From Terriglobia bacterium (GTDB lineage Bacteria; Acidobacteriota; Terriglobia; JAJPHL01; JAPKYU01): DNA of 64,000 nucleotides. The stretch covers positions 288,001 through 352,000 of the forward strand of contig CBDBKE010000004.1 of assembly GCA_965206645.1 (NCBI GenBank). The letters run 5' to 3'. The translations under genes and the position numbers were made by a program. This document shows positions 1 to 64,000 of this stretch, in pieces; positions within the stretch are counted from its first letter, which is position 1, and each line of letters begins with the position of its first letter. A model generated the notes under the pieces. That model worked only from the letters and a program-made list of their open reading frames with translations. It made no database searches and was not told where the DNA came from.

Positions 1-669
1 CCGGTCCTCATCCAGGCTGGCGGCGCGCGGCAACTGCTGATCTGGCATCCTCAGGCGCTCGCCTCCCTGGACCCGGCAACCGGCAAGGTTTACTGGGAGC
101 AACCCTTCAAGGTTCGCTCCAGTCTCACAGTCGCAACTCCGGTTCGGAGCGGGTCGCGCCTGCTGGTCTCTTCGTTTTACAACGGCAGCATGATGCTGGA
201 ACTCAATCCGGCCAAACCTCGCGGCCGCCTGATCTGGAAAGGCAAAAGCGACAGCGAGATCAAAACCGACGGTCTGCACGCGCTCATTTCGACTCCGGTC
301 GTAGCCGGGGACTACATCTACGGTATCTGCAGTTACGGCCAATTTCGTTGCTTGAACGCCAAAACCGGTGAGCGCATTTGGGAAACCCTTGCGGTGACGA
401 AAGAACGAGCCAGATGGGCTGCAGGGTTTATCGTTCGCCACGGGGATCGCTACTTCATTAACAACGACCGCGGTGAGTTGATCATTGCAAAGTTGTCGCC
501 CGCAGGGTATCGGGAAATCAGTCGCACCAAGCTGATTCAGCCGACGTCCCGCGTCAGCAGGCGTCGCGAACTTGGCGCGGTGAACTGGTCGCATCCCGCT
601 TACGCGAACAAGCACATCTTCGCACGTAACGACAAAGAAATCCTCTGCGCTTCGCTGGAGAAGAAGTAG
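1..669 (+). CDS. PQQ-binding-like beta-propeller repeat protein (5'-truncated by window edge)
   Basis: Frame 1 open from base 1 (PVLIQAGGARQLLIWHPQALASLDPATGKVYWEQP); repeated LDPATGKVYW / LNAKTGERIW propeller motifs; C-terminal WSHPAYANKHIFARND typical of the family. Confidence 0.8.
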   Translation, partial: PVLIQAGGARQLLIWHPQALASLDPATGKVYWEQPFKVRSSLTVATPVRSGSRLLVSSFYNGSMMLELNPAKPRGRLIWKGKSDSEIKTDGLHALISTPVVAGDYIYGICSYGQFRCLNAKTGERIWETLAVTKERARWAAGFIVRHGDRYFINNDRGELIIAKLSPAGYREISRTKLIQPTSRVSRRRELGAVNWSHPAYANKHIFARNDKEILCASLEKK

Positions 670-672
670 GGG

Positions 673-695
673 CCGCTCCCTCACGATCGCGGCTC
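673..695. repeat. REP-like short extragenic element (CCGCTCCCTCACGATCGCGGCTC)
   Basis: Lies just after a stop codon; resembles from memory an extragenic REP-type unit of Acidobacteria/Planctomycetes; single copy in window. Confidence 0.3.
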
Positions 696-722
696 GTCGG
701 GCGCGGGTGGCTCAATGAAATT

Positions 723-1464
723 GGGTCCCGAGTGACCTCTCGGGCAAGCTCTCCTCTTCCGTCTCGACTACGATCCCCCGAACGTCCGTTCCCGGTTCTC
801 CCGGGATAGGCGACTGAAGCTCCGCGTGCGCTCTTCCCCGATTCCGCTCGTCGTCGACGCTCGATCTTCCTGCCTTGCGACAGAAAGGCACCGAAACCAG
901 GGTTGCCGCGTACGGTATCCCCGACCCTTACTCGGCTGAAACCTTGCGACCCCAGCCTTTCACAGCCGGATATTCTCCTGTCGATCCTTCCCGAAAAACC
1001 TCTTCAGCTCCCCGGGTTGGCGTCCAAGGGTCCTCCGGTCCGACCCTCCTCCCGACCTTTCGATCGGGATTTAGGCCCCCAGTGGTTTCCCTGGCTATCC
1101 CTGCCCCGCGCCTTGCAGCGGGGTTCGGTGACCGAGCTATCCCTGCAGTTCCAACCCGGCGCCTTGCGGCCCCGAGCCAGCCTGCGCTTCCTGCTCAGTT
1201 CTTCGACGGCGGAGCCTTTCAGCTAACGCCACCGCGCTTCCAGTTCCTCCCTGGGTTTTTCCAGTCGGGTCACCCTTGCGGGCGCTCTGACTGGCCGTCC
1301 GGGATTTCCCCTGGGTTCCTGCCGGCCCGCAATTACTTGCGAGCCAGTCGTCCACAGGTTCCCTTCAGGTCCTTCTGATCCCAACCTTGCGACTGAGATC
1401 AGTTGTTCGGGATCCGCAATCTTCAGCAGAATGCTTAGCCTGCCTTCCAGATCTCTCGGAACCC
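723..1464 (-). ncRNA. Candidate large structured non-coding RNA (~740 nt), family unassigned
   Basis: About ten GNRA-capped hairpins that pair fully only on the minus strand via G.U wobbles, e.g. 1401-1376 UGAUCUCAGUC-GCAA-GGUUGGGAUCA; 1347-1322 CUGGCUCGCAA-GUAA-UUGCGGGCCGG; 887-866 CUUUCUGUC-GCAA-GGCAGGAAG; 1069-1050 UCCCGAUC-GAAA-GGUCGGGA. 5' GGGUUCCGAG (1464-1455) pairs with 3' CUCGGGACCC (732-723). Upstream promoter; no credible CDS. Confidence 0.7.
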
Positions 1465-1471
1465 GGGCGTC

Positions 1472-1500
1472 TTTTTACTCTTCGCGCAAGAACGAGTCAA
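1472..1500 (-). promoter_or_regulatory. sigma70-like promoter for the candidate ncRNA
   Basis: TTGACT (1500-1495)-N17-TAAAAA (1477-1472) with an A/T-rich UP-like tract upstream (1501-1525); predicted start ~1464-1465 coincides with the terminal helix. Confidence 0.55.
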
Positions 1501-1748
1501 GAATTTTATTCTCTTTCTTTTCAACACGTAAGAAATCCGCAGGCTTCTTCGTGCAGCAATGCAATCACGGCTTTGGCAAGCTCTGCCCGGAGCGGCAGAG
1601 TCGCCCGGTCCAACCTGATGAAACCCGCGCCAGTCATGGCTCTTGCGCTCTGCACCGTCGTGCAGCAGAACGAGCTAGAACAGAAGATTCCCAGGATGTT
1701 CAGCTATGCCTAGACTGGACCTGACAGTGAGTTAAGAAATGCGTCGGG

Positions 1749-2780
1749 CTAGCGAAGTTCTTCCATGATCTCGTCCAGCACCTCTTTGTTTGGCCGGACG
1801 CTGTCTTCGGGCAGAGAGGCGAGTGGTGCGTCCACCATGTTCAGTAAATCCAGAAAATTCTTTTGGCGGGTTTCCAGATAGAGCAAACCCGTGAAGATGT
1901 GCCCTGTCTGCTGCGATTCCAGCAGGGCCCCGAGCGCGCCAGACTTGCTGGTGGGATCGTAGTCGTGGCCGAGCTTCTTCAGCACCACTCGCGAGCCGTC
2001 GTGCATCTCGACCTCCGTCGTTTGGCCGGGCTCATAATCCACGTCGATCTCTTTATAGGTTGGAATGAAGTCAATCTCGTGCAGCGGCTCCTCGTGCTGC
2101 TTCATGTAGGAGTAGCTCTTGGTTGAACCCTTGTGGTCGTTGAAGGCGACACACGGGGAAATGATGTCCAGCAGGATGGCGCCGCGGTGGGAGGTGGCCG
2201 CCTTCAACAGGGCCAGCAGTTGCTTCTTGTCGCCGGAGAACGAACGGGCCACGAAAGTGGCACCTAACTGAATCGCCAGGGCGCAGCAGTCAATCGTCGG
2301 CAGGTCGTTGACGGCCCCGCTCTTCAGCTTCGACCCTGTGTCGGCGGTGGCCGAGAACTGGCCTTTAGTGAGCCCGTACACGCCGTTGTTCTCGATGACG
2401 TAGATGATGGGCAGGTTGCGGCGCATGAGGTGGACAAACTGTCCGATGCCGATCGAGGCGGTGTCGCCGTCACCGCTGACCCCGATTTGAACCAGGTTGC
2501 GATTGGCCATCGCCGCTCCGGTCGCCACAGAGGGCATCCGGCCATGGACGCTATTGAAGCCGTGCGAGCCTTGCAGAAAGTAGGCGGGCGTTTTACTGGA
2601 GCAGCCGATCCCGCTGAACTTGGTTACCTGGTAGGGGTCGACCCCCAGGTCGTAGAAGGCGTCGATGATGCGCTCGGAGATGGCGTTGTGGCCGCAGCCG
2701 GCGCACAGTGTGGTCTTGCTGCCGCGGTAGACGGCCAGCTCCAACCCGACTCGGTTCAGTTTCTGAGGCGTGGCGCTCAT
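1749..2780 (-). CDS. 2-oxoacid:ferredoxin oxidoreductase subunit beta
   Basis: LCAGCGH, GIGCSS, HGR, TPP-binding GDGD...ENNGVYGLTKGQFS motifs; overlaps alpha-subunit stop. Confidence 0.95.
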   Translation of the reverse strand: MSATPQKLNRVGLELAVYRGSKTTLCAGCGHNAISERIIDAFYDLGVDPYQVTKFSGIGCSSKTPAYFLQGSHGFNSVHGRMPSVATGAAMANRNLVQIGVSGDGDTASIGIGQFVHLMRRNLPIIYVIENNGVYGLTKGQFSATADTGSKLKSGAVNDLPTIDCCALAIQLGATFVARSFSGDKKQLLALLKAATSHRGAILLDIISPCVAFNDHKGSTKSYSYMKQHEEPLHEIDFIPTYKEIDVDYEPGQTTEVEMHDGSRVVLKKLGHDYDPTSKSGALGALLESQQTGHIFTGLLYLETRQKNFLDLLNMVDAPLASLPEDSVRPNKEVLDEIMEELR

Positions 2781-4645
2781 CTTGCCGCTGCTTTCTGCTC
2801 GGCGGGGATTCCTTCCTGGGCGAGGATGCCGTCGGTCACGCTGCGGGCATCCACCGGGAGGCCGTTGTAGTGGCGAATGCTGCGCAGCCTCTCCACGTTG
2901 CCCAAGGCCAGGTCAAGCCGAAGCAGGTCGTACATCTGGCCGTCGCGGTTCTGTTCCACCACGTAAACGCGCCGGTGGCTGTGAACGAACTCCTTGACTG
3001 CGTCGGTAAACGGGTAGCCCCGCAGGCGCAGGTAATCGGTTTCCATGCCATGCTCAGCGCGAAGCTGGTCGCGTGTTTCGACGATGGCCCAGTGGGTGGT
3101 GCCAAAGGCGATGATGCCCACCTCCGCACCATGCTCGTCCGCCTCCGCAGCTGGCACCATCTGGCGCGCGGTTTCGAACTTGCGGGCCAGCCGGTCCATG
3201 TTGTCCTTATAGTCAGCGGAGCGCTCGGTGTACTCGGCATTCTCGTTGTGGCCGCTGCCTCGAGCAAACCAGGCGGCGCGGGGATGACGCGTACCAGGCA
3301 GTGTGCGGTACGGTATGGCGTCGCCATCCACGTCCTTGTAGCGCCCCCATTGCTTCACTCTGTCCAAGTCTTCTGCTGAGAGGACCTTGCCCCGCCGCAG
3401 GGACTTGGCGGGATAGGGAAACGGGTCCGACATCCAATTGTTCATCCCCAGGTCCAGATCACTCATGATGAACACCGGCGTCTGCAGCTCGTCGGCCAGA
3501 TTGAATGCCTCCTGGGCCATGGCAAAGACTTCGTCGACCGAGCACGGAAACAGCATCACGTGTTTGGTGTCGCCATGGGAGAGGAACGCAGTAGACAGAA
3601 TGTCGCCTTGCATGGTGCGGGTGGGCAGGCCGGTGGAAGGCCCGACGCGCTGGATGTCAAAGATCACCGCTGGCAATTCCACGTAGTAGCCTAGACCGAC
3701 GAATTCCGACATCAGTGAGATTCCGGGACCGGAAGTGGAGGTCATGGAGCGAGCCCCGGCCCAGCTGGCTCCTAGAACCATGCCGATGGCGGCAAGTTCA
3801 TCTTCCGCCTGAACGATGGCGAAGGTGGCCTTGCCAGTTTCCGGGTCGGTGCGGTAGCGCTCCATGTACTGCCCCAGGGCCTCGCATAGCGACGAGGAAG
3901 GCGTAATGGGGTACCAGGTGACTACCGTGACGCCGGCAAACATACAGCCGAGCGCCGCCGCGGAGTTCCCATCAATGATGATCTTGCCCCGGGTGGCGTT
4001 CATTGACTCGACCCAGTAGGGGTCGCGCTTGGGAAGGTTCTGTTCGGCGTAGCTGTGGCCGACCTTCGCGGCGTTCCAGTTGAGCTCGGCGGCCTTGGCC
4101 TTCTTCTTGAACTGCTTGCGGAGTGCCTTCTCGACCTGGTCTATGTCAATGCCCAGCAGGCGCGCGACCACCCCGTCGTAGATCATGTTCCGGACCAGCC
4201 TGCGGAGCTTGGCGTCGGGGCAGCAGGTAGCCACCAGCTTGCCAAAGGGGACTGGGTAAAACACCAAGTCGTCGCGTAGCTGGTTCAGGTTCAGCGGTTC
4301 GTCGTAGACGACGGCGGCGCCTGGCGCCAAGCCTTGAACGTCTTCTCTGGCTGTTTCCTGGTTCATTGCCACCAGGAAATCAATTTCCTTCTTGCGTGCG
4401 ACGTATCCATGTTTGTTGGCGCGGATGGTGTACCAGGTGGGAAGCCCAGCGATATTGGAGGGAAACAGATTCTTGCCGGAAACGGGCACGCCCATCTGGA
4501 AAATGGCGCGCAGCAGGACCATATTGGCCGTCTGGCTGCCGGAACCGTTCACGGTGGCGACCTGAATACTCAGGTCGTTAATGATGCGGTCCTGCTGAAG
4601 TTGCTGAAAGTCGGCTTCGCGTGGGACGGTCGCCGTGGTGGACAT
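2777..4645 (-). CDS. 2-oxoacid:acceptor (ferredoxin) oxidoreductase subunit alpha
   Basis: NGSGSQ, YPITPSS, QAEDELAA, TSGPG, QRVGPSTGLPT motifs; ATG at 4645 with GGAGAAGG RBS; extended -10 TGCTATAAT at 4691-4683. Confidence 0.95.
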   Translation of the reverse strand: MSTTATVPREADFQQLQQDRIINDLSIQVATVNGSGSQTANMVLLRAIFQMGVPVSGKNLFPSNIAGLPTWYTIRANKHGYVARKKEIDFLVAMNQETAREDVQGLAPGAAVVYDEPLNLNQLRDDLVFYPVPFGKLVATCCPDAKLRRLVRNMIYDGVVARLLGIDIDQVEKALRKQFKKKAKAAELNWNAAKVGHSYAEQNLPKRDPYWVESMNATRGKIIIDGNSAAALGCMFAGVTVVTWYPITPSSSLCEALGQYMERYRTDPETGKATFAIVQAEDELAAIGMVLGASWAGARSMTSTSGPGISLMSEFVGLGYYVELPAVIFDIQRVGPSTGLPTRTMQGDILSTAFLSHGDTKHVMLFPCSVDEVFAMAQEAFNLADELQTPVFIMSDLDLGMNNWMSDPFPYPAKSLRRGKVLSAEDLDRVKQWGRYKDVDGDAIPYRTLPGTRHPRAAWFARGSGHNENAEYTERSADYKDNMDRLARKFETARQMVPAAEADEHGAEVGIIAFGTTHWAIVETRDQLRAEHGMETDYLRLRGYPFTDAVKEFVHSHRRVYVVEQNRDGQMYDLLRLDLALGNVERLRSIRHYNGLPVDARSVTDGILAQEGIPAEQKAAAR

Positions 4646-4753
4646 GCCTTCTCCCGGAGTGAGTGCCGGCTCCAAAACCTTTATTATAGCAAGATTGAGG
4701 GGCGGCGATGCTACTGAAGGAAAATCTCAGATAACTGAAATGGACACACGTGC

Positions 4754-5740
4754 TCAGGCCAGCAGCCGGCGGGCGTCTTCAATGGTGGCGCGCAGGGTGT
4801 CGGCCGGGTCGCGGAAGGTAGCCCCCAATGCCTGGCTCGCTTTGCTGTTGTCCAGGTACCAGAAATGCGAGGCCATCTCCACTTCAGCCTGCGTTACCGG
4901 GAAGTACCTCGGAGCCAACGCGCGCATGACGGGGTTCAGGCGGGCCACCCAGCTGGAGACGTTCGCTGAGACTCTTGTCCGAGGCGCCTTCACTCCGGAA
5001 AGGACTTCCAGGCGGTAGAAAAATTCGGCAAAGGTCCAGTTGGGTCCTCCAAGGAAATACCGTTCGCCGGCATGACCTTTCTCCATCGCTGCCCCCAGGG
5101 CCGCTGCTGCGTCGCGCACGTCCAAGAAATTCAACCCTCCTGGCGGCACGGCGAAAACCTTCTGGCGCAGGAACAGGATCACTTCCCGGATGGATCGGCC
5201 CTTCTGGTCGCCGGGCCCCAGCAGCAGGCTGGGATTGACGACCACCACAGGCAGTCCGCGTGCGCGGTGATACGACAGGGCCAGTTTCTCTTCGAAGATC
5301 TTGCTTAAATAGTAAGGCCAGCGTCCCACCACGTCATTGGCAAACGGCTCGTCCTCCCGGTGGACGTCCGGCGAGCGGCTGACGGCAATCGTTCCGGAAG
5401 AGGAGACGAGAACTATCTTTTCGACACCAAACTCCAAGGCGGCCTCGCACAGGTTGCGCGTCCCCTCCACGTGCGTGCGGTAGAGCAGGGGCGCCTGGCT
5501 GGGCTCGCGGGACACAAGACCGGCCAGGTGATAGACGCGCGAGACGTCGCGCATCGCCTTGCGGACCGCAGCGCGATCGCAGACGTCTCCCTGCACCACC
5601 TCTGCGTCCGTCTGGGTTTCGCTCCAGCGCCCGCTGCGAGTCAGCAGGCGCAAGCCCGCGCTCGAGCCGGACTCGCGTATCCAGCGCAGCAGGTGAGTGC
5701 CCAGAAAACCGGTGGCACCGGTAATCAGGATCTTGCTCAA
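4754..5740 (-). CDS. NAD-dependent epimerase/dehydratase (extended SDR; ElbE-like)
   Basis: TGATGFLG, HLAG, YYLSK (YxxxK) motifs. Confidence 0.88.
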   Translation of the reverse strand: MSKILITGATGFLGTHLLRWIRESGSSAGLRLLTRSGRWSETQTDAEVVQGDVCDRAAVRKAMRDVSRVYHLAGLVSREPSQAPLLYRTHVEGTRNLCEAALEFGVEKIVLVSSSGTIAVSRSPDVHREDEPFANDVVGRWPYYLSKIFEEKLALSYHRARGLPVVVVNPSLLLGPGDQKGRSIREVILFLRQKVFAVPPGGLNFLDVRDAAAALGAAMEKGHAGERYFLGGPNWTFAEFFYRLEVLSGVKAPRTRVSANVSSWVARLNPVMRALAPRYFPVTQAEVEMASHFWYLDNSKASQALGATFRDPADTLRATIEDARRLLA

Positions 5741-6534
5741 GCCTGCCCGCCCTCGCGCAGTTGTTCCACGGCCTGCTGGATTCGTTCCGTCACTCGCAAG
5801 GTGGCCGCGTTGAACTTCATTCCCCGCCCAAGGGTCTCCGCCGCCAGTTGTTCATAGCTGAGGACGGTGCCAATGCGAGCCTCCAGTCGTCGCGATCGCA
5901 ACAGCGTCTTGCCTTTGGGAAGTGCCTTGTAGGTGCCGTGGAGGTATATGGGCAGCACATCCACCTGGTTTCTCAGGCAGAGAGCAGCGGCTGTACGCTT
6001 GAACCGGCCCATACGTCCATCCGGGCTTCGCGTCCCTTCCGGGAACACCAATAGGTTGTTTCCGGCAGCCAGGCAGGCATCGCCGTAAGGCAGAGCCCGG
6101 TGGAGCGGAATCTCCCGGTCCATGGGCAGAAGCTTGGTGCATTTCTGGCAGTAGGTGCGTTTCAGCTTGTTGTTGAAGAAGTAGTCGCTAGCAGCCAGCA
6201 CGTACAACTTTTTCCTTTGCCGGCCCAAAATGTGGGCTACCAACCCGTAATCGAGGTGGCTCGCGTGGTTGCTGACGACTAGGAAGTTGCTGTTCTGCGG
6301 AATCTGCTCCCGGCCCTCCACGCGCACGTGGAACGCCAGGCCGAACACGAGCTCTTCGGCCAGATCCACGGTCCAGTGGGTAAGAGCCGCCAGGGACCGG
6401 AGTAGCGGATAGGTATCTTCCAGATGGTTGGAGAGAGAACTTACCGTACCGGTTCCTAGCTGGCCGAAGCGGTTTGTTTGGCTCTGCCGGCGCGCGGCGC
6501 CTTCATGCTCCGCACGAACTCGGGCCGGATCCAT
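5737..6534 (-). CDS. Lysophospholipid/glycerolipid acyltransferase (PlsC family); start uncertain
   Basis: NHASHLD (HxxxxD) and FPEGTRS motifs; the ORF-track ATG overlaps the upstream gene by 79 nt, so the true start may be later. Confidence 0.85.
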   Translation of the reverse strand: MDPARVRAEHEGAARRQSQTNRFGQLGTGTVSSLSNHLEDTYPLLRSLAALTHWTVDLAEELVFGLAFHVRVEGREQIPQNSNFLVVSNHASHLDYGLVAHILGRQRKKLYVLAASDYFFNNKLKRTYCQKCTKLLPMDREIPLHRALPYGDACLAAGNNLLVFPEGTRSPDGRMGRFKRTAAALCLRNQVDVLPIYLHGTYKALPKGKTLLRSRRLEARIGTVLSYEQLAAETLGRGMKFNAATLRVTERIQQAVEQLREGGQA

Positions 6535-8063
6535 TTCTCAATGCCTTTGGTGTGTTTGTGTACCCAGTAATCTGCCCAGTCAATATTCTCCGGGTCCCAG
6601 GTCAACCGCTGGCGATCCGCCTCGGTTAGCTGGGCATAGGTATCGCGGATATTGCGCGATTCGAAAATGAACCGGCAGCGCACCATGAAGGGCAGGTACT
6701 GGTCCAGAGTTTGTTCCCGCAAGGCAATCTCCCGCGAGAGCATGCGCAGGCGCCGGTTTAATTCCTGCAGGCGCTCCTTGCCCGGCAGGCGGCGGCGCTG
6801 GGAAAGGCCCGATAGGCGGGAAACGGCGCGCTTGCTCAGGCTGAGCAGCTTCCGCTTCAGGCCGCGCTGCACCTTCAGTTCTTGTTCGGTGACCGCTCGG
6901 GTCTCGATGTAGGCCCGGGCCATGTTCAGGATCTTGCTGCCCTCGCTTTTCCTGCGGTTGATCTTGCGAGCATACATGCCCAGAAAATTCACCAGCCGAC
7001 GGTAGAGGACCGGGTTCACGTCGGCGCTCCCGAGCTGGTAGACCTGATGGTGCCGGTTGCACAGAATGGCGGCGCTGGCGATCAGCATCCCTGCCGCGAC
7101 CAAATCCACCGGCACGATTTCCAGCGGGTCCTCCTTCCGCACCGGCCAGCTTTTCACCCCCGCCGCCGCCATCAGGATCAGCGGCGCCGTGGTGCGGAAT
7201 CCCTCAGTCCAGCCGGGGACGGGGAAGCGAATCGCGGTGCCCACAATGGCCGGCCGCACGATGGTATAGACCAGGTCCTGTTCTCGCGCCAGAAACTGTT
7301 CGCCAAGGCTCTTCATGTAGGTGTAAGTATTGATCCAACCCCAGTGCTGGGCCCTCGCCATCCCCAGTCGCACCAGTTCCTTGCGGAGCTCCATCGGATC
7401 GTTCTGGTAGTTCTGGCGCGCCGCCTCGATTGCTTGTTCGCAGTATTTCAGCTCCTTGATGCAATCGAAGCGATCATCGGCCGGGCCGTTGCGTCGGGGA
7501 TAAAATCCCGGGACGGTGCTGTCCTCCGGTACCCTGCCGTCGTAGGCGCCCACGACATAGCAGGTGGAGATGTGCACCAGGCGGGCACCCAGGGCGCGGC
7601 ACAGCTGGCTCGCGTTCTTCGTGCCGTACAGGTTAGTGGCCAGGGACTCATCCAGAGGTGGAGAAAAATCAACCAGACCGGAGGAGTTGATGACGACGCC
7701 TGCCGCGCCCTTCAATTCGTCGATCTGGTTCCGGGAAAGCCCGCAGAGGGGCTCGCTGACGTCGCCTTCGAGCACCTGAATCTTGCGCTGCACAAAATCC
7801 AAACCCAGCTTTTCGACGATGGGCGTCAGAGCTGGCGAGTGGGCTGTTTCACCATAAAAGCGCTGCTCGGCGGAGCGGCCGGGCTTGGCCCGGCACAGCA
7901 CGTACAGTTTCTTCAAGTCGGGGTAGCGGTCCAGCAGCAGCGCCACCGTTGCCTTCCCCATGAAGCCGGTGGCGCCGATCAGCAGGATGCCGTTTTGGCG
8001 GAAGATGGCATCGGCGTCAATGGGGACGTCGGTTGGATGCATCTTGCTCGCAATCGCGGACAC
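6456..8063 (-). CDS. Fatty acyl-CoA reductase (NAD_binding_4 / male-sterility type)
   Basis: GATGFMGK, HISTCYV, GWINTYTYMKSLGE, IVRPAIV, VPVDLVA motifs of FAR/thioester reductases. Confidence 0.88.
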   Translation of the reverse strand: MSAIASKMHPTDVPIDADAIFRQNGILLIGATGFMGKATVALLLDRYPDLKKLYVLCRAKPGRSAEQRFYGETAHSPALTPIVEKLGLDFVQRKIQVLEGDVSEPLCGLSRNQIDELKGAAGVVINSSGLVDFSPPLDESLATNLYGTKNASQLCRALGARLVHISTCYVVGAYDGRVPEDSTVPGFYPRRNGPADDRFDCIKELKYCEQAIEAARQNYQNDPMELRKELVRLGMARAQHWGWINTYTYMKSLGEQFLAREQDLVYTIVRPAIVGTAIRFPVPGWTEGFRTTAPLILMAAAGVKSWPVRKEDPLEIVPVDLVAAGMLIASAAILCNRHHQVYQLGSADVNPVLYRRLVNFLGMYARKINRRKSEGSKILNMARAYIETRAVTEQELKVQRGLKRKLLSLSKRAVSRLSGLSQRRRLPGKERLQELNRRLRMLSREIALREQTLDQYLPFMVRCRFIFESRNIRDTYAQLTEADRQRLTWDPENIDWADYWVHKHTKGIEKWIRPEFVRSMKAPRAGRAKQTASAS

Positions 8064-8087
8064 AGTCTCCTCTAGTACCGTCCCAAC

Positions 8088-9785
8088 TTAGGTGGCCGGC
8101 GCCTCTTCCAGCACATCGGTCATTACGATTGGCGCCATATGCAGCATCGTCACCGTGGGCCGCCGCCCCAGGTGGGACTCGGCCATGGCCAGCGCCTCCT
8201 CCATGGTGCGCGCATTCGACCAGCCCAGAATCGGCGCCACGTGGTCATTCTCGGCGCCCACCACGATGGTCTTGCCCAAATGGGCCCGTCCGTTTTCTCC
8301 CCAATACCACATGTAGAAGGGGTGGACGCCGTGGTAGGCGTAGCCCTCCCTGTACATGGCAATATACCGGGGATCACGGGCAAATTCCTCCTCATATTTT
8401 TCCTGCAAGACGAACGAATCCCGTGTCTCGGTCAGCAGGCGGTGGAAGAACTCGATGTAGGAGGGGTGGAATGCCGGGTCAAACTCGTCGTAGAGCGGGT
8501 GGGTGATGATCATCACCCCACCCTTCTTCACCAGAGGGCGGTGCCGGTAAAAGTTGAAGAAGTACCCGTTGGCCATCACCTGCACCAGGATCGGGTTCAT
8601 GATGGAGTTGACATTGTAGGGAGAGACGAACGGGATGCCAGTGATCACCACGTCCGACTGGCCCTGGACAGCCACGTTGTACTGCTCGTAGCACTTACTC
8701 AGGACCTTCCTGTGCGTGGCCTCGGTTTCCCCGGCGAAAACGGAGGTCATTTCGTAGGGCGAGGGGATGCCGGAAAATAGTTTGCGTTTCCACGATCGGG
8801 GCAGCACGGCCAGCGTCTTCTGCAGGGCCCGGAATTTGAGGCGCTCCGACCCGGTGAACTCGTCCTCGTTCTTGGTGAGAAAGCTTAGTGGTTCGGCGAA
8901 CATCCGGTTGTTGACGGTGGTCTCTATGTGAAAGACCTTCAGGTGGCGGTCAATGACCCGGCCGATCCGACTGCAGGAGGCGGCCAGGGCGGAGCGGTCC
9001 GGGTCCATGTAGGAATCCGAGTCCAGGATTGCCTGCGGGGTGTGGTGGGCCTGCAAGGTGGGGTAGTCGCACAAGCCGGTCCCCACCGACTTGTGACCGC
9101 CGTCCATCGAGACCAGGTTGATATTCACGTAGATCAGCAGGTCGGACTCGGCCGCTCGCCGGTTGACCCGCACCCGCTCGCCGTGTTCGGTGGTCCCCAG
9201 CTCGACCATCCCTTCCCGATCCTCGCCATCGTGGTTGTAATAACGATCGGGGTGGAAGGCGTTGAAGATTCTTTTCCCCACGCAGCGCTTCATCTCGGCC
9301 GGCGTCATGCGCCGGTGGAAGGAGTTGGCGATCACAATGTGTACATCGTCCACGCCGCGCTCGCCCAGCAGCCGCAGCAGTACGGTCAGCACTGACTGCC
9401 GGATGTCGGGCTTGCGCATAGGAGGCAATGGCAGCGAGATATCGTCGATGGCGATCGTCACCTTCATGCCAGCACGCAGCAGCGCCGGCAGCGGCTCCAT
9501 GTTCTCCGGATGGCGGATGGCATACTCGATGGCCGCCTCGCGGTTGGGCACCGGGGTCATGGGCGGTTTGGGGTAGACGACGCGCGTGCCGGCCGGCAGC
9601 TTCGCCTCCACCAGGTCTTCGCCCGACCAAAGGATGCGCGGGGCGGAGTTTTCCTCCAGATAAACAACGCAGTTGGAGCTGAACTTCTCGGTGTTGGTGG
9701 ACGCCCAACGAGGTTTCAACGCGTCCCGGAGCCCGCGGCCCAATTGGACCGGCGTCCCGGTGGTGGAATTTTGCGCCTCGCCCAT
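8088..9785 (-). CDS. Lactate racemase (LarA)-domain protein
   Basis: KVTIAIDDISLPLPP, ANSFHRRMT, RVNRRAAESDLLIYV, GGHKS resemble the LarA/DUF2088 fold; ATG 2 nt after HAD stop. Confidence 0.75.
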   Translation of the reverse strand: MGEAQNSTTGTPVQLGRGLRDALKPRWASTNTEKFSSNCVVYLEENSAPRILWSGEDLVEAKLPAGTRVVYPKPPMTPVPNREAAIEYAIRHPENMEPLPALLRAGMKVTIAIDDISLPLPPMRKPDIRQSVLTVLLRLLGERGVDDVHIVIANSFHRRMTPAEMKRCVGKRIFNAFHPDRYYNHDGEDREGMVELGTTEHGERVRVNRRAAESDLLIYVNINLVSMDGGHKSVGTGLCDYPTLQAHHTPQAILDSDSYMDPDRSALAASCSRIGRVIDRHLKVFHIETTVNNRMFAEPLSFLTKNEDEFTGSERLKFRALQKTLAVLPRSWKRKLFSGIPSPYEMTSVFAGETEATHRKVLSKCYEQYNVAVQGQSDVVITGIPFVSPYNVNSIMNPILVQVMANGYFFNFYRHRPLVKKGGVMIITHPLYDEFDPAFHPSYIEFFHRLLTETRDSFVLQEKYEEEFARDPRYIAMYREGYAYHGVHPFYMWYWGENGRAHLGKTIVVGAENDHVAPILGWSNARTMEEALAMAESHLGRRPTVTMLHMAPIVMTDVLEEAPAT

Positions 9786-9786
9786 A

Positions 9787-10458
9787 CTAGCCCAGGTAGA
9801 CGATCGGCCAGCCGCTTCCCTGTGCCACCTTCTTCAAGCGCCGATCGGGATTGGTGGCAATTGGCTCCCCCACAGCTTTCAGCATGGGCAGGTCGGAATA
9901 GCTGTCCGAATAGGCCCGCGATTGGCTCAGGTCAATCTCTTGTTTCTGGCAGTAGTCCTCGATGGCGGCAACCTTCGCTTCCTCGGCAATCAGTGGCGGT
10001 ATCACGCGGCCAGTGGCGACCTGGTCTGCGTATTCCAGCCGGTTGCAGATCAAATCGTCAAAGCCCAGTTCCGCAGCCACTGGCTGGGCGGTAAAATCCA
10101 GCGTGCCCGTCACCAAGACGTTGCGGTAGCCGGACGCTCGATTCCCGCTCACCAGGTCGTAGGCGCGGGGATAGATGGACGGCTTGGTCACGGTTTCAAA
10201 AAGATCGTCCGACAGCCCGATCAGCCGGTCGCGCTCGATGCCCTTGTAGCGTCTGAAATGGTAAACGTTAAACGCCCGCCGGGAGTAGAGGTCAATCAGC
10301 AGCAGCAGGGGCACGCTCGCCAGTACCTTGGTAAACTTGTAGAGCGACTTGAAGATCGATCGGTGGTTGCGCGCATAGTAGGCGTAGGCGTGCACGAGGG
10401 TGGAATGGACCAGCGTTCCGTCCAGGTCAATGAAAGCTGCTTTTCGGGTTCCGTCCAT
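9787..10458 (-). CDS. HAD-superfamily subfamily IB hydrolase (phosphatase)
   Basis: DLDGTL motif I, VTGT motif II, AYSDSYSDLPML and NPD motifs. Confidence 0.9.
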   Translation of the reverse strand: MDGTRKAAFIDLDGTLVHSTLVHAYAYYARNHRSIFKSLYKFTKVLASVPLLLLIDLYSRRAFNVYHFRRYKGIERDRLIGLSDDLFETVTKPSIYPRAYDLVSGNRASGYRNVLVTGTLDFTAQPVAAELGFDDLICNRLEYADQVATGRVIPPLIAEEAKVAAIEDYCQKQEIDLSQSRAYSDSYSDLPMLKAVGEPIATNPDRRLKKVAQGSGWPIVYLG

Positions 10459-10815
10459 TGCTACCTACCATTGCTACCTGGACGACGAGCACCGACCCTG
10501 ACAGGTAGGGGCGACAAACTTCCCCCGCAGAGCAGCAGAAGTCGGGATACGGCTCATCCTGTCTTGGATTGAGCCACTTAGGAGCTTGCTTCGCCCGCTG
10601 GCCTCCTCCTAGGCCATGCAGCCCCAACTGCAAAAAACTCGTCGCGGGGCGTTTTCGTACTGCAACTCTTCGTTTGCAATCTGGCCCGCGACAGGAGTTT
10701 AGCAACTCTACAAAGCTCTACTTCACAAGTCAAGGATTCCGAACGCGCAGTGGCAGGCTTGGTACCTGCTGCACGGCGAACACGTAACCTGGTGCTGGCG
10801 GACTGAATCCGCGCG

Positions 10816-11214
10816 CTAACTCATCGAGGTGAAGTACTGAGGTTCAATCTTGTAGAGTACGCGCACCTCGCCCGGCTGCCTGAAGGGGTACTTGTCTTTG
10901 TCCAGATACTTCTTGGCCATGCGGTCAATGTGCGCGTCCGCCCCTTCCTCGGTGACTTCCGCCACGCGCCCACGAATTTCCAGGTAGCGGTAGGGGTTGT
11001 CCAAGTCCACCAGGGCCAGCGAGACGCGCGGGTCGCGTCTCATGTTGCGGTCCTTTTGGCGCCCCTTGGCGGAGTTGACGAGGACGTGCTGGCCGTCGAA
11101 ATCGCACCAGACCGGCGTTACCTGCGGCCGGCCGTCCGGCATCAAAGTCGCCAGACTGGCGAAGATCCGTTTGCTGAACAGGTCCTTGTAGCTTTCGGGA
11201 ATGGCTGCGGGCAT
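10816..11214 (-). CDS. PPOX-class F420-dependent oxidoreductase (pyridoxamine 5'-phosphate oxidase-like)
   Basis: LATLMPDGRPQVTPVW, KDRNMRRDPRVSL, PYRYLEIRG; AAAGGAGG RBS before ATG 11214. Confidence 0.85.
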   Translation of the reverse strand: MPAAIPESYKDLFSKRIFASLATLMPDGRPQVTPVWCDFDGQHVLVNSAKGRQKDRNMRRDPRVSLALVDLDNPYRYLEIRGRVAEVTEEGADAHIDRMAKKYLDKDKYPFRQPGEVRVLYKIEPQYFTSMS

Positions 11215-11339
11215 CGAAAACACCTCCTTTGCAGGCACGCATTCTAGCACCGGTCAGGGCTCCATCCCGTCGCGCAGGTACATGGGCGTGGAGCGACCAT
11301 CAGGTTCAAGTGCCCGGGTTCGAGTACCTATGCCGCCGC

Positions 11340-12884
11340 CTACCGGGGGCGATGCCCCAGCGCTACCAGAAAGATCGCGCTCTTGCCCCGCGCGTGCAGC
11401 GAGAAAAACGCGGTTACGTCGTCGTCGAAGAAGGTCAGGCCGGTGGCGCCCAGCCGCTGAGCGTAGGTCGCCAGATACAGCTTGCCGCCGATGATGCCCG
11501 CCTCCAGTTGCACGGCGCGATAGCCGCGGTTGCCGTAGCGCTCCAGAATCGGCTCCAGATCGGCCAGGAAGAATACCGCTGCGCTGCAATCGGCCGGCAA
11601 CTCCTGCTCCAGGCCCAGGTATCCGGCAACGTCGCGGAAGTCTCCCTCTTTCAGGCATTCGAGGGCGCGCTCAGTTCGGCGGAAAAAATACGCTCCGGGT
11701 TCCAGCCCCTCGACCGCGTGCGCGATCACGTAGAGGTCATTCCACTGAGTGCTCGGGGGTTGAAGAAAATCGGCCGGGACCCCGCGCGTGGCGCGGTCCA
11801 GGATCGTCGAGAGCTGGGCAAAGGTGATGGGCTCGCGCGCGAACATACGGCTGGAGCCACGGCGCAGGATCACCTCCTCGACGGTGTCGGGCGGCATTTC
11901 CTCATCCGATAACGGACGTAATGGAACCAGTCTGTCAATGGGAGCAGGCTTCCCGGCCTGTCCACTTCCAGCGGCGGACGACCCGTTGCGCCAGGCACTT
12001 ACTTCCTCAGCGGAAACAAGCGACGAAGCCTCATTCATTTCCCGCACGGCCGGGTAATCCACCTCATGGTGCGACAGGGGGGCGGTTTCGAGCTCCAGCG
12101 GCGGTATCTCTGTGGGCGCCGGCGGCGCGGGCGTCGCCGTGCGCCCCAGCGTCACCATGGAAAAAGCCACCTCGCGGTGTGTCTCCAGCCCCAGCAGGTG
12201 GTTCACTTCCGAGTCCACGAAGCCCATCACCACCGTTGCCGGCAGCCCCAGCGCCGCCGCTTCGGCCAGCAGGTTAGCCAACATGGTGCCGTTGTCCCAG
12301 CCGAAGTGGCGGTAAGTCCGCGCCTGGTACTTCCAGGCGTTGCGCCAGTAGGTGCCTGCCGAAACCACAACCGCCGGCGCTTGCGCCAACGCCGGCTCGC
12401 CAGCGGTGGCCTGCACTAGCACGTTGCGCCAGTCGCCCGTCCGCAGCCGCCGCAGGGCCATGTCTGCCGGGCTGAAGTGGTAGAGCCCGGCGTCGAGGCC
12501 CGGCAGGTCGCCGCAAGCCACGTACAGCTCGAATTCGTAGAGCGCGCCGGTGCAAGCCGCTGCGCGGAACAGAATTTCGCCGCCCGTATAGCGGCGGCGT
12601 TTCGTGATCCCGGCAGCGAAGTAGAGCACCTGCGTCAGTGCGGCTAAATCCGGAATGGCCTCGTCAGTTGCTTTGCCTTCGCGGCTAGCCATTGCCGCCA
12701 GTGCCGGCACACCAGACTGGCGCATCTCGTGCGGCAGCTTGATCGGCTCTAGCGTGCGATAAATCTTGAAGGGCAGGGGTTGATTCCGCCAGTCCAGAAA
12801 GTGCGCACTCCTCCGCACGCTCTCAAGGGAATGCTTGGTGCCGTTGTGATACGCCCAGGCTTGTTCGGTGTCGCGATTTGCCAC
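11340..12884 (-). CDS. SagB/ThcOx-family dehydrogenase (tandem nitroreductase-like domains)
   Basis: YHNGTKHS...LDWRNQPLPFKIY, RAAACTGALY, WKYQARTYRH, RRGSSR, RGYRAVQLEAG; GTG start with GAGGAG RBS. Confidence 0.85.
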   Translation of the reverse strand: MANRDTEQAWAYHNGTKHSLESVRRSAHFLDWRNQPLPFKIYRTLEPIKLPHEMRQSGVPALAAMASREGKATDEAIPDLAALTQVLYFAAGITKRRRYTGGEILFRAAACTGALYEFELYVACGDLPGLDAGLYHFSPADMALRRLRTGDWRNVLVQATAGEPALAQAPAVVVSAGTYWRNAWKYQARTYRHFGWDNGTMLANLLAEAAALGLPATVVMGFVDSEVNHLLGLETHREVAFSMVTLGRTATPAPPAPTEIPPLELETAPLSHHEVDYPAVREMNEASSLVSAEEVSAWRNGSSAAGSGQAGKPAPIDRLVPLRPLSDEEMPPDTVEEVILRRGSSRMFAREPITFAQLSTILDRATRGVPADFLQPPSTQWNDLYVIAHAVEGLEPGAYFFRRTERALECLKEGDFRDVAGYLGLEQELPADCSAAVFFLADLEPILERYGNRGYRAVQLEAGIIGGKLYLATYAQRLGATGLTFFDDDVTAFFSLHARGKSAIFLVALGHRPR

Positions 12885-13087
12885 GCTCTCCTCGACCGGG
12901 AGCATATCAAAAGCCAAGCCACCCAGCACAAAACCACAAAGCCGCAAAAACAATGCTGCAAAGGAACACTAAGGACAAGCCGCCCCGTCTCCATGACCTT
13001 TGTGTGTTCTTTCCCTGCAAGCGGAGTATCATTCTGGCAAGAGCTGAATCGTTTAGCATGCGTCTTGCGGGCAGAGGGTTCAGCAAG

Positions 13088-14308
13088 ATGAGAGCAAGAA
13101 CTGCATCGCTGCTGCTGGGAATACTCTTACACGCCTCATACGGTGTGACCTCACACAGTGAGACTGGAGACGCGCCCTGGGAGAAGTACATGAAAGCCGG
13201 CGCGGAAGCCTACCAGAACGGAAAGTACGCCGAGGCTGAGAAACAGTTTGTGTCAGCTCTGAAGGAAGCCGAAGAGTTCGAAGAGCAGGACCCTCGGTTG
13301 GCGACCAACCTCAACAACCTGGCGGCGCTCTACGCTGCCCAGAGCAGGTATGTGGAGGCCGAGCCGCTTTACCGCCGCGCGTTGGCTATCCGGGAGGAGA
13401 CACTGGGACCGGAGCATTCCGAGGTAGCGGCTACCCTCAGCAACCTGGCGGTGCTTTACAGTGCCCGTGGCCAGTACACCGAAGCCGAGCCGCTCTACCG
13501 GAGGGCTCTGGCGATCTGGGAGAAAGCCCTGGGTCCGGAGAACCCCAAGGTGGCCCAAACCCTCGACAAGCTGGCAGGGCTCTTCGACGTTCAGGGTAAG
13601 TACGCCGTGGCTGAGCCCTTCCACCGGCGCGCGGTGGCGATCCGGAAAAAGGCGCTGGGGCCGGAGCATCCCGATCTGGCCGCCAGCCTCAGCAACCTGG
13701 CGTCGCTCTACCACGAGCGGGGCAAGTACGCAGAGGCCGAGCCGCTCTTCCGACGGGCGCGAGCGATTGCGGAGAAGGCCCCTGGGTCTGAGCACCTCGT
13801 GGGTGCCAGCCTCCACGGTTTGGCAGATTTCTACCGCGCGCAGGGCAACTACACGAAGGCCGTGCTGTTCTACCGGCGCGCGTTGACAATGCGGGAGAAG
13901 GCCCTGGGGCCGGACCACCCCGACCTGGCTGCCAGCCTCAACAACCTGGCGGGGATTTACCGTGTCCAGGCCAAGTACGCTGAGGCCGAGGCGCTGTACC
14001 GGCGTGCGCTGGCGATTGCCGAGAAAGCCGCGGGACCGGACCATCCCGCTGTGGCCGCCAGTCTCAACAACCTGGCGTTGCTCTACGACGACCGAGCGAA
14101 ATACGCAGAAGCGGACCCGCTCTATCAGCGAGCGCTGGCCATCCGGGAGAAGGCTCTGGGACCAGAGCATCCCGACGTGGCCCAGACCCTGGAGAATTAC
14201 GCCGTGCTGCTGCGGAAAATAGATCGCGGCGCCGAAGCGGCCAAACTGGAGGCTCGCGCCCAGGCCATCCGCACCAAACATGGCCAAAGCGATAGGAGTC
14301 GAAGATGA
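13088..14308 (+). CDS. Tetratricopeptide repeat protein (kinesin-light-chain-type TPR), probable signal peptide
   Basis: Tandem 42-aa repeats of the SLNNLAxLY..QGKYAEAEPLYRRALAI.EKALGPEHP type. Confidence 0.9.
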   Translation: MRARTASLLLGILLHASYGVTSHSETGDAPWEKYMKAGAEAYQNGKYAEAEKQFVSALKEAEEFEEQDPRLATNLNNLAALYAAQSRYVEAEPLYRRALAIREETLGPEHSEVAATLSNLAVLYSARGQYTEAEPLYRRALAIWEKALGPENPKVAQTLDKLAGLFDVQGKYAVAEPFHRRAVAIRKKALGPEHPDLAASLSNLASLYHERGKYAEAEPLFRRARAIAEKAPGSEHLVGASLHGLADFYRAQGNYTKAVLFYRRALTMREKALGPDHPDLAASLNNLAGIYRVQAKYAEAEALYRRALAIAEKAAGPDHPAVAASLNNLALLYDDRAKYAEADPLYQRALAIREKALGPEHPDVAQTLENYAVLLRKIDRGAEAAKLEARAQAIRTKHGQSDRSRR

Positions 14309-15864
14309 TTAAGAGAAGCGCGGGTCTTGCTTTTATCCTTTCGCTCCTCCTGCCCGGTCTTGGTCACTTCTATTGCCGCAAAGTTAGACGAGGGCTGTGG
14401 CTTCTGCTGCTGTGTGCCCTGCCGCTTTTATTTGTCCTCTTACTGCTGGCGTCGGGTGGTGGCTCGTTGCAAGTGACCACTAACTTCATATTCTTTCCGG
14501 CCTTGTACGTGTTCGCTTTCCTCGACGCTTATTTCACCGTGCGGGAGAACAACGCCGGATTCGACTGGCCTTCCTACGGCAACCCGCGCGTTGCTGCTGT
14601 ACTGAATCTAGTAACCCGAGGTTTCGGCTACTTCTACGTCGGGCAGACGAAAAAGGGGTTGATGATCTTCGTAGGCTTAGGGGCACTAAGCGCCTGGCTG
14701 CTGATCATGGGACCGAGCCAGTCGATTCATTTGTGGCTGGCAGTCGCAATCGAGGCCCTAGGTGCTGGAATGGCAGTTGATGCGTATCGGATCGCAAAGA
14801 GGGGGCTTCAGGAAGAGCCGTTTGAGCAACTTGGGCTGGCGAGCCGTCCGCCAATACGAGCGGCCGCTATCGCGCCCTCGCGTCTCACTGCGGCTATTCC
14901 GGTTGGCTTCGCTTGCCTGTTTGGGGCTGTGTACGTTGGCGTCGCAGCAGGGCTTCTAACGGTTGGCGAGCGAGGTTCCACGTCGTGGGAGAGGCTGAAC
15001 CAGTTATGTGAGAGTGAGCTTGAAGCAGGGCGGTACACCGAGGCTGAAAAGCACTGCTCCACCGCACTCACCGAAGCCGAAGATTTTGGCCCGGCTGACC
15101 CGCGCCTGGCCACGAGCCTCAACTACCTGGCGGAGCTATACCGCGCCCAGGGCAAGTATGCCGAGGCCGAGCCGCTCTACCAGCGGGCGCTGGCGATTTG
15201 GGAGAAGGCGCTGGGGCCGGAGCATCCGATCGTAGCAACGAGCCTCAACAACCTGGCGTTGCTGTACCGCGACCAGGGCAAGTATGCGGAGGCTGAACCG
15301 CTTTTGCAGCGGGCACTGGCGATTTACGAGGAGGTGTTGGGGCCTGAGCACCCCAACGTGGCCGCGGGCCTCAACAACCTGGCGCAGTTATACGACGCCC
15401 AGGGCAAGTACGCCGAGGCCGAGCCACGCTACAAACGGGCGCTGAAGATTGTGGGGAATGTCCTGGGTCCGGAGCACCCCAATGTGGCCGCCACCCTCGA
15501 CAACTTGGCGGAGCTATACCGTGCCCAGGGCAAGTATGCGGAGGCCGAGGCACTCTACCAGCGGGCGCTGGCAATCTTGGAGAAGTCCCTGGGGGCTGAA
15601 AATCCGCAGGTGGCTACCGGCCTGAACAACCTGGCCTTGCTCTATGACACCCAGGGGAAGTACGCGGAAGCCGAGGCGCTCCACCGGCGGGCGCGGGCGA
15701 TTGACGAAAAGGTGCTCGGGCCAGAGCACCCTGGCGTCGCCACGGACCTGGAGAATTATGCCGCGCTGCTACGGAAGACGAATCGGGATGCCGGGGCGGC
15801 AAAAATGGAAGCCCGCGCTCAGGCCATCCGCGCCCAGCACGCCCGTAAGAACCCCGCGAAGTGA
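14305..15864 (+). CDS. Multi-TM N-terminal domain fused to TPR repeats
   Basis: Two SLLLPGLGHFY / NLVTRGFGYFY membrane units followed by 42-aa TPR repeats; ATGA overlap with upstream gene. Confidence 0.85.
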   Translation: MIKRSAGLAFILSLLLPGLGHFYCRKVRRGLWLLLLCALPLLFVLLLLASGGGSLQVTTNFIFFPALYVFAFLDAYFTVRENNAGFDWPSYGNPRVAAVLNLVTRGFGYFYVGQTKKGLMIFVGLGALSAWLLIMGPSQSIHLWLAVAIEALGAGMAVDAYRIAKRGLQEEPFEQLGLASRPPIRAAAIAPSRLTAAIPVGFACLFGAVYVGVAAGLLTVGERGSTSWERLNQLCESELEAGRYTEAEKHCSTALTEAEDFGPADPRLATSLNYLAELYRAQGKYAEAEPLYQRALAIWEKALGPEHPIVATSLNNLALLYRDQGKYAEAEPLLQRALAIYEEVLGPEHPNVAAGLNNLAQLYDAQGKYAEAEPRYKRALKIVGNVLGPEHPNVAATLDNLAELYRAQGKYAEAEALYQRALAILEKSLGAENPQVATGLNNLALLYDTQGKYAEAEALHRRARAIDEKVLGPEHPGVATDLENYAALLRKTNRDAGAAKMEARAQAIRAQHARKNPAK

Positions 15865-15922
15865 ACCCGAAATCCGCGCTCCGAAATTTCCCGCGGTGGC
15901 ATAGAATTGGCTTTCTGTTGCC

Positions 15923-16615
15923 ATGTCACACAGCGTTGCCATTTTGGGTGGAACCGGGGCAGAGGGGTTCGGTCTGGCCTTGCGTTGGGCGCAGGCCGGC
16001 GTGCCGGTGCGGATCGGCTCGCGAGATGCGGAGAAGGCGAATGCAGCTGCCGCCCGGGTGCGACAGGCAGTGCCGGAAGCGCAGGCGCAGGGTCAGGTAG
16101 AGGGCTTGCTGAACCCGGAGGCGGCCGCACAGGCCAATGTGGTGGTGCTGACGGTTCCCCTGGCAGCCCAAATTCCCATTGTGAAATCGGTCCGCGAGCA
16201 CCTGCGTCCCGGGACGATTTTCGTGGACGCCACGGTGCTGTCGGGCGCGGCCTTGGGCGACCGCATCGCGCACGTGGTCACACCGTGGGCCGGATCGGCC
16301 GCCCAGCAAGCAGCCGCCTATCTGCCCGCGCAGGTGCTCGTCGTCTCGGCGTTCCACTGCTTGAGCGCAGTGGCGCTGGCCGACCTTTCGCACCTGGTGG
16401 ATTCGGACGTGCTGGTCTGCGGCGACAGCGTGGAGGCGAAGGCGGTGGTAAAAGAGCTTGTGGAGAAAATCGCGGGAGCGCGTGCCATTGATGCCGGGCC
16501 CCTGGAAAACTCGCGCTTTGCCGAGAACGTGGCTGCGCTGCTGATCTCTCTGAACCTGCGCCATAAGGTGAAACATTCCGGGGTGCGCATCACTGGCATT
16601 CAGCCAGGGAAGTGA
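15923..16615 (+). CDS. npdG: NADPH-dependent F420 reductase (F420H2:NADP+ oxidoreductase)
   Basis: ILGGTGAEGFGLALRWA, IGSR, GSAA, VSAFH, DVLVCGD, IDAGPLENS; first gene of the cof operon. Confidence 0.9.
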   Translation: MSHSVAILGGTGAEGFGLALRWAQAGVPVRIGSRDAEKANAAAARVRQAVPEAQAQGQVEGLLNPEAAAQANVVVLTVPLAAQIPIVKSVREHLRPGTIFVDATVLSGAALGDRIAHVVTPWAGSAAQQAAAYLPAQVLVVSAFHCLSAVALADLSHLVDSDVLVCGDSVEAKAVVKELVEKIAGARAIDAGPLENSRFAENVAALLISLNLRHKVKHSGVRITGIQPGK

Positions 16616-16622
16616 GGGCGAG

Positions 16623-17645
16623 ATGGCCGGTGAGATCGTAGCGCTGGCCGGGGGCGTGGGGGCTGCACGCTTCCTGCAAGGGCTGGCGGCTGTTGTACCA
16701 CCCGAGCGGTTGGTCATAATCGGGAACACGGGCGACGACCTGGAACTCCATGGGCTGCAGGTTTCGCCTGACCTCGATACGGTCGCCTACACGCTGGCCG
16801 GCATGGCCGACGAAACGCGCGGCTGGGGAGTAGCCGGCGACACCTTCGTCTGCCTCAACGCGCTGGAACGCTACACGCAGGATACCTGGTTCCACTTGGG
16901 TGACCGCGACCTGGCGACGCACCTGTTCCGCACCAGCCTGCTGCGTCGCGGCCTGCCGTTGTCGGAAGTGACGCACCAAATCTGCCGGGCGCTGGGCGTC
17001 AGCGCGCGTAGGCTGCTGCCGATGACCGACGACTGCCTGCGGACCCGGGTCCAGACCGACGCGGGTTTGCTCGATTTCCAGGTGTATTTTGTCGAGCGCC
17101 AGGCACGGGATAATGTGCACGGCATCGTGTTTGAGGGCGCCGAGCGTGCTCGGCCAGCGCCTGGCGTGCTCGAGTCCATCCGCGCCGCGGCGGCGGTGAT
17201 TGTGTGCCCCAGCAATCCGCTAATCAGCATTGGCCCCATCCTGGCCGTGCCGGGAATCCGTCAGGCGCTTCGCCAAACCAAAGCCTGCGTAGCAGCCATC
17301 TCGCCCATCGTGGGCGGTCGGGCCGTAAAGGGACCGGCCGCCCGCATGATGAGTGGCCTGGGCCTTACAGCCTCGGCTCGCCAGGTCGCCGAGCTTTACC
17401 GCGACTTTACGGGCGTGTTTATTCTGGACCGCGCTGACGAGGAGCAGTCGGCCGACATCGAAACGCTGGGAATGAAGGCTGTGGTGACCGACACCATCAT
17501 GAAAGGATTGCAGGAGCGGGTAGCGCTGGCGAAAGTGACGCTGGAGGCGCTGAGCCTTGCAGATTTCGGATTTGAGGTCTCGGAGGGACGCAAGGAAGTA
17601 GCCCCAGCCCTTCGAACCTTCGGCGCACCGGGAGAAAGGACATGA
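16623..17645 (+). CDS. cofD: 2-phospho-L-lactate (phosphoenolpyruvate) transferase
   Basis: LAGGVGAARF, NTGDD, SPDLDT, WFHLGDRDLATH, PSNPLISIGPIL, SPIVGG..VKGPA. Confidence 0.95.
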   Translation: MAGEIVALAGGVGAARFLQGLAAVVPPERLVIIGNTGDDLELHGLQVSPDLDTVAYTLAGMADETRGWGVAGDTFVCLNALERYTQDTWFHLGDRDLATHLFRTSLLRRGLPLSEVTHQICRALGVSARRLLPMTDDCLRTRVQTDAGLLDFQVYFVERQARDNVHGIVFEGAERARPAPGVLESIRAAAAVIVCPSNPLISIGPILAVPGIRQALRQTKACVAAISPIVGGRAVKGPAARMMSGLGLTASARQVAELYRDFTGVFILDRADEEQSADIETLGMKAVVTDTIMKGLQERVALAKVTLEALSLADFGFEVSEGRKEVAPALRTFGAPGERT

Positions 17646-18316
17646 CCTTTGCGCTGCTTCCGGTCAAGTCCCCAGCGCAGGCCAAGCAGCGCCTTGCCAC
17701 GGTTTTCTCCCCGGAGGAGCGCGAGCAACTGGCCCGCGTCATGTTCGACGAGGTGCTCCCGGTGCTGCTGGCTGCCCGTGGTCTGGACCGGATCGTTGTG
17801 GCGTCCAGTGACGCTGAAATCCTGCGACGCGCCGCTGCTGCCGGTGCCTCGACCCTGGCCGAGACGCGCCAAAACGGCCATAGCAGTTCAGCCGATTGGG
17901 CTGCGCGGAAGTGCATCGAGTGGGGCGCCACCACCCTGCTGCTGGTTCCTGCTGATGTGCCGCTGTTGAGGTCAGCAGAGATGGAATCGCTGCTAGAAGT
18001 AGCGCTGGCGATGCCCGTCCCGCGCGTGGTGATTGTTCCCTCAGCCGATGGCACGGGCACCAACGCCATGGTTCGCACGCCGCCGGACATCATTGAAAGC
18101 CGCTTCGGTCCCGACAGCTTTGACGCTCACATGGTACAGGCGCGCGCACGCCAGGCAGCGGTTGCTGTGGTGCGGCCCGAAGGCTTGGTCTTTGACCTGG
18201 ACACTCCGGAGGATGTGGCGCGCTTTCTGGGGCGCACACCTTCGGGCGCCACCGCGGAGCTGTTGCGGCGCATGAGTGTGCGGGACCGGCTCCGGGCAGT
18301 AGATAGCATGCGGTAA
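17642..18316 (+). CDS. cofC: 2-phospho-L-lactate/PEP guanylyltransferase
   Basis: PVK..AKQRL, PADVP, GTGTNA, RFGPDSF..H, DLDTPED. Confidence 0.93.
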   Translation: MTFALLPVKSPAQAKQRLATVFSPEEREQLARVMFDEVLPVLLAARGLDRIVVASSDAEILRRAAAAGASTLAETRQNGHSSSADWAARKCIEWGATTLLLVPADVPLLRSAEMESLLEVALAMPVPRVVIVPSADGTGTNAMVRTPPDIIESRFGPDSFDAHMVQARARQAAVAVVRPEGLVFDLDTPEDVARFLGRTPSGATAELLRRMSVRDRLRAVDSMR

Positions 18317-18352
18317 CCAGCAGGCAGCGCTACAAGCTACAGGCCACAAGCC

Positions 18353-19138
18353 GTGAAAGCCAATGAACAAATCCGCATCGTCGCGTTGGAGAGCCTGCCC
18401 GAGATCTCGCCAGGTGACGACCTGGCTCGCCTGATCGCCGAAGCCGTCGAGCGGGAAGGGCAGTCGCTGGCCGAGGGCTGCGCGGTGGTAGTAGCGCAAA
18501 AGGTCGTCTCCAAGGCCGAGGGCCGACTGGCGAACTTGCGGGGAATCCAGCCGTCACCGGTGGCCGAGGTCTACGCTCGAGAACATGGGCGAGAACATGA
18601 GAAGGATCCCCGCTTCATTGAAGTGATTCTTCAGCAGGCGCGGCGTGTGGTGAAGATGGACCGGGGCGTGTTGATAGTGGAAACGCACCAGGGGCTGGTC
18701 TGCGCCAACGGTGGCGTGGATGTATCGAATGTGGCGCCGGATTCGGGCGGTGGCGAATGGGTGACGTTGCTGCCCTGTGACCCGGATGCTTCAGCTGAGC
18801 GGCTCAGGCAACGGCTGCGGGAGCTGGCCGGGTACGATTGCGCTGTGGTGATCAGCGACACCTTTGGGCGCCCGTGGCGCGAGGGGTTGGTGAACGTGGC
18901 CATCGGCGCCGCCGGCTTCCGGCCGCTGGCCGATTGTCGCGGGCAACCCGACCGGCACGCGCGCGCTCTGCACAGTACCGTCGTTGCCGTAGCTGACGAG
19001 TTGGCCGCCGCCGCCGGGTTGGTAATGGGCAAAGCTGCTGGAACCCCAGTCGTGCTGGTCTATGGTGCGGCGCTGGAGCGCGGCCAGGGCTCGGCGCGCG
19101 AGCTCATTCGGCCGCCCGAGCGCGACCTGTTCCGCTAG
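18353..19138 (+). CDS. cofE: Coenzyme F420-0:L-glutamate ligase
   Basis: PEISPGDDL, QKVVSKAEG, CANGGVDVSN, LLP.DPDASA, ISDTFGRPWREG, DELAAAA.LVMGK. Confidence 0.95.
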   Translation: MKANEQIRIVALESLPEISPGDDLARLIAEAVEREGQSLAEGCAVVVAQKVVSKAEGRLANLRGIQPSPVAEVYAREHGREHEKDPRFIEVILQQARRVVKMDRGVLIVETHQGLVCANGGVDVSNVAPDSGGGEWVTLLPCDPDASAERLRQRLRELAGYDCAVVISDTFGRPWREGLVNVAIGAAGFRPLADCRGQPDRHARALHSTVVAVADELAAAAGLVMGKAAGTPVVLVYGAALERGQGSARELIRPPERDLFR

Positions 19139-19430
19139 AAAGCCAAGCTCGCGCGAGAACTCGCTTCCATGGCACTTCGTCTGATTGAGGTCGTCCTTCC
19201 GAAAAGGCACGAACAGGGAAGTGCTCATCCGTTGGTCCCGATAAGATGGCGGGGTGAAGAGAGCTGCGGGTTGACTAACCTTCATTTAGACGTATTTAAA
19301 CGCTGATGTCGGCGAAGTGTTGACAGCCCCTTTTGACCCGTCCTGACCCCCAGTGGCGTATAGTGGAGGCCGCTGGGGGCGGACAGAGGGAAGCGACTTC
19401 TCCCACTGCCTCGGCGCGAGTGGCCAGCCA

Positions 19431-19742
19431 GTGACCTACCCCACGCAGAGAAGTGAGCCTCGCTTTGAGTTGGGAGCGCGCGTACTGATTGCTCTGAACC
19501 GGGGCGCAACTTGGCAGCAGCATCACGGCTTCACGGTCAACATCAGTGAGCACGGGCTGCTGGTGACCTTGGGCGAGGCGCCGCAGGTGAGCGAGCGGGT
19601 GAGGGTGAAATTGCCGGCCCCGAGCGACTCCTGGACCGAAGCGGTAGTGCGCCACGTGATCCACGGCCGCGCCAACTTCCTGGTGGGCATGCAGCTGGAT
19701 GAGAAACACGGCTCCTGGCCGCTGCCGAGGCCGGCTGACTAA
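19431..19742 (+). CDS. PilZ domain protein (c-di-GMP effector)
   Basis: RSEPR (RxxxR) and NISEHG (D/NxSxxG) motifs; GTG start is tentative. Confidence 0.75.
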   Translation: MTYPTQRSEPRFELGARVLIALNRGATWQQHHGFTVNISEHGLLVTLGEAPQVSERVRVKLPAPSDSWTEAVVRHVIHGRANFLVGMQLDEKHGSWPLPRPAD

Positions 19743-19912
19743 CTCGTCCTCGGTGGTGCTTCGCGGTCCCCACTGACCACGATCCCAACCTACACAATCC
19801 CAACCTATTGTAGCGCGAGGAGGTCAGGTGGTTGCAGGAGCGGCGCAGACGATGATAAACAGCTGTAGCCGAGCGCGGATGACTGATTGCTGAAAGCAAG
19901 GGAGGGTGGTTG

Positions 19913-20506
19913 ATGCCGGTTAAGTCCGACCGCTGGATTGACAAGATGTGCCGGGAGCACCGCATGATTGAGCCCTACCTTCCGGAACTGGTGCGGCAGG
20001 CAAACGGGCGTCGCACGATCAGCGCCGGAACCAGCAGCTACGGCTACGACATCCGCTTGTCGGCGGAACACGGCTTCAAGATTTTTTCGCCCATCCACGC
20101 GGGTATCGTCGACCCGAAGCGCTTCGACGACCGCACGCTGGTGGATGCCCCCCTGTACCGGGACGACGATGGCTCACAGTACTTCCTGATGCCGCCGCAC
20201 AGCTATGGCCTGGGGCTGACTCTGGAATACTTCCGCATCCCGCGCAACGTGCTGGGCCTGTGCCATGGTAAGAGCACCTATGCTCGCTGCGGCCTCATTG
20301 TAAACACCACGCCACTGGAGCCGGAGTGGACCGGCCATTTGGTGCTGGAGTTCTCCAACTCCAGTTCCACCTCGGTCCGTGTGTATGGCGAAGAGGGAAT
20401 CGCCCAGGTGATCTTCCTGGAAGCCGATGAGCTGTGTGGTACCAGCTACGCCGACCGGGCCGGTAAGTACCAGGATCAGCGCCGCATCACCTCTGCAAAG
20501 TTATAG
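19913..20506 (+). CDS. dcd: dCTP deaminase
   Basis: KSDRWI, SSYGYDIRL, GKSTYARCG, TPLEPEW.G, SYADRAGKYQ; GGAGG RBS. Confidence 0.95.
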   Translation: MPVKSDRWIDKMCREHRMIEPYLPELVRQANGRRTISAGTSSYGYDIRLSAEHGFKIFSPIHAGIVDPKRFDDRTLVDAPLYRDDDGSQYFLMPPHSYGLGLTLEYFRIPRNVLGLCHGKSTYARCGLIVNTTPLEPEWTGHLVLEFSNSSSTSVRVYGEEGIAQVIFLEADELCGTSYADRAGKYQDQRRITSAKL

Positions 20507-20900
20507 CCTGCGGAAGCATGAGATTGGCCGGAACCGTTAATCTGGGCTATCCGCGTTGAATGCAGCCTGGAGTAGGTTGTGCCAGAAAGCCTAGGTTGTG
20601 CCAAAAGCCGCTGATGCCTCCCTCCGGGGCTGAGGTGCTTAACAGCCATTAACTTATTGGTTTCACATCAGTTAGTTGCTTTCCCCAAATGAAGGCAAGG
20701 ATATCCTAAGTATCCCGGCTGGCGCGGTTTGAACCTAAGTGGTTACCCGGACAGGGGTGGACAATTGAAACCGCAGTGTGTAACCTGCCACAGCAGGTGA
20801 GCGTCTTAGCTGCCTAGTGATTCCACTAGAAAGGAATCGCTAGGCCGGACGCAGCGAATTAGTGCTTGCTGCACAATGGTTTACGAAGGGCTGAATCGGT

Positions 20901-20916
20901 TGGCATGCGGTTTGCA
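20901..20916 (+). promoter_or_regulatory. sigma54 (-24/-12) promoter candidate upstream of the DksA/TraR-like gene
   Basis: TGGCATGCGGTTTGCA: GG-N10-GC spacing, near consensus TGGCAC-N5-TTGCW; IHF-like site CATCAGTTAGTTG at 20666-20678. Confidence 0.6.
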
Positions 20917-20972
20917 TCTAAATTTGCGGTTGACAGGTAATGAGGTCAAGGGCTGAAGGAAGAAGATTTGCG

Positions 20973-21341
20973 ATGCCTAAGAATTTGGTGAAAACGAAAA
21001 GGTTAAGCCACTACCGTGAGTTGCTGAAGGAGAAGGCCCGCCAGGTGCGCCGGAGCATGAGTACGCCTGTGGCGGCCGAGTTTGTCACCCGACGCGAGGA
21101 ACCCAACGACACGGCCGACCTTGCCACGCAGAGCCACGACGAGTGGATCTTCCTGAATCAGAATGCCCGGTACGCCGACCTGATGCGCGAGGTGCAAGAG
21201 GCTCTGGAACGGATAGAGAAGGGCACCTACAAGCGGTGTGCTGCCTGTGGACAGCCCATCCCTCCCAAACGCCTCGAGGCGGTGCCGTGGGCCAAGTATT
21301 GTGTCCCCTGCCAGGAGAACCAGGGGGCCAGGAACAATTAG
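20973..21341 (+). CDS. TraR/DksA family C4-type zinc finger protein
   Basis: DTADLA coiled-coil tip, ALERIEKGTY, CAAC...RLEAVPWAKYCVPC. Confidence 0.9.
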   Translation: MPKNLVKTKRLSHYRELLKEKARQVRRSMSTPVAAEFVTRREEPNDTADLATQSHDEWIFLNQNARYADLMREVQEALERIEKGTYKRCAACGQPIPPKRLEAVPWAKYCVPCQENQGARNN

Positions 21342-21501
21342 CTCGTGAGACAGGCGTCCGCGCCTGTCCGGCTTCAGCGCGTAGCGCCCTTCGGGGCGTT
21401 TCGCGCTTTTTGGTTTCGGAGCCCATATCTAGACTCCCCGTCAGCACCAGTAAACGGCCCGCGACGGCGAGGCCAGCCCAGACCATGCTACCCTGTTGGG
21501 C

Positions 21502-21810
21502 ATGCCAGACGTAAAGTTGGACGTGAAGCTGAATGACCTGCGGCGCTATGTCATCCTGAATCGCACCCCCGTTACCTACCTGGACCAGAGCGGACGGAAA
21601 GCGCACGTGAACCGCAAGGGAATCGTCGAAATTCCCGGCATAGCCGGCGCTCCACCGTACAACGTTGAAGATGTACTGGCTGCTGCCCAGGAGTTCGTCC
21701 TGGAACCGGAGGCCCCCGACGCCCAGGTCCGGCGGCTCAACCGCCAGCAGATCCTCGAGTTACTGGCCAGCGCCGCTCCCGGTCCAGCTTCCAAAGACAA
21801 AGAAGAATGA
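21502..21810 (+). CDS. Hypothetical protein
   Basis: 102-aa ORF with normal composition and genome-like codon usage; no recognised motif. Confidence 0.6.
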   Translation: MPDVKLDVKLNDLRRYVILNRTPVTYLDQSGRKAHVNRKGIVEIPGIAGAPPYNVEDVLAAAQEFVLEPEAPDAQVRRLNRQQILELLASAAPGPASKDKEE

Positions 21811-21867
21811 GGTCGCGCCACACATAGCCGGCGAGTCGCGGAGAAACGTAGATTGCCCGGGAGCAGG

Positions 21868-23550
21868 CTAAGCGGGACCGTGATAGCGGATGATGAGCAG
21901 GGTGAGGTCGTCGGCCAAGTAGGTGCCCCGGGTGAACTCCTCGACGGCTCCCAGGATTGCGGCCTGCAAGTCTTCCACCGAGGCAGTGGCGTGGCGTGAC
22001 ACGACATCCTGGAGCCTTTCGAGATCGAACATTTCGTGCTGGAGGTTCATCGCTTCATTCACGCCGTCGGTGTACAGCACCAGGGTGTCGCCTGGGGCTA
22101 ACGCGCCGGAAGACGTACGAAATTCTGCCGTTGAGAACAACCCCACCGGGAGACATTCAGAGGGAAAGGCGAACTCCGCACAGCCGTCATGAATCCGCAG
22201 TGGCGGCAGATGGCCCGCGTTGATGTACTCGAGTTGCCCACTGCGATCCAAAATGCCAAAAAACAGCGTGGCGTAGCGCTCCACTTGGGAGTGGGCGCAG
22301 ATGAAGCGGTTAACGTGATTGAAGACGTTGTCCGGCTGCTGCCCCAGGGTCATGGCAGAGAGCGTGCCCTGCAGCATCGAGGTCACCAGGGCGGCTCCCA
22401 GGCCCTTGCCACTAACGTCCGCGATGACGAAGCCCGTGCGGTCCCGGCTCAGTTCCAGCAGGTCAAAGTAGTCGCCGCCGACCGCAAGGCAGGATTGGTT
22501 GATGCCGGTGGCCTCGAATTGGGGGAAGGTCTGGAAGTCTTTCGGGAGCAACGCCTGTTGGATCTCACGGGCGATGTCCAGTTCCTGTAACAGGCGTCGC
22601 TGCTCCTGCTCCTTCCGCAGCAACCGGGCGTTGTCGAGCACGCCGGCGACTTCCCGTGAGAGCGCTTCCAAAATCTGCCGGTCCAGGCGGGAGAAGGCGG
22701 CCGGAAGGCGACTGTCCAGGTAGAGCACGGCCAGCAGGTCGCCGGACCCACCCACGAAGGTGGCTTCCGTGGACCGCACGCGTGACAGCGAGGTCAGGGG
22801 GATGGCGATGACCGACTGCAGGTTTAGCCGCTCGACGCTGTGGGCCTCGCGTAGAGCGGCTTTCGCCTGCGACATGTCTTCCTCGATGACGCTGCGGTGC
22901 TGTTTGACCGCCTGTGCGATGGCCGTCTGGCTGGCGTCGAAACCTTTCGCCGGCAAGCTTCGCCGGCCGGCTTTCCGGGCCAACATCGGGTGCAGGCTGT
23001 CCTTTGCGCGAGCCTCCAGCAGCAAGCCGCGGTCGGCGTTGGTGATGGCGATGGCGCGGTCAATCATCGCACCCAGCACCTCTTCCAGGCTCAGCGGGGA
23101 TTGCAGCAGAGCCGTGGCTTCCAACAACAGGCTCAACTGGCGCAGGTCCCGCGCCCCGGGGTCCATGGTCGCGGCCCGCTCCAGCCGCGTCAGCAATTCC
23201 GGGACTGCTTCCTGGAACTGGCCAGCGCGGAAGATCAGTTTTGGGGAGTCGCCGCCGCCGCAGGTGATTTCGTCGCGGTCGCGCAGTTCCCGGACCTGGA
23301 TTTTCTCTCCGTTGACAAACAAGCCGTGGCGCTGCCCGCGGTCTTCCAGGCGAAATACGCCGTCGGCATAGACCAGCAGGGCGGAGTGGCGAGAAATGCG
23401 CTTGTCGACCAGCTGTAAGTCGTTGCCGGCCTCGGCTCCGCGCCCAATGGGAAACGGCGAGTGCGTCACGCGCACCAGGCGGGCCGGGCCGACAGCGTCG
23501 ACCACTTCCAGCATCACTTCTGGGATGGCAGGACGTTCGGGGGTCTGCAT
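21868..23550 (-). CDS. FHA + GAF + SpoIIE/PP2C (RsbU-like) serine phosphatase
   Basis: FHA IGR...ISRH..GLFVNG; GAF domain; PP2C VGGDYFD, IADVSGKG, NAGH, YTDGVNE, DDLT. Confidence 0.92.
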   Translation of the reverse strand: MQTPERPAIPEVMLEVVDAVGPARLVRVTHSPFPIGRGAEAGNDLQLVDKRISRHSALLVYADGVFRLEDRGQRHGLFVNGEKIQVRELRDRDEITCGGGDSPKLIFRAGQFQEAVPELLTRLERAATMDPGARDLRQLSLLLEATALLQSPLSLEEVLGAMIDRAIAITNADRGLLLEARAKDSLHPMLARKAGRRSLPAKGFDASQTAIAQAVKQHRSVIEEDMSQAKAALREAHSVERLNLQSVIAIPLTSLSRVRSTEATFVGGSGDLLAVLYLDSRLPAAFSRLDRQILEALSREVAGVLDNARLLRKEQEQRRLLQELDIAREIQQALLPKDFQTFPQFEATGINQSCLAVGGDYFDLLELSRDRTGFVIADVSGKGLGAALVTSMLQGTLSAMTLGQQPDNVFNHVNRFICAHSQVERYATLFFGILDRSGQLEYINAGHLPPLRIHDGCAEFAFPSECLPVGLFSTAEFRTSSGALAPGDTLVLYTDGVNEAMNLQHEMFDLERLQDVVSRHATASVEDLQAAILGAVEEFTRGTYLADDLTLLIIRYHGPA

Positions 23551-23683
23551 GGCCTTTCCTGAATCTTACCATGCCCGGGAGGGCCCGGCAGGGGACGCCT
23601 GTTCCGGTGAGCAAATCGGCTCTCAGGCCTGGGAACTGTGTCGGAGCGCAGCTTCCGTAAGCCTCTTCCACAGGAGACCGCGC

Positions 23684-24040
23684 CTAGCGGAAGCTTTCTA
23701 GGGCAGGACCTTCTTGTTCGAAAGCTTCTAGAAGTTTCGTCAGGTGGAGCTGTTCCAGCAAGCGGGCGATCAGTCGCGGAGCGCAGCACAGTTTCACTTG
23801 GGCATTGCGCCGGGCCGCTGACGTCTTGACCGCCACCAACATCCCGATGCCGGTGCTGTCTAGCTGGCGGACTTGGGCCAGATTCAGCAGAATCTTGCTG
23901 CTTCCTGCTTCCAGCAATCCCTCAACTTCCCTCCGGATGAGCTGGCTCTCAGGGCCCGCCACTAGGCTGCCTGCCAGTTCCAACACCAGCACCTCTTCCT
24001 TTTGCCGTCGATCAAAACTCAACCTACCCGTATCGCCCAT
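23684..24040 (-). CDS. STAS domain anti-sigma-factor antagonist
   Basis: ILLNLAQVRQLDSTGIG phosphorylation-site motif; 118 aa. Confidence 0.88.
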   Translation of the reverse strand: MGDTGRLSFDRRQKEEVLVLELAGSLVAGPESQLIRREVEGLLEAGSSKILLNLAQVRQLDSTGIGMLVAVKTSAARRNAQVKLCCAPRLIARLLEQLHLTKLLEAFEQEGPALESFR

Positions 24041-24259
24041 CGTTTTGGCCCTTTCCGTGCTGCGTCGCATGCCCACCCAGGGAATATCCAGCTCCACACT
24101 CCAGCCCACCCATCTCAGCGGCTTGCGCGAGAGGTAGATGTTTTCGACCAACACGGCCAGCAGCGAAAGGTGAGATATTTACCTCTTTTTGCTCCCTGGA
24201 GTCAACGCGGCGTTCCATGGAAGAGCGCGGGAGGAGAACTTTGACTGGCGTAGCGAGGA

Positions 24260-24424
24260 ACTGGTGGCCCAGGCGGAAGGTGTCGGCGGAACATCACCTG
24301 GGAGAACTAACTCGCAAGTCGGCTTCATCATTACGAACATGGCTACGAACATGGTTACGAACATGACCCTGCCGAGTCGGTCGGCCGTGCGATTCTACAA
24401 CAAGAGAGGGACAGCAGAGCAGTC
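24260..24424 (+). pseudogene. Degenerate IS1380 transposase remnant
   Basis: Translates VGFIITN(MATNMVTN)MTLPSRSAVRFYNKRGTAEQ, matching VGFIVTNLTLPSRAVMRFYNKRGTAEQ in the intact IS1380 copy at 34872; contains a 12-bp triplication. Confidence 0.8.
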
Positions 24425-24525
24425 AGGGAACCGGGTCGGGATGTACCCGATGCGGGTCCTGGCGACAAGAATTGTATCGACAGTGCGAAGGGCGTATATT
24501 CATGCTGGAATAAAGTTGCAATCGA

Positions 24526-27500
24526 ATGGCTGGCGCACTAAGAACAGGCGAACGGCTTTCCACAGCGATCTTGATCGCGGCTGTTGCCATCTCCGTCGGG
24601 ATTCAAAACTCTGGGCGGCACGTCCGGGCGCAAGGGACACCGGATTCTGCTTCGCCTAGCCTGGGTTCTGCTTCGTCCAGCAAGGTCGACTTCGCCAGGG
24701 AGATTCTGCCCATATTCGAAAAGTCTTGTTATTCCTGCCACGGGCCGAAGCAGCAAATGCACGGACTTCGGCTGGACTCGAAAAAGCTGGCCCTCGCTGG
24801 AGGGCATTCGGGAAAGGTGATCTATCCCTACAAAGCAACGGAAAGCCCGCTCTACCGGCGTGTGGCGGGAATTGGCGACGAGCCTCGGATGCCCATGGGT
24901 GGTGAGCCTCTCGCCCAACAGCAGATTGCGCTCATCCGAGCCTGGATCGATCAGGGAGCTAACTGGCCGGAGAGCGTGGGCCCGGAAGTGGCGGAGATCG
25001 AGAAACACTGGGCCTATGTCCCGCCGAAGCGGCCCCCGCTGCCAAAGGTCAGTCGTCGGGACTGGGCCGCCAACTCCATTGATTCCTTCGTCCTGGCGCG
25101 CCTTGAAAAAGAGGGCTTGGCCCCCTCTGCGGTGGCGGACCCGGTAACGCTGCTGCGCCGGCTGAGTCTTGATCTCATTGGTCTGCCGCCTACGATCGAG
25201 GAGGTCGACGCCTTTCTAAAGGACACGAGCGAGAACGCATACCAGATACAGGTCGAGCGGCTCTTATCGTCGCCTCACTACGGCGAACGTTGGGGGCAGC
25301 ACTGGCTGGATGCGGCCCGGTATGCCGACTCAAACGGCTACGAGAAAGACCTGCAACGCCAAGTCTGGTTCTACCGGGACTGGGTGATCGAGGCCTTCAA
25401 TCGCGATCTTCCCTACAACCAGTTCATCATCGAGCAGTTGGCGGGAGATTTACTCCCGAGCGCGACGCAGGACCAGATTGTGGCGACGGGGTTTCTGCGC
25501 AATTCGATGATTAACGAGGAAGGCGGCGTGGACCCGGAGCAGTTCCGGATGGAAGCCATGTACGATCGCATGGATGCCATCGGCAAAAGCATCCTGGGCA
25601 TCACCATCCAATGCGCGCAGTGCCACGATCACAAATACGACCCGCTCACCCAGGAAGAGTATTACCGGATGTTCGCGTTTCTGAACAACTCCCACGAGGC
25701 GAAAATCACGGTGTACAACACGGAGGAGCAAATGAAGCGGGCGGAACTTCTCCGGCAGATCCGTGAAATTGAAGCCGACCTCCAGCACCGGCGTCCGGAC
25801 TGGCAGCAGCAGATGGCGAAATGGGAACAGGAGGTGAAGGACGATCAAACGAAGTGGATCGTCCTCAGGCCGGAAGTCGAAGACATCTCTACCGGCGGGC
25901 AAAAATATCTGCCGCTCAAGGACGGCTCCCTTCTCGCTCAGGGCTATGCTCCCACCAAGCACCGCGTGAAGATGGCCGTGAAGACCGACGTCCAAGACAT
26001 CGCAGCATTTCGGCTGGAACTGCTTAATGATCCCGACCTGCCACTTGGCGGACCGGGGCGCTCTATCAAGGGAACCGCCGCACTGACCGAGTTCGAGGTG
26101 GAGGTTGCTCCGGCCAACGCGCCCGACAAGGTTACCAAGGTCAAAATGGCCAAAGCGACCGCGGACATCGCGCTGCCTGAAGCGCCTTTGGAGTCGATCT
26201 TCTTTGACAAGAAAAACAAGGGTCGCATCACCGGTCCGATCCAGTTTGCCATCGACAATTGCGACGACACGGCCTGGGGCATCGATGCGGGCCCCGGACT
26301 CCGCAATCAACCGCGCAAGGCCGTTTTTACGGTCGAAACGCCTATTGCGAATCCCGCGGGGACAATCCTTACCTTTTATTTGAATCAGAAACACGGCGGC
26401 GGGAACCCCAACTACAACCAGAACCACAATCTCGGCCGGATCCGGCTTTCGATGACCACCGCAGCCGGAGCGGTTGCTGATCCGCTGCCGAAAAGCGTGC
26501 GCGACATCCTTTCTATCCCGCGTGATCAACGCACACCCTCGCAGAACGAGACCGGTTTTCGTTACTGGCGCACGACCGTGCCCGAGTGGGAGGAGAAAAA
26601 TGCGAGGATCGCGGCGTTGTGGCGACAGCATCCCGAAGGCTCTACGCAACTGGTGCTCCAAGCCCGTAAGGACGCACGCAAAACGCACGTACTGACGCGC
26701 GGCGATTTTCTCAAACCAGGCAAGCCGGTCGGTCCGGGCGTGCCGTCCTTCCTCCAGGCAATGCCGGAAGGGGCACCGCTGACACGAGGGGGCTTCGCCA
26801 AGTGGTTGGTGGACCGCAACTCGCCGACCACAGCCCGAGCCCTGGTTAACCGCATCTGGCAGACCTATTTCGGCGTTGGGTTGGTCAGCACCAGCGAGGA
26901 CCTGGGACGGCAAAGTGAGACCCCCTCTCATCCGGAGCTGCTGGACTGGCTGGCAGTCGAGTTCATGGAGCGCGGCTGGAGCTTGAAGGCGATGCACCGG
27001 CTCATTGTGACTTCGGCGACGTACCGGCAGTCGTCCCGGGCAGCGCCGGACCTCTATGCGCGCGATCCTTATAATCGCCTGCTGGCTCGCGGACCGCGGT
27101 TCCGGGTGGAAGCCGAGATTGTGCGCGACATTGCCTTAGCCGCCAGCGGTCTGCTGAACTCCAAGATCGGCGGGCCCAGTGTCTATCCGCCTGCCCCTGA
27201 GTTTCTCTTTGTCCCGCCGGCGAGCTTCTCCCCGAAGAGTTGGCCTGAAGCAAAAGGGGAAGACCGGTACCGCCGCGCCTTCTACACGTTCCGCTACCGC
27301 TCCGTTCTCTATCCGGTGCTGCAGACCTTTGACGCGCCAAACGGGGACAGCTCCTGCGTTCGCCGCGCCCGTTCCAATACGCCGCTGCAGGCGCTGACAA
27401 CTCTGAACGAGCCGCTGTTCGTGGAGTCTGCTCGCGCGCTGGCGTTGCGAACGCTCCGTGAGGGTGGCGAGACGGATCCCGAGCGCCTGACCTACGCCTT

Positions 27501-27735
27501 CCGCCGCTGCCTGGCCAGAAAACCGAACCAACAGGAAGCCGCTGAGCTGCTCTCTCTGCTGAACAAGCAAACCGAGCGTCTTTCCGATGGATGGTTAAGC
27601 GCGTGGGATTTGGCGGGTTACGACTCGACGCAGCGGCCGCAGCTCCCGAAGAACGCTACTCCCGGCCAGCTCGCCGCATGGACGGCCATCTGTCGTGTCT
27701 TGTTGAATCTGGATGAAACCATCACCAAAGAATGA
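24526..27735 (+). CDS. Planctomycete cytochrome c / DUF1549 (PSCyt2) / DUF1553 (PSD1) protein
   Basis: [98 protein letters not shown]. Confidence 0.92.
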
Positions 27736-27748
27736 GAGCCTTCTAGCC

Positions 27749-29197
27749 ATGAACTGCCAGGATCGTGTTTATCGAAACCGAGACCCCAGGTTAGTTAGTC
27801 GGCGCTGGTTCTTTGAACAGTGCAGCGTCGGGCTGGGTGCAGTGGCCCTCGGGCAGTTGTTAGGAATTTCCGGCTTTGCAGCGCCAGCCAGCCTGGCGGC
27901 GACCCATCCGCTGGCACCGAAAAAGCCGCATTACGCGCCCAAGGCCAAGAACATCATCTTTCTCTTCATGGCCGGAGCGCCGAGCCACCTGGAGCTTTTT
28001 GACTACAAACCCCAATTGGCCAAGTTCGACGGAACGCTGCCGCCTCCGGAGCTGCTTGAAGGCTACCGGGCCGCTTTCATAAACCCAAGCTCCAGGTTGC
28101 TCGGGCCTAAATTCAAGTTTGCCAAATATGGCCAATCCGGTGCGGAACTCTCTGAGTTGCTGCCTCATCTGACCAAGGTCGTCGATGACATTGCCATCGT
28201 GAAATCGGTGGTGACCGACGCGTTCAATCACGCACCCGGTCAACTCCTAATGAATACCGGATCGCAGCAGTTCGGACGGCCCAGCATGGGTGCATGGGTC
28301 ACCTATGGGTTAGGCAGTGAATCGAAGGACTTGCCGGCCTTTGTCGTGTTTAGCTCCGGCAAGAACGGACCGAGCTGCGGCAATTCCTGTTGGGGTAGCG
28401 GCTTTCTTCCCACTGTTTATCAAGGCGTCCCGTTCCGCGGCAGCGGCGACCCGGTTCTCTATCTTTCGAATCCCGAGGGCGTGGACCAGGAGCTGCAGGA
28501 GGACTCCGTCCATGCGATCCGCCGCCTCAACCAGATGCGCCTGGACCTGACGGGCGATCCGGAAATCGCCACGCGGATCAACTCCTTCGAAATGGCGTTC
28601 CGCATGCAAAGTAGCGCGCCAGAGTTGATGGACATTTCCCGGGAACCCAAGCACGTCCTCGACAGCTATGGTGCAGAACCAGGCCGGCCTTCGTTCGCCA
28701 ACAACTGCCTGCTGGCCCGGCGCCTCGTAGAACGCGGCGTCCGTTTCGTCCAGCTATATCACGAGGCGTGGGACCAGCACAGTAATCTGGTGAAGGACAT
28801 CAAGCAGAACTGTAAAGACACCGATCAGGCCTGCGCTGCCCTGATTCAAGACCTCAAGCAGCGTGGCATGCTCCAGGATACGCTTGTCATCTGGGGCGGC
28901 GAGTTTGGCCGCACGCCCATGGTACAGCAAGGTCCTGAAGCGGACGGCCGCGACCACCACCCAAACGCGTTCACCATGTGGCTGGCTGGCGGCGGCATCA
29001 AGCCAGGCATGACGCTGGGTGAAAGCGACGAGCTCGGATTCAACGTGGTGAAGGACAAGGTTCATGTGCATGACCTTCACGCGACGATCCTGCATCTTCT
29101 GGGATTCGATCACACCAAAATAACGTATCGTTTCCAAGGACGCGATTTCCGTCTGACAGATGTCCACGGGAACATTGTGAAGGACATTCTCGCTTAG
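27749..29197 (+). CDS. DUF1501 domain protein (sulfatase-like), Tat-type signal
   Basis: [66 protein letters not shown]. Confidence 0.92.
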
Positions 29198-29273
29198 CCG
29201 CACTATGGTGAGTTTTGCCGACCCCAGGTCTGGATGTACGCATGCGTGCGGATTCGCTTATAATTGACCAAGT

Positions 29274-29864
29274 ATGCGCATGCGCTTTGTCCTTTTGCTG
29301 TTGTTGGCCATGCTGGCTATGCCGTTGGGTAGCGCCGTCGCAGCGGGCCCGGCCGAGGAGCCGAAGAAGAAGGAAGCTGCCGCACAGGACAGCGCCAAAC
29401 TGGAGCGCTTCCTGCGACGCCAGAACGCATGGCCGGCCTCGTTTCAGGTGAAAGTTGGGCCATTCAAACCGTCACCGGCAGCGGGTGTGTTGGAGACCAC
29501 GGTGGAAGTTTCTCACCCCGGCGGCAAACGGAAGTTCTCATATCTGATCTCGGCCGACGGCGAGTACCTGGTCCAAGGCTCTCTGTCGTCGCTCAACGAA
29601 GACCCGTTCGAAGCCACTCGGGCTAAGATCGCTCTGGAGGATGCGCCAAGCCTTGGTTCTCCCCTAGCGCAGGTGACAGTGGTCGAATACAGCGACTTTC
29701 AATGCAGCTACTGCCGAGCCTCGGCTTCGATCCTGAAAGACCAACTGCTGAAGAAATTCCCCAGCCAGGTGCGCCTGGTCTTCAAGGACTTTCCTCTGCA
29801 GAAGATACATCCCTGGGCGGTGCCGGCGGCGGCGCTGGGCCGTTGTGTTCACAAAAGCGATGCG
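29274..29864 (+). pseudogene. DsbA/thioredoxin-family protein truncated by IS3 insertion
   Basis: Signal peptide, EYSDFQCSYC, VRLVFKDFPL..IHPWA; the stop is the TGA of the IS end, and the C-terminal GTP loop is missing. Confidence 0.85.
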
Positions 29865-29903
29865 TGACCAGACCGATTTTTTGTACCAAACCGTAGTGAG
29901 AGT

Positions 29904-30780
29904 TCACATCGAAGCCTGGGGCTGTGAAACTGGTTTCAGTGGCAGGGGAGGGCTATAGGCCCCCGGCGCCGGGGGCCTATAGCCGAGCGCCGAGTGCGGC
30001 CGCACCGTGTTGTATTGCACCCTCCACTGTTCAATCACCACCTGTGCCTCCTTCAACGAGTAGAAGATCTCTCCATTCAGGCATTCGTCCCGCAGCTTCC
30101 CATTGAAACTCTCGCAGTACCCGTTCTCCCAGGGACTGCCCGGTTCGATGTACAGTGTGCCCGGTTCCGGTCCCTAGATTTGCCAACCACTGGCGCAGTT
30201 GTTTGGCGATGAACTCGGGACCATTGTCGGATCGAATCTGTTCCGGTATCCCTCGCCACAACATCACGTCCGACAACGCCTCAATGATTTGTTGGCTGCC
30301 CATCCTCCGCTCCACCCGGATCGCCAGGCATTCCCGCGTGTACTCATCCAGCAAGGTCAGCAGCCGCAGCGTTCTCCCCTCGTGCGTTCTGGCACTCATG
30401 AAGTCGTAGCTCCACACGTGGTTCGGTCGCTCCGGCCTCAGTTGTACACAGGAACCGTCGTTCAGCCACAGCCGTCCTCGCGGCCTTTGTTTTTGCGGCA
30501 CTTTCAGCCCTTCCCGCCGCCAAATCCGCTGCACCCGGTCCTTGCCCACTTCCCAGCCCGCACTCCGCAGCAACGCTGTGATCCTCCGGTAGCCATATCG
30601 CCCGTACTTCGCTCCCAGGGCAATGATCGCTCGGGTCAGAGCATCCTCGTCCACCCGATGAATCGGCTCGTATCGTTGTGTCCCTCGCCATTGCCCCAGC
30701 AGCCGGCAGGCATGCCGTTCCGACAACCCGTGTTGCTCCCACGCACGCTCCACCGCACAACGCCGCCGCTCAGGGCTCAG
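29904..30780 (-). pseudogene. IS3 transposase OrfB (DDE), frameshifted
   Basis: RYGYRRI, WSYDF, RSDNGPEF; a 7-nt insertion near 30159-30166 relative to copy 2 breaks the frame before PGSPWENG. Confidence 0.88.
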
Positions 30781-31055
30781 AAGTTTCCCTGTGCCACATC
30801 CCGCAGCACCTGCTTCTCCAGAGAAAGCTCCGCTACCAACCGCTTCAGCCGCGTGTTTTCCTTCTCCAACTCCTTCAGCCGTTTTGCCTGCACCACCTTC
30901 AGCCCGCCGTATTCCTTCCGCCACCGGTAGTAGGTTTGGGTGTGGATTCCAGCTTCTTTGCAGGCTTGGGGCGCAGTCTTCCCGTTCCCCATCTGCACTT
31001 CTATCTGCCGTAGCACCGCTACAATCTGCTCCGGCTTGTAACTCCTTGTCGGCAT
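30777..31055 (-). CDS. IS3 transposase OrfA
   Basis: HTH, TYYRWRKEYGGL, RLKELEKENTRLKRLVAEL; GGGAAAC slippery heptamer at 30789-30783. Confidence 0.9.
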   Translation of the reverse strand: MPTRSYKPEQIVAVLRQIEVQMGNGKTAPQACKEAGIHTQTYYRWRKEYGGLKVVQAKRLKELEKENTRLKRLVAELSLEKQVLRDVAQGNF

Positions 31056-31599
31056 GACCTCACTTCCTCCTCAAGTGGATTCTCTCTCTTTCCACTTGGT
31101 ACAAAAAGTGCCGGTCAGGTCAAGGCGACAGTGACTCTAAACCATTTGCGAGAAATGGAATTCCCTCGATTGACTTTCACTCTGTCACCCAAGACACGCT
31201 ACCGATCCTGCACAGCCGGCGCGACAACCTGTCGGCGATCGTCCTGGAGGACCACTACAATACATATTACCTTCTGGCTGCCTATCTCGCGTTCTTGGAT
31301 CTTGCCTGGAACACCAGCGTGACGAGTGGGGCAGACGCCGCACCCTCGGACGTACCGGGAAGCTCCCCTTAGATTGATCCCGGAACGCTGGCGGGATTAC
31401 TTCAGCGTAACCAACCTCGCAGTCCTGGGGTAGGTGCTTGCTGCGCTCGCTGCATCCTCTATGGTGTGTGTGAGGCTGCTTCTGGACTACACTACCTACC
31501 AGGCACGGAGCGACCTAATCACCGAGAGAACAAGGGAGTCTCCCAAGACGACGGCTTCCATTCGCCCTGCAGGTGTGCCGTGCGAAAGGAGCGAAAAGA

Positions 31600-32232
31600 A
31601 TGGATCGTCCTGGCATCCACATTGTGGCAGTGGCAGGTAGCGTACGGCCCAGGAATTTCACATCGAAGGCGCTGGCTCTGGTCCTGGATGAGATCCGGCG
31701 GCATCAAGAAGTTACCTTGAACGTGGTTGATCTGACATCCACGGAGCTGCTTGCCCCGGGGAAAGGTTAATCGGCAGACGGCAAGAAGATTCAAAAGCTG
31801 GTATCAGACGCCACGGGACTCGTCCTTGCTACGCCCGAATACCACGGCAGTTACAGCAGCGCGATCAAGCTGTTCATTGAGAATCTTGGATTCCCCTCCA
31901 CCATGGCAGGTAAGCCGGTGGGGTTGCTAGGCGTAGCCGCGGGCCAAATTGGGGCCATCAAGGCTCTGGAGCACCTTCGCAGCGTGTGCTCGCACATCGG
32001 CGCCATGGTGTTGCCCGGCTCGGTTTCGGTGGCCGGAGTGCAGAGACTTTTTGACGAGGAAGGTCGGTGCCTGGATGCAGGAACTGAGAAGAGGATTCGG
32101 GGCGTAGCGACCAGCCTACTGAACTATATCCGGCGACACATCTGCCCGCACTTGGCGCTGGAGGAAATGGCCCGAGGCGGCGAGACCGCCTGGATGAAGC
32201 GTTTCGCCGGCTCAGCCGAACGGAGTAGTTGA
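31600..32232 (+). pseudogene. NADPH-dependent FMN reductase with one in-frame stop
   Basis: VAGSVRP..FT, then TAA at 31768-31770, then the same frame continues ATPEYHGSYSSAIK...GKPVGLLGVAAG. Confidence 0.85.
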
Positions 32233-32293
32233 AGGTTGGCTTCCAGGTTCGTAATCTTCTCTCTAGGATCGAGTGAAACAGGATCGAAACGCC

Positions 32294-32917
32294 ATGGAGA
32301 GAAAACCTGCTTGGGCCGGCGCCACTTTGATTCACAGTGCGGGCGCGCTGTGGAAGCCGGCGACGACGTCCCCGTTTCTGGACGCGCTGGCAGCCGGCAA
32401 CCTGCCGGCGGAAGTCTTCCGGCGCTGGCTGGCGCAGGATTATTTGTTCGCGAGGGACCTGATGGCATTCCAGGCGATCTTGCTGGCCAAAGTTCCGCGA
32501 GACTGCCACAAGCCGCTTCTGGCGGGCCTGGCCGCACTCGACAGCGAGCTGGACTGGTTCGAAGAGCACGCGGGGCGTCTCCGGCTGGATCTGAATATCG
32601 CGGCGCATCCCACCTGTCGGCGCTACAGCGATTTCCTGCTGCGCTGCGCCTATGAGCAGCCGTACCCGGTGCTGCTGGCGATACTGTTCGGCGTCGAGGT
32701 TTCTTACCTGGCCGCCTGGAGCGCGCTCGAGCCAGTGGGACCCTATGCCGAGTTCATCGAGCGCTGGTCGGGCCCGGCGTTTGCCGACTATGTGGCGGCG
32801 CTGCGCAGCCTGGCCGAGCGATACCCGCACGAGGCAGCGCAGGAGTTTTTCAATCAGGTACTCCAGCATGATCGCGACTTCTGGCAGATGTCCTGGGGAA
32901 ATTGCCAAGTGTCCTGA
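32294..32917 (+). CDS. tenA: TenA family protein (TenA_E-like, no catalytic Cys)
   Basis: PFL, FRRWLAQDYLF, ELDWF, GVEVSYL, FIERWS, DFWQM. Confidence 0.85.
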   Translation: MERKPAWAGATLIHSAGALWKPATTSPFLDALAAGNLPAEVFRRWLAQDYLFARDLMAFQAILLAKVPRDCHKPLLAGLAALDSELDWFEEHAGRLRLDLNIAAHPTCRRYSDFLLRCAYEQPYPVLLAILFGVEVSYLAAWSALEPVGPYAEFIERWSGPAFADYVAALRSLAERYPHEAAQEFFNQVLQHDRDFWQMSWGNCQVS

Positions 32918-32947
32918 GGAAACTGCCAGGTGTCTTAAGAAAACTGA

Positions 32948-33571
32948 ATGCTGCACAGGATGCTGTGGAAGTCGAACCTAGACCTGGCCCGGGCCTGCCT
33001 GAGTCATCCATTTGTAAACGCACTCGGCGAAGGCAGCTTGGACGCAGCAGCGTTTCGGGGCTACATCGCACAAGACGCTTTTTTCTTGCGGGCTTTCGTG
33101 AAGGCCTATGCGCTGGCACTGGCGCGGAGCCAGGACCTGGCAACCGCGGCCGAGTTCCACGGCTTGATTGGCGGCGCGCTGAAAGAGCTGGAACTGCACC
33201 ACGATTATGCAGCCGAACTGGGGATTGATCTGGCCCGAGTCTCGCCGAATCGAGCCTGTCAGGCATACACCGACTTTTTGTTGCGCGCCGCCTGGCACGC
33301 TTCGCTGGGCGAAATTGCCGCAGCGGTGACTCCTTGCATGCGCCTCTACGCTTATCTGGGCAGCCACCTCGCCGGGAAAACTCATCCCCAGCACCCCTAT
33401 CGGCGCTGGATTGAATCCTACAGCGGAGCTGACTTTGAGCGCCTTGCGGTACGGGTCGAGGCTCTGTTAGATCAAGTGGGCGCCGACACGCGGCCGGTGC
33501 GGGACAGCTACCGGTATGCCATGCAGTGCGAACTGGACTTTTTCTCCGGGGCGCTGGAGACCACAAAATGA
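32948..33571 (+). CDS. tenA: TenA family protein (TenA_C-like, thiaminase II)
   Basis: HPFV..L.EGSL, YIAQDAFFL, TPCMRLY (catalytic Cys), YRRWIESY, ELDFF. Confidence 0.88.
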   Translation: MLHRMLWKSNLDLARACLSHPFVNALGEGSLDAAAFRGYIAQDAFFLRAFVKAYALALARSQDLATAAEFHGLIGGALKELELHHDYAAELGIDLARVSPNRACQAYTDFLLRAAWHASLGEIAAAVTPCMRLYAYLGSHLAGKTHPQHPYRRWIESYSGADFERLAVRVEALLDQVGADTRPVRDSYRYAMQCELDFFSGALETTK

Positions 33572-34347
33572 AACCGGTCGCGCTGACCATTGCCGGCTCG
33601 GATCCCTCGGGCGGCGCCGGGATTCAGGCTGACCTGAAGACGTTTCACCAGTTCGATGTCTATGGCATGAGCGTCATTACGCTGCTGACCGTGCAGAATA
33701 CGCAGCGGGTGAGCGCAGTCGAGCCAGTGGCGGCACGGCTGGTTCACGAGCAGCTAGAAGCCGTGCTGGAGGACATTCCTCCCCAGGCGGCGAAAAGCGG
33801 TGCCCTGGGGACAGTCGAAAACATTGAGGTCGTGGCCGACTGCGCGCGCCGGGCCGCATTTCCGCTGGTGGTGGACCCGGTGATGATCAGCAAGCATGGA
33901 GCCGCGCTGATCGCCGACGACGCCCGGCAGGCGCTGGTGCGTCTGCTGCTGCCAGAAGCCTTCCTGTTGACGCCCAATCTTCACGAAGCCGCAGCGCTGA
34001 TTGGGAGCGACGTGGAGAACGTGGAGGCGATGGAGGAGGCCGCCCGGCGCATCGCCCAAATGGGTCCGAAGGCGGTGTTGGTCAAAGGCGGTCACCTGAC
34101 CGACGACGCCGTGGACTTGCTCTACTACCGGGGGCGGATTCAGAAATTCATCGCCCGGCGGGTGTCTTCGGCAAACACGCACGGCACCGGCTGCACTTAC
34201 TCGGCAGCCATCACCGCGGAGTTGTCCCAGGGGCGGGAACTGGAGGCATCGGTTGAAACCGCCAAGCGCTTCATCACCAGCGCCATTGCTGGCAACCCTG
34301 GGCTGGGTAAAGGCTGCGGCCCGGTCAACCACCACGCCGCGCGGTAG
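33568..34347 (+). CDS. thiD: Hydroxymethylpyrimidine/phosphomethylpyrimidine kinase
   Basis: LTIAGSDPSGGAGIQADLKTF, VVDPVM, TPNLHEA, KGGH, THGTGCTYSAAI. Confidence 0.96.
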   Translation: MKPVALTIAGSDPSGGAGIQADLKTFHQFDVYGMSVITLLTVQNTQRVSAVEPVAARLVHEQLEAVLEDIPPQAAKSGALGTVENIEVVADCARRAAFPLVVDPVMISKHGAALIADDARQALVRLLLPEAFLLTPNLHEAAALIGSDVENVEAMEEAARRIAQMGPKAVLVKGGHLTDDAVDLLYYRGRIQKFIARRVSSANTHGTGCTYSAAITAELSQGRELEASVETAKRFITSAIAGNPGLGKGCGPVNHHAAR

Positions 34348-34766
34348 GGCGAGCACTCACCTCCGCGTCGGTCTTCTTCGCGCGACCCGGCGAGATATCC
34401 TTCCAACTGACCCCGCCATCCACCGTGGATAGCAGTCCCCTTTGCCCCGACATCCAACCGTGCATGCTGTCCGCAAAGCTGAGCGAGACTGGCCTGGGCG
34501 AGAACACGATGCTCGAACTGGCTTCGCCCGCAAGTGGGACGCGTGTTGCCGTAACGCTGGTCAGGCTGGCGCCTGTGGTCAGAATAAGCGCGGAGTCGGC
34601 AAACGCAACCGAAATCCTCATACCGGTGGGCACCCTCCTCGACGCGGCTAAGACCTGGACCGGCCTCCACGTCCTGCCACCATCTTCGGTTGCAAGCAGG
34701 ATGCCCGACCTGAAATTTATGCTACTGAGCAGACCCAGGATCATCCACCCGTGCCGAGCGTCTAGA
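34325..34766 (-). pseudogene. YCF48-like/BNR-repeat secreted protein, 3' fragment
   Basis: LDARHGW, TEDGGRTW, SFADSMHGW, STVDGGVSWKDIS; separated from its 5' part by IS1380. Confidence 0.75.
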
Positions 34767-36424
34767 CCCGGATTTCCGTTTTAAAACTCCAAAGCTAACC
34801 TTATACTGACCTCCGACGCCAATATTTATGCCGGTTCCAGCGTCAATACAGCTTCCGGAGGTAGAAACCGAGTGGGTGAGAGGCAAAATCAGCCCTTTCA
34901 GTTCTCTTTCAATGCTGCATTGAAGGTCGATTTCCAGGGGTCGCGGGTTACTTCCGACGGCGGCCTGATCCTCGTGCGCAAATCAGACGAACATTTGGGA
35001 TTCGGAGAACTCATCAAACAGCACTTGGCCGATCCTCGGAGAAAGAACACACGGTTGCCCTTTGCTGACCTCCTGCGCCAGTCCGTGTACAGCCGCTTGG
35101 CGGGTTACGAAGATATGAATGACGCGGAACGGCTCTCTCAAGATCCGACGTTCCGGCTGATCGGTTCAGAAAAGATCTGGGAGCGAGGAGCCGCGTTGAC
35201 TTCCCGGCTGCAATCGTTCGAGACAGAACTACTGACGCAAGATGAGAACCTGGCTGGTTTGGCAGCGATCAACCGGGATTTAATCGCCAGGGCGGAAGCT
35301 ATGGATTCCCCGCAACGGGTGGTGCTGGACATGGACTCGACCGAGATTCCGGTCTACGGCCAGCAGGAGCAGAGTGCCTACAACGGGCATTTCGAGTCGA
35401 GCTGCTATCACCCGTTGTTGCTGTTCAATCGCGAGGGTGACTGTCTGGCGGCCAAGCTGCGACCGGGCAACGTGCACAGCGCCGAGGACTGGAAAGAACT
35501 TCTCCTGCCGGAGATCGAGCGGCAGCAGCAGCTGGGCAAGGAAGTGGTGTTTCGTGCCGACGCGGCCTTTGCCAAGCCGGAGATTTACGAGGCTCTGGAG
35601 GAGCGGGAGGTAAAGTACGCCATCCGCATCCCGGCTAACGACAGCCTACAGCGGGACATTGAGGAGTTGCTGACTCGGCCGGTGGGGAGACCCAGCAAGA
35701 AGCCGTTGGTGGAGTTCAAGGGCTTTCTATACCAAGCGGCCAGTTGGAAGACAGCCCGCAGGGTGGTGGCCAAGGTGGAGCATCATCCAGGGGAGCTGTT
35801 CCCGCGAGTAGGGTTTATCGTTACGAACTTGACTCTGCCAAGTCGGGCGGTGATGCGGTTTTACAACAAGCGGGGGACAGCGGAGCAGTGGATCAAAGAA
35901 GGAAAGCAAGCAGTGAAGATGACGCGGCTCAGTTGTCACCGGTTCCGGTCGAACGAGGTCCGGCTGTGGCTCACCATCATTGCCTATAATCTCGGCAACC
36001 TGTGGCGGCGACTGGTGCTGCCACAGAGAATCGGGAACTGGTCCCTGACGAGCTTGCAACAGCGGTTGGTGAAAACGGGAGGACGGCTGGTGAAACATGC
36101 GCGATATTACTGGCTTTTGCTGGCCGAAGGGCACTTGAGCCGGAGGCTGTTCAGCAGCATGCTGCGAACGATCTCGGCACTGCCGCTGCCAGACGGCTAG
36201 CGAACCGGGAGAGAGGGTAATTTTAGGTGCTCAGAAGTGGTCGGGCCGGATAAGTGTCAGCGGCGCGGCAGGCTGGGCAGGCGAACCCCGCACAGCGACT
36301 CCGAAGAACAGCCAAAATGTGCCGCACTACCACCTCAAAGAGGCCAGAGCTGTTTGCGGTTGACATGACAGGGTACGAGGCATAGCTTTTCGGGTGAAGA
36401 GGAAGCTCGAAATGGAAATTCCGG
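34767..36424 (+). mobile_element. IS1380-family element, copy A
   Basis: IRs CCCGGATTTCC / GGAAATTCCGG; 5-bp target duplication CTAGA (34762-34766, 36425-36429). Confidence 0.93.
34872..36200 (+). CDS. IS1380 transposase
   Basis: VTSDGGL, LAGYED.ND, LDMDST, FRADAAF, YNKRGTAEQWIKEGK. Confidence 0.95.
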   Translation: MGERQNQPFQFSFNAALKVDFQGSRVTSDGGLILVRKSDEHLGFGELIKQHLADPRRKNTRLPFADLLRQSVYSRLAGYEDMNDAERLSQDPTFRLIGSEKIWERGAALTSRLQSFETELLTQDENLAGLAAINRDLIARAEAMDSPQRVVLDMDSTEIPVYGQQEQSAYNGHFESSCYHPLLLFNREGDCLAAKLRPGNVHSAEDWKELLLPEIERQQQLGKEVVFRADAAFAKPEIYEALEEREVKYAIRIPANDSLQRDIEELLTRPVGRPSKKPLVEFKGFLYQAASWKTARRVVAKVEHHPGELFPRVGFIVTNLTLPSRAVMRFYNKRGTAEQWIKEGKQAVKMTRLSCHRFRSNEVRLWLTIIAYNLGNLWRRLVLPQRIGNWSLTSLQQRLVKTGGRLVKHARYYWLLLAEGHLSRRLFSSMLRTISALPLPDG

Positions 36425-36813
36425 CTAGAATAATGAAGCCGACCTCCGCCAGCAAGAGCTTGGCTTCTGGCATACGGGTCCGGGAGCGTGACCGTGTTCA
36501 CGGACCAGTTGGTCCCGGCGGTGCTTGTGGATGCGAGATCGAAGTGTGAATGGGTTCCGTCCTCGCCCTGATAGGAGATCAGAGCCCAGCCATTGAGCGT
36601 GTCCAGGAAGAAGACTGAAACGACGCGCGCCCGCGGGCCCAGGGGCGGCGTAATGTCTTTCCAACTGGCGCCTGCATCGGTTGTCCAGCGAATTCCCTTC
36701 CCACCAGCTAGCCAGCCCACCTCGGGCGTGAGCAGTTTCATCGCCGCGCGGGCCGGCGAGGCGGCGGAGAAGAATAACGCTGAAAATAGCACCATGCTAA
36801 TGGTCACCCTCAT
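36425..36813 (-). pseudogene. YCF48-like/BNR-repeat secreted protein, 5' fragment
   Basis: Signal peptide, WTTDAGASWKDITPP, VFFLDTLNGW; rejoining with the 3' fragment still leaves a 1-nt frame offset. Confidence 0.75.
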
Positions 36814-36971
36814 CTTTGGCAGCACGGAAAACCTCCTTCGAAGCGACATTCCGGGTGAATCAGACTGAACTGACGATGGCTTCCGTGTACCGTCGCTATC
36901 AGCTGTAGTGTCCTGAGTTGCAAGGGAGAGAGAACCAGGCATCGGCCCACAGGTGGAGTTTCGGGCAGTGG

Positions 36972-38102
36972 TCAGCCGCTGAAGTACTCTTTCATCTTCT
37001 CGAGGAAGCCTTTGTCTGAGGGCGAGTTGTCGGCCGGAGAGATCTCGGCCAGTTGCTGAAGCAGTTGGCGCTGCTCGCTAGTGAGGCGGGTGGGCGTCTG
37101 CACCTTCACCTGAATGTAAAGATCGCCGCGCCCTCTCCCATCCAGGTCGGGAAAGCCACGGCTACGAATGCGGAAGACGGCATCGGCCTGCGTGCCTTCT
37201 GGAATTTTCAGTGTTTGCTTACCCTCCAAGGTAGGGATCTGGATCTCAGCGCCCAGCGCCGCCTGCCAGAACGAAAGCGGGACCGTGCAGCTCAGATCGC
37301 GATCGTGGCGCTCGAAAAACGGATGTTCCCCGACGATAAGCACCACGTAGAGGTCGCCCGGTGGGCTACCCTGCGTGCCTGCTTCCCCTTCGCCGGGCAC
37401 GCGTAACCGCGTCCCGGTATCCACCCCGGGAGGAATGCGCACCTGCAGGGTCTTCTCGCGGCGAAGCCGTCCTTGGCCGCGGCACTCGGGACAGGGGTGG
37501 CGAATGACCTGGCCTGTGCCGTGACAGGTTGAGCAGGGCCGGCTGATGGAGAAAAAGCCCTGTGTATAGCGGACCTGGCCGCGGCCGCCGCACTGGGAAC
37601 AGATGGTCGGCGAGGTGCCCTTCTTGGCCCCTGAGCCCAAGCAGGCCCCGCAGGTCTCTCGACGAGGCACCTTGATCTGCGCTTCCAGACCGAAGGCGGC
37701 TTCGTCAAAGCTGATCTCGAGGTCGAAGCGCAAGTCGGCGCCGCGGTTGGAGCGGGCGCCACGCCCGCGGCCGCCCATCCCGAACAGGTCGCCGAAGCCG
37801 AAGAAGTCCCCTGAAACGTCCTCGAATTCGGTGAAGATGGAAGGATCGAACCCGCCGGCCCCGACGCCGGCGACCCCGGCCGGCCCGAACTGGTCGTAAC
37901 GGGCGCGCTTCTGTGGGTCGCTCAGGATGCTGTAAGCCTGGGAGGCCTCTTTGAATTTTTCCTCGGCTTGCTCGCGGTGGTCCGGGTTTCGGTCGGGGTG
38001 GTGCTCCAGCGCTTTCTTGCGGTAGGCGCTCTTGATTTCCTGCTCGCTGGCATTTCGAGCCACGCCGAGCACTTCGTAATAATCTTGTGTGTTGCCGTTC
38101 AC
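36972..38102 (-). CDS. dnaJ: Molecular chaperone DnaJ
   Basis: DYYEVLGV, HPD, G/F-rich region, four CxxCxGxG repeats; GTG start overlaps grpE stop. Confidence 0.97.
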   Translation of the reverse strand: MNGNTQDYYEVLGVARNASEQEIKSAYRKKALEHHPDRNPDHREQAEEKFKEASQAYSILSDPQKRARYDQFGPAGVAGVGAGGFDPSIFTEFEDVSGDFFGFGDLFGMGGRGRGARSNRGADLRFDLEISFDEAAFGLEAQIKVPRRETCGACLGSGAKKGTSPTICSQCGGRGQVRYTQGFFSISRPCSTCHGTGQVIRHPCPECRGQGRLRREKTLQVRIPPGVDTGTRLRVPGEGEAGTQGSPPGDLYVVLIVGEHPFFERHDRDLSCTVPLSFWQAALGAEIQIPTLEGKQTLKIPEGTQADAVFRIRSRGFPDLDGRGRGDLYIQVKVQTPTRLTSEQRQLLQQLAEISPADNSPSDKGFLEKMKEYFSG

Positions 38103-38674
38103 TGAACTTTGCGCACTGCGACCTTTACCAGCGCCGGGCGGAGCAGCCGCTTCCGAAACAGGTAGCCGCGCTGCCATTCTGTCAGGATAGCCTGGTCGTC
38201 GTGGTCCTCGGTTTCCACGCGCTCCACAGCTTCGTGGAGGTGCGGATCAAATGTCTGCCCGAGGGCCTGGATCGGTTCCAGCCCAAAACGAGCCAATGTG
38301 TCCCACAACTGGCGGGCAATGAGTTGAATGCCGGAGCGAAACTCGTCGTCGCCGCCCTGCGAGGCTAGAGCACGTTCCAAGGCGTCCATTACCGGTAGCA
38401 TTTCTCTTACCACTTCCATGGAGACGCGATGCAGATCCTCTTTCCGCTCCTTCTCCAGCCGTTTGCGGTAGTTGTCAAAATCGGCACGGGCACGCAGGAA
38501 GCTGTCGAACACGGAGGCTTTTTCCTCGGCCAGGCGGTCCCGCTCGGCAGTCAACGCCTGAAGAGGATCCAGGGCTTCCGCCGCTGCCGGTTCTGCGCTG
38601 GCAGCCCCTTGAGAGTTCTCTTCCTCTATTGCTTTTGTCTCCTCGTTCGCTTCCGACTTGGCCATCTCGTCCAT
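38099..38674 (-). CDS. grpE: Nucleotide exchange factor GrpE
   Basis: ADFDNYRKR, LPVMDALERAL, FDPHLHEAV, GY...RLLRPALVKV. Confidence 0.96.
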   Translation of the reverse strand: MDEMAKSEANEETKAIEEENSQGAASAEPAAAEALDPLQALTAERDRLAEEKASVFDSFLRARADFDNYRKRLEKERKEDLHRVSMEVVREMLPVMDALERALASQGGDDEFRSGIQLIARQLWDTLARFGLEPIQALGQTFDPHLHEAVERVETEDHDDQAILTEWQRGYLFRKRLLRPALVKVAVRKVQ

Positions 38675-38684
38675 GACTTTCTCG

Positions 38685-39743
38685 CTAATGTTGGCCGATT
38701 GCCTCTCCGACCTGCCGGGCCACCTCCGACACGGCGCTGATAACTCGCTCGTAGGGCATGCGCGGCGGCCCCAGCACCGCCACCCGGCCCGCCAGTCCTC
38801 CAGCCGTGATGCACGGCGCACCGACCAACGCAAAATCCTGCATCGGGGGATCGGTGTCCAGCCCGATGACGACCTGGGCCTGTTTCCACTCTGGGGACTC
38901 CGCTTCCTGAATGTAGCGGGTAATGAGTTGGACCAGGCGCTCCTTCTCCTCCAACGCCCGTAATAGGTCGCGCAGGACTTGAGGATTGTCCAGTTCAGGA
39001 CGGCCCATCAAGTGGGAGGTCCCTTCCAGGTAGACACCGGCGCTGGCATCGCTTTCTAGAATGCCTAGTCGCCAGAGCTTGGCCAGCCGCCGCAGCAACT
39101 CGTCGTACCTGGCGCGTTCTTCCTGCATTAGGCGAGTGATTTCGCTGCGCGCGGCTTCCAGGCGCCAGCCGGCAAAATTGCAGTTCAGGTAGTTGGCCAC
39201 GCGGTCCAGTTCGTCCTGATGAAATTCTTCTTCCACTCGGACCACCCGGCTGCGCGCCGGCGCACCGCGCGGCGCCAGCAGTACCAGCACGCGCCTTTCC
39301 GCGAGCTGCACGAACTCGATGTGTTCGAGTAACGTATCGGCGGCTGTGGCCGATACCACAATGCCGATATTGTGGGTCACCCTCGAAAGCACGTGCGAGG
39401 CCCGCTCCAGGATCGCCTGGGGGCCTTCTGTGGTGCCTTGGATCTCGCGCCGAATTCGTTCTTCTTCCTTGCGGGGCAGGTGCCGGACGGGGCGGGCAAG
39501 ATGCTCCACATAGAATTGGTAGGCTTTGCCGGTAGGGATGCGGCCCGCCGAGGTATGCGGTTGGCGCAGGTATCCGTCGGCTTCCAGGTCGGCCATGGTA
39601 TTGCGGATGGTAGCTGGGCTAAGCCGGTCGCGGCGCCGGTGTGAGATCGTGAGCGAGCCGACAGGCTGTCCAGTGGCGATATAGGTGCGGATGATGACCG
39701 CCAAAACTTCCCGGTTTCGCCCTTCCAGCCCGGAGGTCCGCAT
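38685..39743 (-). CDS. hrcA: Heat-inducible transcription repressor HrcA
   Basis: YIATGQPVGS, SPATIRN.MADLE..GYL.QPHTSAGRIPT, VLGPPRMPY. Confidence 0.96.
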   Translation of the reverse strand: MRTSGLEGRNREVLAVIIRTYIATGQPVGSLTISHRRRDRLSPATIRNTMADLEADGYLRQPHTSAGRIPTGKAYQFYVEHLARPVRHLPRKEEERIRREIQGTTEGPQAILERASHVLSRVTHNIGIVVSATAADTLLEHIEFVQLAERRVLVLLAPRGAPARSRVVRVEEEFHQDELDRVANYLNCNFAGWRLEAARSEITRLMQEERARYDELLRRLAKLWRLGILESDASAGVYLEGTSHLMGRPELDNPQVLRDLLRALEEKERLVQLITRYIQEAESPEWKQAQVVIGLDTDPPMQDFALVGAPCITAGGLAGRVAVLGPPRMPYERVISAVSEVARQVGEAIGQH

Positions 39744-39775
39744 TTTCAATAAGTTGGAGTCAAAGTAAGCAACCT

Positions 39776-39805
39776 ATTTTACGATTTTCAGCCGGCGGCT
39801 GTCAA
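39776..39805 (-). promoter_or_regulatory. sigma70 promoter of hrcA-grpE-dnaJ
   Basis: TTGACA (39805-39800)-N18-TAAAAT (39781-39776). Confidence 0.7.
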
Positions 39806-39807
39806 GT

Positions 39808-39834
39808 TTAGCACTATTGGTATGAGAGTGCTAA
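39808..39834. promoter_or_regulatory. CIRCE element (HrcA operator)
   Basis: TTAGCACTA-N9-GAGTGCTAA, one mismatch to TTAGCACTC-N9-GAGTGCTAA, directly upstream of the hrcA -35. Confidence 0.93.
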
Positions 39835-39881
39835 GCAGCCGTCTGCGTCCTGCTTTTTGAATCTTGGTCGGCAGCACCCAG

Positions 39882-41795
39882 CTACTTCGTCTCCTGCTTC
39901 TTCTCTTGCGGGCACGGCTTGATGGACATGCCTGGCGGCAGCTTGGTTTCTGCATCCCCACATGCCGAATCAAGCTACTCCTGCGTGAGACCTCCGGCAT
40001 ATCTCAGGTCGGCTCCCTGGAGCTTGGCGAGCTCGAGGAAGGCCCTCTGGAGGTTGGCGCCGCGGAGGGCGGCCTCCCGGAGGTTGGCGCCGAAGAGATC
40101 GGCCCCCTGGAGGTTGGCGTCGTAGAGGCTAGCCATCCGAAGGTCGGCTTCATCGAGGTCGGCTTTGACCAGGTGCGCCGCCACTTTGCGCGGTTGAAAG
40201 AGGGCCGCCCGTTCCTTGTCCAGTTCAAGGAATGGACCATCATCTTTCTCGCCTGGTGGACCGTCCCAGCGACCCTGTTTGCCTTCTGGCTCAGATACCT
40301 TCGCCGTCACGAATGGGGCGGCACGGGGTTGCACGTTTTTATTCTGGTGGCCGCGGTTGCTCTCGGGATCATTTTCTATCGTTCCGCGGCGCGAACACTG
40401 CGAGGGGCCGACCCTCCGCTGTTTGGGTGGAAGACATTTTGGCGGAACCGCAGAATCTTTCAAGTAGCCGGTACATCTCTTCTTGGCGTCTTGCTTTCGG
40501 TGCTCTCCTTCGGCGCAATCGAGGGGTTTCGGGGACGCAATCCGGATCGGGCCGATATTGCCAGCGCGGAGCAGTTCGTTAAGAAATGGGTGCCGCAGGC
40601 CTTTGGAAAAGTTGGCTACAGCCCGTTCGCCGACCTGGTAGAAGCAAAGGTTTCGATCAAGCCTGAGAACTGGACGGGAATCGGCGATGAGGAGCAGCTC
40701 AACGCCCAAATCGCTCAAGTCAAGGGGGCGCGCCTGGAGGGCATGGACCTCCGTTACGCTTCCGCAGATGGCGCGTTCCTGACCATTCAGGAGCCAGGGG
40801 TAAGCGCGCTCATCCAACCGCTTGCCGTCGGGAAACTTCGCCGGGAGGCCCGCCAACCCTTCCCACAGCATGCCCAGGTAAAAATGGAGATAGACGTAAA
40901 ACCCCAGCAGGGCAAACGGTGCGGCCCAATAGAACCAAGCGATGGGGATTTCCGTCCGTATGATCGGAAGCGGGGAGGAAGCCGAATTCGTGAGGAGCCG
41001 CGCGTCGGTTGTGGTGGCGATCGTCAGCAACGAGTAGGCACAGCCCGACAACATCGCCAGGAAAATCTTGCGTGCGTTCTTGGAGGTTTCGGCGACGGTC
41101 TCCAGTATTTTGAAATCGCGAATGTCTTCCGGCAGTTTTGCTCCGGTTACATCCGCGCGCGCAAACTCCGTCCCCAGGAGTCCGTTAGCACCGTCGAAGT
41201 TCGCATTCTGTAATCTAGCCTCAGCCAACCCTTCAACACCTTCTAGCCCCGCTCCTTGGAGTTTCGCTTTAGTTAGGTCGGCCCCGCAAACGTCGGCCGC
41301 CATGAGGTGAGCCCTCTGGAGGTTGGCTTCGTAGAGGTCGGCCCCCTGGAGGTTGGCTTCGGTGAGGCTGGTGCCCTGGAGCTTAGCTTCTTTGAGGTCG
41401 GCCCCCTGGAGGTTGGCGCGAAAGAACTCGGCCCCTTGGAGGTTTGCGGCGTAGAGGCGCGCCCGCTGAAGGTTGGTCCCGAGGAGGTCGGCCTCCTGGA
41501 GGTTGGCGCCTTCGAAGTCGGCCCTCTGGAGGTTGGCTCCTTTAAGGTCAGCCCCCTGGAGGTTGGCGCCGCTGAGGTTGGCCTCCCGTAAGTTGGCGAG
41601 GACTAGGCAGGCGTTTTCGAGGTTGGCCTTCTGGAGGTTGGCACGGCTGAGGTCGGCGTGCTTACCTTGCTTTCCCTGCGATTCTACCCACTTCCGATGC
41701 GCTTCAAGAATCTCTGCCAATTCCTCTTTGCTGATCTCTCGAAACTCAGGCTTTTCAGAGGTGGGTGCTTCGGGCCCCTTTGTTTCCTCGTTCAT
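39882..41795 (-). pseudogene. Pentapeptide-repeat membrane protein disrupted by an internal inversion and a nonsense codon
   Basis: ANLQG/ADLxE repeats at both ends; the middle 40171-40780 codes on the opposite strand; TAG at 39977-39975 interrupts GLTQE*LDSACGDAETKLPPG. Confidence 0.85.
40171..40780 (+). other. Inverted 610-bp intragenic segment
   Basis: Re-inversion gives in-frame YPWLLNG-QVRRHF...GARLEGMDLRYASADGAFL-VKADLDEADL; 4-bp CAGG/CCTG microhomology at the junctions. Confidence 0.85.
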
Positions 41796-41877
41796 CTTGC
41801 CTGCCCCTTGACCACGCCGGGGATAAAGATCCACGGCCTGCGACATCTTAGCAGCATGCAGAAAGAACCTGCCAGCG

Positions 41878-41951
41878 TGTCATTCCGAGCGGTGACAGTC
41901 TACTGCCGCTACAGATTGAAAAGCAGATTCCTCGCTGCGCTCGGAATGACA
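41878..41951. repeat. REP/MITE-like inverted repeat element
   Basis: 14-bp perfect IR TGTCATTCCGAGCG ... CGCTCGGAATGACA; right arm recurs at 44998-45026. Confidence 0.7.
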
Positions 41952-42031
41952 ACGGGGCAGGAACCTGAAACCGCAGCGCCTGCGGGCACGTCATCACAAC
42001 ACAGAGGCCACCACAGAGGGGAGGAGTTCCA

Positions 42032-43015
42032 ATGCGCCTGCCTGCCGTCCCGCTGTTCCTGCTTCTGGTTGCATTCTCCCTGCCTGTTTTCCCGGCCCCG
42101 ATCGAGCCGACGATTCCGGAAACGACCATTCGGGTGGACGTGAACCTGGTCAGCTTCCCCGCAACTGTCACCGACCGCTATAGGCGCTATGTGGGCTCCC
42201 TGCGCCGGCGGGACTTCACCTTGTATGAGGACGGCGTGCCGCAGAAGATCGCCGTCTTCCACAACGAAATTGTGCCTGTTAGCGTGGGCGTGGTGATTGA
42301 CACCAGCGGGAGCATGGTGGACAAGATTCAGGAGGCGGCCGACGCCCTGACTTACTTCGTCAACACCATCCAGCCCGAGGATGACGTCTTTCTGATCCGC
42401 TTCGCGCGAACCGTCAAGCTGGAACTGGACTTCACCGCGAACCGGGCGCTGTTCCGCCGGGCAGCCTACCGGCTGCGCGCTCGAGGCTCCACGCGGCTCT
42501 ATGACGCGCTGGCCGAAGCGCTGGACAAAGTCCGAAGCGGGCTGCATCAGAAGAAGGCCATCGTGCTAATTACCGACGGCAACGACACTTCCAGCTACGT
42601 CGGCTTCGAGGAGGTGTTGGAGATGGCGCGCCGCTCCGAAGTGCTGGTCTACGCAATGGGGATTGGGCACGGGCACCGCGGCTTGCTGGGCGAACTTCGC
42701 CGCCACGCGCGCCGGCGGCGGGGCCAAGACCGGGTGGACATGCGGGTCCTGGGGGCCATTGCCGGCGCTACCGGCGGCTTCGCCTTCCACCTGGAGAATG
42801 CGCACCGCCCGGGAGCAGACCTGATTGACCAGGCTGCGCAGGAAATTTCCACCGAGCTGCGGCAGCACTACACCATCGGCTACTATCCCACCAACGCCGC
42901 GCGAGACGGAACCTACCGGAATATCAAGCTGGAGGCCAAAGTGCCCGGCCTGAGAGTCCGTCACCGCCGTGGCTACTATTCGCCGGGGGAAACCTCCGCC
43001 CGTGCGCGGCCTTGA
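42032..43015 (+). CDS. VWA domain protein (acidobacterial VWFA-related)
   Basis: TIRVDVNLV..PATVTD, DF.LYEDG.PQKI, MIDAS DTSGSM, TRLYDA, ITDGNDT, ELRQHYTIGYYP. Confidence 0.9.
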   Translation: MRLPAVPLFLLLVAFSLPVFPAPIEPTIPETTIRVDVNLVSFPATVTDRYRRYVGSLRRRDFTLYEDGVPQKIAVFHNEIVPVSVGVVIDTSGSMVDKIQEAADALTYFVNTIQPEDDVFLIRFARTVKLELDFTANRALFRRAAYRLRARGSTRLYDALAEALDKVRSGLHQKKAIVLITDGNDTSSYVGFEEVLEMARRSEVLVYAMGIGHGHRGLLGELRRHARRRRGQDRVDMRVLGAIAGATGGFAFHLENAHRPGADLIDQAAQEISTELRQHYTIGYYPTNAARDGTYRNIKLEAKVPGLRVRHRRGYYSPGETSARARP

Positions 43016-43059
43016 GAGTTGAAATTTCAGGATGGCAGGGAAGCTGCTCTTGCACCCTG

Positions 43060-43602
43060 CTACGCGATGCCTGACTCCGGCCGGCGTTTCTGCGGGAGCT
43101 TCTCTTCTTCACGCCGCTGCAACTGGAACACTTTTTCGGCGACGAATATCTTGGCGCCGGAGCGCAGCGCCAGCGCGATCGAGTCGCTCGGCCGGGCGTC
43201 GTAGGTCTGTTGACGGCCGTCTTTCTGAAAGGTCAGGTTGGCGAGAAAGGTGCCGTTCACCAGGTCTCGCACCACGACGCGCTCGACCTGCCAGCCATTG
43301 CGGTCCAGGAACGTCTTGAAGATGTCGTGGGTCAGGGGCCGTGCCGCCTTCTTTTTCAGTTGCGCCAGGTTAATGGAGTGGCCTTCGGAGAAGCCCACAA
43401 TCATCTCGATCCGGTCCACACTATCTACTGCGCGCAGGGCCACGGCGAAGCCCGCGTTGGTCAGCATCAGGCGGTCCAGCACGACTTCGCGAATGTCCTC
43501 CTTGCTTTTCTCCGCCGCGGGAAGCGAGGTGGGAGCACCCAGCAGGGAAGGCCATACGCACAACAGCAGCATCATCATCACCCGGCACACATTGCGTCTC
43601 AT
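43060..43602 (-). CDS. Bifunctional nuclease family (DUF151) protein
   Basis: RPLTHD, GTFLANL, DARPSDSIALALRSGAKIFV. Confidence 0.85.
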   Translation of the reverse strand: MRRNVCRVMMMLLLCVWPSLLGAPTSLPAAEKSKEDIREVVLDRLMLTNAGFAVALRAVDSVDRIEMIVGFSEGHSINLAQLKKKAARPLTHDIFKTFLDRNGWQVERVVVRDLVNGTFLANLTFQKDGRQQTYDARPSDSIALALRSGAKIFVAEKVFQLQRREEEKLPQKRRPESGIA

Positions 43603-43840
43603 ATGCAACTCCTCTGAGGCCAGGCTACCCTGTTGCAGCCCAGGCCTGCCAACCCAGATCTGCGGTGATAGTAGCACGACTCGAAACCTGAGACGGCACG
43701 CGTCGTGGTAGAATTTGCGGACGAACGGAATCAACCAACTAGCGCGCAGCATGTTTCTGCGAAAAGTAAAGACGCACCTGTCCGTGGCAGAATCCGCCGA
43801 TGCTTTCTCGGTTCCTTCGATTGTCCCTTGAAGCAATAGC

Positions 43841-44530
43841 GTGCCGGCCCGCGTCGCCCTGCTGATTCCTGCACTGAACGAAGAGGCATCTATCGGGCAT
43901 GTACTCAGCAGTCTGCCCGAGGGCGTGTTTTCCCAGATTGTGGTGGTGGACAACGCCAGCACCGACCGAACCGCCGAGGTGGCTCGAGCCCTGGGCGCCA
44001 CCGTGGTTCGGGAGCCGCGGCGGGGCTACGGACGCGCCTGCCTGGCAGGGTTAGCGGCGCTGGAAGCGAACACCGACACGGTTGTGTTCATGGACGCCGA
44101 TTCCAGCGACGTCCCCGAGGAGGCGGGACGCCTGCTGGAGCCGATTGTCTCTGGGTCTGCGGATTTGGTGATTGGCTCGCGCGTGCTGGGCCAGGCCGAG
44201 CCCGGAGCGCTGGCCCCGCACCAGCGCTTCGGCAACCGCCTCGCCACCTCCCTGGTGGCTTGGCTCTACGGCTTTCGCTACACCGACCTCGGTCCCTTCC
44301 GCGCGATTCGCGCTGATCGCCTTCGCCAACTGGGCATGCGGGATTGCGACTTTGGCTGGACGGTCGAGATGCAGGTGCGCGCGTTGCGCTGCGGGCTGCG
44401 CGTGGTGGAGGTGCCGGTCAGCTACCGGCGGCGCATCGGAACCAGCAAAATCTCCGGCAACCTGCGCGCTTCTCTGGCTGCTGGGTGGAAGATCATTTCT
44501 ACCATCCTCCGCCTGCGATTCGTCTCTTAA
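43841..44530 (+). CDS. Glycosyltransferase family 2
   Basis: IPALNEE, VVDNASTDRT, RGYGRAC, FMDAD, TDLGPFRAI, GWTVEMQ. Confidence 0.92.
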   Translation: MPARVALLIPALNEEASIGHVLSSLPEGVFSQIVVVDNASTDRTAEVARALGATVVREPRRGYGRACLAGLAALEANTDTVVFMDADSSDVPEEAGRLLEPIVSGSADLVIGSRVLGQAEPGALAPHQRFGNRLATSLVAWLYGFRYTDLGPFRAIRADRLRQLGMRDCDFGWTVEMQVRALRCGLRVVEVPVSYRRRIGTSKISGNLRASLAAGWKIISTILRLRFVS

Positions 44531-44581
44531 CGGGGGTCTCTTTGCCGGGGTCCGGACGACTTCCTGATGGCCGCCTAACTG

Positions 44582-44941
44582 CTAACGTTCCCTTTGGTGG
44601 GAACGGTGTCCGTTTGTTCCTTGGACATCTCCAGATTCAGGGCTTTCTTGCAGGTGGAGGACCAGCTCCTGCTCCACAAAGAGGACTTCCATGCCCTCCC
44701 GCACCAGGACCTTGCAGGAGAGGACCGTGCGCGGCCTGCCGTCCATGCCGACCACCACCACCCGGCAGTACTGGCATTCTTCATTCCAGCAGAAGCGGCC
44801 GTAGGGAATCGTGTTGGGGCTCACGAATTGGAAGCCCCGAAGCAGGATGTTGTTCTCCGGGACCTCGGCGGTTTTCCCCAGCACCGTGATTTTGATTAGG
44901 CGTTCGTAGGGGGCATACAGTCCGCTTGTCTGGGTGGACAT
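44582..44941 (-). CDS. Small 2Fe-2S cluster-binding domain protein
   Basis: VPENNILLR, FCWNEECQYC...LSC cysteine pattern; TAGAAT 7 nt upstream of ATG. Confidence 0.7.
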   Translation of the reverse strand: MSTQTSGLYAPYERLIKITVLGKTAEVPENNILLRGFQFVSPNTIPYGRFCWNEECQYCRVVVVGMDGRPRTVLSCKVLVREGMEVLFVEQELVLHLQESPESGDVQGTNGHRSHQRER

Positions 44942-44997
44942 CCGAACTATTCTACTCCAGGAGGGTTCTGGAAAATGCCCGGCCAGCGTGCGGAAAG

Positions 44998-45026
44998 GCA
45001 GATTCCTCGCTTTGCTCGGAATGACA
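44998..45026. repeat. REP-like half element
   Basis: GCAGATTCCTCGCTTTGCTCGGAATGACA matches 41923-41951 at 27 of 29 positions. Confidence 0.7.
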
Positions 45027-45065
45027 GGGAAGTCGCTTTTTCGGCACCCTGCCGACCGCTTCTCC

Positions 45066-45764
45066 TCATCGGACTGCAGGATACCAACGGGCCAACCGAT
45101 GCGCCGGCACTCCCAGGGTATAAAAGGTCTGAATCCAGAACCAGGTCCACATCGTCCGCCACACTCCCCGGTTCTCCCATCGGCGGGATGACACCTCAAG
45201 TTCCTCGCGCAGATGAGCCAAGCGTCCTGCCTTCCACAGACGCCTGGCAAATTCGTAATCTTCCATCAGTGACAGCGGAGCGAAGCCGCCCAGCCGTTCA
45301 AAGACGGACCGCCGCACGAAGATGCCCGAATCCGCATAGAAGATCCCAAAGCGCCGCCGGTGGTGATTGATGGCGGTAAACAATCGGCTGGCCACAGCAT
45401 GTCCGCCGCCGGCAAAACGCACCCGGAAGTTGCCTCCCAGGATGGACGTGTCCGCCAGAGCGCGCTCGATGGCCAGGATGCCGTCCGGGTGGAAGCGCAC
45501 ATCGGCGTGCAAGAACAACAGGACGTCACCGCGTGCGGCGCCTGCGCCGGCGTTCATCTGGGCCGCGCGTCCTCGCGCAGCGTGCAGAACTCGGCATACG
45601 GAGTTGAAATCCGCGGCGATCTTGATCGTGGTATCTGTGCTGTCGCCGTCCACGACCAATACTTCAAACGCTCCCTGGGCGGCGGCCAGCGAACGCAACG
45701 TGGCGGCCAGCACGCGTTCCTCATTTAGGACGGGAATGATGACGGAAACCACTACCTGCAGCAC
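45066..45764 (-). CDS. Glycosyltransferase family 2 (TIGR04283-like); start approximate
   Basis: SVIIPVLNEE, VVDGDSTD, GRAAQMNAGA, LLFLHAD, GGF....LMED, SSRRW. Confidence 0.85.
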   Translation of the reverse strand: MLQVVVSVIIPVLNEERVLAATLRSLAAAQGAFEVLVVDGDSTDTTIKIAADFNSVCRVLHAARGRAAQMNAGAGAARGDVLLFLHADVRFHPDGILAIERALADTSILGGNFRVRFAGGGHAVASRLFTAINHHRRRFGIFYADSGIFVRRSVFERLGGFAPLSLMEDYEFARRLWKAGRLAHLREELEVSSRRWENRGVWRTMWTWFWIQTFYTLGVPAHRLARWYPAVR

Positions 45765-45898
45765 CTGTACAAATTGGAGGCCCTGTGTCCGGAGAGTAGC
45801 AGCTACGATTCTCCACGTGTCTATCTCGCGGATTCTACCCGCCGGCGCGCGGATTCTACCCGCCGGCCGAACCGGAAGCAAGGTCAACTCCCCCTAAG

Positions 45899-45927
45899 TT
45901 GACATCCCCCAACCGCGCTGCTATACG
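45899..45927 (+). promoter_or_regulatory. sigma70-like promoter of the aminotransferase operon
   Basis: TTGACA-N17-TATACG with extended -10 TG; ATG 7 nt downstream of the -10. Confidence 0.5.
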
Positions 45928-45934
45928 GTTCAGG

Positions 45935-47185
45935 ATGGGAGCGCAACCCTTGCGGCATTCCGCCCGCACCTCGCTGCTTCTGCCCACCGCAGTGAACTCC
46001 ATCCTTTCCGAGGTTCGTCGGTATCAGGCGGAAGGCAGAGAATGTATCTCACTGATGCGAGGACAGCCTGACATTCCCACCCCGCCGCACATCGTGGAGG
46101 CCGCGGCTCGTGCGCTCCGGTATGGGCGCACCGGCTACCCGGACAATCGCGGTGAACCGTCGCTTCGGGAAGCAGTCGCCGAAAAACTGCGTCGCGAGAA
46201 CCAACTCCATTACGAACCCGGCTCGGAAATCCTCATCACTACGGGCGCCACGTTTGGCATCTACGCAGCCCTGACGGCCCTGCTGAACGAAGGCGACGAA
46301 GTGTTGCTACCCGACCCGATCTACGACGCCTACCGGTCACCGATCCTGCTGGCGGGCGGCCGGGTGCGGTCGGTCCCCGCTAAGCTTCAGGGCGACCGAT
46401 TTCGCCTGGACCGCGAAAGCCTGGAATCGGCTTGGACTCCAGCCTGCAAAGCACTGCTGCTGAACACACCATGGAACCCGGTGGGTTCTGTCTTCACGGA
46501 GACCGAGCTGAACGATATCGCCGGGTTTCTGGAGCAGCGCGACGTGCTGCTCCTCAGCGATGAGATTTATGAGGCGATCCTCTACGGCGATCGCCGGCAC
46601 GTTTCGCCCGCCTCACTTTCCGAGCGCCTCCGCGCGAGGTGCATCGTCGTGAACAGCCTGTCCAAAACATATGCGATGACCGGGTGGCGGGTGGGCTATT
46701 GCGCGGGACCAAAGGAACTGATCCAGGCGATGTTCCTGGTGCTCCAGCAATCGAGTCGCGGTCCGGCGCTGTTTGTGCAGGATGCTGCAGTAGTGGCCTT
46801 GGGCGGACCGCAAGATTGCGTTCTTGAGATGCGCGCGGAATACAGCCGGCGCCGCGCACAGGTTCTGGAGCAATTGAAGGGAATCCAGGCGACGGTGGTG
46901 CTGCCTCCGGAGGGAGGCTTCTTTGCCATGCTTGACATCCGTGAGCTAGGTCTGGCTTCCGACGAGGTTCGCCGGCGACTTCTGGCGGAAAGCGGCGTCG
47001 TGGTGGTCCACGGCGCCGCCTATGGTTCGGGCGGAGAGGGCACCTTACGAGTGTCCTTCGCCGCCGGCGGTGAGAACCTGACGCGCGGATTGGGGCGTTT
47101 GCGAGAGGGTTTGGCACGGATCAGCACAGAGCCGAGTAGCAGCGGCGCGCCGAGCGCAGGCGTTCCAAATTTTGCCCAGCCATGA
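45935..47185 (+). CDS. PLP-dependent aminotransferase class I/II
   Basis: GQPD, NTPWNPVG, SDEIY, SLSKTYAMTGWRVGY. Confidence 0.93.
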   Translation: MGAQPLRHSARTSLLLPTAVNSILSEVRRYQAEGRECISLMRGQPDIPTPPHIVEAAARALRYGRTGYPDNRGEPSLREAVAEKLRRENQLHYEPGSEILITTGATFGIYAALTALLNEGDEVLLPDPIYDAYRSPILLAGGRVRSVPAKLQGDRFRLDRESLESAWTPACKALLLNTPWNPVGSVFTETELNDIAGFLEQRDVLLLSDEIYEAILYGDRRHVSPASLSERLRARCIVVNSLSKTYAMTGWRVGYCAGPKELIQAMFLVLQQSSRGPALFVQDAAVVALGGPQDCVLEMRAEYSRRRAQVLEQLKGIQATVVLPPEGGFFAMLDIRELGLASDEVRRRLLAESGVVVVHGAAYGSGGEGTLRVSFAAGGENLTRGLGRLREGLARISTEPSSSGAPSAGVPNFAQP

Positions 47186-47197
47186 TCTTCTCCAGTC

Positions 47198-50185
47198 ATG
47201 ATCCCGACACCTGCCGAACCCGAAGCTAGCGAGAGGCTGGCTGTCGCTGAGGCCGGCTCGCCTGTGGCGCAGGCGGATGCCTCGCGCGTGGACGCGGAGG
47301 CGCTGCGCCGGGAATTGGTGTCCCAGCTTGCCGGCGAAGTCCGCTTCGATAGGGTTTCCCGAGCGTTGTATTCCACCGATGCCAGTGTCTACCAGATTGA
47401 GCCTCTGGGCGTAGTGGTGGTGCGCTCGCGCGAGGATGTGATCCACACGGTTCAGGTTTGTCACCAGCTCCGCTGCCCCATCACTGCCCGCGGGGGAGGC
47501 ACTTCGCAGGCGGGCCAGGCCATTGGACCCGGCCTGCAGTTGGACACCTCGAAATTCTTCAACCGACTTCTGGAAGTGAATGCTGCGGAGTGCTGGGCGC
47601 GGGTGGAGCCGGGCATCGTGCTTGACGAGCTAAACGAGCAGCTCCGCCTCCACGGGTTGCAGTTTGCACCCGATGTCTCCACTTCCAATCGAGCGACCCT
47701 GGGAGGGATGATGGCCAATAACTCCTGTGGCGCGCGCTCGGTGCTCTACGGCAAAACCATTGATCATGTGCTGGAGCAGCACGTGGTGCTGGCTGACGGC
47801 AACGTCGCCCACTTTCGACCGCTCGCTCCAGCGGAGTTGGAAGCCATCTGCGCCGAGGACAGCCTGGAAGCGGCTGGGTATCGCGCCGTGCGAGAGTTGG
47901 CCGCTGCCTGCGCCGAAGAGATTGAACGCCGCTTCCCCAAGATTCTCCGGCGCGTCGGAGGCTACAACCTGGACGCTTTCGCTTGCCGGGATCAGCCGTT
48001 CAATCTGGCCAAGCTGATGGTCGGCTCGGAGGGAACGCTGGGCGTAGTGGTGGAAGCGAAGCTAAAGCTGGTTCCGATCCCTCGGACCAGTGTTTTGCTG
48101 GTCATCCACTTCACGGACCTTTTGCCAGCGCTCGCCGCTACCTCAGCCATCCTTGGGCACCAGCCGTCGGCGATTGAGTTGTTGGACAAGTTCATCCTCG
48201 ACTCCACGCGCCAGCGGCCTTCGTTGGAAAGCCTGCGCGACTTCATCCAGGGCGATCCAGGCGCTCTGCTGATCGTCGAGTTCCAGGGCGAGAACCAGGA
48301 ATCGCTATTGGAGCAAGTCGATTCGCTGGAGCTGGACCTTAAGAGCAAACAACTCGGCTACCACTACCATCGCGCGCTGGACCCTGTGGCTCAAGGCCGC
48401 ATCTGGAGTTTGCGCCGGGGGGCGCTGGGTCTTTCCATGGCCATGAAGGGGGATGCCAAGTCGTTTTCTTTCGTGGAAGACACAGCGGTGGCGCCCGAAA
48501 AGCTCCGCGACTACATCGAGCGGTTTCTCCAACTTGTTCGCCGCCACGGAACCACCGCCGGTGTCTACGCGCACGCCTCGGTTGGCTGTCTGCACGTGCG
48601 GCCCGTGGTCAACCTGAAGACCGAGGCAGGCGTGCGGCAATTCGAGGCGATTGCCAGCGACGTTGCTGACCTCGTGCTGGAGTACGGCGGGGCAATCTCG
48701 GGCGAGCACGGCGATGGCTTGGTTCGCAGTCCGTTTATGCGCAGGATGTTCGGGCCCACGCTCTATGAGGCGTTCCGCGCCATCAAGCGCACGTTCGACC
48801 CGCTCGGCATCTTCAATCCAGGCAAGATCGTGGATTCTCCCCCCCTGACCGCCAATCTTCGCTATGGTCCGAGCTACCAGACGCCAGACCCGCCCACCTT
48901 CTTCGACTACTCCGAATATGGCGGCCTGGGCAGGGCCGTGGAAATGTGCAGCGGCCTGGGCGCCTGCCGCAAGAAACTCACAGGAACGATGTGCCCCTCC
49001 TACATGGCCACCCTGGAGGAGATGCACACCACCCGCGGCCGCGCCAACGTGCTGCTCCTGGCGATGGCGGGCAGGCTGGGCGAAGATCGCCTGACGGATG
49101 AGCAGGTGCTTCAGACTCTGGACCTGTGTCTGGAGTGCCGCGCCTGCAAGTCCGAATGTCCCGTCGGGGTGGACATGGCGCGGTACAAGAGTGAGTTTCT
49201 GGCCGCGTACTGGGAGCGCAACCGTATCTCGGGTCAGGCATGGCTGCTGGGCCACCTCCACGCCATTTCCCGATGGGGGAGCCGCTCGGCCCCGGTGTCA
49301 AACTGGCTGGTCCGCAGCTGGCCGGTTCGCCAGCTCAACGAAATGCTGTGGGGCATGGATGCCCGCAGGAAATTGCCGCTGTGGCGACGCCCGACGCTAG
49401 CGCACTGGTTTGCCCGGAGAAACGGGGTATCCCGACTGTCGGGAGATGCCCCCAGGGTCGTATTGTTCAACGATACCTTTACCAATTATTACGAGTCCGA
49501 TGTGGGAATCGCCGCTGTTGAGCTTCTGGAAGCGGCAGGCATCGGCGTTGAGCTGGGGCAGCACGGCTGTTGTGGTCGTCCGCTCATCTCCCAGGGCTTG
49601 TTGAGCAAAGCCCGGGAGAGTGCCGCAGCCAACGCCGAGATTCTGTATCCATCGGCGGCGCAGGGGAAGAAAATCCTGTTTTGCGAGCCGAGCTGCTTAT
49701 CGGCGATGCGCGAGGACGCTCCGGCGCTGCTACGTGGTGAGGCCCAGAGCAGGGCAATGGTTGTGGCCCGGGCCTGCATGCTACTGGAAGAGTTTCTGGA
49801 GACGGAGTGGCAGTCCGGGCGGGTGGGGTTGGCGCTACGGCCGGGTCCGCGCAAGGTGCTCCTGCATGGGCATTGCCATCAGAAGGCTATGGGGCTGCTG
49901 CCGGCTGCCCGGGCGTTGCTCGGCCGCATCCCTTCCTGCACAGTGGTGGATCTGGATGCGGGCTGCTGTGGGATGGCAGGCTCGTTCGGGTATCTGCGCA
50001 ATCACTATGATCTGTCGCGCAAGATCGCCGAGCAGCGCCTGCTGCCGGCGGTCCGCAGCAAAGAACCGGATACGGTGTTGGCAGCGCCTGGGGTCTCCTG
50101 CCGCCATCAGGTGGAGGACTTCAGCGGCGAGAAAGCGGTGCATCCGGCCGTCCTGCTGCGATCCCTGCTGGCCGAGAGCCGATGA
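47198..50185 (+). CDS. FAD-binding/(Fe-S)-binding oxidoreductase (GlcD-GlcF fusion, YdiJ-like 2-hydroxyacid dehydrogenase)
   Basis: YSTDASVY, RGGGTSQAGQ, GSEGTL, GCLHVRP, SGEHGDG, CLECRACKSECP, CCG, CCGMAGSFG. Confidence 0.92.
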   Translation: MIPTPAEPEASERLAVAEAGSPVAQADASRVDAEALRRELVSQLAGEVRFDRVSRALYSTDASVYQIEPLGVVVVRSREDVIHTVQVCHQLRCPITARGGGTSQAGQAIGPGLQLDTSKFFNRLLEVNAAECWARVEPGIVLDELNEQLRLHGLQFAPDVSTSNRATLGGMMANNSCGARSVLYGKTIDHVLEQHVVLADGNVAHFRPLAPAELEAICAEDSLEAAGYRAVRELAAACAEEIERRFPKILRRVGGYNLDAFACRDQPFNLAKLMVGSEGTLGVVVEAKLKLVPIPRTSVLLVIHFTDLLPALAATSAILGHQPSAIELLDKFILDSTRQRPSLESLRDFIQGDPGALLIVEFQGENQESLLEQVDSLELDLKSKQLGYHYHRALDPVAQGRIWSLRRGALGLSMAMKGDAKSFSFVEDTAVAPEKLRDYIERFLQLVRRHGTTAGVYAHASVGCLHVRPVVNLKTEAGVRQFEAIASDVADLVLEYGGAISGEHGDGLVRSPFMRRMFGPTLYEAFRAIKRTFDPLGIFNPGKIVDSPPLTANLRYGPSYQTPDPPTFFDYSEYGGLGRAVEMCSGLGACRKKLTGTMCPSYMATLEEMHTTRGRANVLLLAMAGRLGEDRLTDEQVLQTLDLCLECRACKSECPVGVDMARYKSEFLAAYWERNRISGQAWLLGHLHAISRWGSRSAPVSNWLVRSWPVRQLNEMLWGMDARRKLPLWRRPTLAHWFARRNGVSRLSGDAPRVVLFNDTFTNYYESDVGIAAVELLEAAGIGVELGQHGCCGRPLISQGLLSKARESAAANAEILYPSAAQGKKILFCEPSCLSAMREDAPALLRGEAQSRAMVVARACMLLEEFLETEWQSGRVGLALRPGPRKVLLHGHCHQKAMGLLPAARALLGRIPSCTVVDLDAGCCGMAGSFGYLRNHYDLSRKIAEQRLLPAVRSKEPDTVLAAPGVSCRHQVEDFSGEKAVHPAVLLRSLLAESR

Positions 50186-50297
50186 GCGAGTTCGCCACAG
50201 AGACCTTGAGGACACAGAGGTTCCTTTCCGCAAAGGCGGGATTCTGTCGAAATGAAGCAGGCGCTGGTTTTCTTCACAGCGCCTTCGGAGTAGGGAA

Positions 50298-51602
50298 GTG
50301 AATCTGGCAGCTGTCTCGTTCGGCGCGTTGCTGCTGGCGATCCTGCTTAGCTCCACTACGAAAGTCAATGTCGGCTTCCTCTCGATTGTCTTCGCCTGGA
50401 TCATCGGGGTCTACCTGAGCGGGATGCAGGTGGGGGAGGTGGCGGCCGGCTTCCCGACCCAACTGTTTCTGACGCTGGTGGGCGTCACGCTCCTATTTGC
50501 TCAGGCCCAGGTCAATGGGACTTTGGACAAAGTGGCGCATCGGGCCCTACGGATTTGCAGAGGAAACGTGGGATTGATCCCGGTGATGTTTTTCTTTCTG
50601 GCGCTGGTGTTGGCCTCCGTTGGACCTGGCAACATCGCCGCAACCGCCCTGATGGCCCCCATGGCGATGGCGTTGGCGGGTCGCGCGGGGATCTCGGGCT
50701 TCTTGATGGCGATCATGGTGGCCAATGGCGCCAACGCCGGGTCGCTCTCTCCCTTTGCCCCCACCGGCATCATTGTCAATGGCCTGATGGCGCGGATGGA
50801 GCTGGGCGGATGGGAGTGGCAAACCTACCTCAATAACCTGATCGCGCATACGGGCATCGCCTTTGCCGGCTACTTCCTCTTTGGAGGGTGGCGGCTTTTC
50901 GGGCGAACCTATGCCGGCGAGCAAGTCTTGGCGGCAAGCGAGCCGGACGGTACTCCGGCCGGTAGCGCTTCCCCGCAAGCGCAAGCCGACGTTGCCCAGC
51001 CGTTTCAGCCCAGACAGTGGGTGACGCTGGGAGTCATTGGCGCCTGGATCATGGCCGTGATCCTGTTCGGCGTGCATGTCGGGATGGGCGCCTTCGCGGC
51101 GGTCATCCTGCTTCTCCTGTTTCGGGTTGCTGACGAGGGCACGACGGTACGGGCTGTGCCCTGGCGCGTCATCCTTATGGTAACCGGCGTCACGGTGCTG
51201 ATTGCGATGCTGGAAAAGACCGGCGGGATGGATCTGTTTGTCTCCGTGCTGGTCCGCTTCTCCACCCGCGACTCGGTTACCGGCGTGATTGCGTTCCTGA
51301 CTGGATTTATTTCCGTTTATAGCAGCACCTCCGGGGTCGTGTTGCCGGCGTTCCTGCCGACCGTGCCTGGGCTGGTCGAGAAGCTGGGGGGCGGCGACCC
51401 GCTGGCCATCGCCTCGGCCATGAACGTCGGGGCTCACCTGGTTGACGTTTCTCCGGTTTCTACCCTTGGGGCGCTCTGTGTGGCTTCGGCTGCTTCCACC
51501 GAAGACACCCGCGCGCTGTTCAACAAACTGCTGGCCTGGGGCCTTTCGATGTCAGTGGTGGGCGGCCTGATCTGCTACGTCTTCTTCGGCTTGTTGTGGT
51601 AG
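50298..51602 (+). CDS. SLC13/DASS or MatC-like dicarboxylate transporter
   Basis: Highly hydrophobic; GFPTQLFLTLVGVT.LF..A..NGTL, SPFAPTG, SPVSTLGAL. Confidence 0.8.
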   Translation: MNLAAVSFGALLLAILLSSTTKVNVGFLSIVFAWIIGVYLSGMQVGEVAAGFPTQLFLTLVGVTLLFAQAQVNGTLDKVAHRALRICRGNVGLIPVMFFFLALVLASVGPGNIAATALMAPMAMALAGRAGISGFLMAIMVANGANAGSLSPFAPTGIIVNGLMARMELGGWEWQTYLNNLIAHTGIAFAGYFLFGGWRLFGRTYAGEQVLAASEPDGTPAGSASPQAQADVAQPFQPRQWVTLGVIGAWIMAVILFGVHVGMGAFAAVILLLLFRVADEGTTVRAVPWRVILMVTGVTVLIAMLEKTGGMDLFVSVLVRFSTRDSVTGVIAFLTGFISVYSSTSGVVLPAFLPTVPGLVEKLGGGDPLAIASAMNVGAHLVDVSPVSTLGALCVASAASTEDTRALFNKLLAWGLSMSVVGGLICYVFFGLLW

Positions 51603-51743
51603 CTGACGAGTGCGGCGGTTTGTGGGGGTATTTTTGATTGGGGCCTAGGCCTAAAAACTTTGCCGGAGGCCAAAGAGCTGAGTAACCAAACCGGCGCAAG
51701 GTTCACGCGGCCTTATTGCTGCTTTGTGGGGATACCTTAGCTT

Positions 51744-53327
51744 TTAAGAAGGCATGCGGCCACGCCGCAAACGTGCGCCCGCCCATATGGCGAGTGGCGC
51801 AACGAACATAGCAATGCTAACTCCTATCAAAGCAAGCAGATGCAGGTAGGTTTTAAAGAGTACATTTAAGTCTGGCACCCGCTGGGTCATCCACAAGCCG
51901 TAAGACCAGTAGACCCAAAGCACTTGGCCTGCCAGTGACAGGCTGATCAGCAGCGCGGTCGCTGCCGAGAGCCGAAGACCAGCCCGGCCAGATATCAGGC
52001 CCATGACGAAGGCGGCTGTCAAAAGCGCTCCACCGGCCAGAACCATGTTTTTCAGCAGAAAGCTCTCCAGGTATTCCTCTCGATTGATCGTGCTCAATGA
52101 ATAGCCTAACCCGAACCGATCCAGGAGCAGGAAATGGGTCAGGTAAAAGACCAGAAGCGCGCCCAGGGCACCGCGCCATTGGGCCGGCGTCTCGAAGACA
52201 CTGACGAAGAGCCAGGCCAGCAGGAACAGCAGTCCCAGGCCCAGACGCCTGGCGATAGGGCTACGCACACTGCGAAGCCGATCCATGGCCTGCTGTTCCG
52301 TGCCTGCCAGAACCCCCCGGCGAATCAAGGCGAAAATTCTACTCTGGTTGTTCTGCATCCCCATCAGCCTGTCGCGCAAGCTGGGATCAAGCTGGAGAGC
52401 GCCGAATAACACCTTGCCCTCATTGGTGGCGGGAAAGGGCAGGCCGAGTAGAGCACAAATGGTGGGCGCCACATCCACGTGCTCGGCTTCTAATTGAGCG
52501 CCGCGGCGCACCGGGCCGCCGACCAGCACCAGCGGCACTTCGAGCACCTCAGGTTCGCTGCCACCATGGCCTCCGCGGTCCAGGTGGCCGTGGTCCGCGG
52601 TCACGATGATGACCGTTTGGCTGAGGTCCTGCGAGGCCACCAGCTTGCGCAGGCAGTTGTCGATGATGCCGTAGACTTCTCGGGCAACAGGCGACAGCGG
52701 CCCGTAGTCGTGGGAGGCGGTGTCGGCAGCCGTCAAATCAATGGCCAGGAAATTGAACTCCGTATTACGCACAAACTCCAACCCCTCCGTACAACGGCGC
52801 TCCTGCCAATTGAGCAGTTGCGCTGGCGGGGCAAATTTCGGCTCCTTGGCCGGCGGCAGCAGCGCATCCAGATGAAGACCAAACCCCCGAATCCAAAACT
52901 CGGAGCCAGCCGCCGCGGTGCGCTGCCCGGCAGCCCGGGCGAGGGAAAACACCGAGTCGGCATCCACCGGCTGCGCCGCGAAGTTGGAGGTGATGCCGTG
53001 CACCTCCGCCCAGGCGCCGGTGGCCAGCACTGCCCGCCCCGGATAGGAGAACGACGGCACACCCACCTGGGCGCTGCCGGAGGCGCCGCGGCGTCGCAGC
53101 TCATTCAGGAAGTCCATCTGGCGGGAGGTGTCCAGGCGGAGGCCGTCTATGGTCACCAGGATAACGCGCGGAACCAGCGGCTCCGCGGCAGGCAACGGTG
53201 GGTGGAACCGATAGGGAGTGCGATAGTGAACCACGCTGTCCCAGGCGGAGGCCGCGATTTGATACCCGCCCCAGGCCATCCCTAGGATCAGCAACGCGCA
53301 GGTAACGGGTGGTCCCCAGTCTCGCAT
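51744..53327 (-). CDS. Alkaline-phosphatase-superfamily protein with C-terminal membrane domain
   Basis: LVTIDGLRLD, PSFSYP, DTASH, TADHGH..GGHGG, DVAPTI; several C-terminal TM helices. Confidence 0.8.
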   Translation of the reverse strand: MRDWGPPVTCALLILGMAWGGYQIAASAWDSVVHYRTPYRFHPPLPAAEPLVPRVILVTIDGLRLDTSRQMDFLNELRRRGASGSAQVGVPSFSYPGRAVLATGAWAEVHGITSNFAAQPVDADSVFSLARAAGQRTAAAGSEFWIRGFGLHLDALLPPAKEPKFAPPAQLLNWQERRCTEGLEFVRNTEFNFLAIDLTAADTASHDYGPLSPVAREVYGIIDNCLRKLVASQDLSQTVIIVTADHGHLDRGGHGGSEPEVLEVPLVLVGGPVRRGAQLEAEHVDVAPTICALLGLPFPATNEGKVLFGALQLDPSLRDRLMGMQNNQSRIFALIRRGVLAGTEQQAMDRLRSVRSPIARRLGLGLLFLLAWLFVSVFETPAQWRGALGALLVFYLTHFLLLDRFGLGYSLSTINREEYLESFLLKNMVLAGGALLTAAFVMGLISGRAGLRLSAATALLISLSLAGQVLWVYWSYGLWMTQRVPDLNVLFKTYLHLLALIGVSIAMFVAPLAIWAGARLRRGRMPS

Positions 53328-53429
53328 TTAAGTTCGAAACAATTCCCCAGCGTCGCAAACCGGCGTTGCGTATAGCCGGGAACCTTTGGCACAGACTTGA
53401 GTAGAATACCAATAGACCATGGCATCGCG

Positions 53430-54065
53430 ATGAATTTACCACTTCCAGAACTGCTGGCTCTGGCGCTCGCTTCCGCGGTGGCTTCCGGCTTGAATGCCTA
53501 TGCCAGCGTGGCCATGATCGGTCTGCTCCAACGCTACGACGTGATTCAGCTGCCGCCGCCTATGAACGCCCTCAGTCAGGACTGGGTGATTGGGGTGGCG
53601 CTGGCGCTGTTTGCCATTGAGTTTGTTGCCGACAAGATCCCCTACTTGGATAATCTCTGGGACGCCATCCACACGTTCATCCGAGTGCCGGTCGGAGCGG
53701 GCTTGGCGGCCGGGTTCTTCGCCGGTCAGGCGGGTCCCTGGCAGGCGCTGATGGCGGTGGTGGGCGGCGCGCTGGCCCTGCAATCGCACGGCACCAAGGC
53801 CTCGGCCCGGCTGGCGGTCAACACCAGCCCGGAACCGTTCAGCAACTGGGCGCTCAGCCTGGGCGAGGACATCCTGGTAGCGCTGCTGCTGTGGATGGCT
53901 GCCTCGCATCCCTACATCACCCTTGCCATTCTAGCCGTGCTGGTGGTGATTTTTGTACTGCTGGCGCGTGTGATTCTTGATGCGCTGCGGCGGATGTTGC
54001 GGCGTCTGAGCGGGCGGTCAGGCGCCGCCCCCGCCCCGAGGACCACCGCGAGCTCCCCGCGCTGA
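53430..54065 (+). CDS. DUF4126 domain membrane protein
   Basis: ASGLNAY, EFVADKIP.LD.LWD.IHTFIR, NTSPEPFSN..LSLGED. Confidence 0.88.
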   Translation: MNLPLPELLALALASAVASGLNAYASVAMIGLLQRYDVIQLPPPMNALSQDWVIGVALALFAIEFVADKIPYLDNLWDAIHTFIRVPVGAGLAAGFFAGQAGPWQALMAVVGGALALQSHGTKASARLAVNTSPEPFSNWALSLGEDILVALLLWMAASHPYITLAILAVLVVIFVLLARVILDALRRMLRRLSGRSGAAPAPRTTASSPR

Positions 54066-54174
54066 GATTCCTATCCGCCCGAAGGGCGGCGGCCTTAGAA
54101 GTGCAGGTTCAGGCGTCCGGCAACGACGCGGCGGCCTGCGAATTGGATTGGCGGAGGCTCGCAACTTCCATTGT

Positions 54175-55104
54175 TTAATCGCTTGAGTTTGTATGAACTA
54201 TCCCTAAAGTGTCTCGCCAGAAGGCCAGCACCCGCCGCTCGTACTCTTCAGGAGCTGTTTCCCAGGCCTGGCCGTGTGTTGCGTCCGGGACCGTCCAGAA
54301 CATTTTGGGATCCCGTGCCGCCACATAAAGAGTTTCCACCGAGTCACAGGGAAACACTGTGTCCATGTCCTCATCAATCAGGAACACAGGGCGCGGACTG
54401 ATTCTGCCGATAACCTCAACAGGGGCTACCTTGTCCAAATCAACTCCCAGACGAAGCTCAGCGGTCCATTTCGTGAGGTGTGCGAAGGGGAAACAAGGCA
54501 GTCCAAATCCCAATTCGTTCTTAAACGAATGGCAGAGAATGTCATTGATGCTTGTGAAGGGAATATGGGCGACCATCCCCTTGATTTCCGGCTTCTCGGC
54601 TGCGGCCAGTATGGCCGATGCGGCACCCAGAGAGTTACCCTGTACGCCGATACGTTCCGGGTCTACATCGGGGCGCGTCTTCAGATAGTCCACCGCACTT
54701 TGGATGTCCCACGATTCCTTGGCGCCGAGCGTTTGCGCGTCCCCTTCGCTCTCACCGCGATAGCGAAAATCGACCAGCAGGGTAGAGAAACCGGCCTTAT
54801 GCAGATAATCCGCGTGGGGTAACATCCAATCCTTGTAACCACCCCTGCCATGGGCCAGCACAACAGTCGCACCGTTGGTGCTGGGAACGAACCAACCGGC
54901 CAGCTTCAGCCCATCCCGGCTCTGAAAGTGCACGTTCTTCAGTGGCAGTTTGTAATCCTCCGGCCGGTAAGGCGATGGCTCCTGCTTCGGGTGGATAACT
55001 TGCTCGGATGCGTACCAACCAACCGCCCCGAGAGCCACTACAACCCCGACCACGACAGCAGCCGCCCAGTACACCTTTCCCCTCCTCGCCAGCGGGCCTT
55101 TCAT
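54175..55104 (-). CDS. Alpha/beta hydrolase (membrane-anchored)
   Basis: N-terminal TM, DGLKLAGWF, HG, DFRYRGES, GNSLG nucleophile elbow, C-terminal His. Confidence 0.88.
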   Translation of the reverse strand: MKGPLARRGKVYWAAAVVVGVVVALGAVGWYASEQVIHPKQEPSPYRPEDYKLPLKNVHFQSRDGLKLAGWFVPSTNGATVVLAHGRGGYKDWMLPHADYLHKAGFSTLLVDFRYRGESEGDAQTLGAKESWDIQSAVDYLKTRPDVDPERIGVQGNSLGAASAILAAAEKPEIKGMVAHIPFTSINDILCHSFKNELGFGLPCFPFAHLTKWTAELRLGVDLDKVAPVEVIGRISPRPVFLIDEDMDTVFPCDSVETLYVAARDPKMFWTVPDATHGQAWETAPEEYERRVLAFWRDTLGIVHTNSSD

Positions 55105-55169
55105 ATCAAGTTCCAGGGCGTACTCCCGCCTACGTTTTCCAAAGCTGCGCCAGGGAACAAAAGGTGAGC

Positions 55170-56206
55170 CTATCCGAAGAAGGTGGAAGCGATCCTGTAA
55201 AGTTCCTCGTCGACGTAGCGGGTGATCAGTGCCTCCTGAAACGGCACGGACACAATGCTGCGGCCCTGGAGAGCCACCATTTTGCCGAATTCTCCGCGGT
55301 GGACCATCTCGCTGGCGGCAACTCCGAAGCGCGTGGCCAGGATGCGGTCGAAGGCTGTTGGCGAACCCCCACGCTGGATGTGCCCGAGAATCACGACTCG
55401 CGTCTCAAACCCGGTGCGCTGCTCGATCTGCTTGGCCAACACCTGCCCAATCCCGCCCAACTGCACGTGCCCGAACTCATCCACGCGCTCACTCTGGCGC
55501 ACCTCCTGCGGCGCTCCGCCCGGCAGGCTCAGCTTGCAGCCTTCGGCCACAACCACAATACTGAATTCGCGTCCCCGCTGGTTTCGCTTGTGAAGGATTC
55601 CGGCGACCTCCTCCAGATTGATGGGGATCTCTGGAATCAGAATGACATCGGCTCCGCCGGCCATGCCGGCGCCGACGGCGATCCAGCCCGTGTCCCTGCC
55701 CATTACCTCCACGACCATCACCCGCTGGTGTGCCTCGGCGGTGCTGTGGACGCGGTCGATGGCCTCGGTAGCGATATTGACAGCGGTGTCGAAGCCGAAG
55801 GTCTGGTCGGTGCCAGACAGGTCGTTGTCAATTGTCTTGGGAACGCCGACCACGTTCTTGCCCCGCCGGTGGAGCTCCTCCGCCACTGACATGGTGTCGT
55901 CGCCGCCCACTGCGATGAGCGCGTAGAGGCCCGGTCGAAGTTCTCTGTCACTCGCTGGATTCCATTGGGCCGATTGGTGGGGTTGGTTCGCGAGGTGCGC
56001 AGGATCGTGCCGCCTCGCGGCAGAATGCCTGCGACTTTGTCCAGATCCAATGGCTCCCACTTGGCTTCCAGCAGGCCGCGCCATCCTTCCAGGATTCCCA
56101 GCACCTCGCACCCATGCTGGAGGGATCTGCGCACTACGGCTCGAATCACCGCATTCAAGCCGGGGCAGTCGCCTCCGCCAGTGAAGATTCCGATGCGCTT
56201 CGCCAT
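55170..56206 (-). pseudogene. pfkA: 6-phosphofructokinase (PfkA family, probably PPi-dependent), frameshifted near 55930
   Basis: [13 protein letters not shown]...GGTIL in one frame; GGDDT, PKTIDND, EVMGR, LGHIQRGG in another. Confidence 0.88.
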
Positions 56207-56400
56207 GTCAATTCGCTGATTGAGGAGATTTATCGGGTCAGATTACCACATACGCCGCGGAAGCAATGAAGGCGCAAACCAACTGGAGTTCCTGCGTGAG
56301 CACAGCTCGCAACCTGCGCTGACTCAGAGCCGTGACTCAAGGCGGTTAATGCGACTCCGACATTCTTGCTGTTTCCTAGTCTTGTTTCTTGGTTCGGAAA

Positions 56401-57429
56401 TCAGCCTGCTGGAGCTATCCGCAGAGCTTTGCGTGAAGGTGTGGACACAGGGAAGCGGCGAAGTCTCGCCCCATCCATGAAGCGGAGCGAACCGGGCGCC
56501 GAAGCGGCTAGCTGTTCGGTCGTGCGCTGTGGTTTCATGCGATTTAGCCGCGCGCGAAACACCTGTACCTCGATGTTGCGGTAGGTTACCGAATGGTGGA
56601 AGGCGCTGACACGGTCAAGCCGGTCCAGCAGCGGGTGCGGCAGTTCCGGCAGCGACCAGAAGCGAGGCCACCAACCGCGGCCGCTGGGGGGCGCCAGCAG
56701 GACCTGGCCGTCGCGCTCTACCAGCGCAAGCTGCAAGCGGAACCGCTGGGGCGGCCGGCGCGGCCTGGGTGGCGGGAAGCGAGCGACCGTGCCCGTCTGC
56801 CGCGCCTGGCAATGCGCCACGAGCGGACATTTCGGGCACAACGGGGCCCGCGGCCGGCAGATCGTCGCCCCCAACTCCATCAGCGCCTGGTTGAAGTCGC
56901 CGGGCCGGTTGCGGTCGAGCAGCGAGGTCGCTCTTTCCTGCAATCCCTCGGCGCAGGCGAACAGCCGCGCTAGCACGCGTCGAACGTTTCCATCTACCAC
57001 CGCGTGCGGCTCGCCGAAGGCGATACTGGCCACCGCTGCCGCGGTGTACGGACCAACTCCGGGCAGGGCGCGCCATTCCGAGTAGGTGGAAGGGAAGCAG
57101 CCTCGGGTGCGGATCTGGCGGGCGGCGGCCTGCAGCGCGCGCGCGCGCGAGTAGTAGCCCAATCCGGCCCAGGCGCGCAGCACCGTTTGTGGCCGCGCAC
57201 GTGCCAACACTTCCACGGACGGGAACAGTTGGAGGAAGCGCTGGTAATAGGGCTCGACCGCAGCCACTCGCGTCTGTTGCAGCATCACTTCGGCGAGCCA
57301 CACCCGATAGGGGTCCGGCGTTCGGCGCCACGGCAGATTGCGCCGGTGTCGGTCATACCACTTCAGCAGCTTGCGGCGCAATTTTTGCGGGTGATACACT
57401 TCATCAGGGATGTTCGCCGCGAGCCCCAT
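56401..57429 (-). CDS. mutY: A/G-specific adenine glycosylase
   Basis: LPWR, EVMLQQT, WAGLGYYSRAR, LPGVGPYTA, VDGNV.RV, CRPRAPLCPKCPL...C. Confidence 0.95.
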   Translation of the reverse strand: MGLAANIPDEVYHPQKLRRKLLKWYDRHRRNLPWRRTPDPYRVWLAEVMLQQTRVAAVEPYYQRFLQLFPSVEVLARARPQTVLRAWAGLGYYSRARALQAAARQIRTRGCFPSTYSEWRALPGVGPYTAAAVASIAFGEPHAVVDGNVRRVLARLFACAEGLQERATSLLDRNRPGDFNQALMELGATICRPRAPLCPKCPLVAHCQARQTGTVARFPPPRPRRPPQRFRLQLALVERDGQVLLAPPSGRGWWPRFWSLPELPHPLLDRLDRVSAFHHSVTYRNIEVQVFRARLNRMKPQRTTEQLAASAPGSLRFMDGARLRRFPVSTPSRKALRIAPAG

Positions 57430-57629
57430 TTCTTCACAGAGTTGAACCTTTGGGCATTATAGTCGGGTTTTCGGTGGCCGATAAGAGGTTCAATGCCGAA
57501 ACCGGCCGTACGATTGCATTCAGGGGCGGCCCCGTGTATGTTACCGGTCGGTCGAGATTTGAAAACGGAAATCCTGAAGTAATACACCTGAAGTAATACA
57601 CTATGTGACGCGCGAAGAGGCTCTCCCTT

Positions 57630-58322
57630 ATGAGCCGAAACATGTTTCCAGCGCTGGCAGCCATGGGAGTTGCCCTGTTGCTTTTCGTTGCTCTCGGATG
57701 CCAATTTCTGGAGAAAAGCCCTGCGCCGTCTCCGAGCGCAGCAACCTCCAGCCAGGCTCCTGCACGTCCACCCCAGTCCGCCACGAAGCTCCTGTTTCGC
57801 GTCAAGGTCTCCGATGTCGGCTTGCAGAATAGCTCACTGGTGCAAGGTAAGGGCCCGGCTGACTTTGTAGAGGTTACGTTGTCGGGTGAGCTTTACGATC
57901 CGCCGCGCCGGTTTCAGTCTGTCAAGCGGGAGCAGGCGAAGTGGGACACGCCTCTGGACGCAGCAGCTTCTGATTTTTCTGCATTCAAAGCCGATGAGGA
58001 TGCCTGGATTCTGGAAAATTTCGTCAGTCAAGAGCGCGATCAGGTGCGTGAATTTCTCAGTAACGCGCGCATGCGTGAGCAGAACAGAAAGTCATTTGAG
58101 GGTGCTGAGTATCGAGAGGTTACGGGTCAGGCTCAACACCAAGGTTATGTCCTAGTGTTTGCGCGCGAAAGCGGAGAAACGCGCTCCTCGCCCCTGACGT
58201 TTCAGCAAACTGCGGGCGGTTGGAAGCGGACGAATGCGCTCTCTGGCGACGAGGTATTCGATATCGTGTTCACCGCCTTGTTGCGCGGAGGAGAAGTGAG
58301 CGTTACAAACGAGTCGCGTTAG
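57630..58322 (+). CDS. Hypothetical lipoprotein
   Basis: Hydrophobic signal ending ALGC, then P/S/A-rich linker. Confidence 0.6.
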   Translation: MSRNMFPALAAMGVALLLFVALGCQFLEKSPAPSPSAATSSQAPARPPQSATKLLFRVKVSDVGLQNSSLVQGKGPADFVEVTLSGELYDPPRRFQSVKREQAKWDTPLDAAASDFSAFKADEDAWILENFVSQERDQVREFLSNARMREQNRKSFEGAEYREVTGQAQHQGYVLVFARESGETRSSPLTFQQTAGGWKRTNALSGDEVFDIVFTALLRGGEVSVTNESR

Positions 58323-58338
58323 ATCCTGCTCATACGAA

Positions 58339-59208
58339 ATGTTGCTCTCGCCCCGGCAATGGTTGGTGACCTTTCTTTCCTTACTCCCTCCGGCCTTGCT
58401 CCTCCCGGGTTTACTCCTCCTGGCCCTGCTCCTTCCCGGTTCCCCGTGTCTGCGGGCAGACGACGCGCCGCGACTGCTGGTCACCGTGAGCAACCAGTAC
58501 GGCTTTCCCGTAACGGACCTGAAGGCGGAAGATTTCAAGGTGAAGCACAAAAAAACCGTACGGTCGGTGCAAACGGCCCGTTACCAAACCCATGACCTGC
58601 TGGACATGGTCTTGTTGCTAGAAACGAGCGAACTGGGAGCGCGGGTACGGGGCCAGATTCGACATGTGGCCGGTCTTTTCATCCAGGGCCTGGGCGGGAA
58701 GGATCAAATGGCGATTGTCGGTTACGCCACCGCGGCTGACCTGGTGCAGGACTTCACCTCCAGCAAGAAGCTGCTGAAACGCGCAGTGGGCAAGCTCGAG
58801 TACGGTAACCCGCCGGCCCTGCTGGACGCCATCTACGCGGTCGTGGATGGTGCCTTCGAGGATGCCGCTGGCCGCCGGGTGGTGGTGGTCATTGGCAGCG
58901 GCCTGGACAGGCGCAACCGTGTCGAGCGGAAGGAAGTGCTGCGATTGGCGCGCCGCAACGACGTTTCCATCTTCTCTATCTCCTTCGCCGGCGACTGGAA
59001 TCTGAAAAAGCTCGCCAAGCAAACGGCCGGCGACTCCCACAGCGGCAAGGAGCTGCGCCAGATCAAGCAGCTAGTCAAGAATATCCTGGAGGGGTTTCGC
59101 GGCTATTACGAGCTGGTGTTGCCCGGCCCCCCGCTGGATAGCAGCAAGCTCAAGGTGGAGGTGCCTCGCGGCGAGAAGCTGCGCATCAGCTACCGCACCG
59201 CCCGCTAA
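58339..59208 (+). CDS. VWA domain protein (acidobacterial type, degenerate MIDAS)
   Basis: PVTDLKAEDF.V, LLLETS, VQDFTS, LLDAI, LAKQTAG, YEL. Confidence 0.8.
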   Translation: MLLSPRQWLVTFLSLLPPALLLPGLLLLALLLPGSPCLRADDAPRLLVTVSNQYGFPVTDLKAEDFKVKHKKTVRSVQTARYQTHDLLDMVLLLETSELGARVRGQIRHVAGLFIQGLGGKDQMAIVGYATAADLVQDFTSSKKLLKRAVGKLEYGNPPALLDAIYAVVDGAFEDAAGRRVVVVIGSGLDRRNRVERKEVLRLARRNDVSIFSISFAGDWNLKKLAKQTAGDSHSGKELRQIKQLVKNILEGFRGYYELVLPGPPLDSSKLKVEVPRGEKLRISYRTAR

Positions 59209-59497
59209 CTTTTATTGTTTTCTCCGTCAGCCACAGAAGAGAACAGGGCCGTCACTGGCTGCCAGGCTCGCAGCGTGTGCAGATTCACTGCCGTCAAGAA
59301 GCAAGGTCCTCAAAGTTGAATCTTAAGAACGCGCCTACCGGTTCCCCACCCGGTAGTGGCCTCTCGCCATTTACGAGGAGGCTGGCCGCGTTCTTGGTTC
59401 ATGCTGCCGCACGGTCAATTGACACTTGACACTGGTATTAGAATAAACCCAAGCAGAATAAGGGCCAAGAAGCTATCCAAACACCCCGAGGTAGACC

Positions 59498-59728
59498 ATG
59501 CATGGACTATGCGTCGCTACTATTTTAACCGTGATGGCGGTTGGGCCTGCACTGGCCCAAGATCTCAAGCCCGTTTCGGCTTCCCTGGCGCATCGTATCG
59601 AGGCGTCCGGTCGCAAGACTGTAGCAGTGATTGATTTTACCGACCTGCAGGGAAACGTAACGGAGCTCGGCCGTTTTCTCGCCGAAAAACTTTCTGTTGA
59701 TTTGGTAAACGATGCGAAGAGCTTTAAG
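59498..59728 (+). pseudogene. CsgG/FlgO-like envelope protein, fragment 1
   Basis: Signal peptide, TVAVIDFTDLQGNVTELGRFLAEKLS; ends at the IS1380 target site. Confidence 0.75.
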
Positions 59729-61376
59729 CCCGGATTTCCTTTTTGAAAACGCAGCGGCAACCTTCAGCTAACCTCCAACGTCAATATTGATACTGGTTGC
59801 AGCATCAATCGGAGCGTTCGGAGGCGTAAACCCAATGGGTGAGAGCGGAAAACAGGGATTTCAGCTGTCGTTCAACCGATTTCTGCGAGTCGGGTTTCAG
59901 GGATCACGGGTGACTTCCAATGGTGGACTGATTCTGGTCCGGGAGTTGGATGAGCGTCTGGGATTCAGCGAACTCATTGACGAGCACCTGACCGATTCGC
60001 GGGCAAACAATGCTCGGTTTTCTTTCGCGGACTTGCTGCGGCAGTCGGTCTACAGTCGCCTAGCTGGATACGAGGATGTAAATGATGCCGAGCGGCTGTC
60101 GCAAGACCCGACCTTTCGGCTGATTGGTTCAGAGAAGACTTGGGAACGAGGCGCGGCGCTGACCTCCAGGTTGCAAACTTTCGAGACGGAGATGCTGGCG
60201 AAGGTGGAGAACTTCGTCGGGTTAGCCCGGATCAACCGGGAACTGATCGGAAAGGTCGAAGCCTTCCAGTGGCACTACCGAGCGGTGCTGGATATGGACT
60301 CAACCGAGATTCCGGTCTACGGGGAGCAGGAACAGAGCGCCTACAACGGACACTTCGAGTCCACTTGCTATCACCCGCTGCTTTTGTTCAATCGAGACGG
60401 CGACTGTCTGGCGGCCCAGCTGCGTCCGGGCAACGTGCACAGTGCCGAGGGTTGGGAGAAACTCCTGTTACCCGAGATTGAGCGCCAGCAAAGAATGGGA
60501 AAAGAGATTGCGTTTCGGGCGGACGCGGCCTTTGCCAAGCCGGAGGTGTACGAGGCATTGGAGGAACGGGGTGTGAAGTACGCAATTCGCATCCCGGCCA
60601 ACGATATTCTGCAGCGAGACATCGAAGAGCTACTGAAACGCCCCGTGGGAAGGCCCACCAAGAAACCGCTGGTCGAGTACAAGGGGTTCTTGTACCAGGC
60701 AGCCGGTTGGAAGACGGCTCGAAGGGTGGTGGCGAAAGTAGAGCATCATTCCGGGGAGTTGTTCCCGCGAGTGGGGTTCATTGTAACGAATCTGACGCTG
60801 CCGAATCGGGCGGTGGTGCGATTCTATAACAAGCGCGGCACCGCAGAACAGTGGATCAAGGAAGGCAAGCAGGCGGTGAAGATGACGCGGCTCAGTTGCC
60901 ACAAGTTCCGATCTAACGAGGTACGGCTTTGGCTGACGATCATCGCCTACAACCTGGGCAACCTATGGCGACGGCTAGTGCTGCCACAGAGAATCGAGAA
61001 GTGGTCCTTGACGAGCCTCCAGCAGCGGCTGATGAAAACCGGAGGACGGCTCCTAAAACACTCACGGTACTACTGGCTCCTGCTGGCCGAGGGCCATTTG
61101 ACCCGACGGCTGTTTGCCAGCATGCTGGGGCGGATCGATGGATTGGCACTCCCGTCGGGATAGCCTGGGCTACGGCACACAAGAAAACGATGCCGCTATC
61201 CCCCAGGTATGGAGAGTTGTCTGAAAAAGCTGGGTTTGGATGCTGATTGGACGGTTTTAGGGGACCCCGAAAGGGACGCTCGGAGCCGATGGTCCTCTCG
61301 GAGAAAACATTGTACTCGCTGGGACGCAGATGCGTGTATATTTTCAATCGCCGGAAGGCCAAAAAGGAAATTCCGG
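59729..61376 (+). mobile_element. IS1380-family element, copy B
   Basis: IRs CCCGGATTTCCTTTTT / AAAAAGGAAATTCCGG; target duplication TTAAG (59724-59728, 61377-61381). Confidence 0.93.
59835..61163 (+). CDS. IS1380 transposase
   Basis: Same motifs as 34872-36200 but a clearly diverged paralog. Confidence 0.95.
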   Translation: MGESGKQGFQLSFNRFLRVGFQGSRVTSNGGLILVRELDERLGFSELIDEHLTDSRANNARFSFADLLRQSVYSRLAGYEDVNDAERLSQDPTFRLIGSEKTWERGAALTSRLQTFETEMLAKVENFVGLARINRELIGKVEAFQWHYRAVLDMDSTEIPVYGEQEQSAYNGHFESTCYHPLLLFNRDGDCLAAQLRPGNVHSAEGWEKLLLPEIERQQRMGKEIAFRADAAFAKPEVYEALEERGVKYAIRIPANDILQRDIEELLKRPVGRPTKKPLVEYKGFLYQAAGWKTARRVVAKVEHHSGELFPRVGFIVTNLTLPNRAVVRFYNKRGTAEQWIKEGKQAVKMTRLSCHKFRSNEVRLWLTIIAYNLGNLWRRLVLPQRIEKWSLTSLQQRLMKTGGRLLKHSRYYWLLLAEGHLTRRLFASMLGRIDGLALPSG

Positions 61377-61381
61377 TTAAG

Positions 61382-61484
61382 GTCATTGACCGCACGCATC
61401 TGAAGGCCATTCTACATGAGCACAAGCTGGCGTCCACGGGCTTGATTGATCCGCAAACGGCCAGACAGTTGGGCCGGATCGCCG
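61382..61484 (+). pseudogene. CsgG/FlgO-like envelope protein, fragment 2
   Basis: VIDRTHLKAILHEHKLASTGLIDPQTARQLGRIA continues fragment 1 in frame after IS removal. Confidence 0.8.
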
Positions 61485-62734
61485 TGACCAGACCGATTTT
61501 TTGTACCAACCGTAGTGAGAGTTCACATCGCAGCCTGGGGCTGTGAAACTGGTTTCAGTGGCAGGGGAGGGCTATAGGCCCCCGGCGCCGGGGGCCTATA
61601 GCCGAGCGCCGAGTGCGGCCGCACCGTGTTGTATTGCACCCTCCACTGTTCAATCACCACCTGTGCCTCCTTCAACGAGTAGAAGATCTCTCCATTCAGG
61701 CATTCGTCCCGCAGCTTCCCATTGAAACTCTCGCAGTACCCGTTCTCCCAGGGACTGCCCGGTTCGATGTACAGTGTCCCGGTCCCTAGATTTGCCAACC
61801 ACTGGCGCAGTTGTTTGGCGATGAACTCGGGACCATTGTCGGATCGAATCTGTTCCGGTATCCCTCGCCACAACATCACGTCCGACAACGCCTCAATGAT
61901 TTGTTGGCTGCCCATTCTCCGCTCCACCCGGATCGCCAGGCATTCCCGCGTGTACTCATCCAGCAAGGTCAGCAGCCGCAGCGTTCTCCCCTCGTGCGTT
62001 CTGGCACTCATGAAGTCGTAGCTCCACACGTGGTTCGGTCGCTCCGGCCTCAGTCGTACACAGGAACCGTCGTTCAGCCACAGCCGTCCTCGCGGCCTTT
62101 GTTTTTGCGGCACTTTCAGCCCTTCCCGCCGCCAAATCCGCTGCACCCGGTCCTTGCCCACTTCCCAGCCCGCACTCCGCAGCAACGCTGTGATCCTCCG
62201 GTAGCCATATCGCCCGTACTTCGCTCCCAGGGCAATGATCGCTCGGGTCAGAGCATCCTCGTCCACCCGATGAATCGGCTCGTATCGTTGTGTCCCTCGC
62301 CATTGCCCCAGCAGCCGGCAGGCATGCCGTTCCGACAACCCGTGTTGCTCCCACGCACGCTCCACCGCACAACGCCGCCGCTCAGGGCTCAGAAGTTTCC
62401 CTGTGCCACATCCCGCAGCACCTGCTTCTCCAGAGAAAGCTCCGCTACCAACCGCTTCAGCCGCGTGTTTTCCTTCTCCAACTCCTTCAGCCGTTTTGCC
62501 TGCACCACCTTCAGCCCGCCGTATTCCTTCCGCCACCGGTAGTAGGTTTGGGTGTGGATTCCAGCTTCTTTGCAGGCTTGGGGCGCAGTCTTCCCGTTCC
62601 CCATCTGCACTTCTATCTGCCGTAGCACCGCTACAATCTGCTCCGGCTTGTAACTCCTTGTCGGCATGACCTCACTTCCTCCTCAAGTGGATTCTCTCTC
62701 TTTCCACTTGGTACAAAAAGTGCCGGTCAGGTCA
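61485..62734 (-). mobile_element. IS3-family element (probably IS407 group), copy 2, apparently intact
   Basis: TG...CA ends with IRs; 4-bp target duplication GCCG (61481-61484, 62735-62738). Confidence 0.95.
61523..62667 (-). CDS. IS3 transposase OrfAB (programmed -1 frameshift)
   Basis: OrfA 62667-62389; OrfB to 61523 with [27 protein letters not shown]; GGGAAAC slippery site. Confidence 0.92.
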
Positions 62735-63117
62735 GCCGGTGTGGATGCGCTGGTGACGGGGACGCTAACACCACTGGGGGATAGCGTGAGGCTTTCGGCC
62801 AAAGTGCTCGACACGGAAACAGCAACGATGATTGCAGCGTCAACTGTGAACGTCCCTAAGACTAAGGCTATTGAGGAGTTATTGTCACGAGGGATTGGGA
62901 GCCAGCAATCGGCTAATGTTGGGAGCGGGTCCACCGCGGGCGCGTCTACCAGTTCACTGCCGAAACCAACGGGAAGCCTTCCATCGTTTGAAACAGACAT
63001 CTTTCGTCTAGTTGTAACTTCTTTACGCAAGACTGCTCGCTTCTTAGAGGTGGTTATCACAGCTGAATCGAAGGGTAATGAAACAGTGCGTTTTAAGTTG
63101 GGCAGAGGCCCCAGTAT
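62735..63117 (+). pseudogene. CsgG/FlgO-like envelope protein, fragment 3
   Basis: AGVDALVTGTLTPLGDSVRLSAKVLDTETATMIAA continues fragment 2; runs into a third IS. Confidence 0.8.
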
Positions 63118-63187
63118 TGACCTGCCTGGCGATTTCCGGACCAGCTGAAGCCTGAGAGAATGGCGCCCTCGGAGAAACGAGGGAGCC

Positions 63188-63451
63188 ATGAAGAAGACCC
63201 GGTTTACCGAAGAGCAGATGGTGACGATCCTCCGCGAGGCCGATCAGCGGCCCGTTCCGGAGGTGGCCAAAAAGAACGGCGTCAGCGCCCAGACGCTCTA
63301 CGCCTGGCGGAAACACTTCGGCACGTTGGAGCCCGCCGATGTGAAGCGGCTGCGGCAGCTCGAGCAGGAGAACGGCCGGCTGAAAAAGATGGTGGCCGAT
63401 CGAGATCTGGAGATCGACGTGCTCAAGGAGATCACCCGAAAAAAATGGTAG
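63188..63451 (+). CDS. IS3 transposase OrfA
   Basis: MKKTRFTEEQMV.IL.E, TLYAWR, RLRQLEQENGRLKK, RKKW*. Confidence 0.92.
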   Translation: MKKTRFTEEQMVTILREADQRPVPEVAKKNGVSAQTLYAWRKHFGTLEPADVKRLRQLEQENGRLKKMVADRDLEIDVLKEITRKKW

Positions 63452-64000
63452 GCGCACGCGTGCGCCGGCCGCAGGTCGCGTATGCACGTGCACGCGGTCT
63501 GTCGGGTCGCCGCGCGTGCGCCTTGCTCTCCGTCGCACGGTCCACGCTGGGCTACCAGTCGCGGCTGGTCGACCGGGATGCCCCGGCGCTGGCCGCGATG
63601 CGTCGTCTGGCGGCGCAGTATCCGCGGTACGGCTATCGCCGGATTCGGATTTTCCTAAAACGCGAAGGGCACACGATGAGCACGGACCGGACCCATCGCC
63701 TCTGGCGCCAGGCGGGGTTGCAGGTGCCTCGGCGGCGGCCGCGGCGCCGGGTCGCCCTGAGCCGGCCCCGCCCGGTGCCCGCCACTGCGGTCAATCACGT
63801 CTGGGCGTACGACTTCGTGTTCGACACCTGCGCGAATGGGCAGACGCTCAAGTGCCTCACCGTCGTCGACGAATGGACCCGCGAGTCACTCGCGATCGAC
63901 GTGGCCGGCGGCATTCGGTCCGGGCGCGTTATCGAGGTGCTCACGCAGCTCGTGAGCGTCCACGGAGCCCCACGTTACCTCCGGTCCGACAACGGCCCCG
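63445..64000 (+). CDS. IS3 transposase OrfB (partial)
   Basis: -1 frame: SGRRACALL, YPRYGYRRI, VWAYDFV, LTVVDEWTRE, LRSDNGP. Confidence 0.9.
   Translation, partial: MVGARVRRPQVAYARARGLSGRRACALLSVARSTLGYQSRLVDRDAPALAAMRRLAAQYPRYGYRRIRIFLKREGHTMSTDRTHRLWRQAGLQVPRRRPRRRVALSRPRPVPATAVNHVWAYDFVFDTCANGQTLKCLTVVDEWTRESLAIDVAGGIRSGRVIEVLTQLVSVHGAPRYLRSDNGP

Follow-up and report, generated by a model that had tools for sequence, protein, structure and literature searches.

The window analyzed here, a 64-kb stretch of DNA from a Terriglobia bacterium, opens with the C-terminal part of a gene for a PQQ_2/BamB-like beta-propeller protein (1..669, plus strand; Pfam PF13360, E 4.9e-13). The next annotated neighbor encodes, on the minus strand, the TPP-binding beta subunit of a 2-oxoacid:ferredoxin oxidoreductase (1749..2780; PF02775, E 1.5e-24). 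Between these two genes, outside both of them and overlapping no annotated gene, the minus strand from 1464 to 723 carries a stand-alone gene whose product is a non-coding RNA of 742 nt. It runs from GGGUUCCGAG to GGGACCC (exact ends predicted), with the beta-propeller gene convergent to it and the oxidoreductase gene upstream. The sequence-only reading of this DNA had noticed a structured non-coding RNA in the gap at 723-1500, and our analysis confirmed that observation. It had further interpreted the locus as a stand-alone large ncRNA in the size class of OLE, GOLLD and ROOL, an interpretation supported by a length of 735-810 nt in 32 distinct full-length copies from relatives and by a gene anatomy of its own. 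The minus strand is called the transcribed one because the fold, the promoter and the U-rich tail all agree on it.

Promoter, closing helix and 3' end

The promoter that had been proposed from the letters of the window consists, on the minus strand, of TTGACT (1495..1500), a 17-nt spacer, TAAAAA (1472..1477) and 7 nt leading to the GGG at 1464, and this arrangement is conserved in the relatives. The columns of the -35 hexamer are invariant in alignment A1, and TTGAC stands at a fixed distance (±1) from GGGUUCC in all 36 distinct upstream regions. The -10 hexamers of these regions follow the family pattern TAnAAn, with TACAAA in 11, TAAAAC in 8, TAAAAA in 4, TATAAC in 4 and other forms in the remaining 9. 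Directly upstream of the -35 hexamer lies an A/T-rich, UP-element-like tract (1501..1517, minus strand); over the 24 nt preceding the -35, the mean A+T content of the 36 regions is 70%. Immediately beyond it, about 55 nt before the start, we noted a box reading TTGAAAA (1518..1524, minus strand), with TTGAAA found at that distance in 29 of the 36 regions and TGAA in 33. This box could be an UP-element subsite or the site of a regulator.

The RNA's first 15 nt are joined to its last 15 nt by a closing helix, P1. The pairing of GGGUUCCGAG (1464-1455) with CUCGGGACCC (732-723), first suggested on the window copy alone, is kept in the relatives, where it corresponds to helices 2-3 of the consensus, with 92-95% of the cells paired. 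The 5' strand of P1 (1449..1464, minus strand) comprises 1464-1455 and 1453-1449, with GGUUCCGAGAGAUC at least 90% conserved, and its 3' strand (723..738, minus strand) comprises 738-734 and 732-723. As an end-to-end duplex P1 has a folding energy of -20.8 to -25.4 kcal/mol in each of 32 copies. A local hairpin at 727-744 that had been thought to compete with this helix is indeed there in the window copy, yet the 32 copies do not keep its shape.

The U-rich tail AAUUUCAUUGA (712..722, minus strand) sits directly after the 3' strand of P1 and marks the presumed termination point. In 31 of 32 copies the first 10 nt beyond the RNA include at least 5 T, the remaining copy running to the end of its contig, and the tail is weaker in the window's genus than in other genera. 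When the 3' end is folded locally, some of the final 6 nt are paired in 25 of the 32 copies, and local 3' hairpins could act as terminators in place of P1. A strict sigma-70 consensus scan of 600-1800 returned no promoter, missing this one since its rule requires the -10 hexamer to end in T, and a strict terminator scan of the same interval returned none on the minus strand. The promoter and terminator calls thus rest on conservation.

Conserved secondary structure

The minus strand is rich in purines, as had been remarked (60.5%; A 23.8%, G 36.7%). To follow up the suggestion that folding energy be compared with shuffles on both strands, we folded the segment 715-1470. The minus strand reached -360.9 kcal/mol against -300.5 ± 8.7 kcal/mol for 20 dinucleotide shuffles (z -6.94), none of which was as good, whereas the plus strand in the same test gave a z of -1.01, with 2 of 20 shuffles as good. 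A consensus derived from 47 copies contains 215 pairs in which 91.5% of the cells are paired, as against 82.7% in shuffles and 33-48% when the partners are slid by 1-3 columns. Double changes, that is compensatory changes on both sides of a pair, were seen in 100 of the 215 pairs, compared with 27-37 in the slid controls, and not one of 500 shuffles reached any of the five covariation measures. Homologs with compensatory changes, the absence of which would have told against an RNA, thus exist. The window copy forms 199 of the 215 pairs, and because 35 of these are G.U, its stems need to be read as minus-strand RNA, which is the argument that the sequence-only reading had made from plus-strand C/A mismatches.

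The secondary structure conserved in this manner is closed by three nested helices and contains several multi-helix junctions as well as hairpins whose loops stay GNRA. A search for additional covarying helices, including pseudoknots, revealed no tertiary contacts; its eight candidates were rejected, as all of them overlap columns already paired in the consensus.

Ten GNRA-capped hairpins had been listed for the window copy, and nine of these are recovered by folding the single sequence, by projecting the covariation-supported consensus onto the window copy, or by both. They have GCAA loops at 1387-1390, 1276-1279, 1164-1167, 1113-1116, 944-947 and about 875-878, GAAA loops at 1217-1220 and 1058-1061, and a GUAA loop at about 1333-1336. 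The tenth, a GAAA hairpin at 1299-1314, found no support and was rejected: both of its arms sit in long-range helices, and helix 13 is 96.7% paired and shows double changes in 4 of its 7 pairs. The GNRA class is kept at four loops while their letters vary. On the minus strand these are the GCCCGCAAGGG hairpin at 1272..1283 (GNRA in 47 of 47 copies), the hairpin at 1109..1120 (46 of 47; GAAA 12, GUGA 11, GCAA 10, GGAA 7, GUAA 4, GCGA 2), that at 941..950 (47 of 47; GAAA 24, GCAA 21, GUAA 2) and that at 1054..1065 (39 of 47). The stem at 941..950, helix 32, is 98.7% paired with double changes in 4 of 8 pairs, and that at 1054..1065, helix 28, has double changes in 4 of 5 pairs. It would appear from these alignments that at the four loops the class, rather than the individual letters, is under selection.

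The most conserved part of the RNA is a core domain (1072..1202, minus strand; alignment A3), which holds GAAGCGCAGGCUG, GGAACUGC, ACCGAACC, AGGGA and GAAACC. This domain served as the basis of model R1, which has 59 matches in the collected loci. Outside the core, the junction GGAACCUGC (1354..1362, minus strand) has its GGAA unpaired, and its CCUGC pairs with GCAGG at about 973-977 to form helix 10, which is paired in 100% of the cells and shows double changes in 2 of 5 pairs. A conserved GGAGAAGAUC, reading GGAGAAUAUC in the window copy, is found at 969..978 (minus strand), with AGAAGA unpaired between two long-range helices. A likeness between GGGAACCUG.GG and the 3' hairpin of 16S rRNA was dropped since simple arithmetic places it at chance level.

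Other parts of the molecule differ between copies. The window copy has a single GCCCGCAAGGG hairpin module, and some relatives have two or three, with extra modules in G007b, L155, L157, L194 and L195 (alignment columns 220-310). At 1214..1223 (minus strand; alignment A4, columns 358-380) the window's subgroup has a GAAA-capped hairpin, and the other subgroup has at this site a short stem around an invariant self-complementary AUCGAU. AUCGAU never varies within its subgroup. It is the only hint toward homo-oligomerization that we noted in the sequences, and no self-complementary loop is common to the whole family.

Distribution, expression and relation to known families

Of the 11 genomes in the window's own order, 9 contain full or split copies of the RNA, and it is present in most, possibly all, members of this one small order. 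Each genome has one locus, with synteny kept within the genus, and a locus has one to three copies, often arranged in tandem with a repeat period of 1070-1188 bp (about 1.1 kb), each with a promoter and U-run of its own. Searches with the core model returned none in 140 genomes from other orders of the class and none in a further 150 from the phylum. A single motif scan recovered 43 metagenome contigs carrying the RNA, and identity to the window copy goes down to 57% among the copies compared. The core motif has no match in 2.9 million viral contigs, nor was there a match in 50,697 phage records and 72,556 plasmids. An invariant 15-mer from the 5' end occurs in at least 118 stretches in 596 Gb of genome contigs; a profile search of 118 of these loci (L025-L142) found none to be related (best E 0.2), and such matches are uninformative because the motif is too short for a collection of that size. 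Six contigs that at first resembled divergent relatives sharing only the core (L159, L166, L167, L169, L174 and L196) were rejected as contig-end fragments or chimeras and represent no wider family; L166 is a chimera with coding-like sequence.

Expression is indicated by contigs from environmental RNA libraries. The stretch was found in seven rows recorded as RNA, from 4 studies, and RNA-library contigs cover 727-1465 in three RNA runs belonging to three studies. A 701-nt contig from a fourth run is identical to the window and spans 765-1465, and a single RNA run yields 2031 contigs at an identity of at least 90%. It is the fold, promoter and U-tail that assign the strand. In two metagenome contigs the RNA is fused, with orientation preserved, to 23S rRNA or to RNase P RNA, and such chimeras are expected in assemblies of abundant stable RNAs; taken together, these observations are suggestive of an abundant RNA. 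In four runs the bins 501-700 and 1501-1900 have a contig depth of 0 and the other flanking bins of at most 2.2, and the summed depth on 701-1500 reaches 6.8e5 (X12), 7.8e3 (X17) and 228 (X19); contig depth does not measure the RNA level, and uncovered parts give neither level nor transcript ends. Runs X1-X3, X5-X11, X13-X16, X18 and X20 were left aside as regards habitat and level, and X21-X24 contain almost none of the RNA's sequence words. Contig pieces stop at 1465 (X4) and at 1450 and 727 (X17, both loose ends), positions that were not taken as transcript ends, and X12 has a loose end at 1457, the letters of which resemble a sequencing adapter. A circular or permuted form was considered and rejected. 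The contig L194 fuses a 3' end of the RNA to an interior site, but the two parts belong to distinct variants that are 89% alike, and no such joint occurs in the RNA runs examined; L194 is hence regarded as an assembly chimera.

The RNA matches no known family. The 4227 models of Rfam 15 include OLE, GOLLD, ROOL, raiA, HEARO, RNase P, tmRNA, 6S and SRP as well as group I and II introns, Acido-1 and Acido-Lenti-1. None has a match at gathering score anywhere in the 64-kb window, and a scan of 600-1800 by E-value gave best matches with E 2 or worse, so that the database check that could have ended the case for novelty left it standing. When 21 contigs of relatives were scanned, the only hits were to the non-family parts of the two chimeras, which matched 23S rRNA and RNase P. 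The earlier impression that the locus bears no signature of RNase P, tmRNA or an intron agrees with these results. The genome encodes a canonical RNase P RNA (G000:C4:880648-881039, 299.7 bits) and a tmRNA (G000:C4:127045-127398, 185.8 bits) elsewhere, and therefore the locus is neither of these. The sole match to a group II intron has 15.5 bits (E = 2) against the D1-D4 model, which has a gathering score of 32. A match to 6S RNA (RF00013) was found neither in the genome nor at the locus, where the consensus is a 742-nt multi-junction fold. A literature search returned no description of the RNA, though an earlier mention in the motif lists of comparative-genomics papers is possible. The suggestion of a possibly undescribed class is upheld within these bounds.

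Likeness to other large RNAs and possible roles

With a length of 735-810 nt, no conserved ORF, 100 covarying pairs, and its own promoter and U-run, the RNA is a large ornate orphan bacterial ncRNA, a descriptive kind that we define by a length above 500 nt, absence of coding, extensive covariation-supported structure, an independent transcription unit and a function that is not known. To our knowledge, only a few bacterial ncRNAs of more than 500 nt combine a conserved, intricate fold with the lack of a known function, namely OLE, GOLLD, ROOL and a handful more. The present RNA seems to add a new family to the large ornate RNAs, among which raiA may also be counted. Such large RNAs, once solved, have revealed unexpected biology, including RNA-only cages and membrane-bound RNPs. 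For a computational find the support is unusually strong, comprising the 100 covarying pairs, a sharply defined promoter and end, duplications in several lineages and presence in RNA libraries. The host lineage is uncultured or poorly studied. A length of about 740 nt and a compact fold rich in GNRA loops make the RNA a promising target for cryo-EM. It also provides a clean case for testing if a long RNA can terminate intrinsically through a helix formed by its own two ends, and its entry in RNA family databases would allow metatranscriptome reads now unassigned to be named.

OLE, from Bacillota, is alike in being stand-alone, roughly 600-750 nt in length and highly structured with many conserved nucleotides. 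The sources consulted describe it as exceptionally highly expressed (PMC3413148), as forming a homo-oligomer (PMC12286853) and as working with the partner proteins OapA and OapB (PMC7936274). The window RNA differs from OLE in phylum, has no sequence or structure match to it (Rfam 15), and has no conserved neighboring gene that we could see, whereas OLE has OapA and OapB as described there; tandem gene copies and the end-to-end helix with its U-run are features of the window RNA in this comparison. ROOL and GOLLD, which are described as assembling into RNA-only homo-oligomers (PMC12286853), share with it a large size and ornate structure, and by analogy their oligomers could be a model for a particle made of RNA alone. 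The window RNA has no Rfam match to either of them. ROOL and GOLLD are often found in prophages near tRNA genes, whereas the window RNA is chromosomal, shows synteny at the genus level and lacks matches in the phage, viral-contig and plasmid collections. The raiA motif RNA, which is likewise an abundant structured RNA with a function that is not known, is much smaller and found in other phyla, and the window RNA has no Rfam match to it.

Our preferred reading, to which we assign a probability of about one half, is that the stand-alone conserved gene produces an abundant architectural RNA, which serves as a scaffold for proteins or as a self-assembling particle. The RNA would act in trans and in stoichiometric amounts. 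Its purine-rich conserved junctions and GNRA loops may lock it into a compact particle, in which a constant core would be decorated by variable peripheral hairpins. By analogy with OLE, ROOL and GOLLD, the particle might be a scaffold for proteins or a multi-copy assembly of RNA only. The end-to-end helix together with the U-run would constitute the terminator, potentially coupling release of the transcript to completion of its fold. A bolder form of the idea, which we consider quite unlikely, envisages a giant RNA-only machine, the copies of which would join through GNRA contacts and, in one subgroup, an AUCGAU kissing loop, with paralogs as subunits, P1 as a terminator releasing folded molecules, and abundance in soils, sediments and sponges. 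If this were true, the RNA would be the first known of a class of giant ornate RNAs. Its copies, each folded around an unchanging purine-rich core, would build a homo- or hetero-oligomeric particle with the diverged tandem paralogs as its different subunits, and that particle would rank with the lineage's most abundant transcripts in those habitats.

An architectural role has to be weighed against other jobs for an abundant RNA. CsrB/RsmZ sponges and 6S RNA are abundant, stoichiometric, trans-acting RNAs, and the window RNA shares with them unpaired purine-rich GGA segments, through which it could titrate an RNA-binding protein or RNA polymerase. In line with this, each copy carries roughly 39 GGA motifs, of which the consensus leaves about 10 entirely unpaired; the presence in RNA libraries and the multiple gene copies fit a stoichiometric role, and the lack of an RF00013 match in the genome could leave the 6S niche open. 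However, the GGA count is close to what a composition of 37% G and 24% A leads one to expect, CsrA (PF02599) has no match in the window's genome, G000, which is 97.9% complete, and GGA-centered hairpin loops, the hallmark by which CsrB/Rsm RNAs are recognized, are absent, the loops being GNRA or other and the GGA lying in junctions. Furthermore, the long-range nested helices and junctions point to a globular multi-domain fold and not to a string of equivalent binding hairpins, nor does this fold resemble 6S RNA, a roughly 180-nt rod with a central bubble; the window RNA is about 2 to 4 times longer than CsrB/RsmZ and 6S. We therefore regard titration as fairly unlikely. A large catalytic RNA with the conserved junctions as its active site is doubtful to much the same degree. 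Size, the GNRA-rich build and the conserved unpaired GGAACCUGC, GAAGCG, ACCGAACC and GGAGAAGAUC do recall large ribozymes, but the sole specific lead is the non-significant group II intron domain match, and no ribozyme or intron model of Rfam 15 matches. The genome has its RNase P RNA elsewhere, and flanking exons, an intron-encoded protein and processing junctions are wanting, with but one contig joint, of depth 4.9. The multiple gene copies and strong promoter also suggest a stoichiometric over a catalytic job.

The setting of the gene bears on the remaining alternatives. In the window's genus, and there only, the RNA adjoins the oxidoreductase gene, lying downstream on the same strand, as would a long 3' UTR of that operon; other cis-acting forms would be a leader and an RNA that regulates a neighbor in antisense. 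Such readings are very improbable in view of the RNA's own promoter, conserved in 36 of 36 copies, the promoter and U-run on every tandem copy, and its separation from all genes. The neighbors, moreover, vary among genera, and the next downstream gene is mostly convergent. No conserved partner or neighbor protein gene was seen among the loci examined, where the neighbors named are CpsB, TPR/PMT, a TonB-type outer-membrane protein, DUF507 and PEP-CTERM. CarboxypepD_reg/outer-membrane barrel proteins are also among the neighbors of the RNA loci. The change of genomic place between genera, the tandem duplications and the varying number of GCCCGCAAGGG modules might instead recall a mobile or defense RNA, such as a retron or DRT template, a transposon guide RNA or a degenerate group II intron. 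This too is very improbable, as the loci examined have no adjoining gene for a reverse transcriptase, transposase or nuclease, the viral, phage and plasmid collections gave no match, and there is one locus per genome with synteny within the genus. Finally, stop-free frames of 101-186 aa overlap the RNA in the window copy, which might raise the question of a small protein gene. The view that the locus has no associated ORF nevertheless holds: the four overlapping ORFs contain no Pfam family, across 33 copies the longest open frame does not stay in one reading frame or on one strand, indels of 1 and 2 nt distinguish close relatives, and the substitutions are pairwise compensatory. A field of DNA palindromes or repeats is excluded because the fold is strand-asymmetric and its pairs include G.U, and the chance that the locus is not an RNA gene is negligible.

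Fold and architecture of the minus-strand RNA

For the minus-strand RNA at 715-1470 the predicted folding energy is -360.9 kcal/mol, whereas 20 dinucleotide shuffles average -300.5 +/- 8.7 kcal/mol (z -6.94); the plus strand of the same stretch has a z of -1.01. This agrees with the sequence-only reading, which had singled out the purine-rich minus strand as the source of a large structured RNA. The RNA strand is 60.5% purine. Nine of the ten GNRA-capped hairpins that it had listed are present, while that at 1299-1314 is replaced by two covariation-supported long-range helices. Of the 215 consensus pairs, the copy in the window can make 199, including 35 G.U pairs. The structure therefore belongs to a minus-strand RNA and not to DNA palindromes, as had been argued earlier from the same kind of pair.

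A nine-sequence RNAalifold prediction contained 198 pairs, and double changes were seen at 62 of these. For an alignment of 47 sequences (A4), the consensus was derived from 33 full-length, non-chimeric rows, with 14 rows excluded at that step and all 47 counted. It comprises 215 pairs in 36 helices and is 91.5% paired across the 47 sequences, as against 82.7% for shuffles and 33-48% when partners were slid by 1-3 columns. Changes on both sides were seen in 100 pairs (922 cells) versus 27-37 pairs in the slid controls, and none of 500 shuffles reached any of five measures. Given that relatedness inflates shuffle tests and that the structure was derived from the same sequences, the slid control and the count of distinct pair types are the fairer guide, and both are also clear. 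The alignment shows an RNA fold conserved through compensatory change. A simple covariation screen for additional helices, pseudoknots included, yielded none that passed.

The ends of the RNA are joined by three nested closing helices, which are followed by one hairpin and a fourth long-range helix. The inner part consists of two 3' domains and a large central domain (~1362-969) that encloses a conserved core (1202-1072). The strongly conserved runs are mostly junctional, namely GGUUCCGAGAGAUC, GGAACCUGC, GAAGCGCAGGCUG, GGAACUGC, ACCGAACC, AGGGA, GAAACC, GGAGAAGAUC, GAUAC and CAACCCUG. Four hairpin loops retain the GNRA class with varying letters (in 47, 46, 47 and 39 of the 47 copies). The periphery is more plastic: the GCCCGCAAGGG hairpin is present 1-3 times among the relatives in A4, and one peripheral hairpin is a short tetraloop stem in some copies but grows in others into an arm carrying 29-31 nucleotides that are unpaired or extra. 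At A4 columns ~358-380 the subgroup of the window has a longer, GAAA-capped hairpin, and the other subgroup, which includes the genomes G007, G008 and G010 (for example, contig L019:6365-7181), a short stem with AUCGAU. This self-complementary motif never varies and could be a candidate site for kissing-loop dimerisation.

Transcription unit and locus

The gap containing the RNA is bounded by a PQQ_2/BamB-like beta-propeller gene on the plus strand, ending at 669, and by a minus-strand gene (1749-2780) encoding a 2-oxoacid:ferredoxin oxidoreductase subunit, the TPP-binding beta subunit. None of the four ORFs overlapping the gap that were tested contains a Pfam family, open frames are not constant in position across 33 copies, and 1-2-nt indels separate close relatives. 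The shifting frames and indels show that the region is non-coding, in keeping with the earlier failure to see an associated ORF.

The promoter proposed earlier, with a start at ~1464, belongs to an arrangement kept in each of 36 different upstream regions: the distance from TTGAC to GGGUUCCGAG is constant (+/-1), and TTGAC is followed by 17 nt, a TAnAAn-type hexamer and then 7 nt. TTGAC is preceded by a tract with 70% A+T and, in 29 of the 36 regions, by a TTGAAA box. On the minus strand of the window these elements correspond to 1500-1495 (-35), 1477-1472 (-10), 1517-1501 (A+T tract) and 1524-1518 (TTGAAA box), which would place the start at or adjoining G1464. A strict consensus promoter scan did not accept this -10, so conservation is the basis for calling the promoter. 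Downstream, in 31 of 32 copies, the closing helix ends in a 3' strand that runs directly into a U-rich tract. The helix that was thought to close the whole molecule recurs as an end-to-end duplex of -20.8 to -25.4 kcal/mol in 32/32. The shape of the local 3' hairpins varies among these copies, and the local fold also pairs part of the last six nucleotides in 25 of them. We infer the RNA ends and the transcribed strand from these features and the fold; the end-to-end helix would serve as the terminator stem, unless local 3' hairpins take that part.

The gene is repeated in tandem every 1070-1188 bp, with up to three copies per contig, in G004, G007, G008 and many metagenome contigs, each with its own promoter and U-run, and the paralogs are 87-97.5% identical. 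Flanking genes vary by genus: oxidoreductase and beta-propeller genes in the genus of the window, TonB-type barrel, CpsB and TPR/PMT genes in a sediment group, and DUF507 and PEP-CTERM genes in G007/G008; the downstream gene is mostly convergent. Taken together, the RNA gene is its own transcription unit. In sediment-type contigs (L182, L160, L165, L175 and L180) we also noted short tandem repeats of a heptamer, either (CGGCTTT)n or (CAGTTTT)n, right after the U-run, with unit numbers differing between copies.

Relatives and presence in RNA libraries

The window's own order comprises 11 species genomes, and searches at the DNA and profile level identified relatives there, with full-length copies in G000 (the window's genome) to G004, G007, G008 and G010. 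The copy in G005 is divided between two contig ends (L023:7100-7429 and L024:5353-5425), the outcome expected of collapsed tandem copies; G006 (71% complete) and G009 (77% complete) yielded no copy. With a covariance model built on the 132 best-conserved positions (R1), all copies found in the order are recovered at E <= 2e-19. It matched none of 140 genomes from other orders of the class or 150 other genomes of the phylum, both samples scored with strict filters, so this negative result holds for the genomes covered. A core motif of 23 bases matched 43 contigs in one metagenome scan and no viral contigs. The 32 distinct full-length copies are 735-810 nt long, and the lowest identity to the window's copy among those compared is 57%. 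The homologs with compensatory changes on which the ncRNA call had been made to depend thus come from the order itself and from metagenomes.

The RNA is expressed, being present in RNA libraries. It was found in 20 listed runs from 12 studies, 7 rows of which (4 studies) are recorded as metatranscriptomic RNA-Seq. When compared with window 1-3000, contigs from three RNA runs of three studies cover 727-1465; contig depth and uncovered flanks in these runs are not usable as evidence. One RNA run has 2031 contigs at at least 90% identity, and a fourth run, whose kind is a guess, has just one contig, 701 nt long, which matches window positions 765-1465 without a difference. Two metagenome contigs join the RNA in the same orientation to 23S rRNA (L157) and RNase P RNA (L173). 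Such chimeras are typical products in assemblies of abundant stable RNAs, and the shared orientation (2/2) faintly hints at the transcribed strand. By eye, the 5' flank of the RNA at L163:797-825 resembles a tRNA anticodon arm, and if it is one, L163 would be a further chimera with an abundant RNA. At L194:330-470 the 3' end of one variant, after two U, is joined to about position 45 of another (89% alike); we rejected a circular or permuted form in favour of an assembly chimera, as there are two variants and the joint is absent from the runs compared.

Identity and possible function

The window encodes a conserved, expressed, independently transcribed and highly structured RNA. No Rfam 15 family matches it in the window or the relatives' contigs, and no description was found in Rfam 15 or in full-text searches of main articles, in line with the suggestion of a possibly undescribed class. 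RNase P RNA and tmRNA are ruled out, being encoded elsewhere in the genome. No 6S RNA (RF00013) was detected in G000 (97.9% complete), which may reflect sensitivity, as the model matched only 5 of 14 control genomes. In its probable way of working, the RNA is closest to the large ornate orphans: OLE is highly expressed (PMC3413148) and protein-associated (PMC7936274), GOLLD, ROOL and OLE form homo-oligomers (PMC12286853), and raiA equals rRNA in abundance (PMC12968392). The covariance-model match defining each of these families fails here, so the RNA is a member of none of them; we class it as a new family among the large ornate orphan bacterial RNAs.

The promoter looks strong and of the UP-element type, the gene has been duplicated in several lineages and the RNA occurs in RNA libraries; together these suggest a stoichiometric job, as opposed to a catalytic or regulatory one. 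A constant core rich in junctions, conservation of GNRA as a loop class and a variable periphery suggest that the RNA folds compactly in three dimensions, with loops docked onto helices. These two properties lead us to prefer an architectural role, as a protein scaffold or as an assembly of RNA alone, to which we assign a probability of about 0.5. A protein sponge is rather unlikely, and a sponge for CsrA does not apply in G000, which has no CsrA gene; a ribozyme is slightly less probable again. A cis element acting on a neighbouring gene is highly improbable, given the RNA's own promoter in 36/36 regions, neighbours that change with genus and a mostly convergent downstream gene. We hold an RNA of a mobile element to be just as improbable, since viral contigs, BLAST searches of phage and plasmid collections and the neighbouring genes gave no sign of one. 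A feature that is not an RNA has a negligible chance, and the remaining probability belongs to explanations not thought of.

Metagenome contigs L196 (25-1144) and L169 (1-1117) carry a second, GC-rich sequence joined to a core fragment of the RNA. The two versions are 76% alike over ~1.13 kb; no Rfam family reaches its gathering score on this sequence, and G000 contains nothing that matches it. The plus strand has a z of -4.10 versus -1.19 for the other strand, with many tetraloop hairpins, and some other organism may be the source of what is possibly a further large structured RNA.

Follow-up and report, generated by a model that had tools for sequence, protein, structure and literature searches.

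A probable cryptic pseudogene formed by a frame-keeping inversion inside a pentapeptide-repeat membrane protein gene of a Terriglobia bacterium

A gene for a pentapeptide-repeat membrane protein that reads sensibly at both of its ends and as antisense in its middle raises the question of whether the central block is a reversible switch that recodes the protein, an artefact of the deposited genome, the making of a new functional protein or a lesion. The gene (C4:327975-329846) lies in a window of 64,000 nucleotides, the whole stretch of DNA analysed here (C4:288001-352000), in genome G000, a 4.4-Mb assembly in 4 contigs with 61% GC. Our analysis points with good confidence to an illegitimate inversion, fixed in the lineage, that turned the gene into a cryptic pseudogene and is neither an inverton nor an artefact.

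The interrupted gene and its ancestral arrangement

The minus-strand open reading frame (ORF) 39975..41846 (623 aa) is composed of an N-terminal part, 204 antisense-like codons and a C-terminal part. The features of the locus are as follows:

40782..41795, minus strand: N-terminal part, pentapeptide repeats and two hydrophobic helices, up to ...YPWLLNG (PF00805, E-value 1.8e-42)
40170..40781, plus strand: inverted block of 204 codons, whose plus strand encodes the conserved membrane core QVRRHF...RYASADGAFL with three hydrophobic segments
40170..40173, no strand: left junction CAGG, one half of a 4-bp inverted microhomology
40778..40781, no strand: right junction CCTG, completing the 4-bp inverted microhomology
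39978..40169, minus strand: C-terminal pentapeptide-repeat part of 64 codons, VKADLDEADL...GGLTQE (PF00805, E-value 2e-15)
39975..39977, minus strand: premature TAG, strain-private; CAG (Gln) in runs X7, X8 and X9 and in four of six database alleles
39882..39974, minus strand: orphaned tail LDSACGDAETKLPPGMSIKPCPQEKKQETK, with the native stop TAG at 39884-39882
39864..41213, plus strand: by-product ORF of 449 aa, made of the antisense of the C part, then the sense core, then the antisense of some of the N part

The three-part ORF with its missing core on the plus strand, as proposed in a sequence-only reading of this DNA, was confirmed from the ORF and its translations. The block given there as 40171-40780 is an equivalent description, which we refined to 204 whole codons at 40170-40781 (612 bases), the breakpoints being ambiguous within CAGG (40170-40173) and CCTG (40778-40781). 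Residues 1-355 of the mechanical ORF correspond to 40782-41846 and end in ...DERAYPWLLNG; the frame reaches upstream to 41846, beyond the likely native start at ATG 41795-41793 (MNEETKG...), which was assigned from orthologues beginning MNEETKG and has an AAGGGG motif upstream of it. The minus-strand reading of the block (QERAICG...KVAAHL) is a hydrophilic, low-complexity-looking stretch of 204 aa with no stop, and no family match was found for it (40781 down to 40170). Sense and antisense readings of 40170-40781 use identical triplets, i.e., the antisense is in register, and the three hydrophobic segments of the sense reading (hereafter the M piece, with N and C for the flanking parts) have no counterpart in its antisense reading. 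The conserved core is thereby disrupted with respect to intact orthologues, as in a pseudogene. The C-terminal part 39978..40169 contains fewer repeats than the orthologues and sister strains, and the TAG at 39977-39975 does clip the C-terminal tail, as had been suggested, the native TAG at 39884-39882 standing 30 codons further. No sign of use was found for the plus-strand ORF 39864..41213, which carries TGG>TAG at 40315 in run X7.

The PF00805 model scored 180 bits on the whole ORF against a cut-off of 20.2, with the N and C pieces each above the cut-off. The product, with its tandem A(D/N)LXX repeats, thus passes the Pfam gathering threshold and is a pentapeptide repeat protein (PRP). The family is laid out as a PRP domain, about five hydrophobic segments and a second PRP domain, and its relatives bear the JGI label 'uncharacterized protein YjbI with pentapeptide repeats'. 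The 204-aa M piece matched no Pfam or NCBIfam model and no significant PDB relative (best E-value 0.18), and the Qnr, MfpA, HetL and PipB models scored far under their cut-offs. In the ESM Atlas the clusters nearest to M were pentapeptide proteins, with scores of 0.89-0.90, which we treat as a lead only. Our literature search returned no description of this membrane-core pentapeptide protein family in Acidobacteria.

A search of 41 genomes matched the M piece in four, including G000 itself: G003 of the same genus (M at 75% identity, in an open frame of 751 aa) and two genomes of the same class, G032 and G016. In all three orthologues the N, M and C pieces follow head to tail on one strand and adjoin without gaps at both junctions, which bears out the collinear homologues anticipated for the re-inverted protein; N and M show 70-75% identity to the 751-aa orthologue. 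A database search with M retrieved 45 longer proteins, all with pentapeptide Pfam domains and 41 of them covering all of M, and the flipped block 40170-40781 fits all 45; the relatives inspected read ...LLNG-L-VRRH... and ...DGAF-L/V-(V/I)KADLD... at the two junctions. At the DNA level, positions 36949-40138 and 40768-43738 of the window are collinear with G003, and 40172-40781 aligns to it in the opposite orientation with 80.7% identity. The breakpoints correspond to adjacent bases in G003 (7676|7677 and 8276|8277 of L006), so that the inversion is balanced to the base, with none lost or gained. The claim that flipping the block restores a continuous gene is thus upheld by collinearity with the orthologues at both protein and DNA level, and the G000 form is the derived arrangement.

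Several other loci were uninformative. In two further genomes of the genus, G001 (96% complete) and G002 (62%), M was unmatched and so was HrcA, and they are uninformative about the locus; two loci from the same family, L007 and L008, have hrcA but showed no PRP gene in the short upstream DNA compared. A metagenome scan with M gave 112 pattern matches, among which were one relative (44% identity, L005) and no close strain. Two database proteins break off partway through the membrane core, P0038 after 444 aa (covering 42% of M) and P0048 after 419 aa (36%); they could be contig-end fragments or other truncated alleles.

Strains carrying the inversion and decay of the gene

Nine public runs share words with the stretch, and four of them, X4 (share 1.00, possibly the source run), X7 (0.79), X8 (0.74) and X9 (0.72), were compared; they come from three studies and were compared as contigs only. 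None of the nine is recorded as an RNA run. The junctions were represented in them as follows:

X4: both junctions on one 5,551-nt contig covering 39000-41947 with 0 differences; un-inverted joint, none listed
X7: left junction on record 8 (39000-40238), right junction on record 9 (40210-41103); un-inverted joint on one contig, with 32 differences over 308 nt
X8: left junction on record 18 (40047-40641), right junction on no piece among those listed; un-inverted joint, none listed
X9: left junction on record 25 (40102-40646), right junction on record 27 (40725-41019); un-inverted joint on one contig, with 27 differences and 2 gaps over 225 nt

The bridging contigs in X7, X8 and X9 show the inverted arrangement with a few differences per piece, and the junction-bridging contigs of at least about 98.5% identity are of one orientation throughout the four runs, as seen in contigs, which drop rare variants. 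The un-inverted joint (40172|40781 on opposite strands, the expected ancestral N|M junction) is restricted, among the pieces listed, to the two contigs of X7 and X9, which are about 88-90% identical, and the un-inverted M|C joint was not among the listed joints of any compared run. The check on orientation that had been recommended, made here on contigs of public runs, therefore found the inverted form alone at close identity and the un-inverted joint on diverged contigs. By their divergence of about 10%, the un-inverted contigs represent a sister population present in the same samples, not the same strain flipped. A paralogue was also considered as their origin and rejected, G000 having no second copy of the gene.

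A protein search with the antisense-coded stretch retrieved a single cluster of six alleles sharing at least 96% identity. Each has its own contig, the six ranging from 61 kb up to 2.2 Mb, the last of these from G000, and all the alleles contain the antisense-read block; P0004 and P0005 showed no differences in alignment A2, and the six may not be independent samples.

These alleles and runs record what happened to the gene after the inversion. Position 39977 is G in place of A (TAG to CAG) at full depth in X7, X8 and X9, and the TAG is therefore strain-private and younger than the inversion, in agreement with the proposal that it was a separate event. P0001 (657 aa) extends uninterrupted to the native stop; in P0004 and P0005 the N-terminal repeats are shorter by 30 aa and the junction codon has changed L>R. 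P0006 has a frameshift in the C-terminal repeats; P0007 has Leu where the start Met is presumed, and a P>L change that corresponds, in the old sense frame, to the TGG>TAG of X7 at 40315. The G000 allele (P0008, deposited as 606 aa) combines the TAG with the fewest C-terminal repeats. Private changes that are disabling or possibly disabling (TAG, frameshift, start loss) thus occur in three of the six alleles, and in the other three (P0001, P0004 and P0005) the frame runs unbroken between presumed start and native stop and shows no disabling change. Among the within-lineage changes listed for the block, all five are non-synonymous when read in the old sense frame, the W>stop of X7 among them, and four out of five in the current frame, these substitution counts being tiny. 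All four listed differences of the sister population in the helices of the N part (40848, 40917, 40938 and 40989) are synonymous. The secondary lesions and non-synonymous drift are those of a pseudogene under relaxed constraint, though the numbers are small; the picture suggests drift after inactivation, and from the lost helices the product would most likely be non-functional.

The number of pentapeptide repeats was found to vary in frame among near-identical strains (at 40000-40170 and 41300-41660; P0001, P0004-P0008), in steps of 10, 15 and 30 aa and with a 30-nt insertion after 40078 in X7. Such in-frame variation is typical of repeat slippage.

The openness of both orientations, to which attention had been drawn, is true, yet near chance. 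When 4,683 windows of 204 codons were drawn at random from 1,561 long ORFs of G000, the in-register antisense was open in 16.5%, and the other two antisense frames in 0.85% and 1.2%. In-register antisense stops arise from the sense codons TTA, CTA and TCA, which together make up 1.0% of the codons in the same 1,561 ORFs. The orthologous block contains one such antisense stop in G003, four in G032 and none in G016, i.e., it is open in one of three. The open antisense frame is therefore close to chance and not remarkable. For preservation of the whole frame by a random inversion of this size we obtained about 2% (one third, for length, multiplied by the mean of 0.165, 0.0085 and 0.012); this is uncommon, but a scan such as the one that flagged this locus picks exactly such open cases, which is an ascertainment bias. 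The intact G016 orthologue has a 516-aa open frame on its antisense strand (L004 520-2067, minus), an illustration of how easily antisense frames remain open in this GC-rich gene family.

These observations bear on the possibility that the inversion has produced a new protein, functional and favoured by selection, in which a 204-residue hydrophilic antisense linker joins the N part (PRP and two helices) to the C-terminal PRP domain and possibly places that domain on the other side of the membrane. Its fixation in strains from three studies, the block open in six of six alleles with start to native stop open in three, and the low frequency at which a random inversion keeps the whole frame are compatible with such a protein, which we nevertheless consider unlikely, given the ascertainment bias, the private truncating or start-loss changes in half of the alleles, the four of five listed block changes that alter the current frame, and the destruction of a conserved membrane core present in 45 of 45 relatives. 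That no new stop has arisen is of no weight, only about five changes having accumulated after the inversion. The more specific proposition of a fixed antisense-recoded protein, its three-helix core swapped for a linker, its C domain re-sited and the allele swept because it was useful, is in our view quite unlikely; were it true, the later C-terminal truncations would be tolerated trimming.

Origin of the inversion

Our search for inverted repeats (seed 6, minimum length 8) found no pair at both junctions among the 25 longest of 197 pairs listed, and the block is bracketed by just CAGG/CCTG, 4 bp, where an inverton would be expected to have a bracketing pair of about 10 bp or more. Two assertions of the sequence-only reading, that the junctions share no more than CAGG and that the window holds no invertase, were accordingly sustained: no longer pair at both junctions was listed with the 6-nt seed, and the 64-kb window contains no match to Resolvase (PF00239) or Phage_integrase (PF00589). 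The nearest tyrosine and serine recombinase matches are located at C4:449694 and C4:961582, the nearer of them about 120 kb from the gene. Genome-wide there are 36 tyrosine and 3 serine recombinase matches, and one of these 39 distant matches may act in trans.

In the available text of Chanin et al. (bioRxiv 10.1101/2023.03.11.532203), invertons are flanked by inverted repeats that site-specific recombinases recognise, and the thiC inverton has an 11-position repeat. These two defining features, inverted repeats and a nearby recombinase, are absent here. The recoding inverton that had been put forward, here taken as reversible with its other orientation too rare to be visible in contigs, is very unlikely. 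It would account for a balanced, in-frame inversion whose flip restores the full gene, could draw on the recombinases encoded elsewhere in the genome, and its minority form would be lost from contigs; but the repeat is just 4 bp and strains differ at base 40171 inside it, the closest recombinase match is about 120 kb away, the cited invertons are flanked by repeats that a recombinase recognises, and a single orientation is seen on a background of 98.5-100% identity in four runs and six assemblies. Moreover, the X7 strain has acquired a stop in the old sense frame (40315 G>A), and flipping back would not restore the gene there. The inversion is most likely a one-off mutation, not a programmed switch.

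That the deposited genome carries an assembly, amplification (MDA) or chimeric-read artefact, which had been held at least as likely as an inverton, is exceedingly improbable: MDA chimeras are known to leave short balanced inversions at microhomology, and the genome is a 4-contig assembly, but the inverted junctions recur in independent contigs from four runs of three studies, and the antisense-read block is also encoded, with differences particular to each strain, in five other assemblies, so the inversion is real.

The preferred reading, an illegitimate inversion followed by decay, can be laid out as a sequence of steps. In the ancestor of a narrow lineage (G000 and close strains, with alleles of at least 96% protein identity), one balanced inversion of 40170-40781 would have taken place. 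The exchange at sites sharing at most 4 bp (CAGG/CCTG) suggests illegitimate recombination and not a site-specific invertase, and its route may have been either two breaks rejoined, by Ku-type end joining or type II topoisomerase exchange, or a replication template switch. As the block is made of whole codons with the breaks between codons, the gene would from then on have read it in in-register antisense, which in a genome of 61% GC is often stop-free, and the ORF would have remained open. Three of the approximately five hydrophobic segments would thereby have been replaced by 204 hydrophilic antisense-derived residues. Subsequent drift would have produced the TAG of G000 and, in the sister strains, a frameshift, loss of the start codon and, in one strain, a stop within the block's old sense frame, with repeat numbers varying, the probable end state being a cryptic pseudogene that is called as an intact protein of 606-664 aa. 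The idea of a microhomology-mediated lesion in a decaying gene was thus retained as to lesion and decay, with template switching or a break-and-rejoin route as its candidate mechanism.

Ku is encoded in the genome, which makes end joining possible, and no more. Type II topoisomerase exchange involves a 4-base stagger. Base 40171 is A in G000 and X7 and C in X8 and X9. The DNA of G003 has CTG at the left junction codon and the protein relatives inspected have Leu, so a simple flip would give T at 40171, unlike the A or C observed; the ancestral microhomology may have spanned fewer than 4 bp, or this base may have changed during or after the event. A restriction cut at CCWGG on both breakpoints was dropped as a candidate, CCWGG being present at one junction alone in either orientation.

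Neighbourhood, implications and comparison with known systems

A palindrome TTAGCACTA-N9-GAGTGCTAA at 39808-39834, which from the CIRCE consensus we take to be CIRCE-like, is abutted by a promoter-like site (TTGACA-18-TAAAAT, 39805-39776, minus strand, 11 of 12 matches), and both are situated upstream of hrcA (38685-39749, minus strand) and grpE. This positions the broken PRP gene immediately upstream of a heat-shock operon, on the same strand. At 41860-41970 (core at about 41918-41954) and again at 44993-45026 the window contains a AGATTCCTCGCTGCGCTCGGAATGAC-like motif of about 35 nt, which in the first case lies within an imperfect palindrome (arms 41868-41891 and 41938-41961) and occurs at 12 places in the genome. 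Its summed contig depth in the four runs was 1,490-7,400 against about 10-100 around it, and so the motif is common to many organisms or loci in those samples. It looks like a dispersed repeat of the REP/MITE type; Rfam gave no match over 36000-46000, the motif included.

Biologically, the case would amount to an ordinary loss of an accessory membrane protein, with the inversion first and the private nonsense, frameshift and start-loss changes after it. Its wider significance lies in annotation: where a genome is rich in GC, an inversion that is balanced and codon-exact can inactivate a gene without introducing a stop, so that gene callers and pseudogene filters pass it, and the five sister assemblies likewise report the inverted gene as an intact protein. 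Since a sister population in the ancestral orientation co-occurs in the samples, inverton callers working at loose identity could mistake cross-mapping for phase variation. Our literature search found no description of such an intragenic-inversion lesion at microhomology in bacteria.

In comparison with pentapeptide-repeat proteins (PF00805), both flanking domains of the family are clear pentapeptide repeats; unlike in those proteins, a conserved membrane core of about 330 aa stands between the two PRP domains. With the recoding intragenic invertons, as the available text of their description presents them (bioRxiv 10.1101/2023.03.11.532203), the locus shares its position inside one gene, the keeping of the frame and two formally possible products of the same length; it differs from them in a repeat of at most 4 bp, no nearby recombinase, one orientation seen across strains and decay afterwards. 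The preferred reading fits the rearrangement pseudogenes generated by illegitimate recombination at short or no homology, in which one rearrangement breaks a conserved gene and independent secondary lesions follow. Unlike the usual members of that class, the rearrangement in this gene is balanced, codon-exact and stop-free, and its product stands deposited as a protein of 606 aa (P0008).
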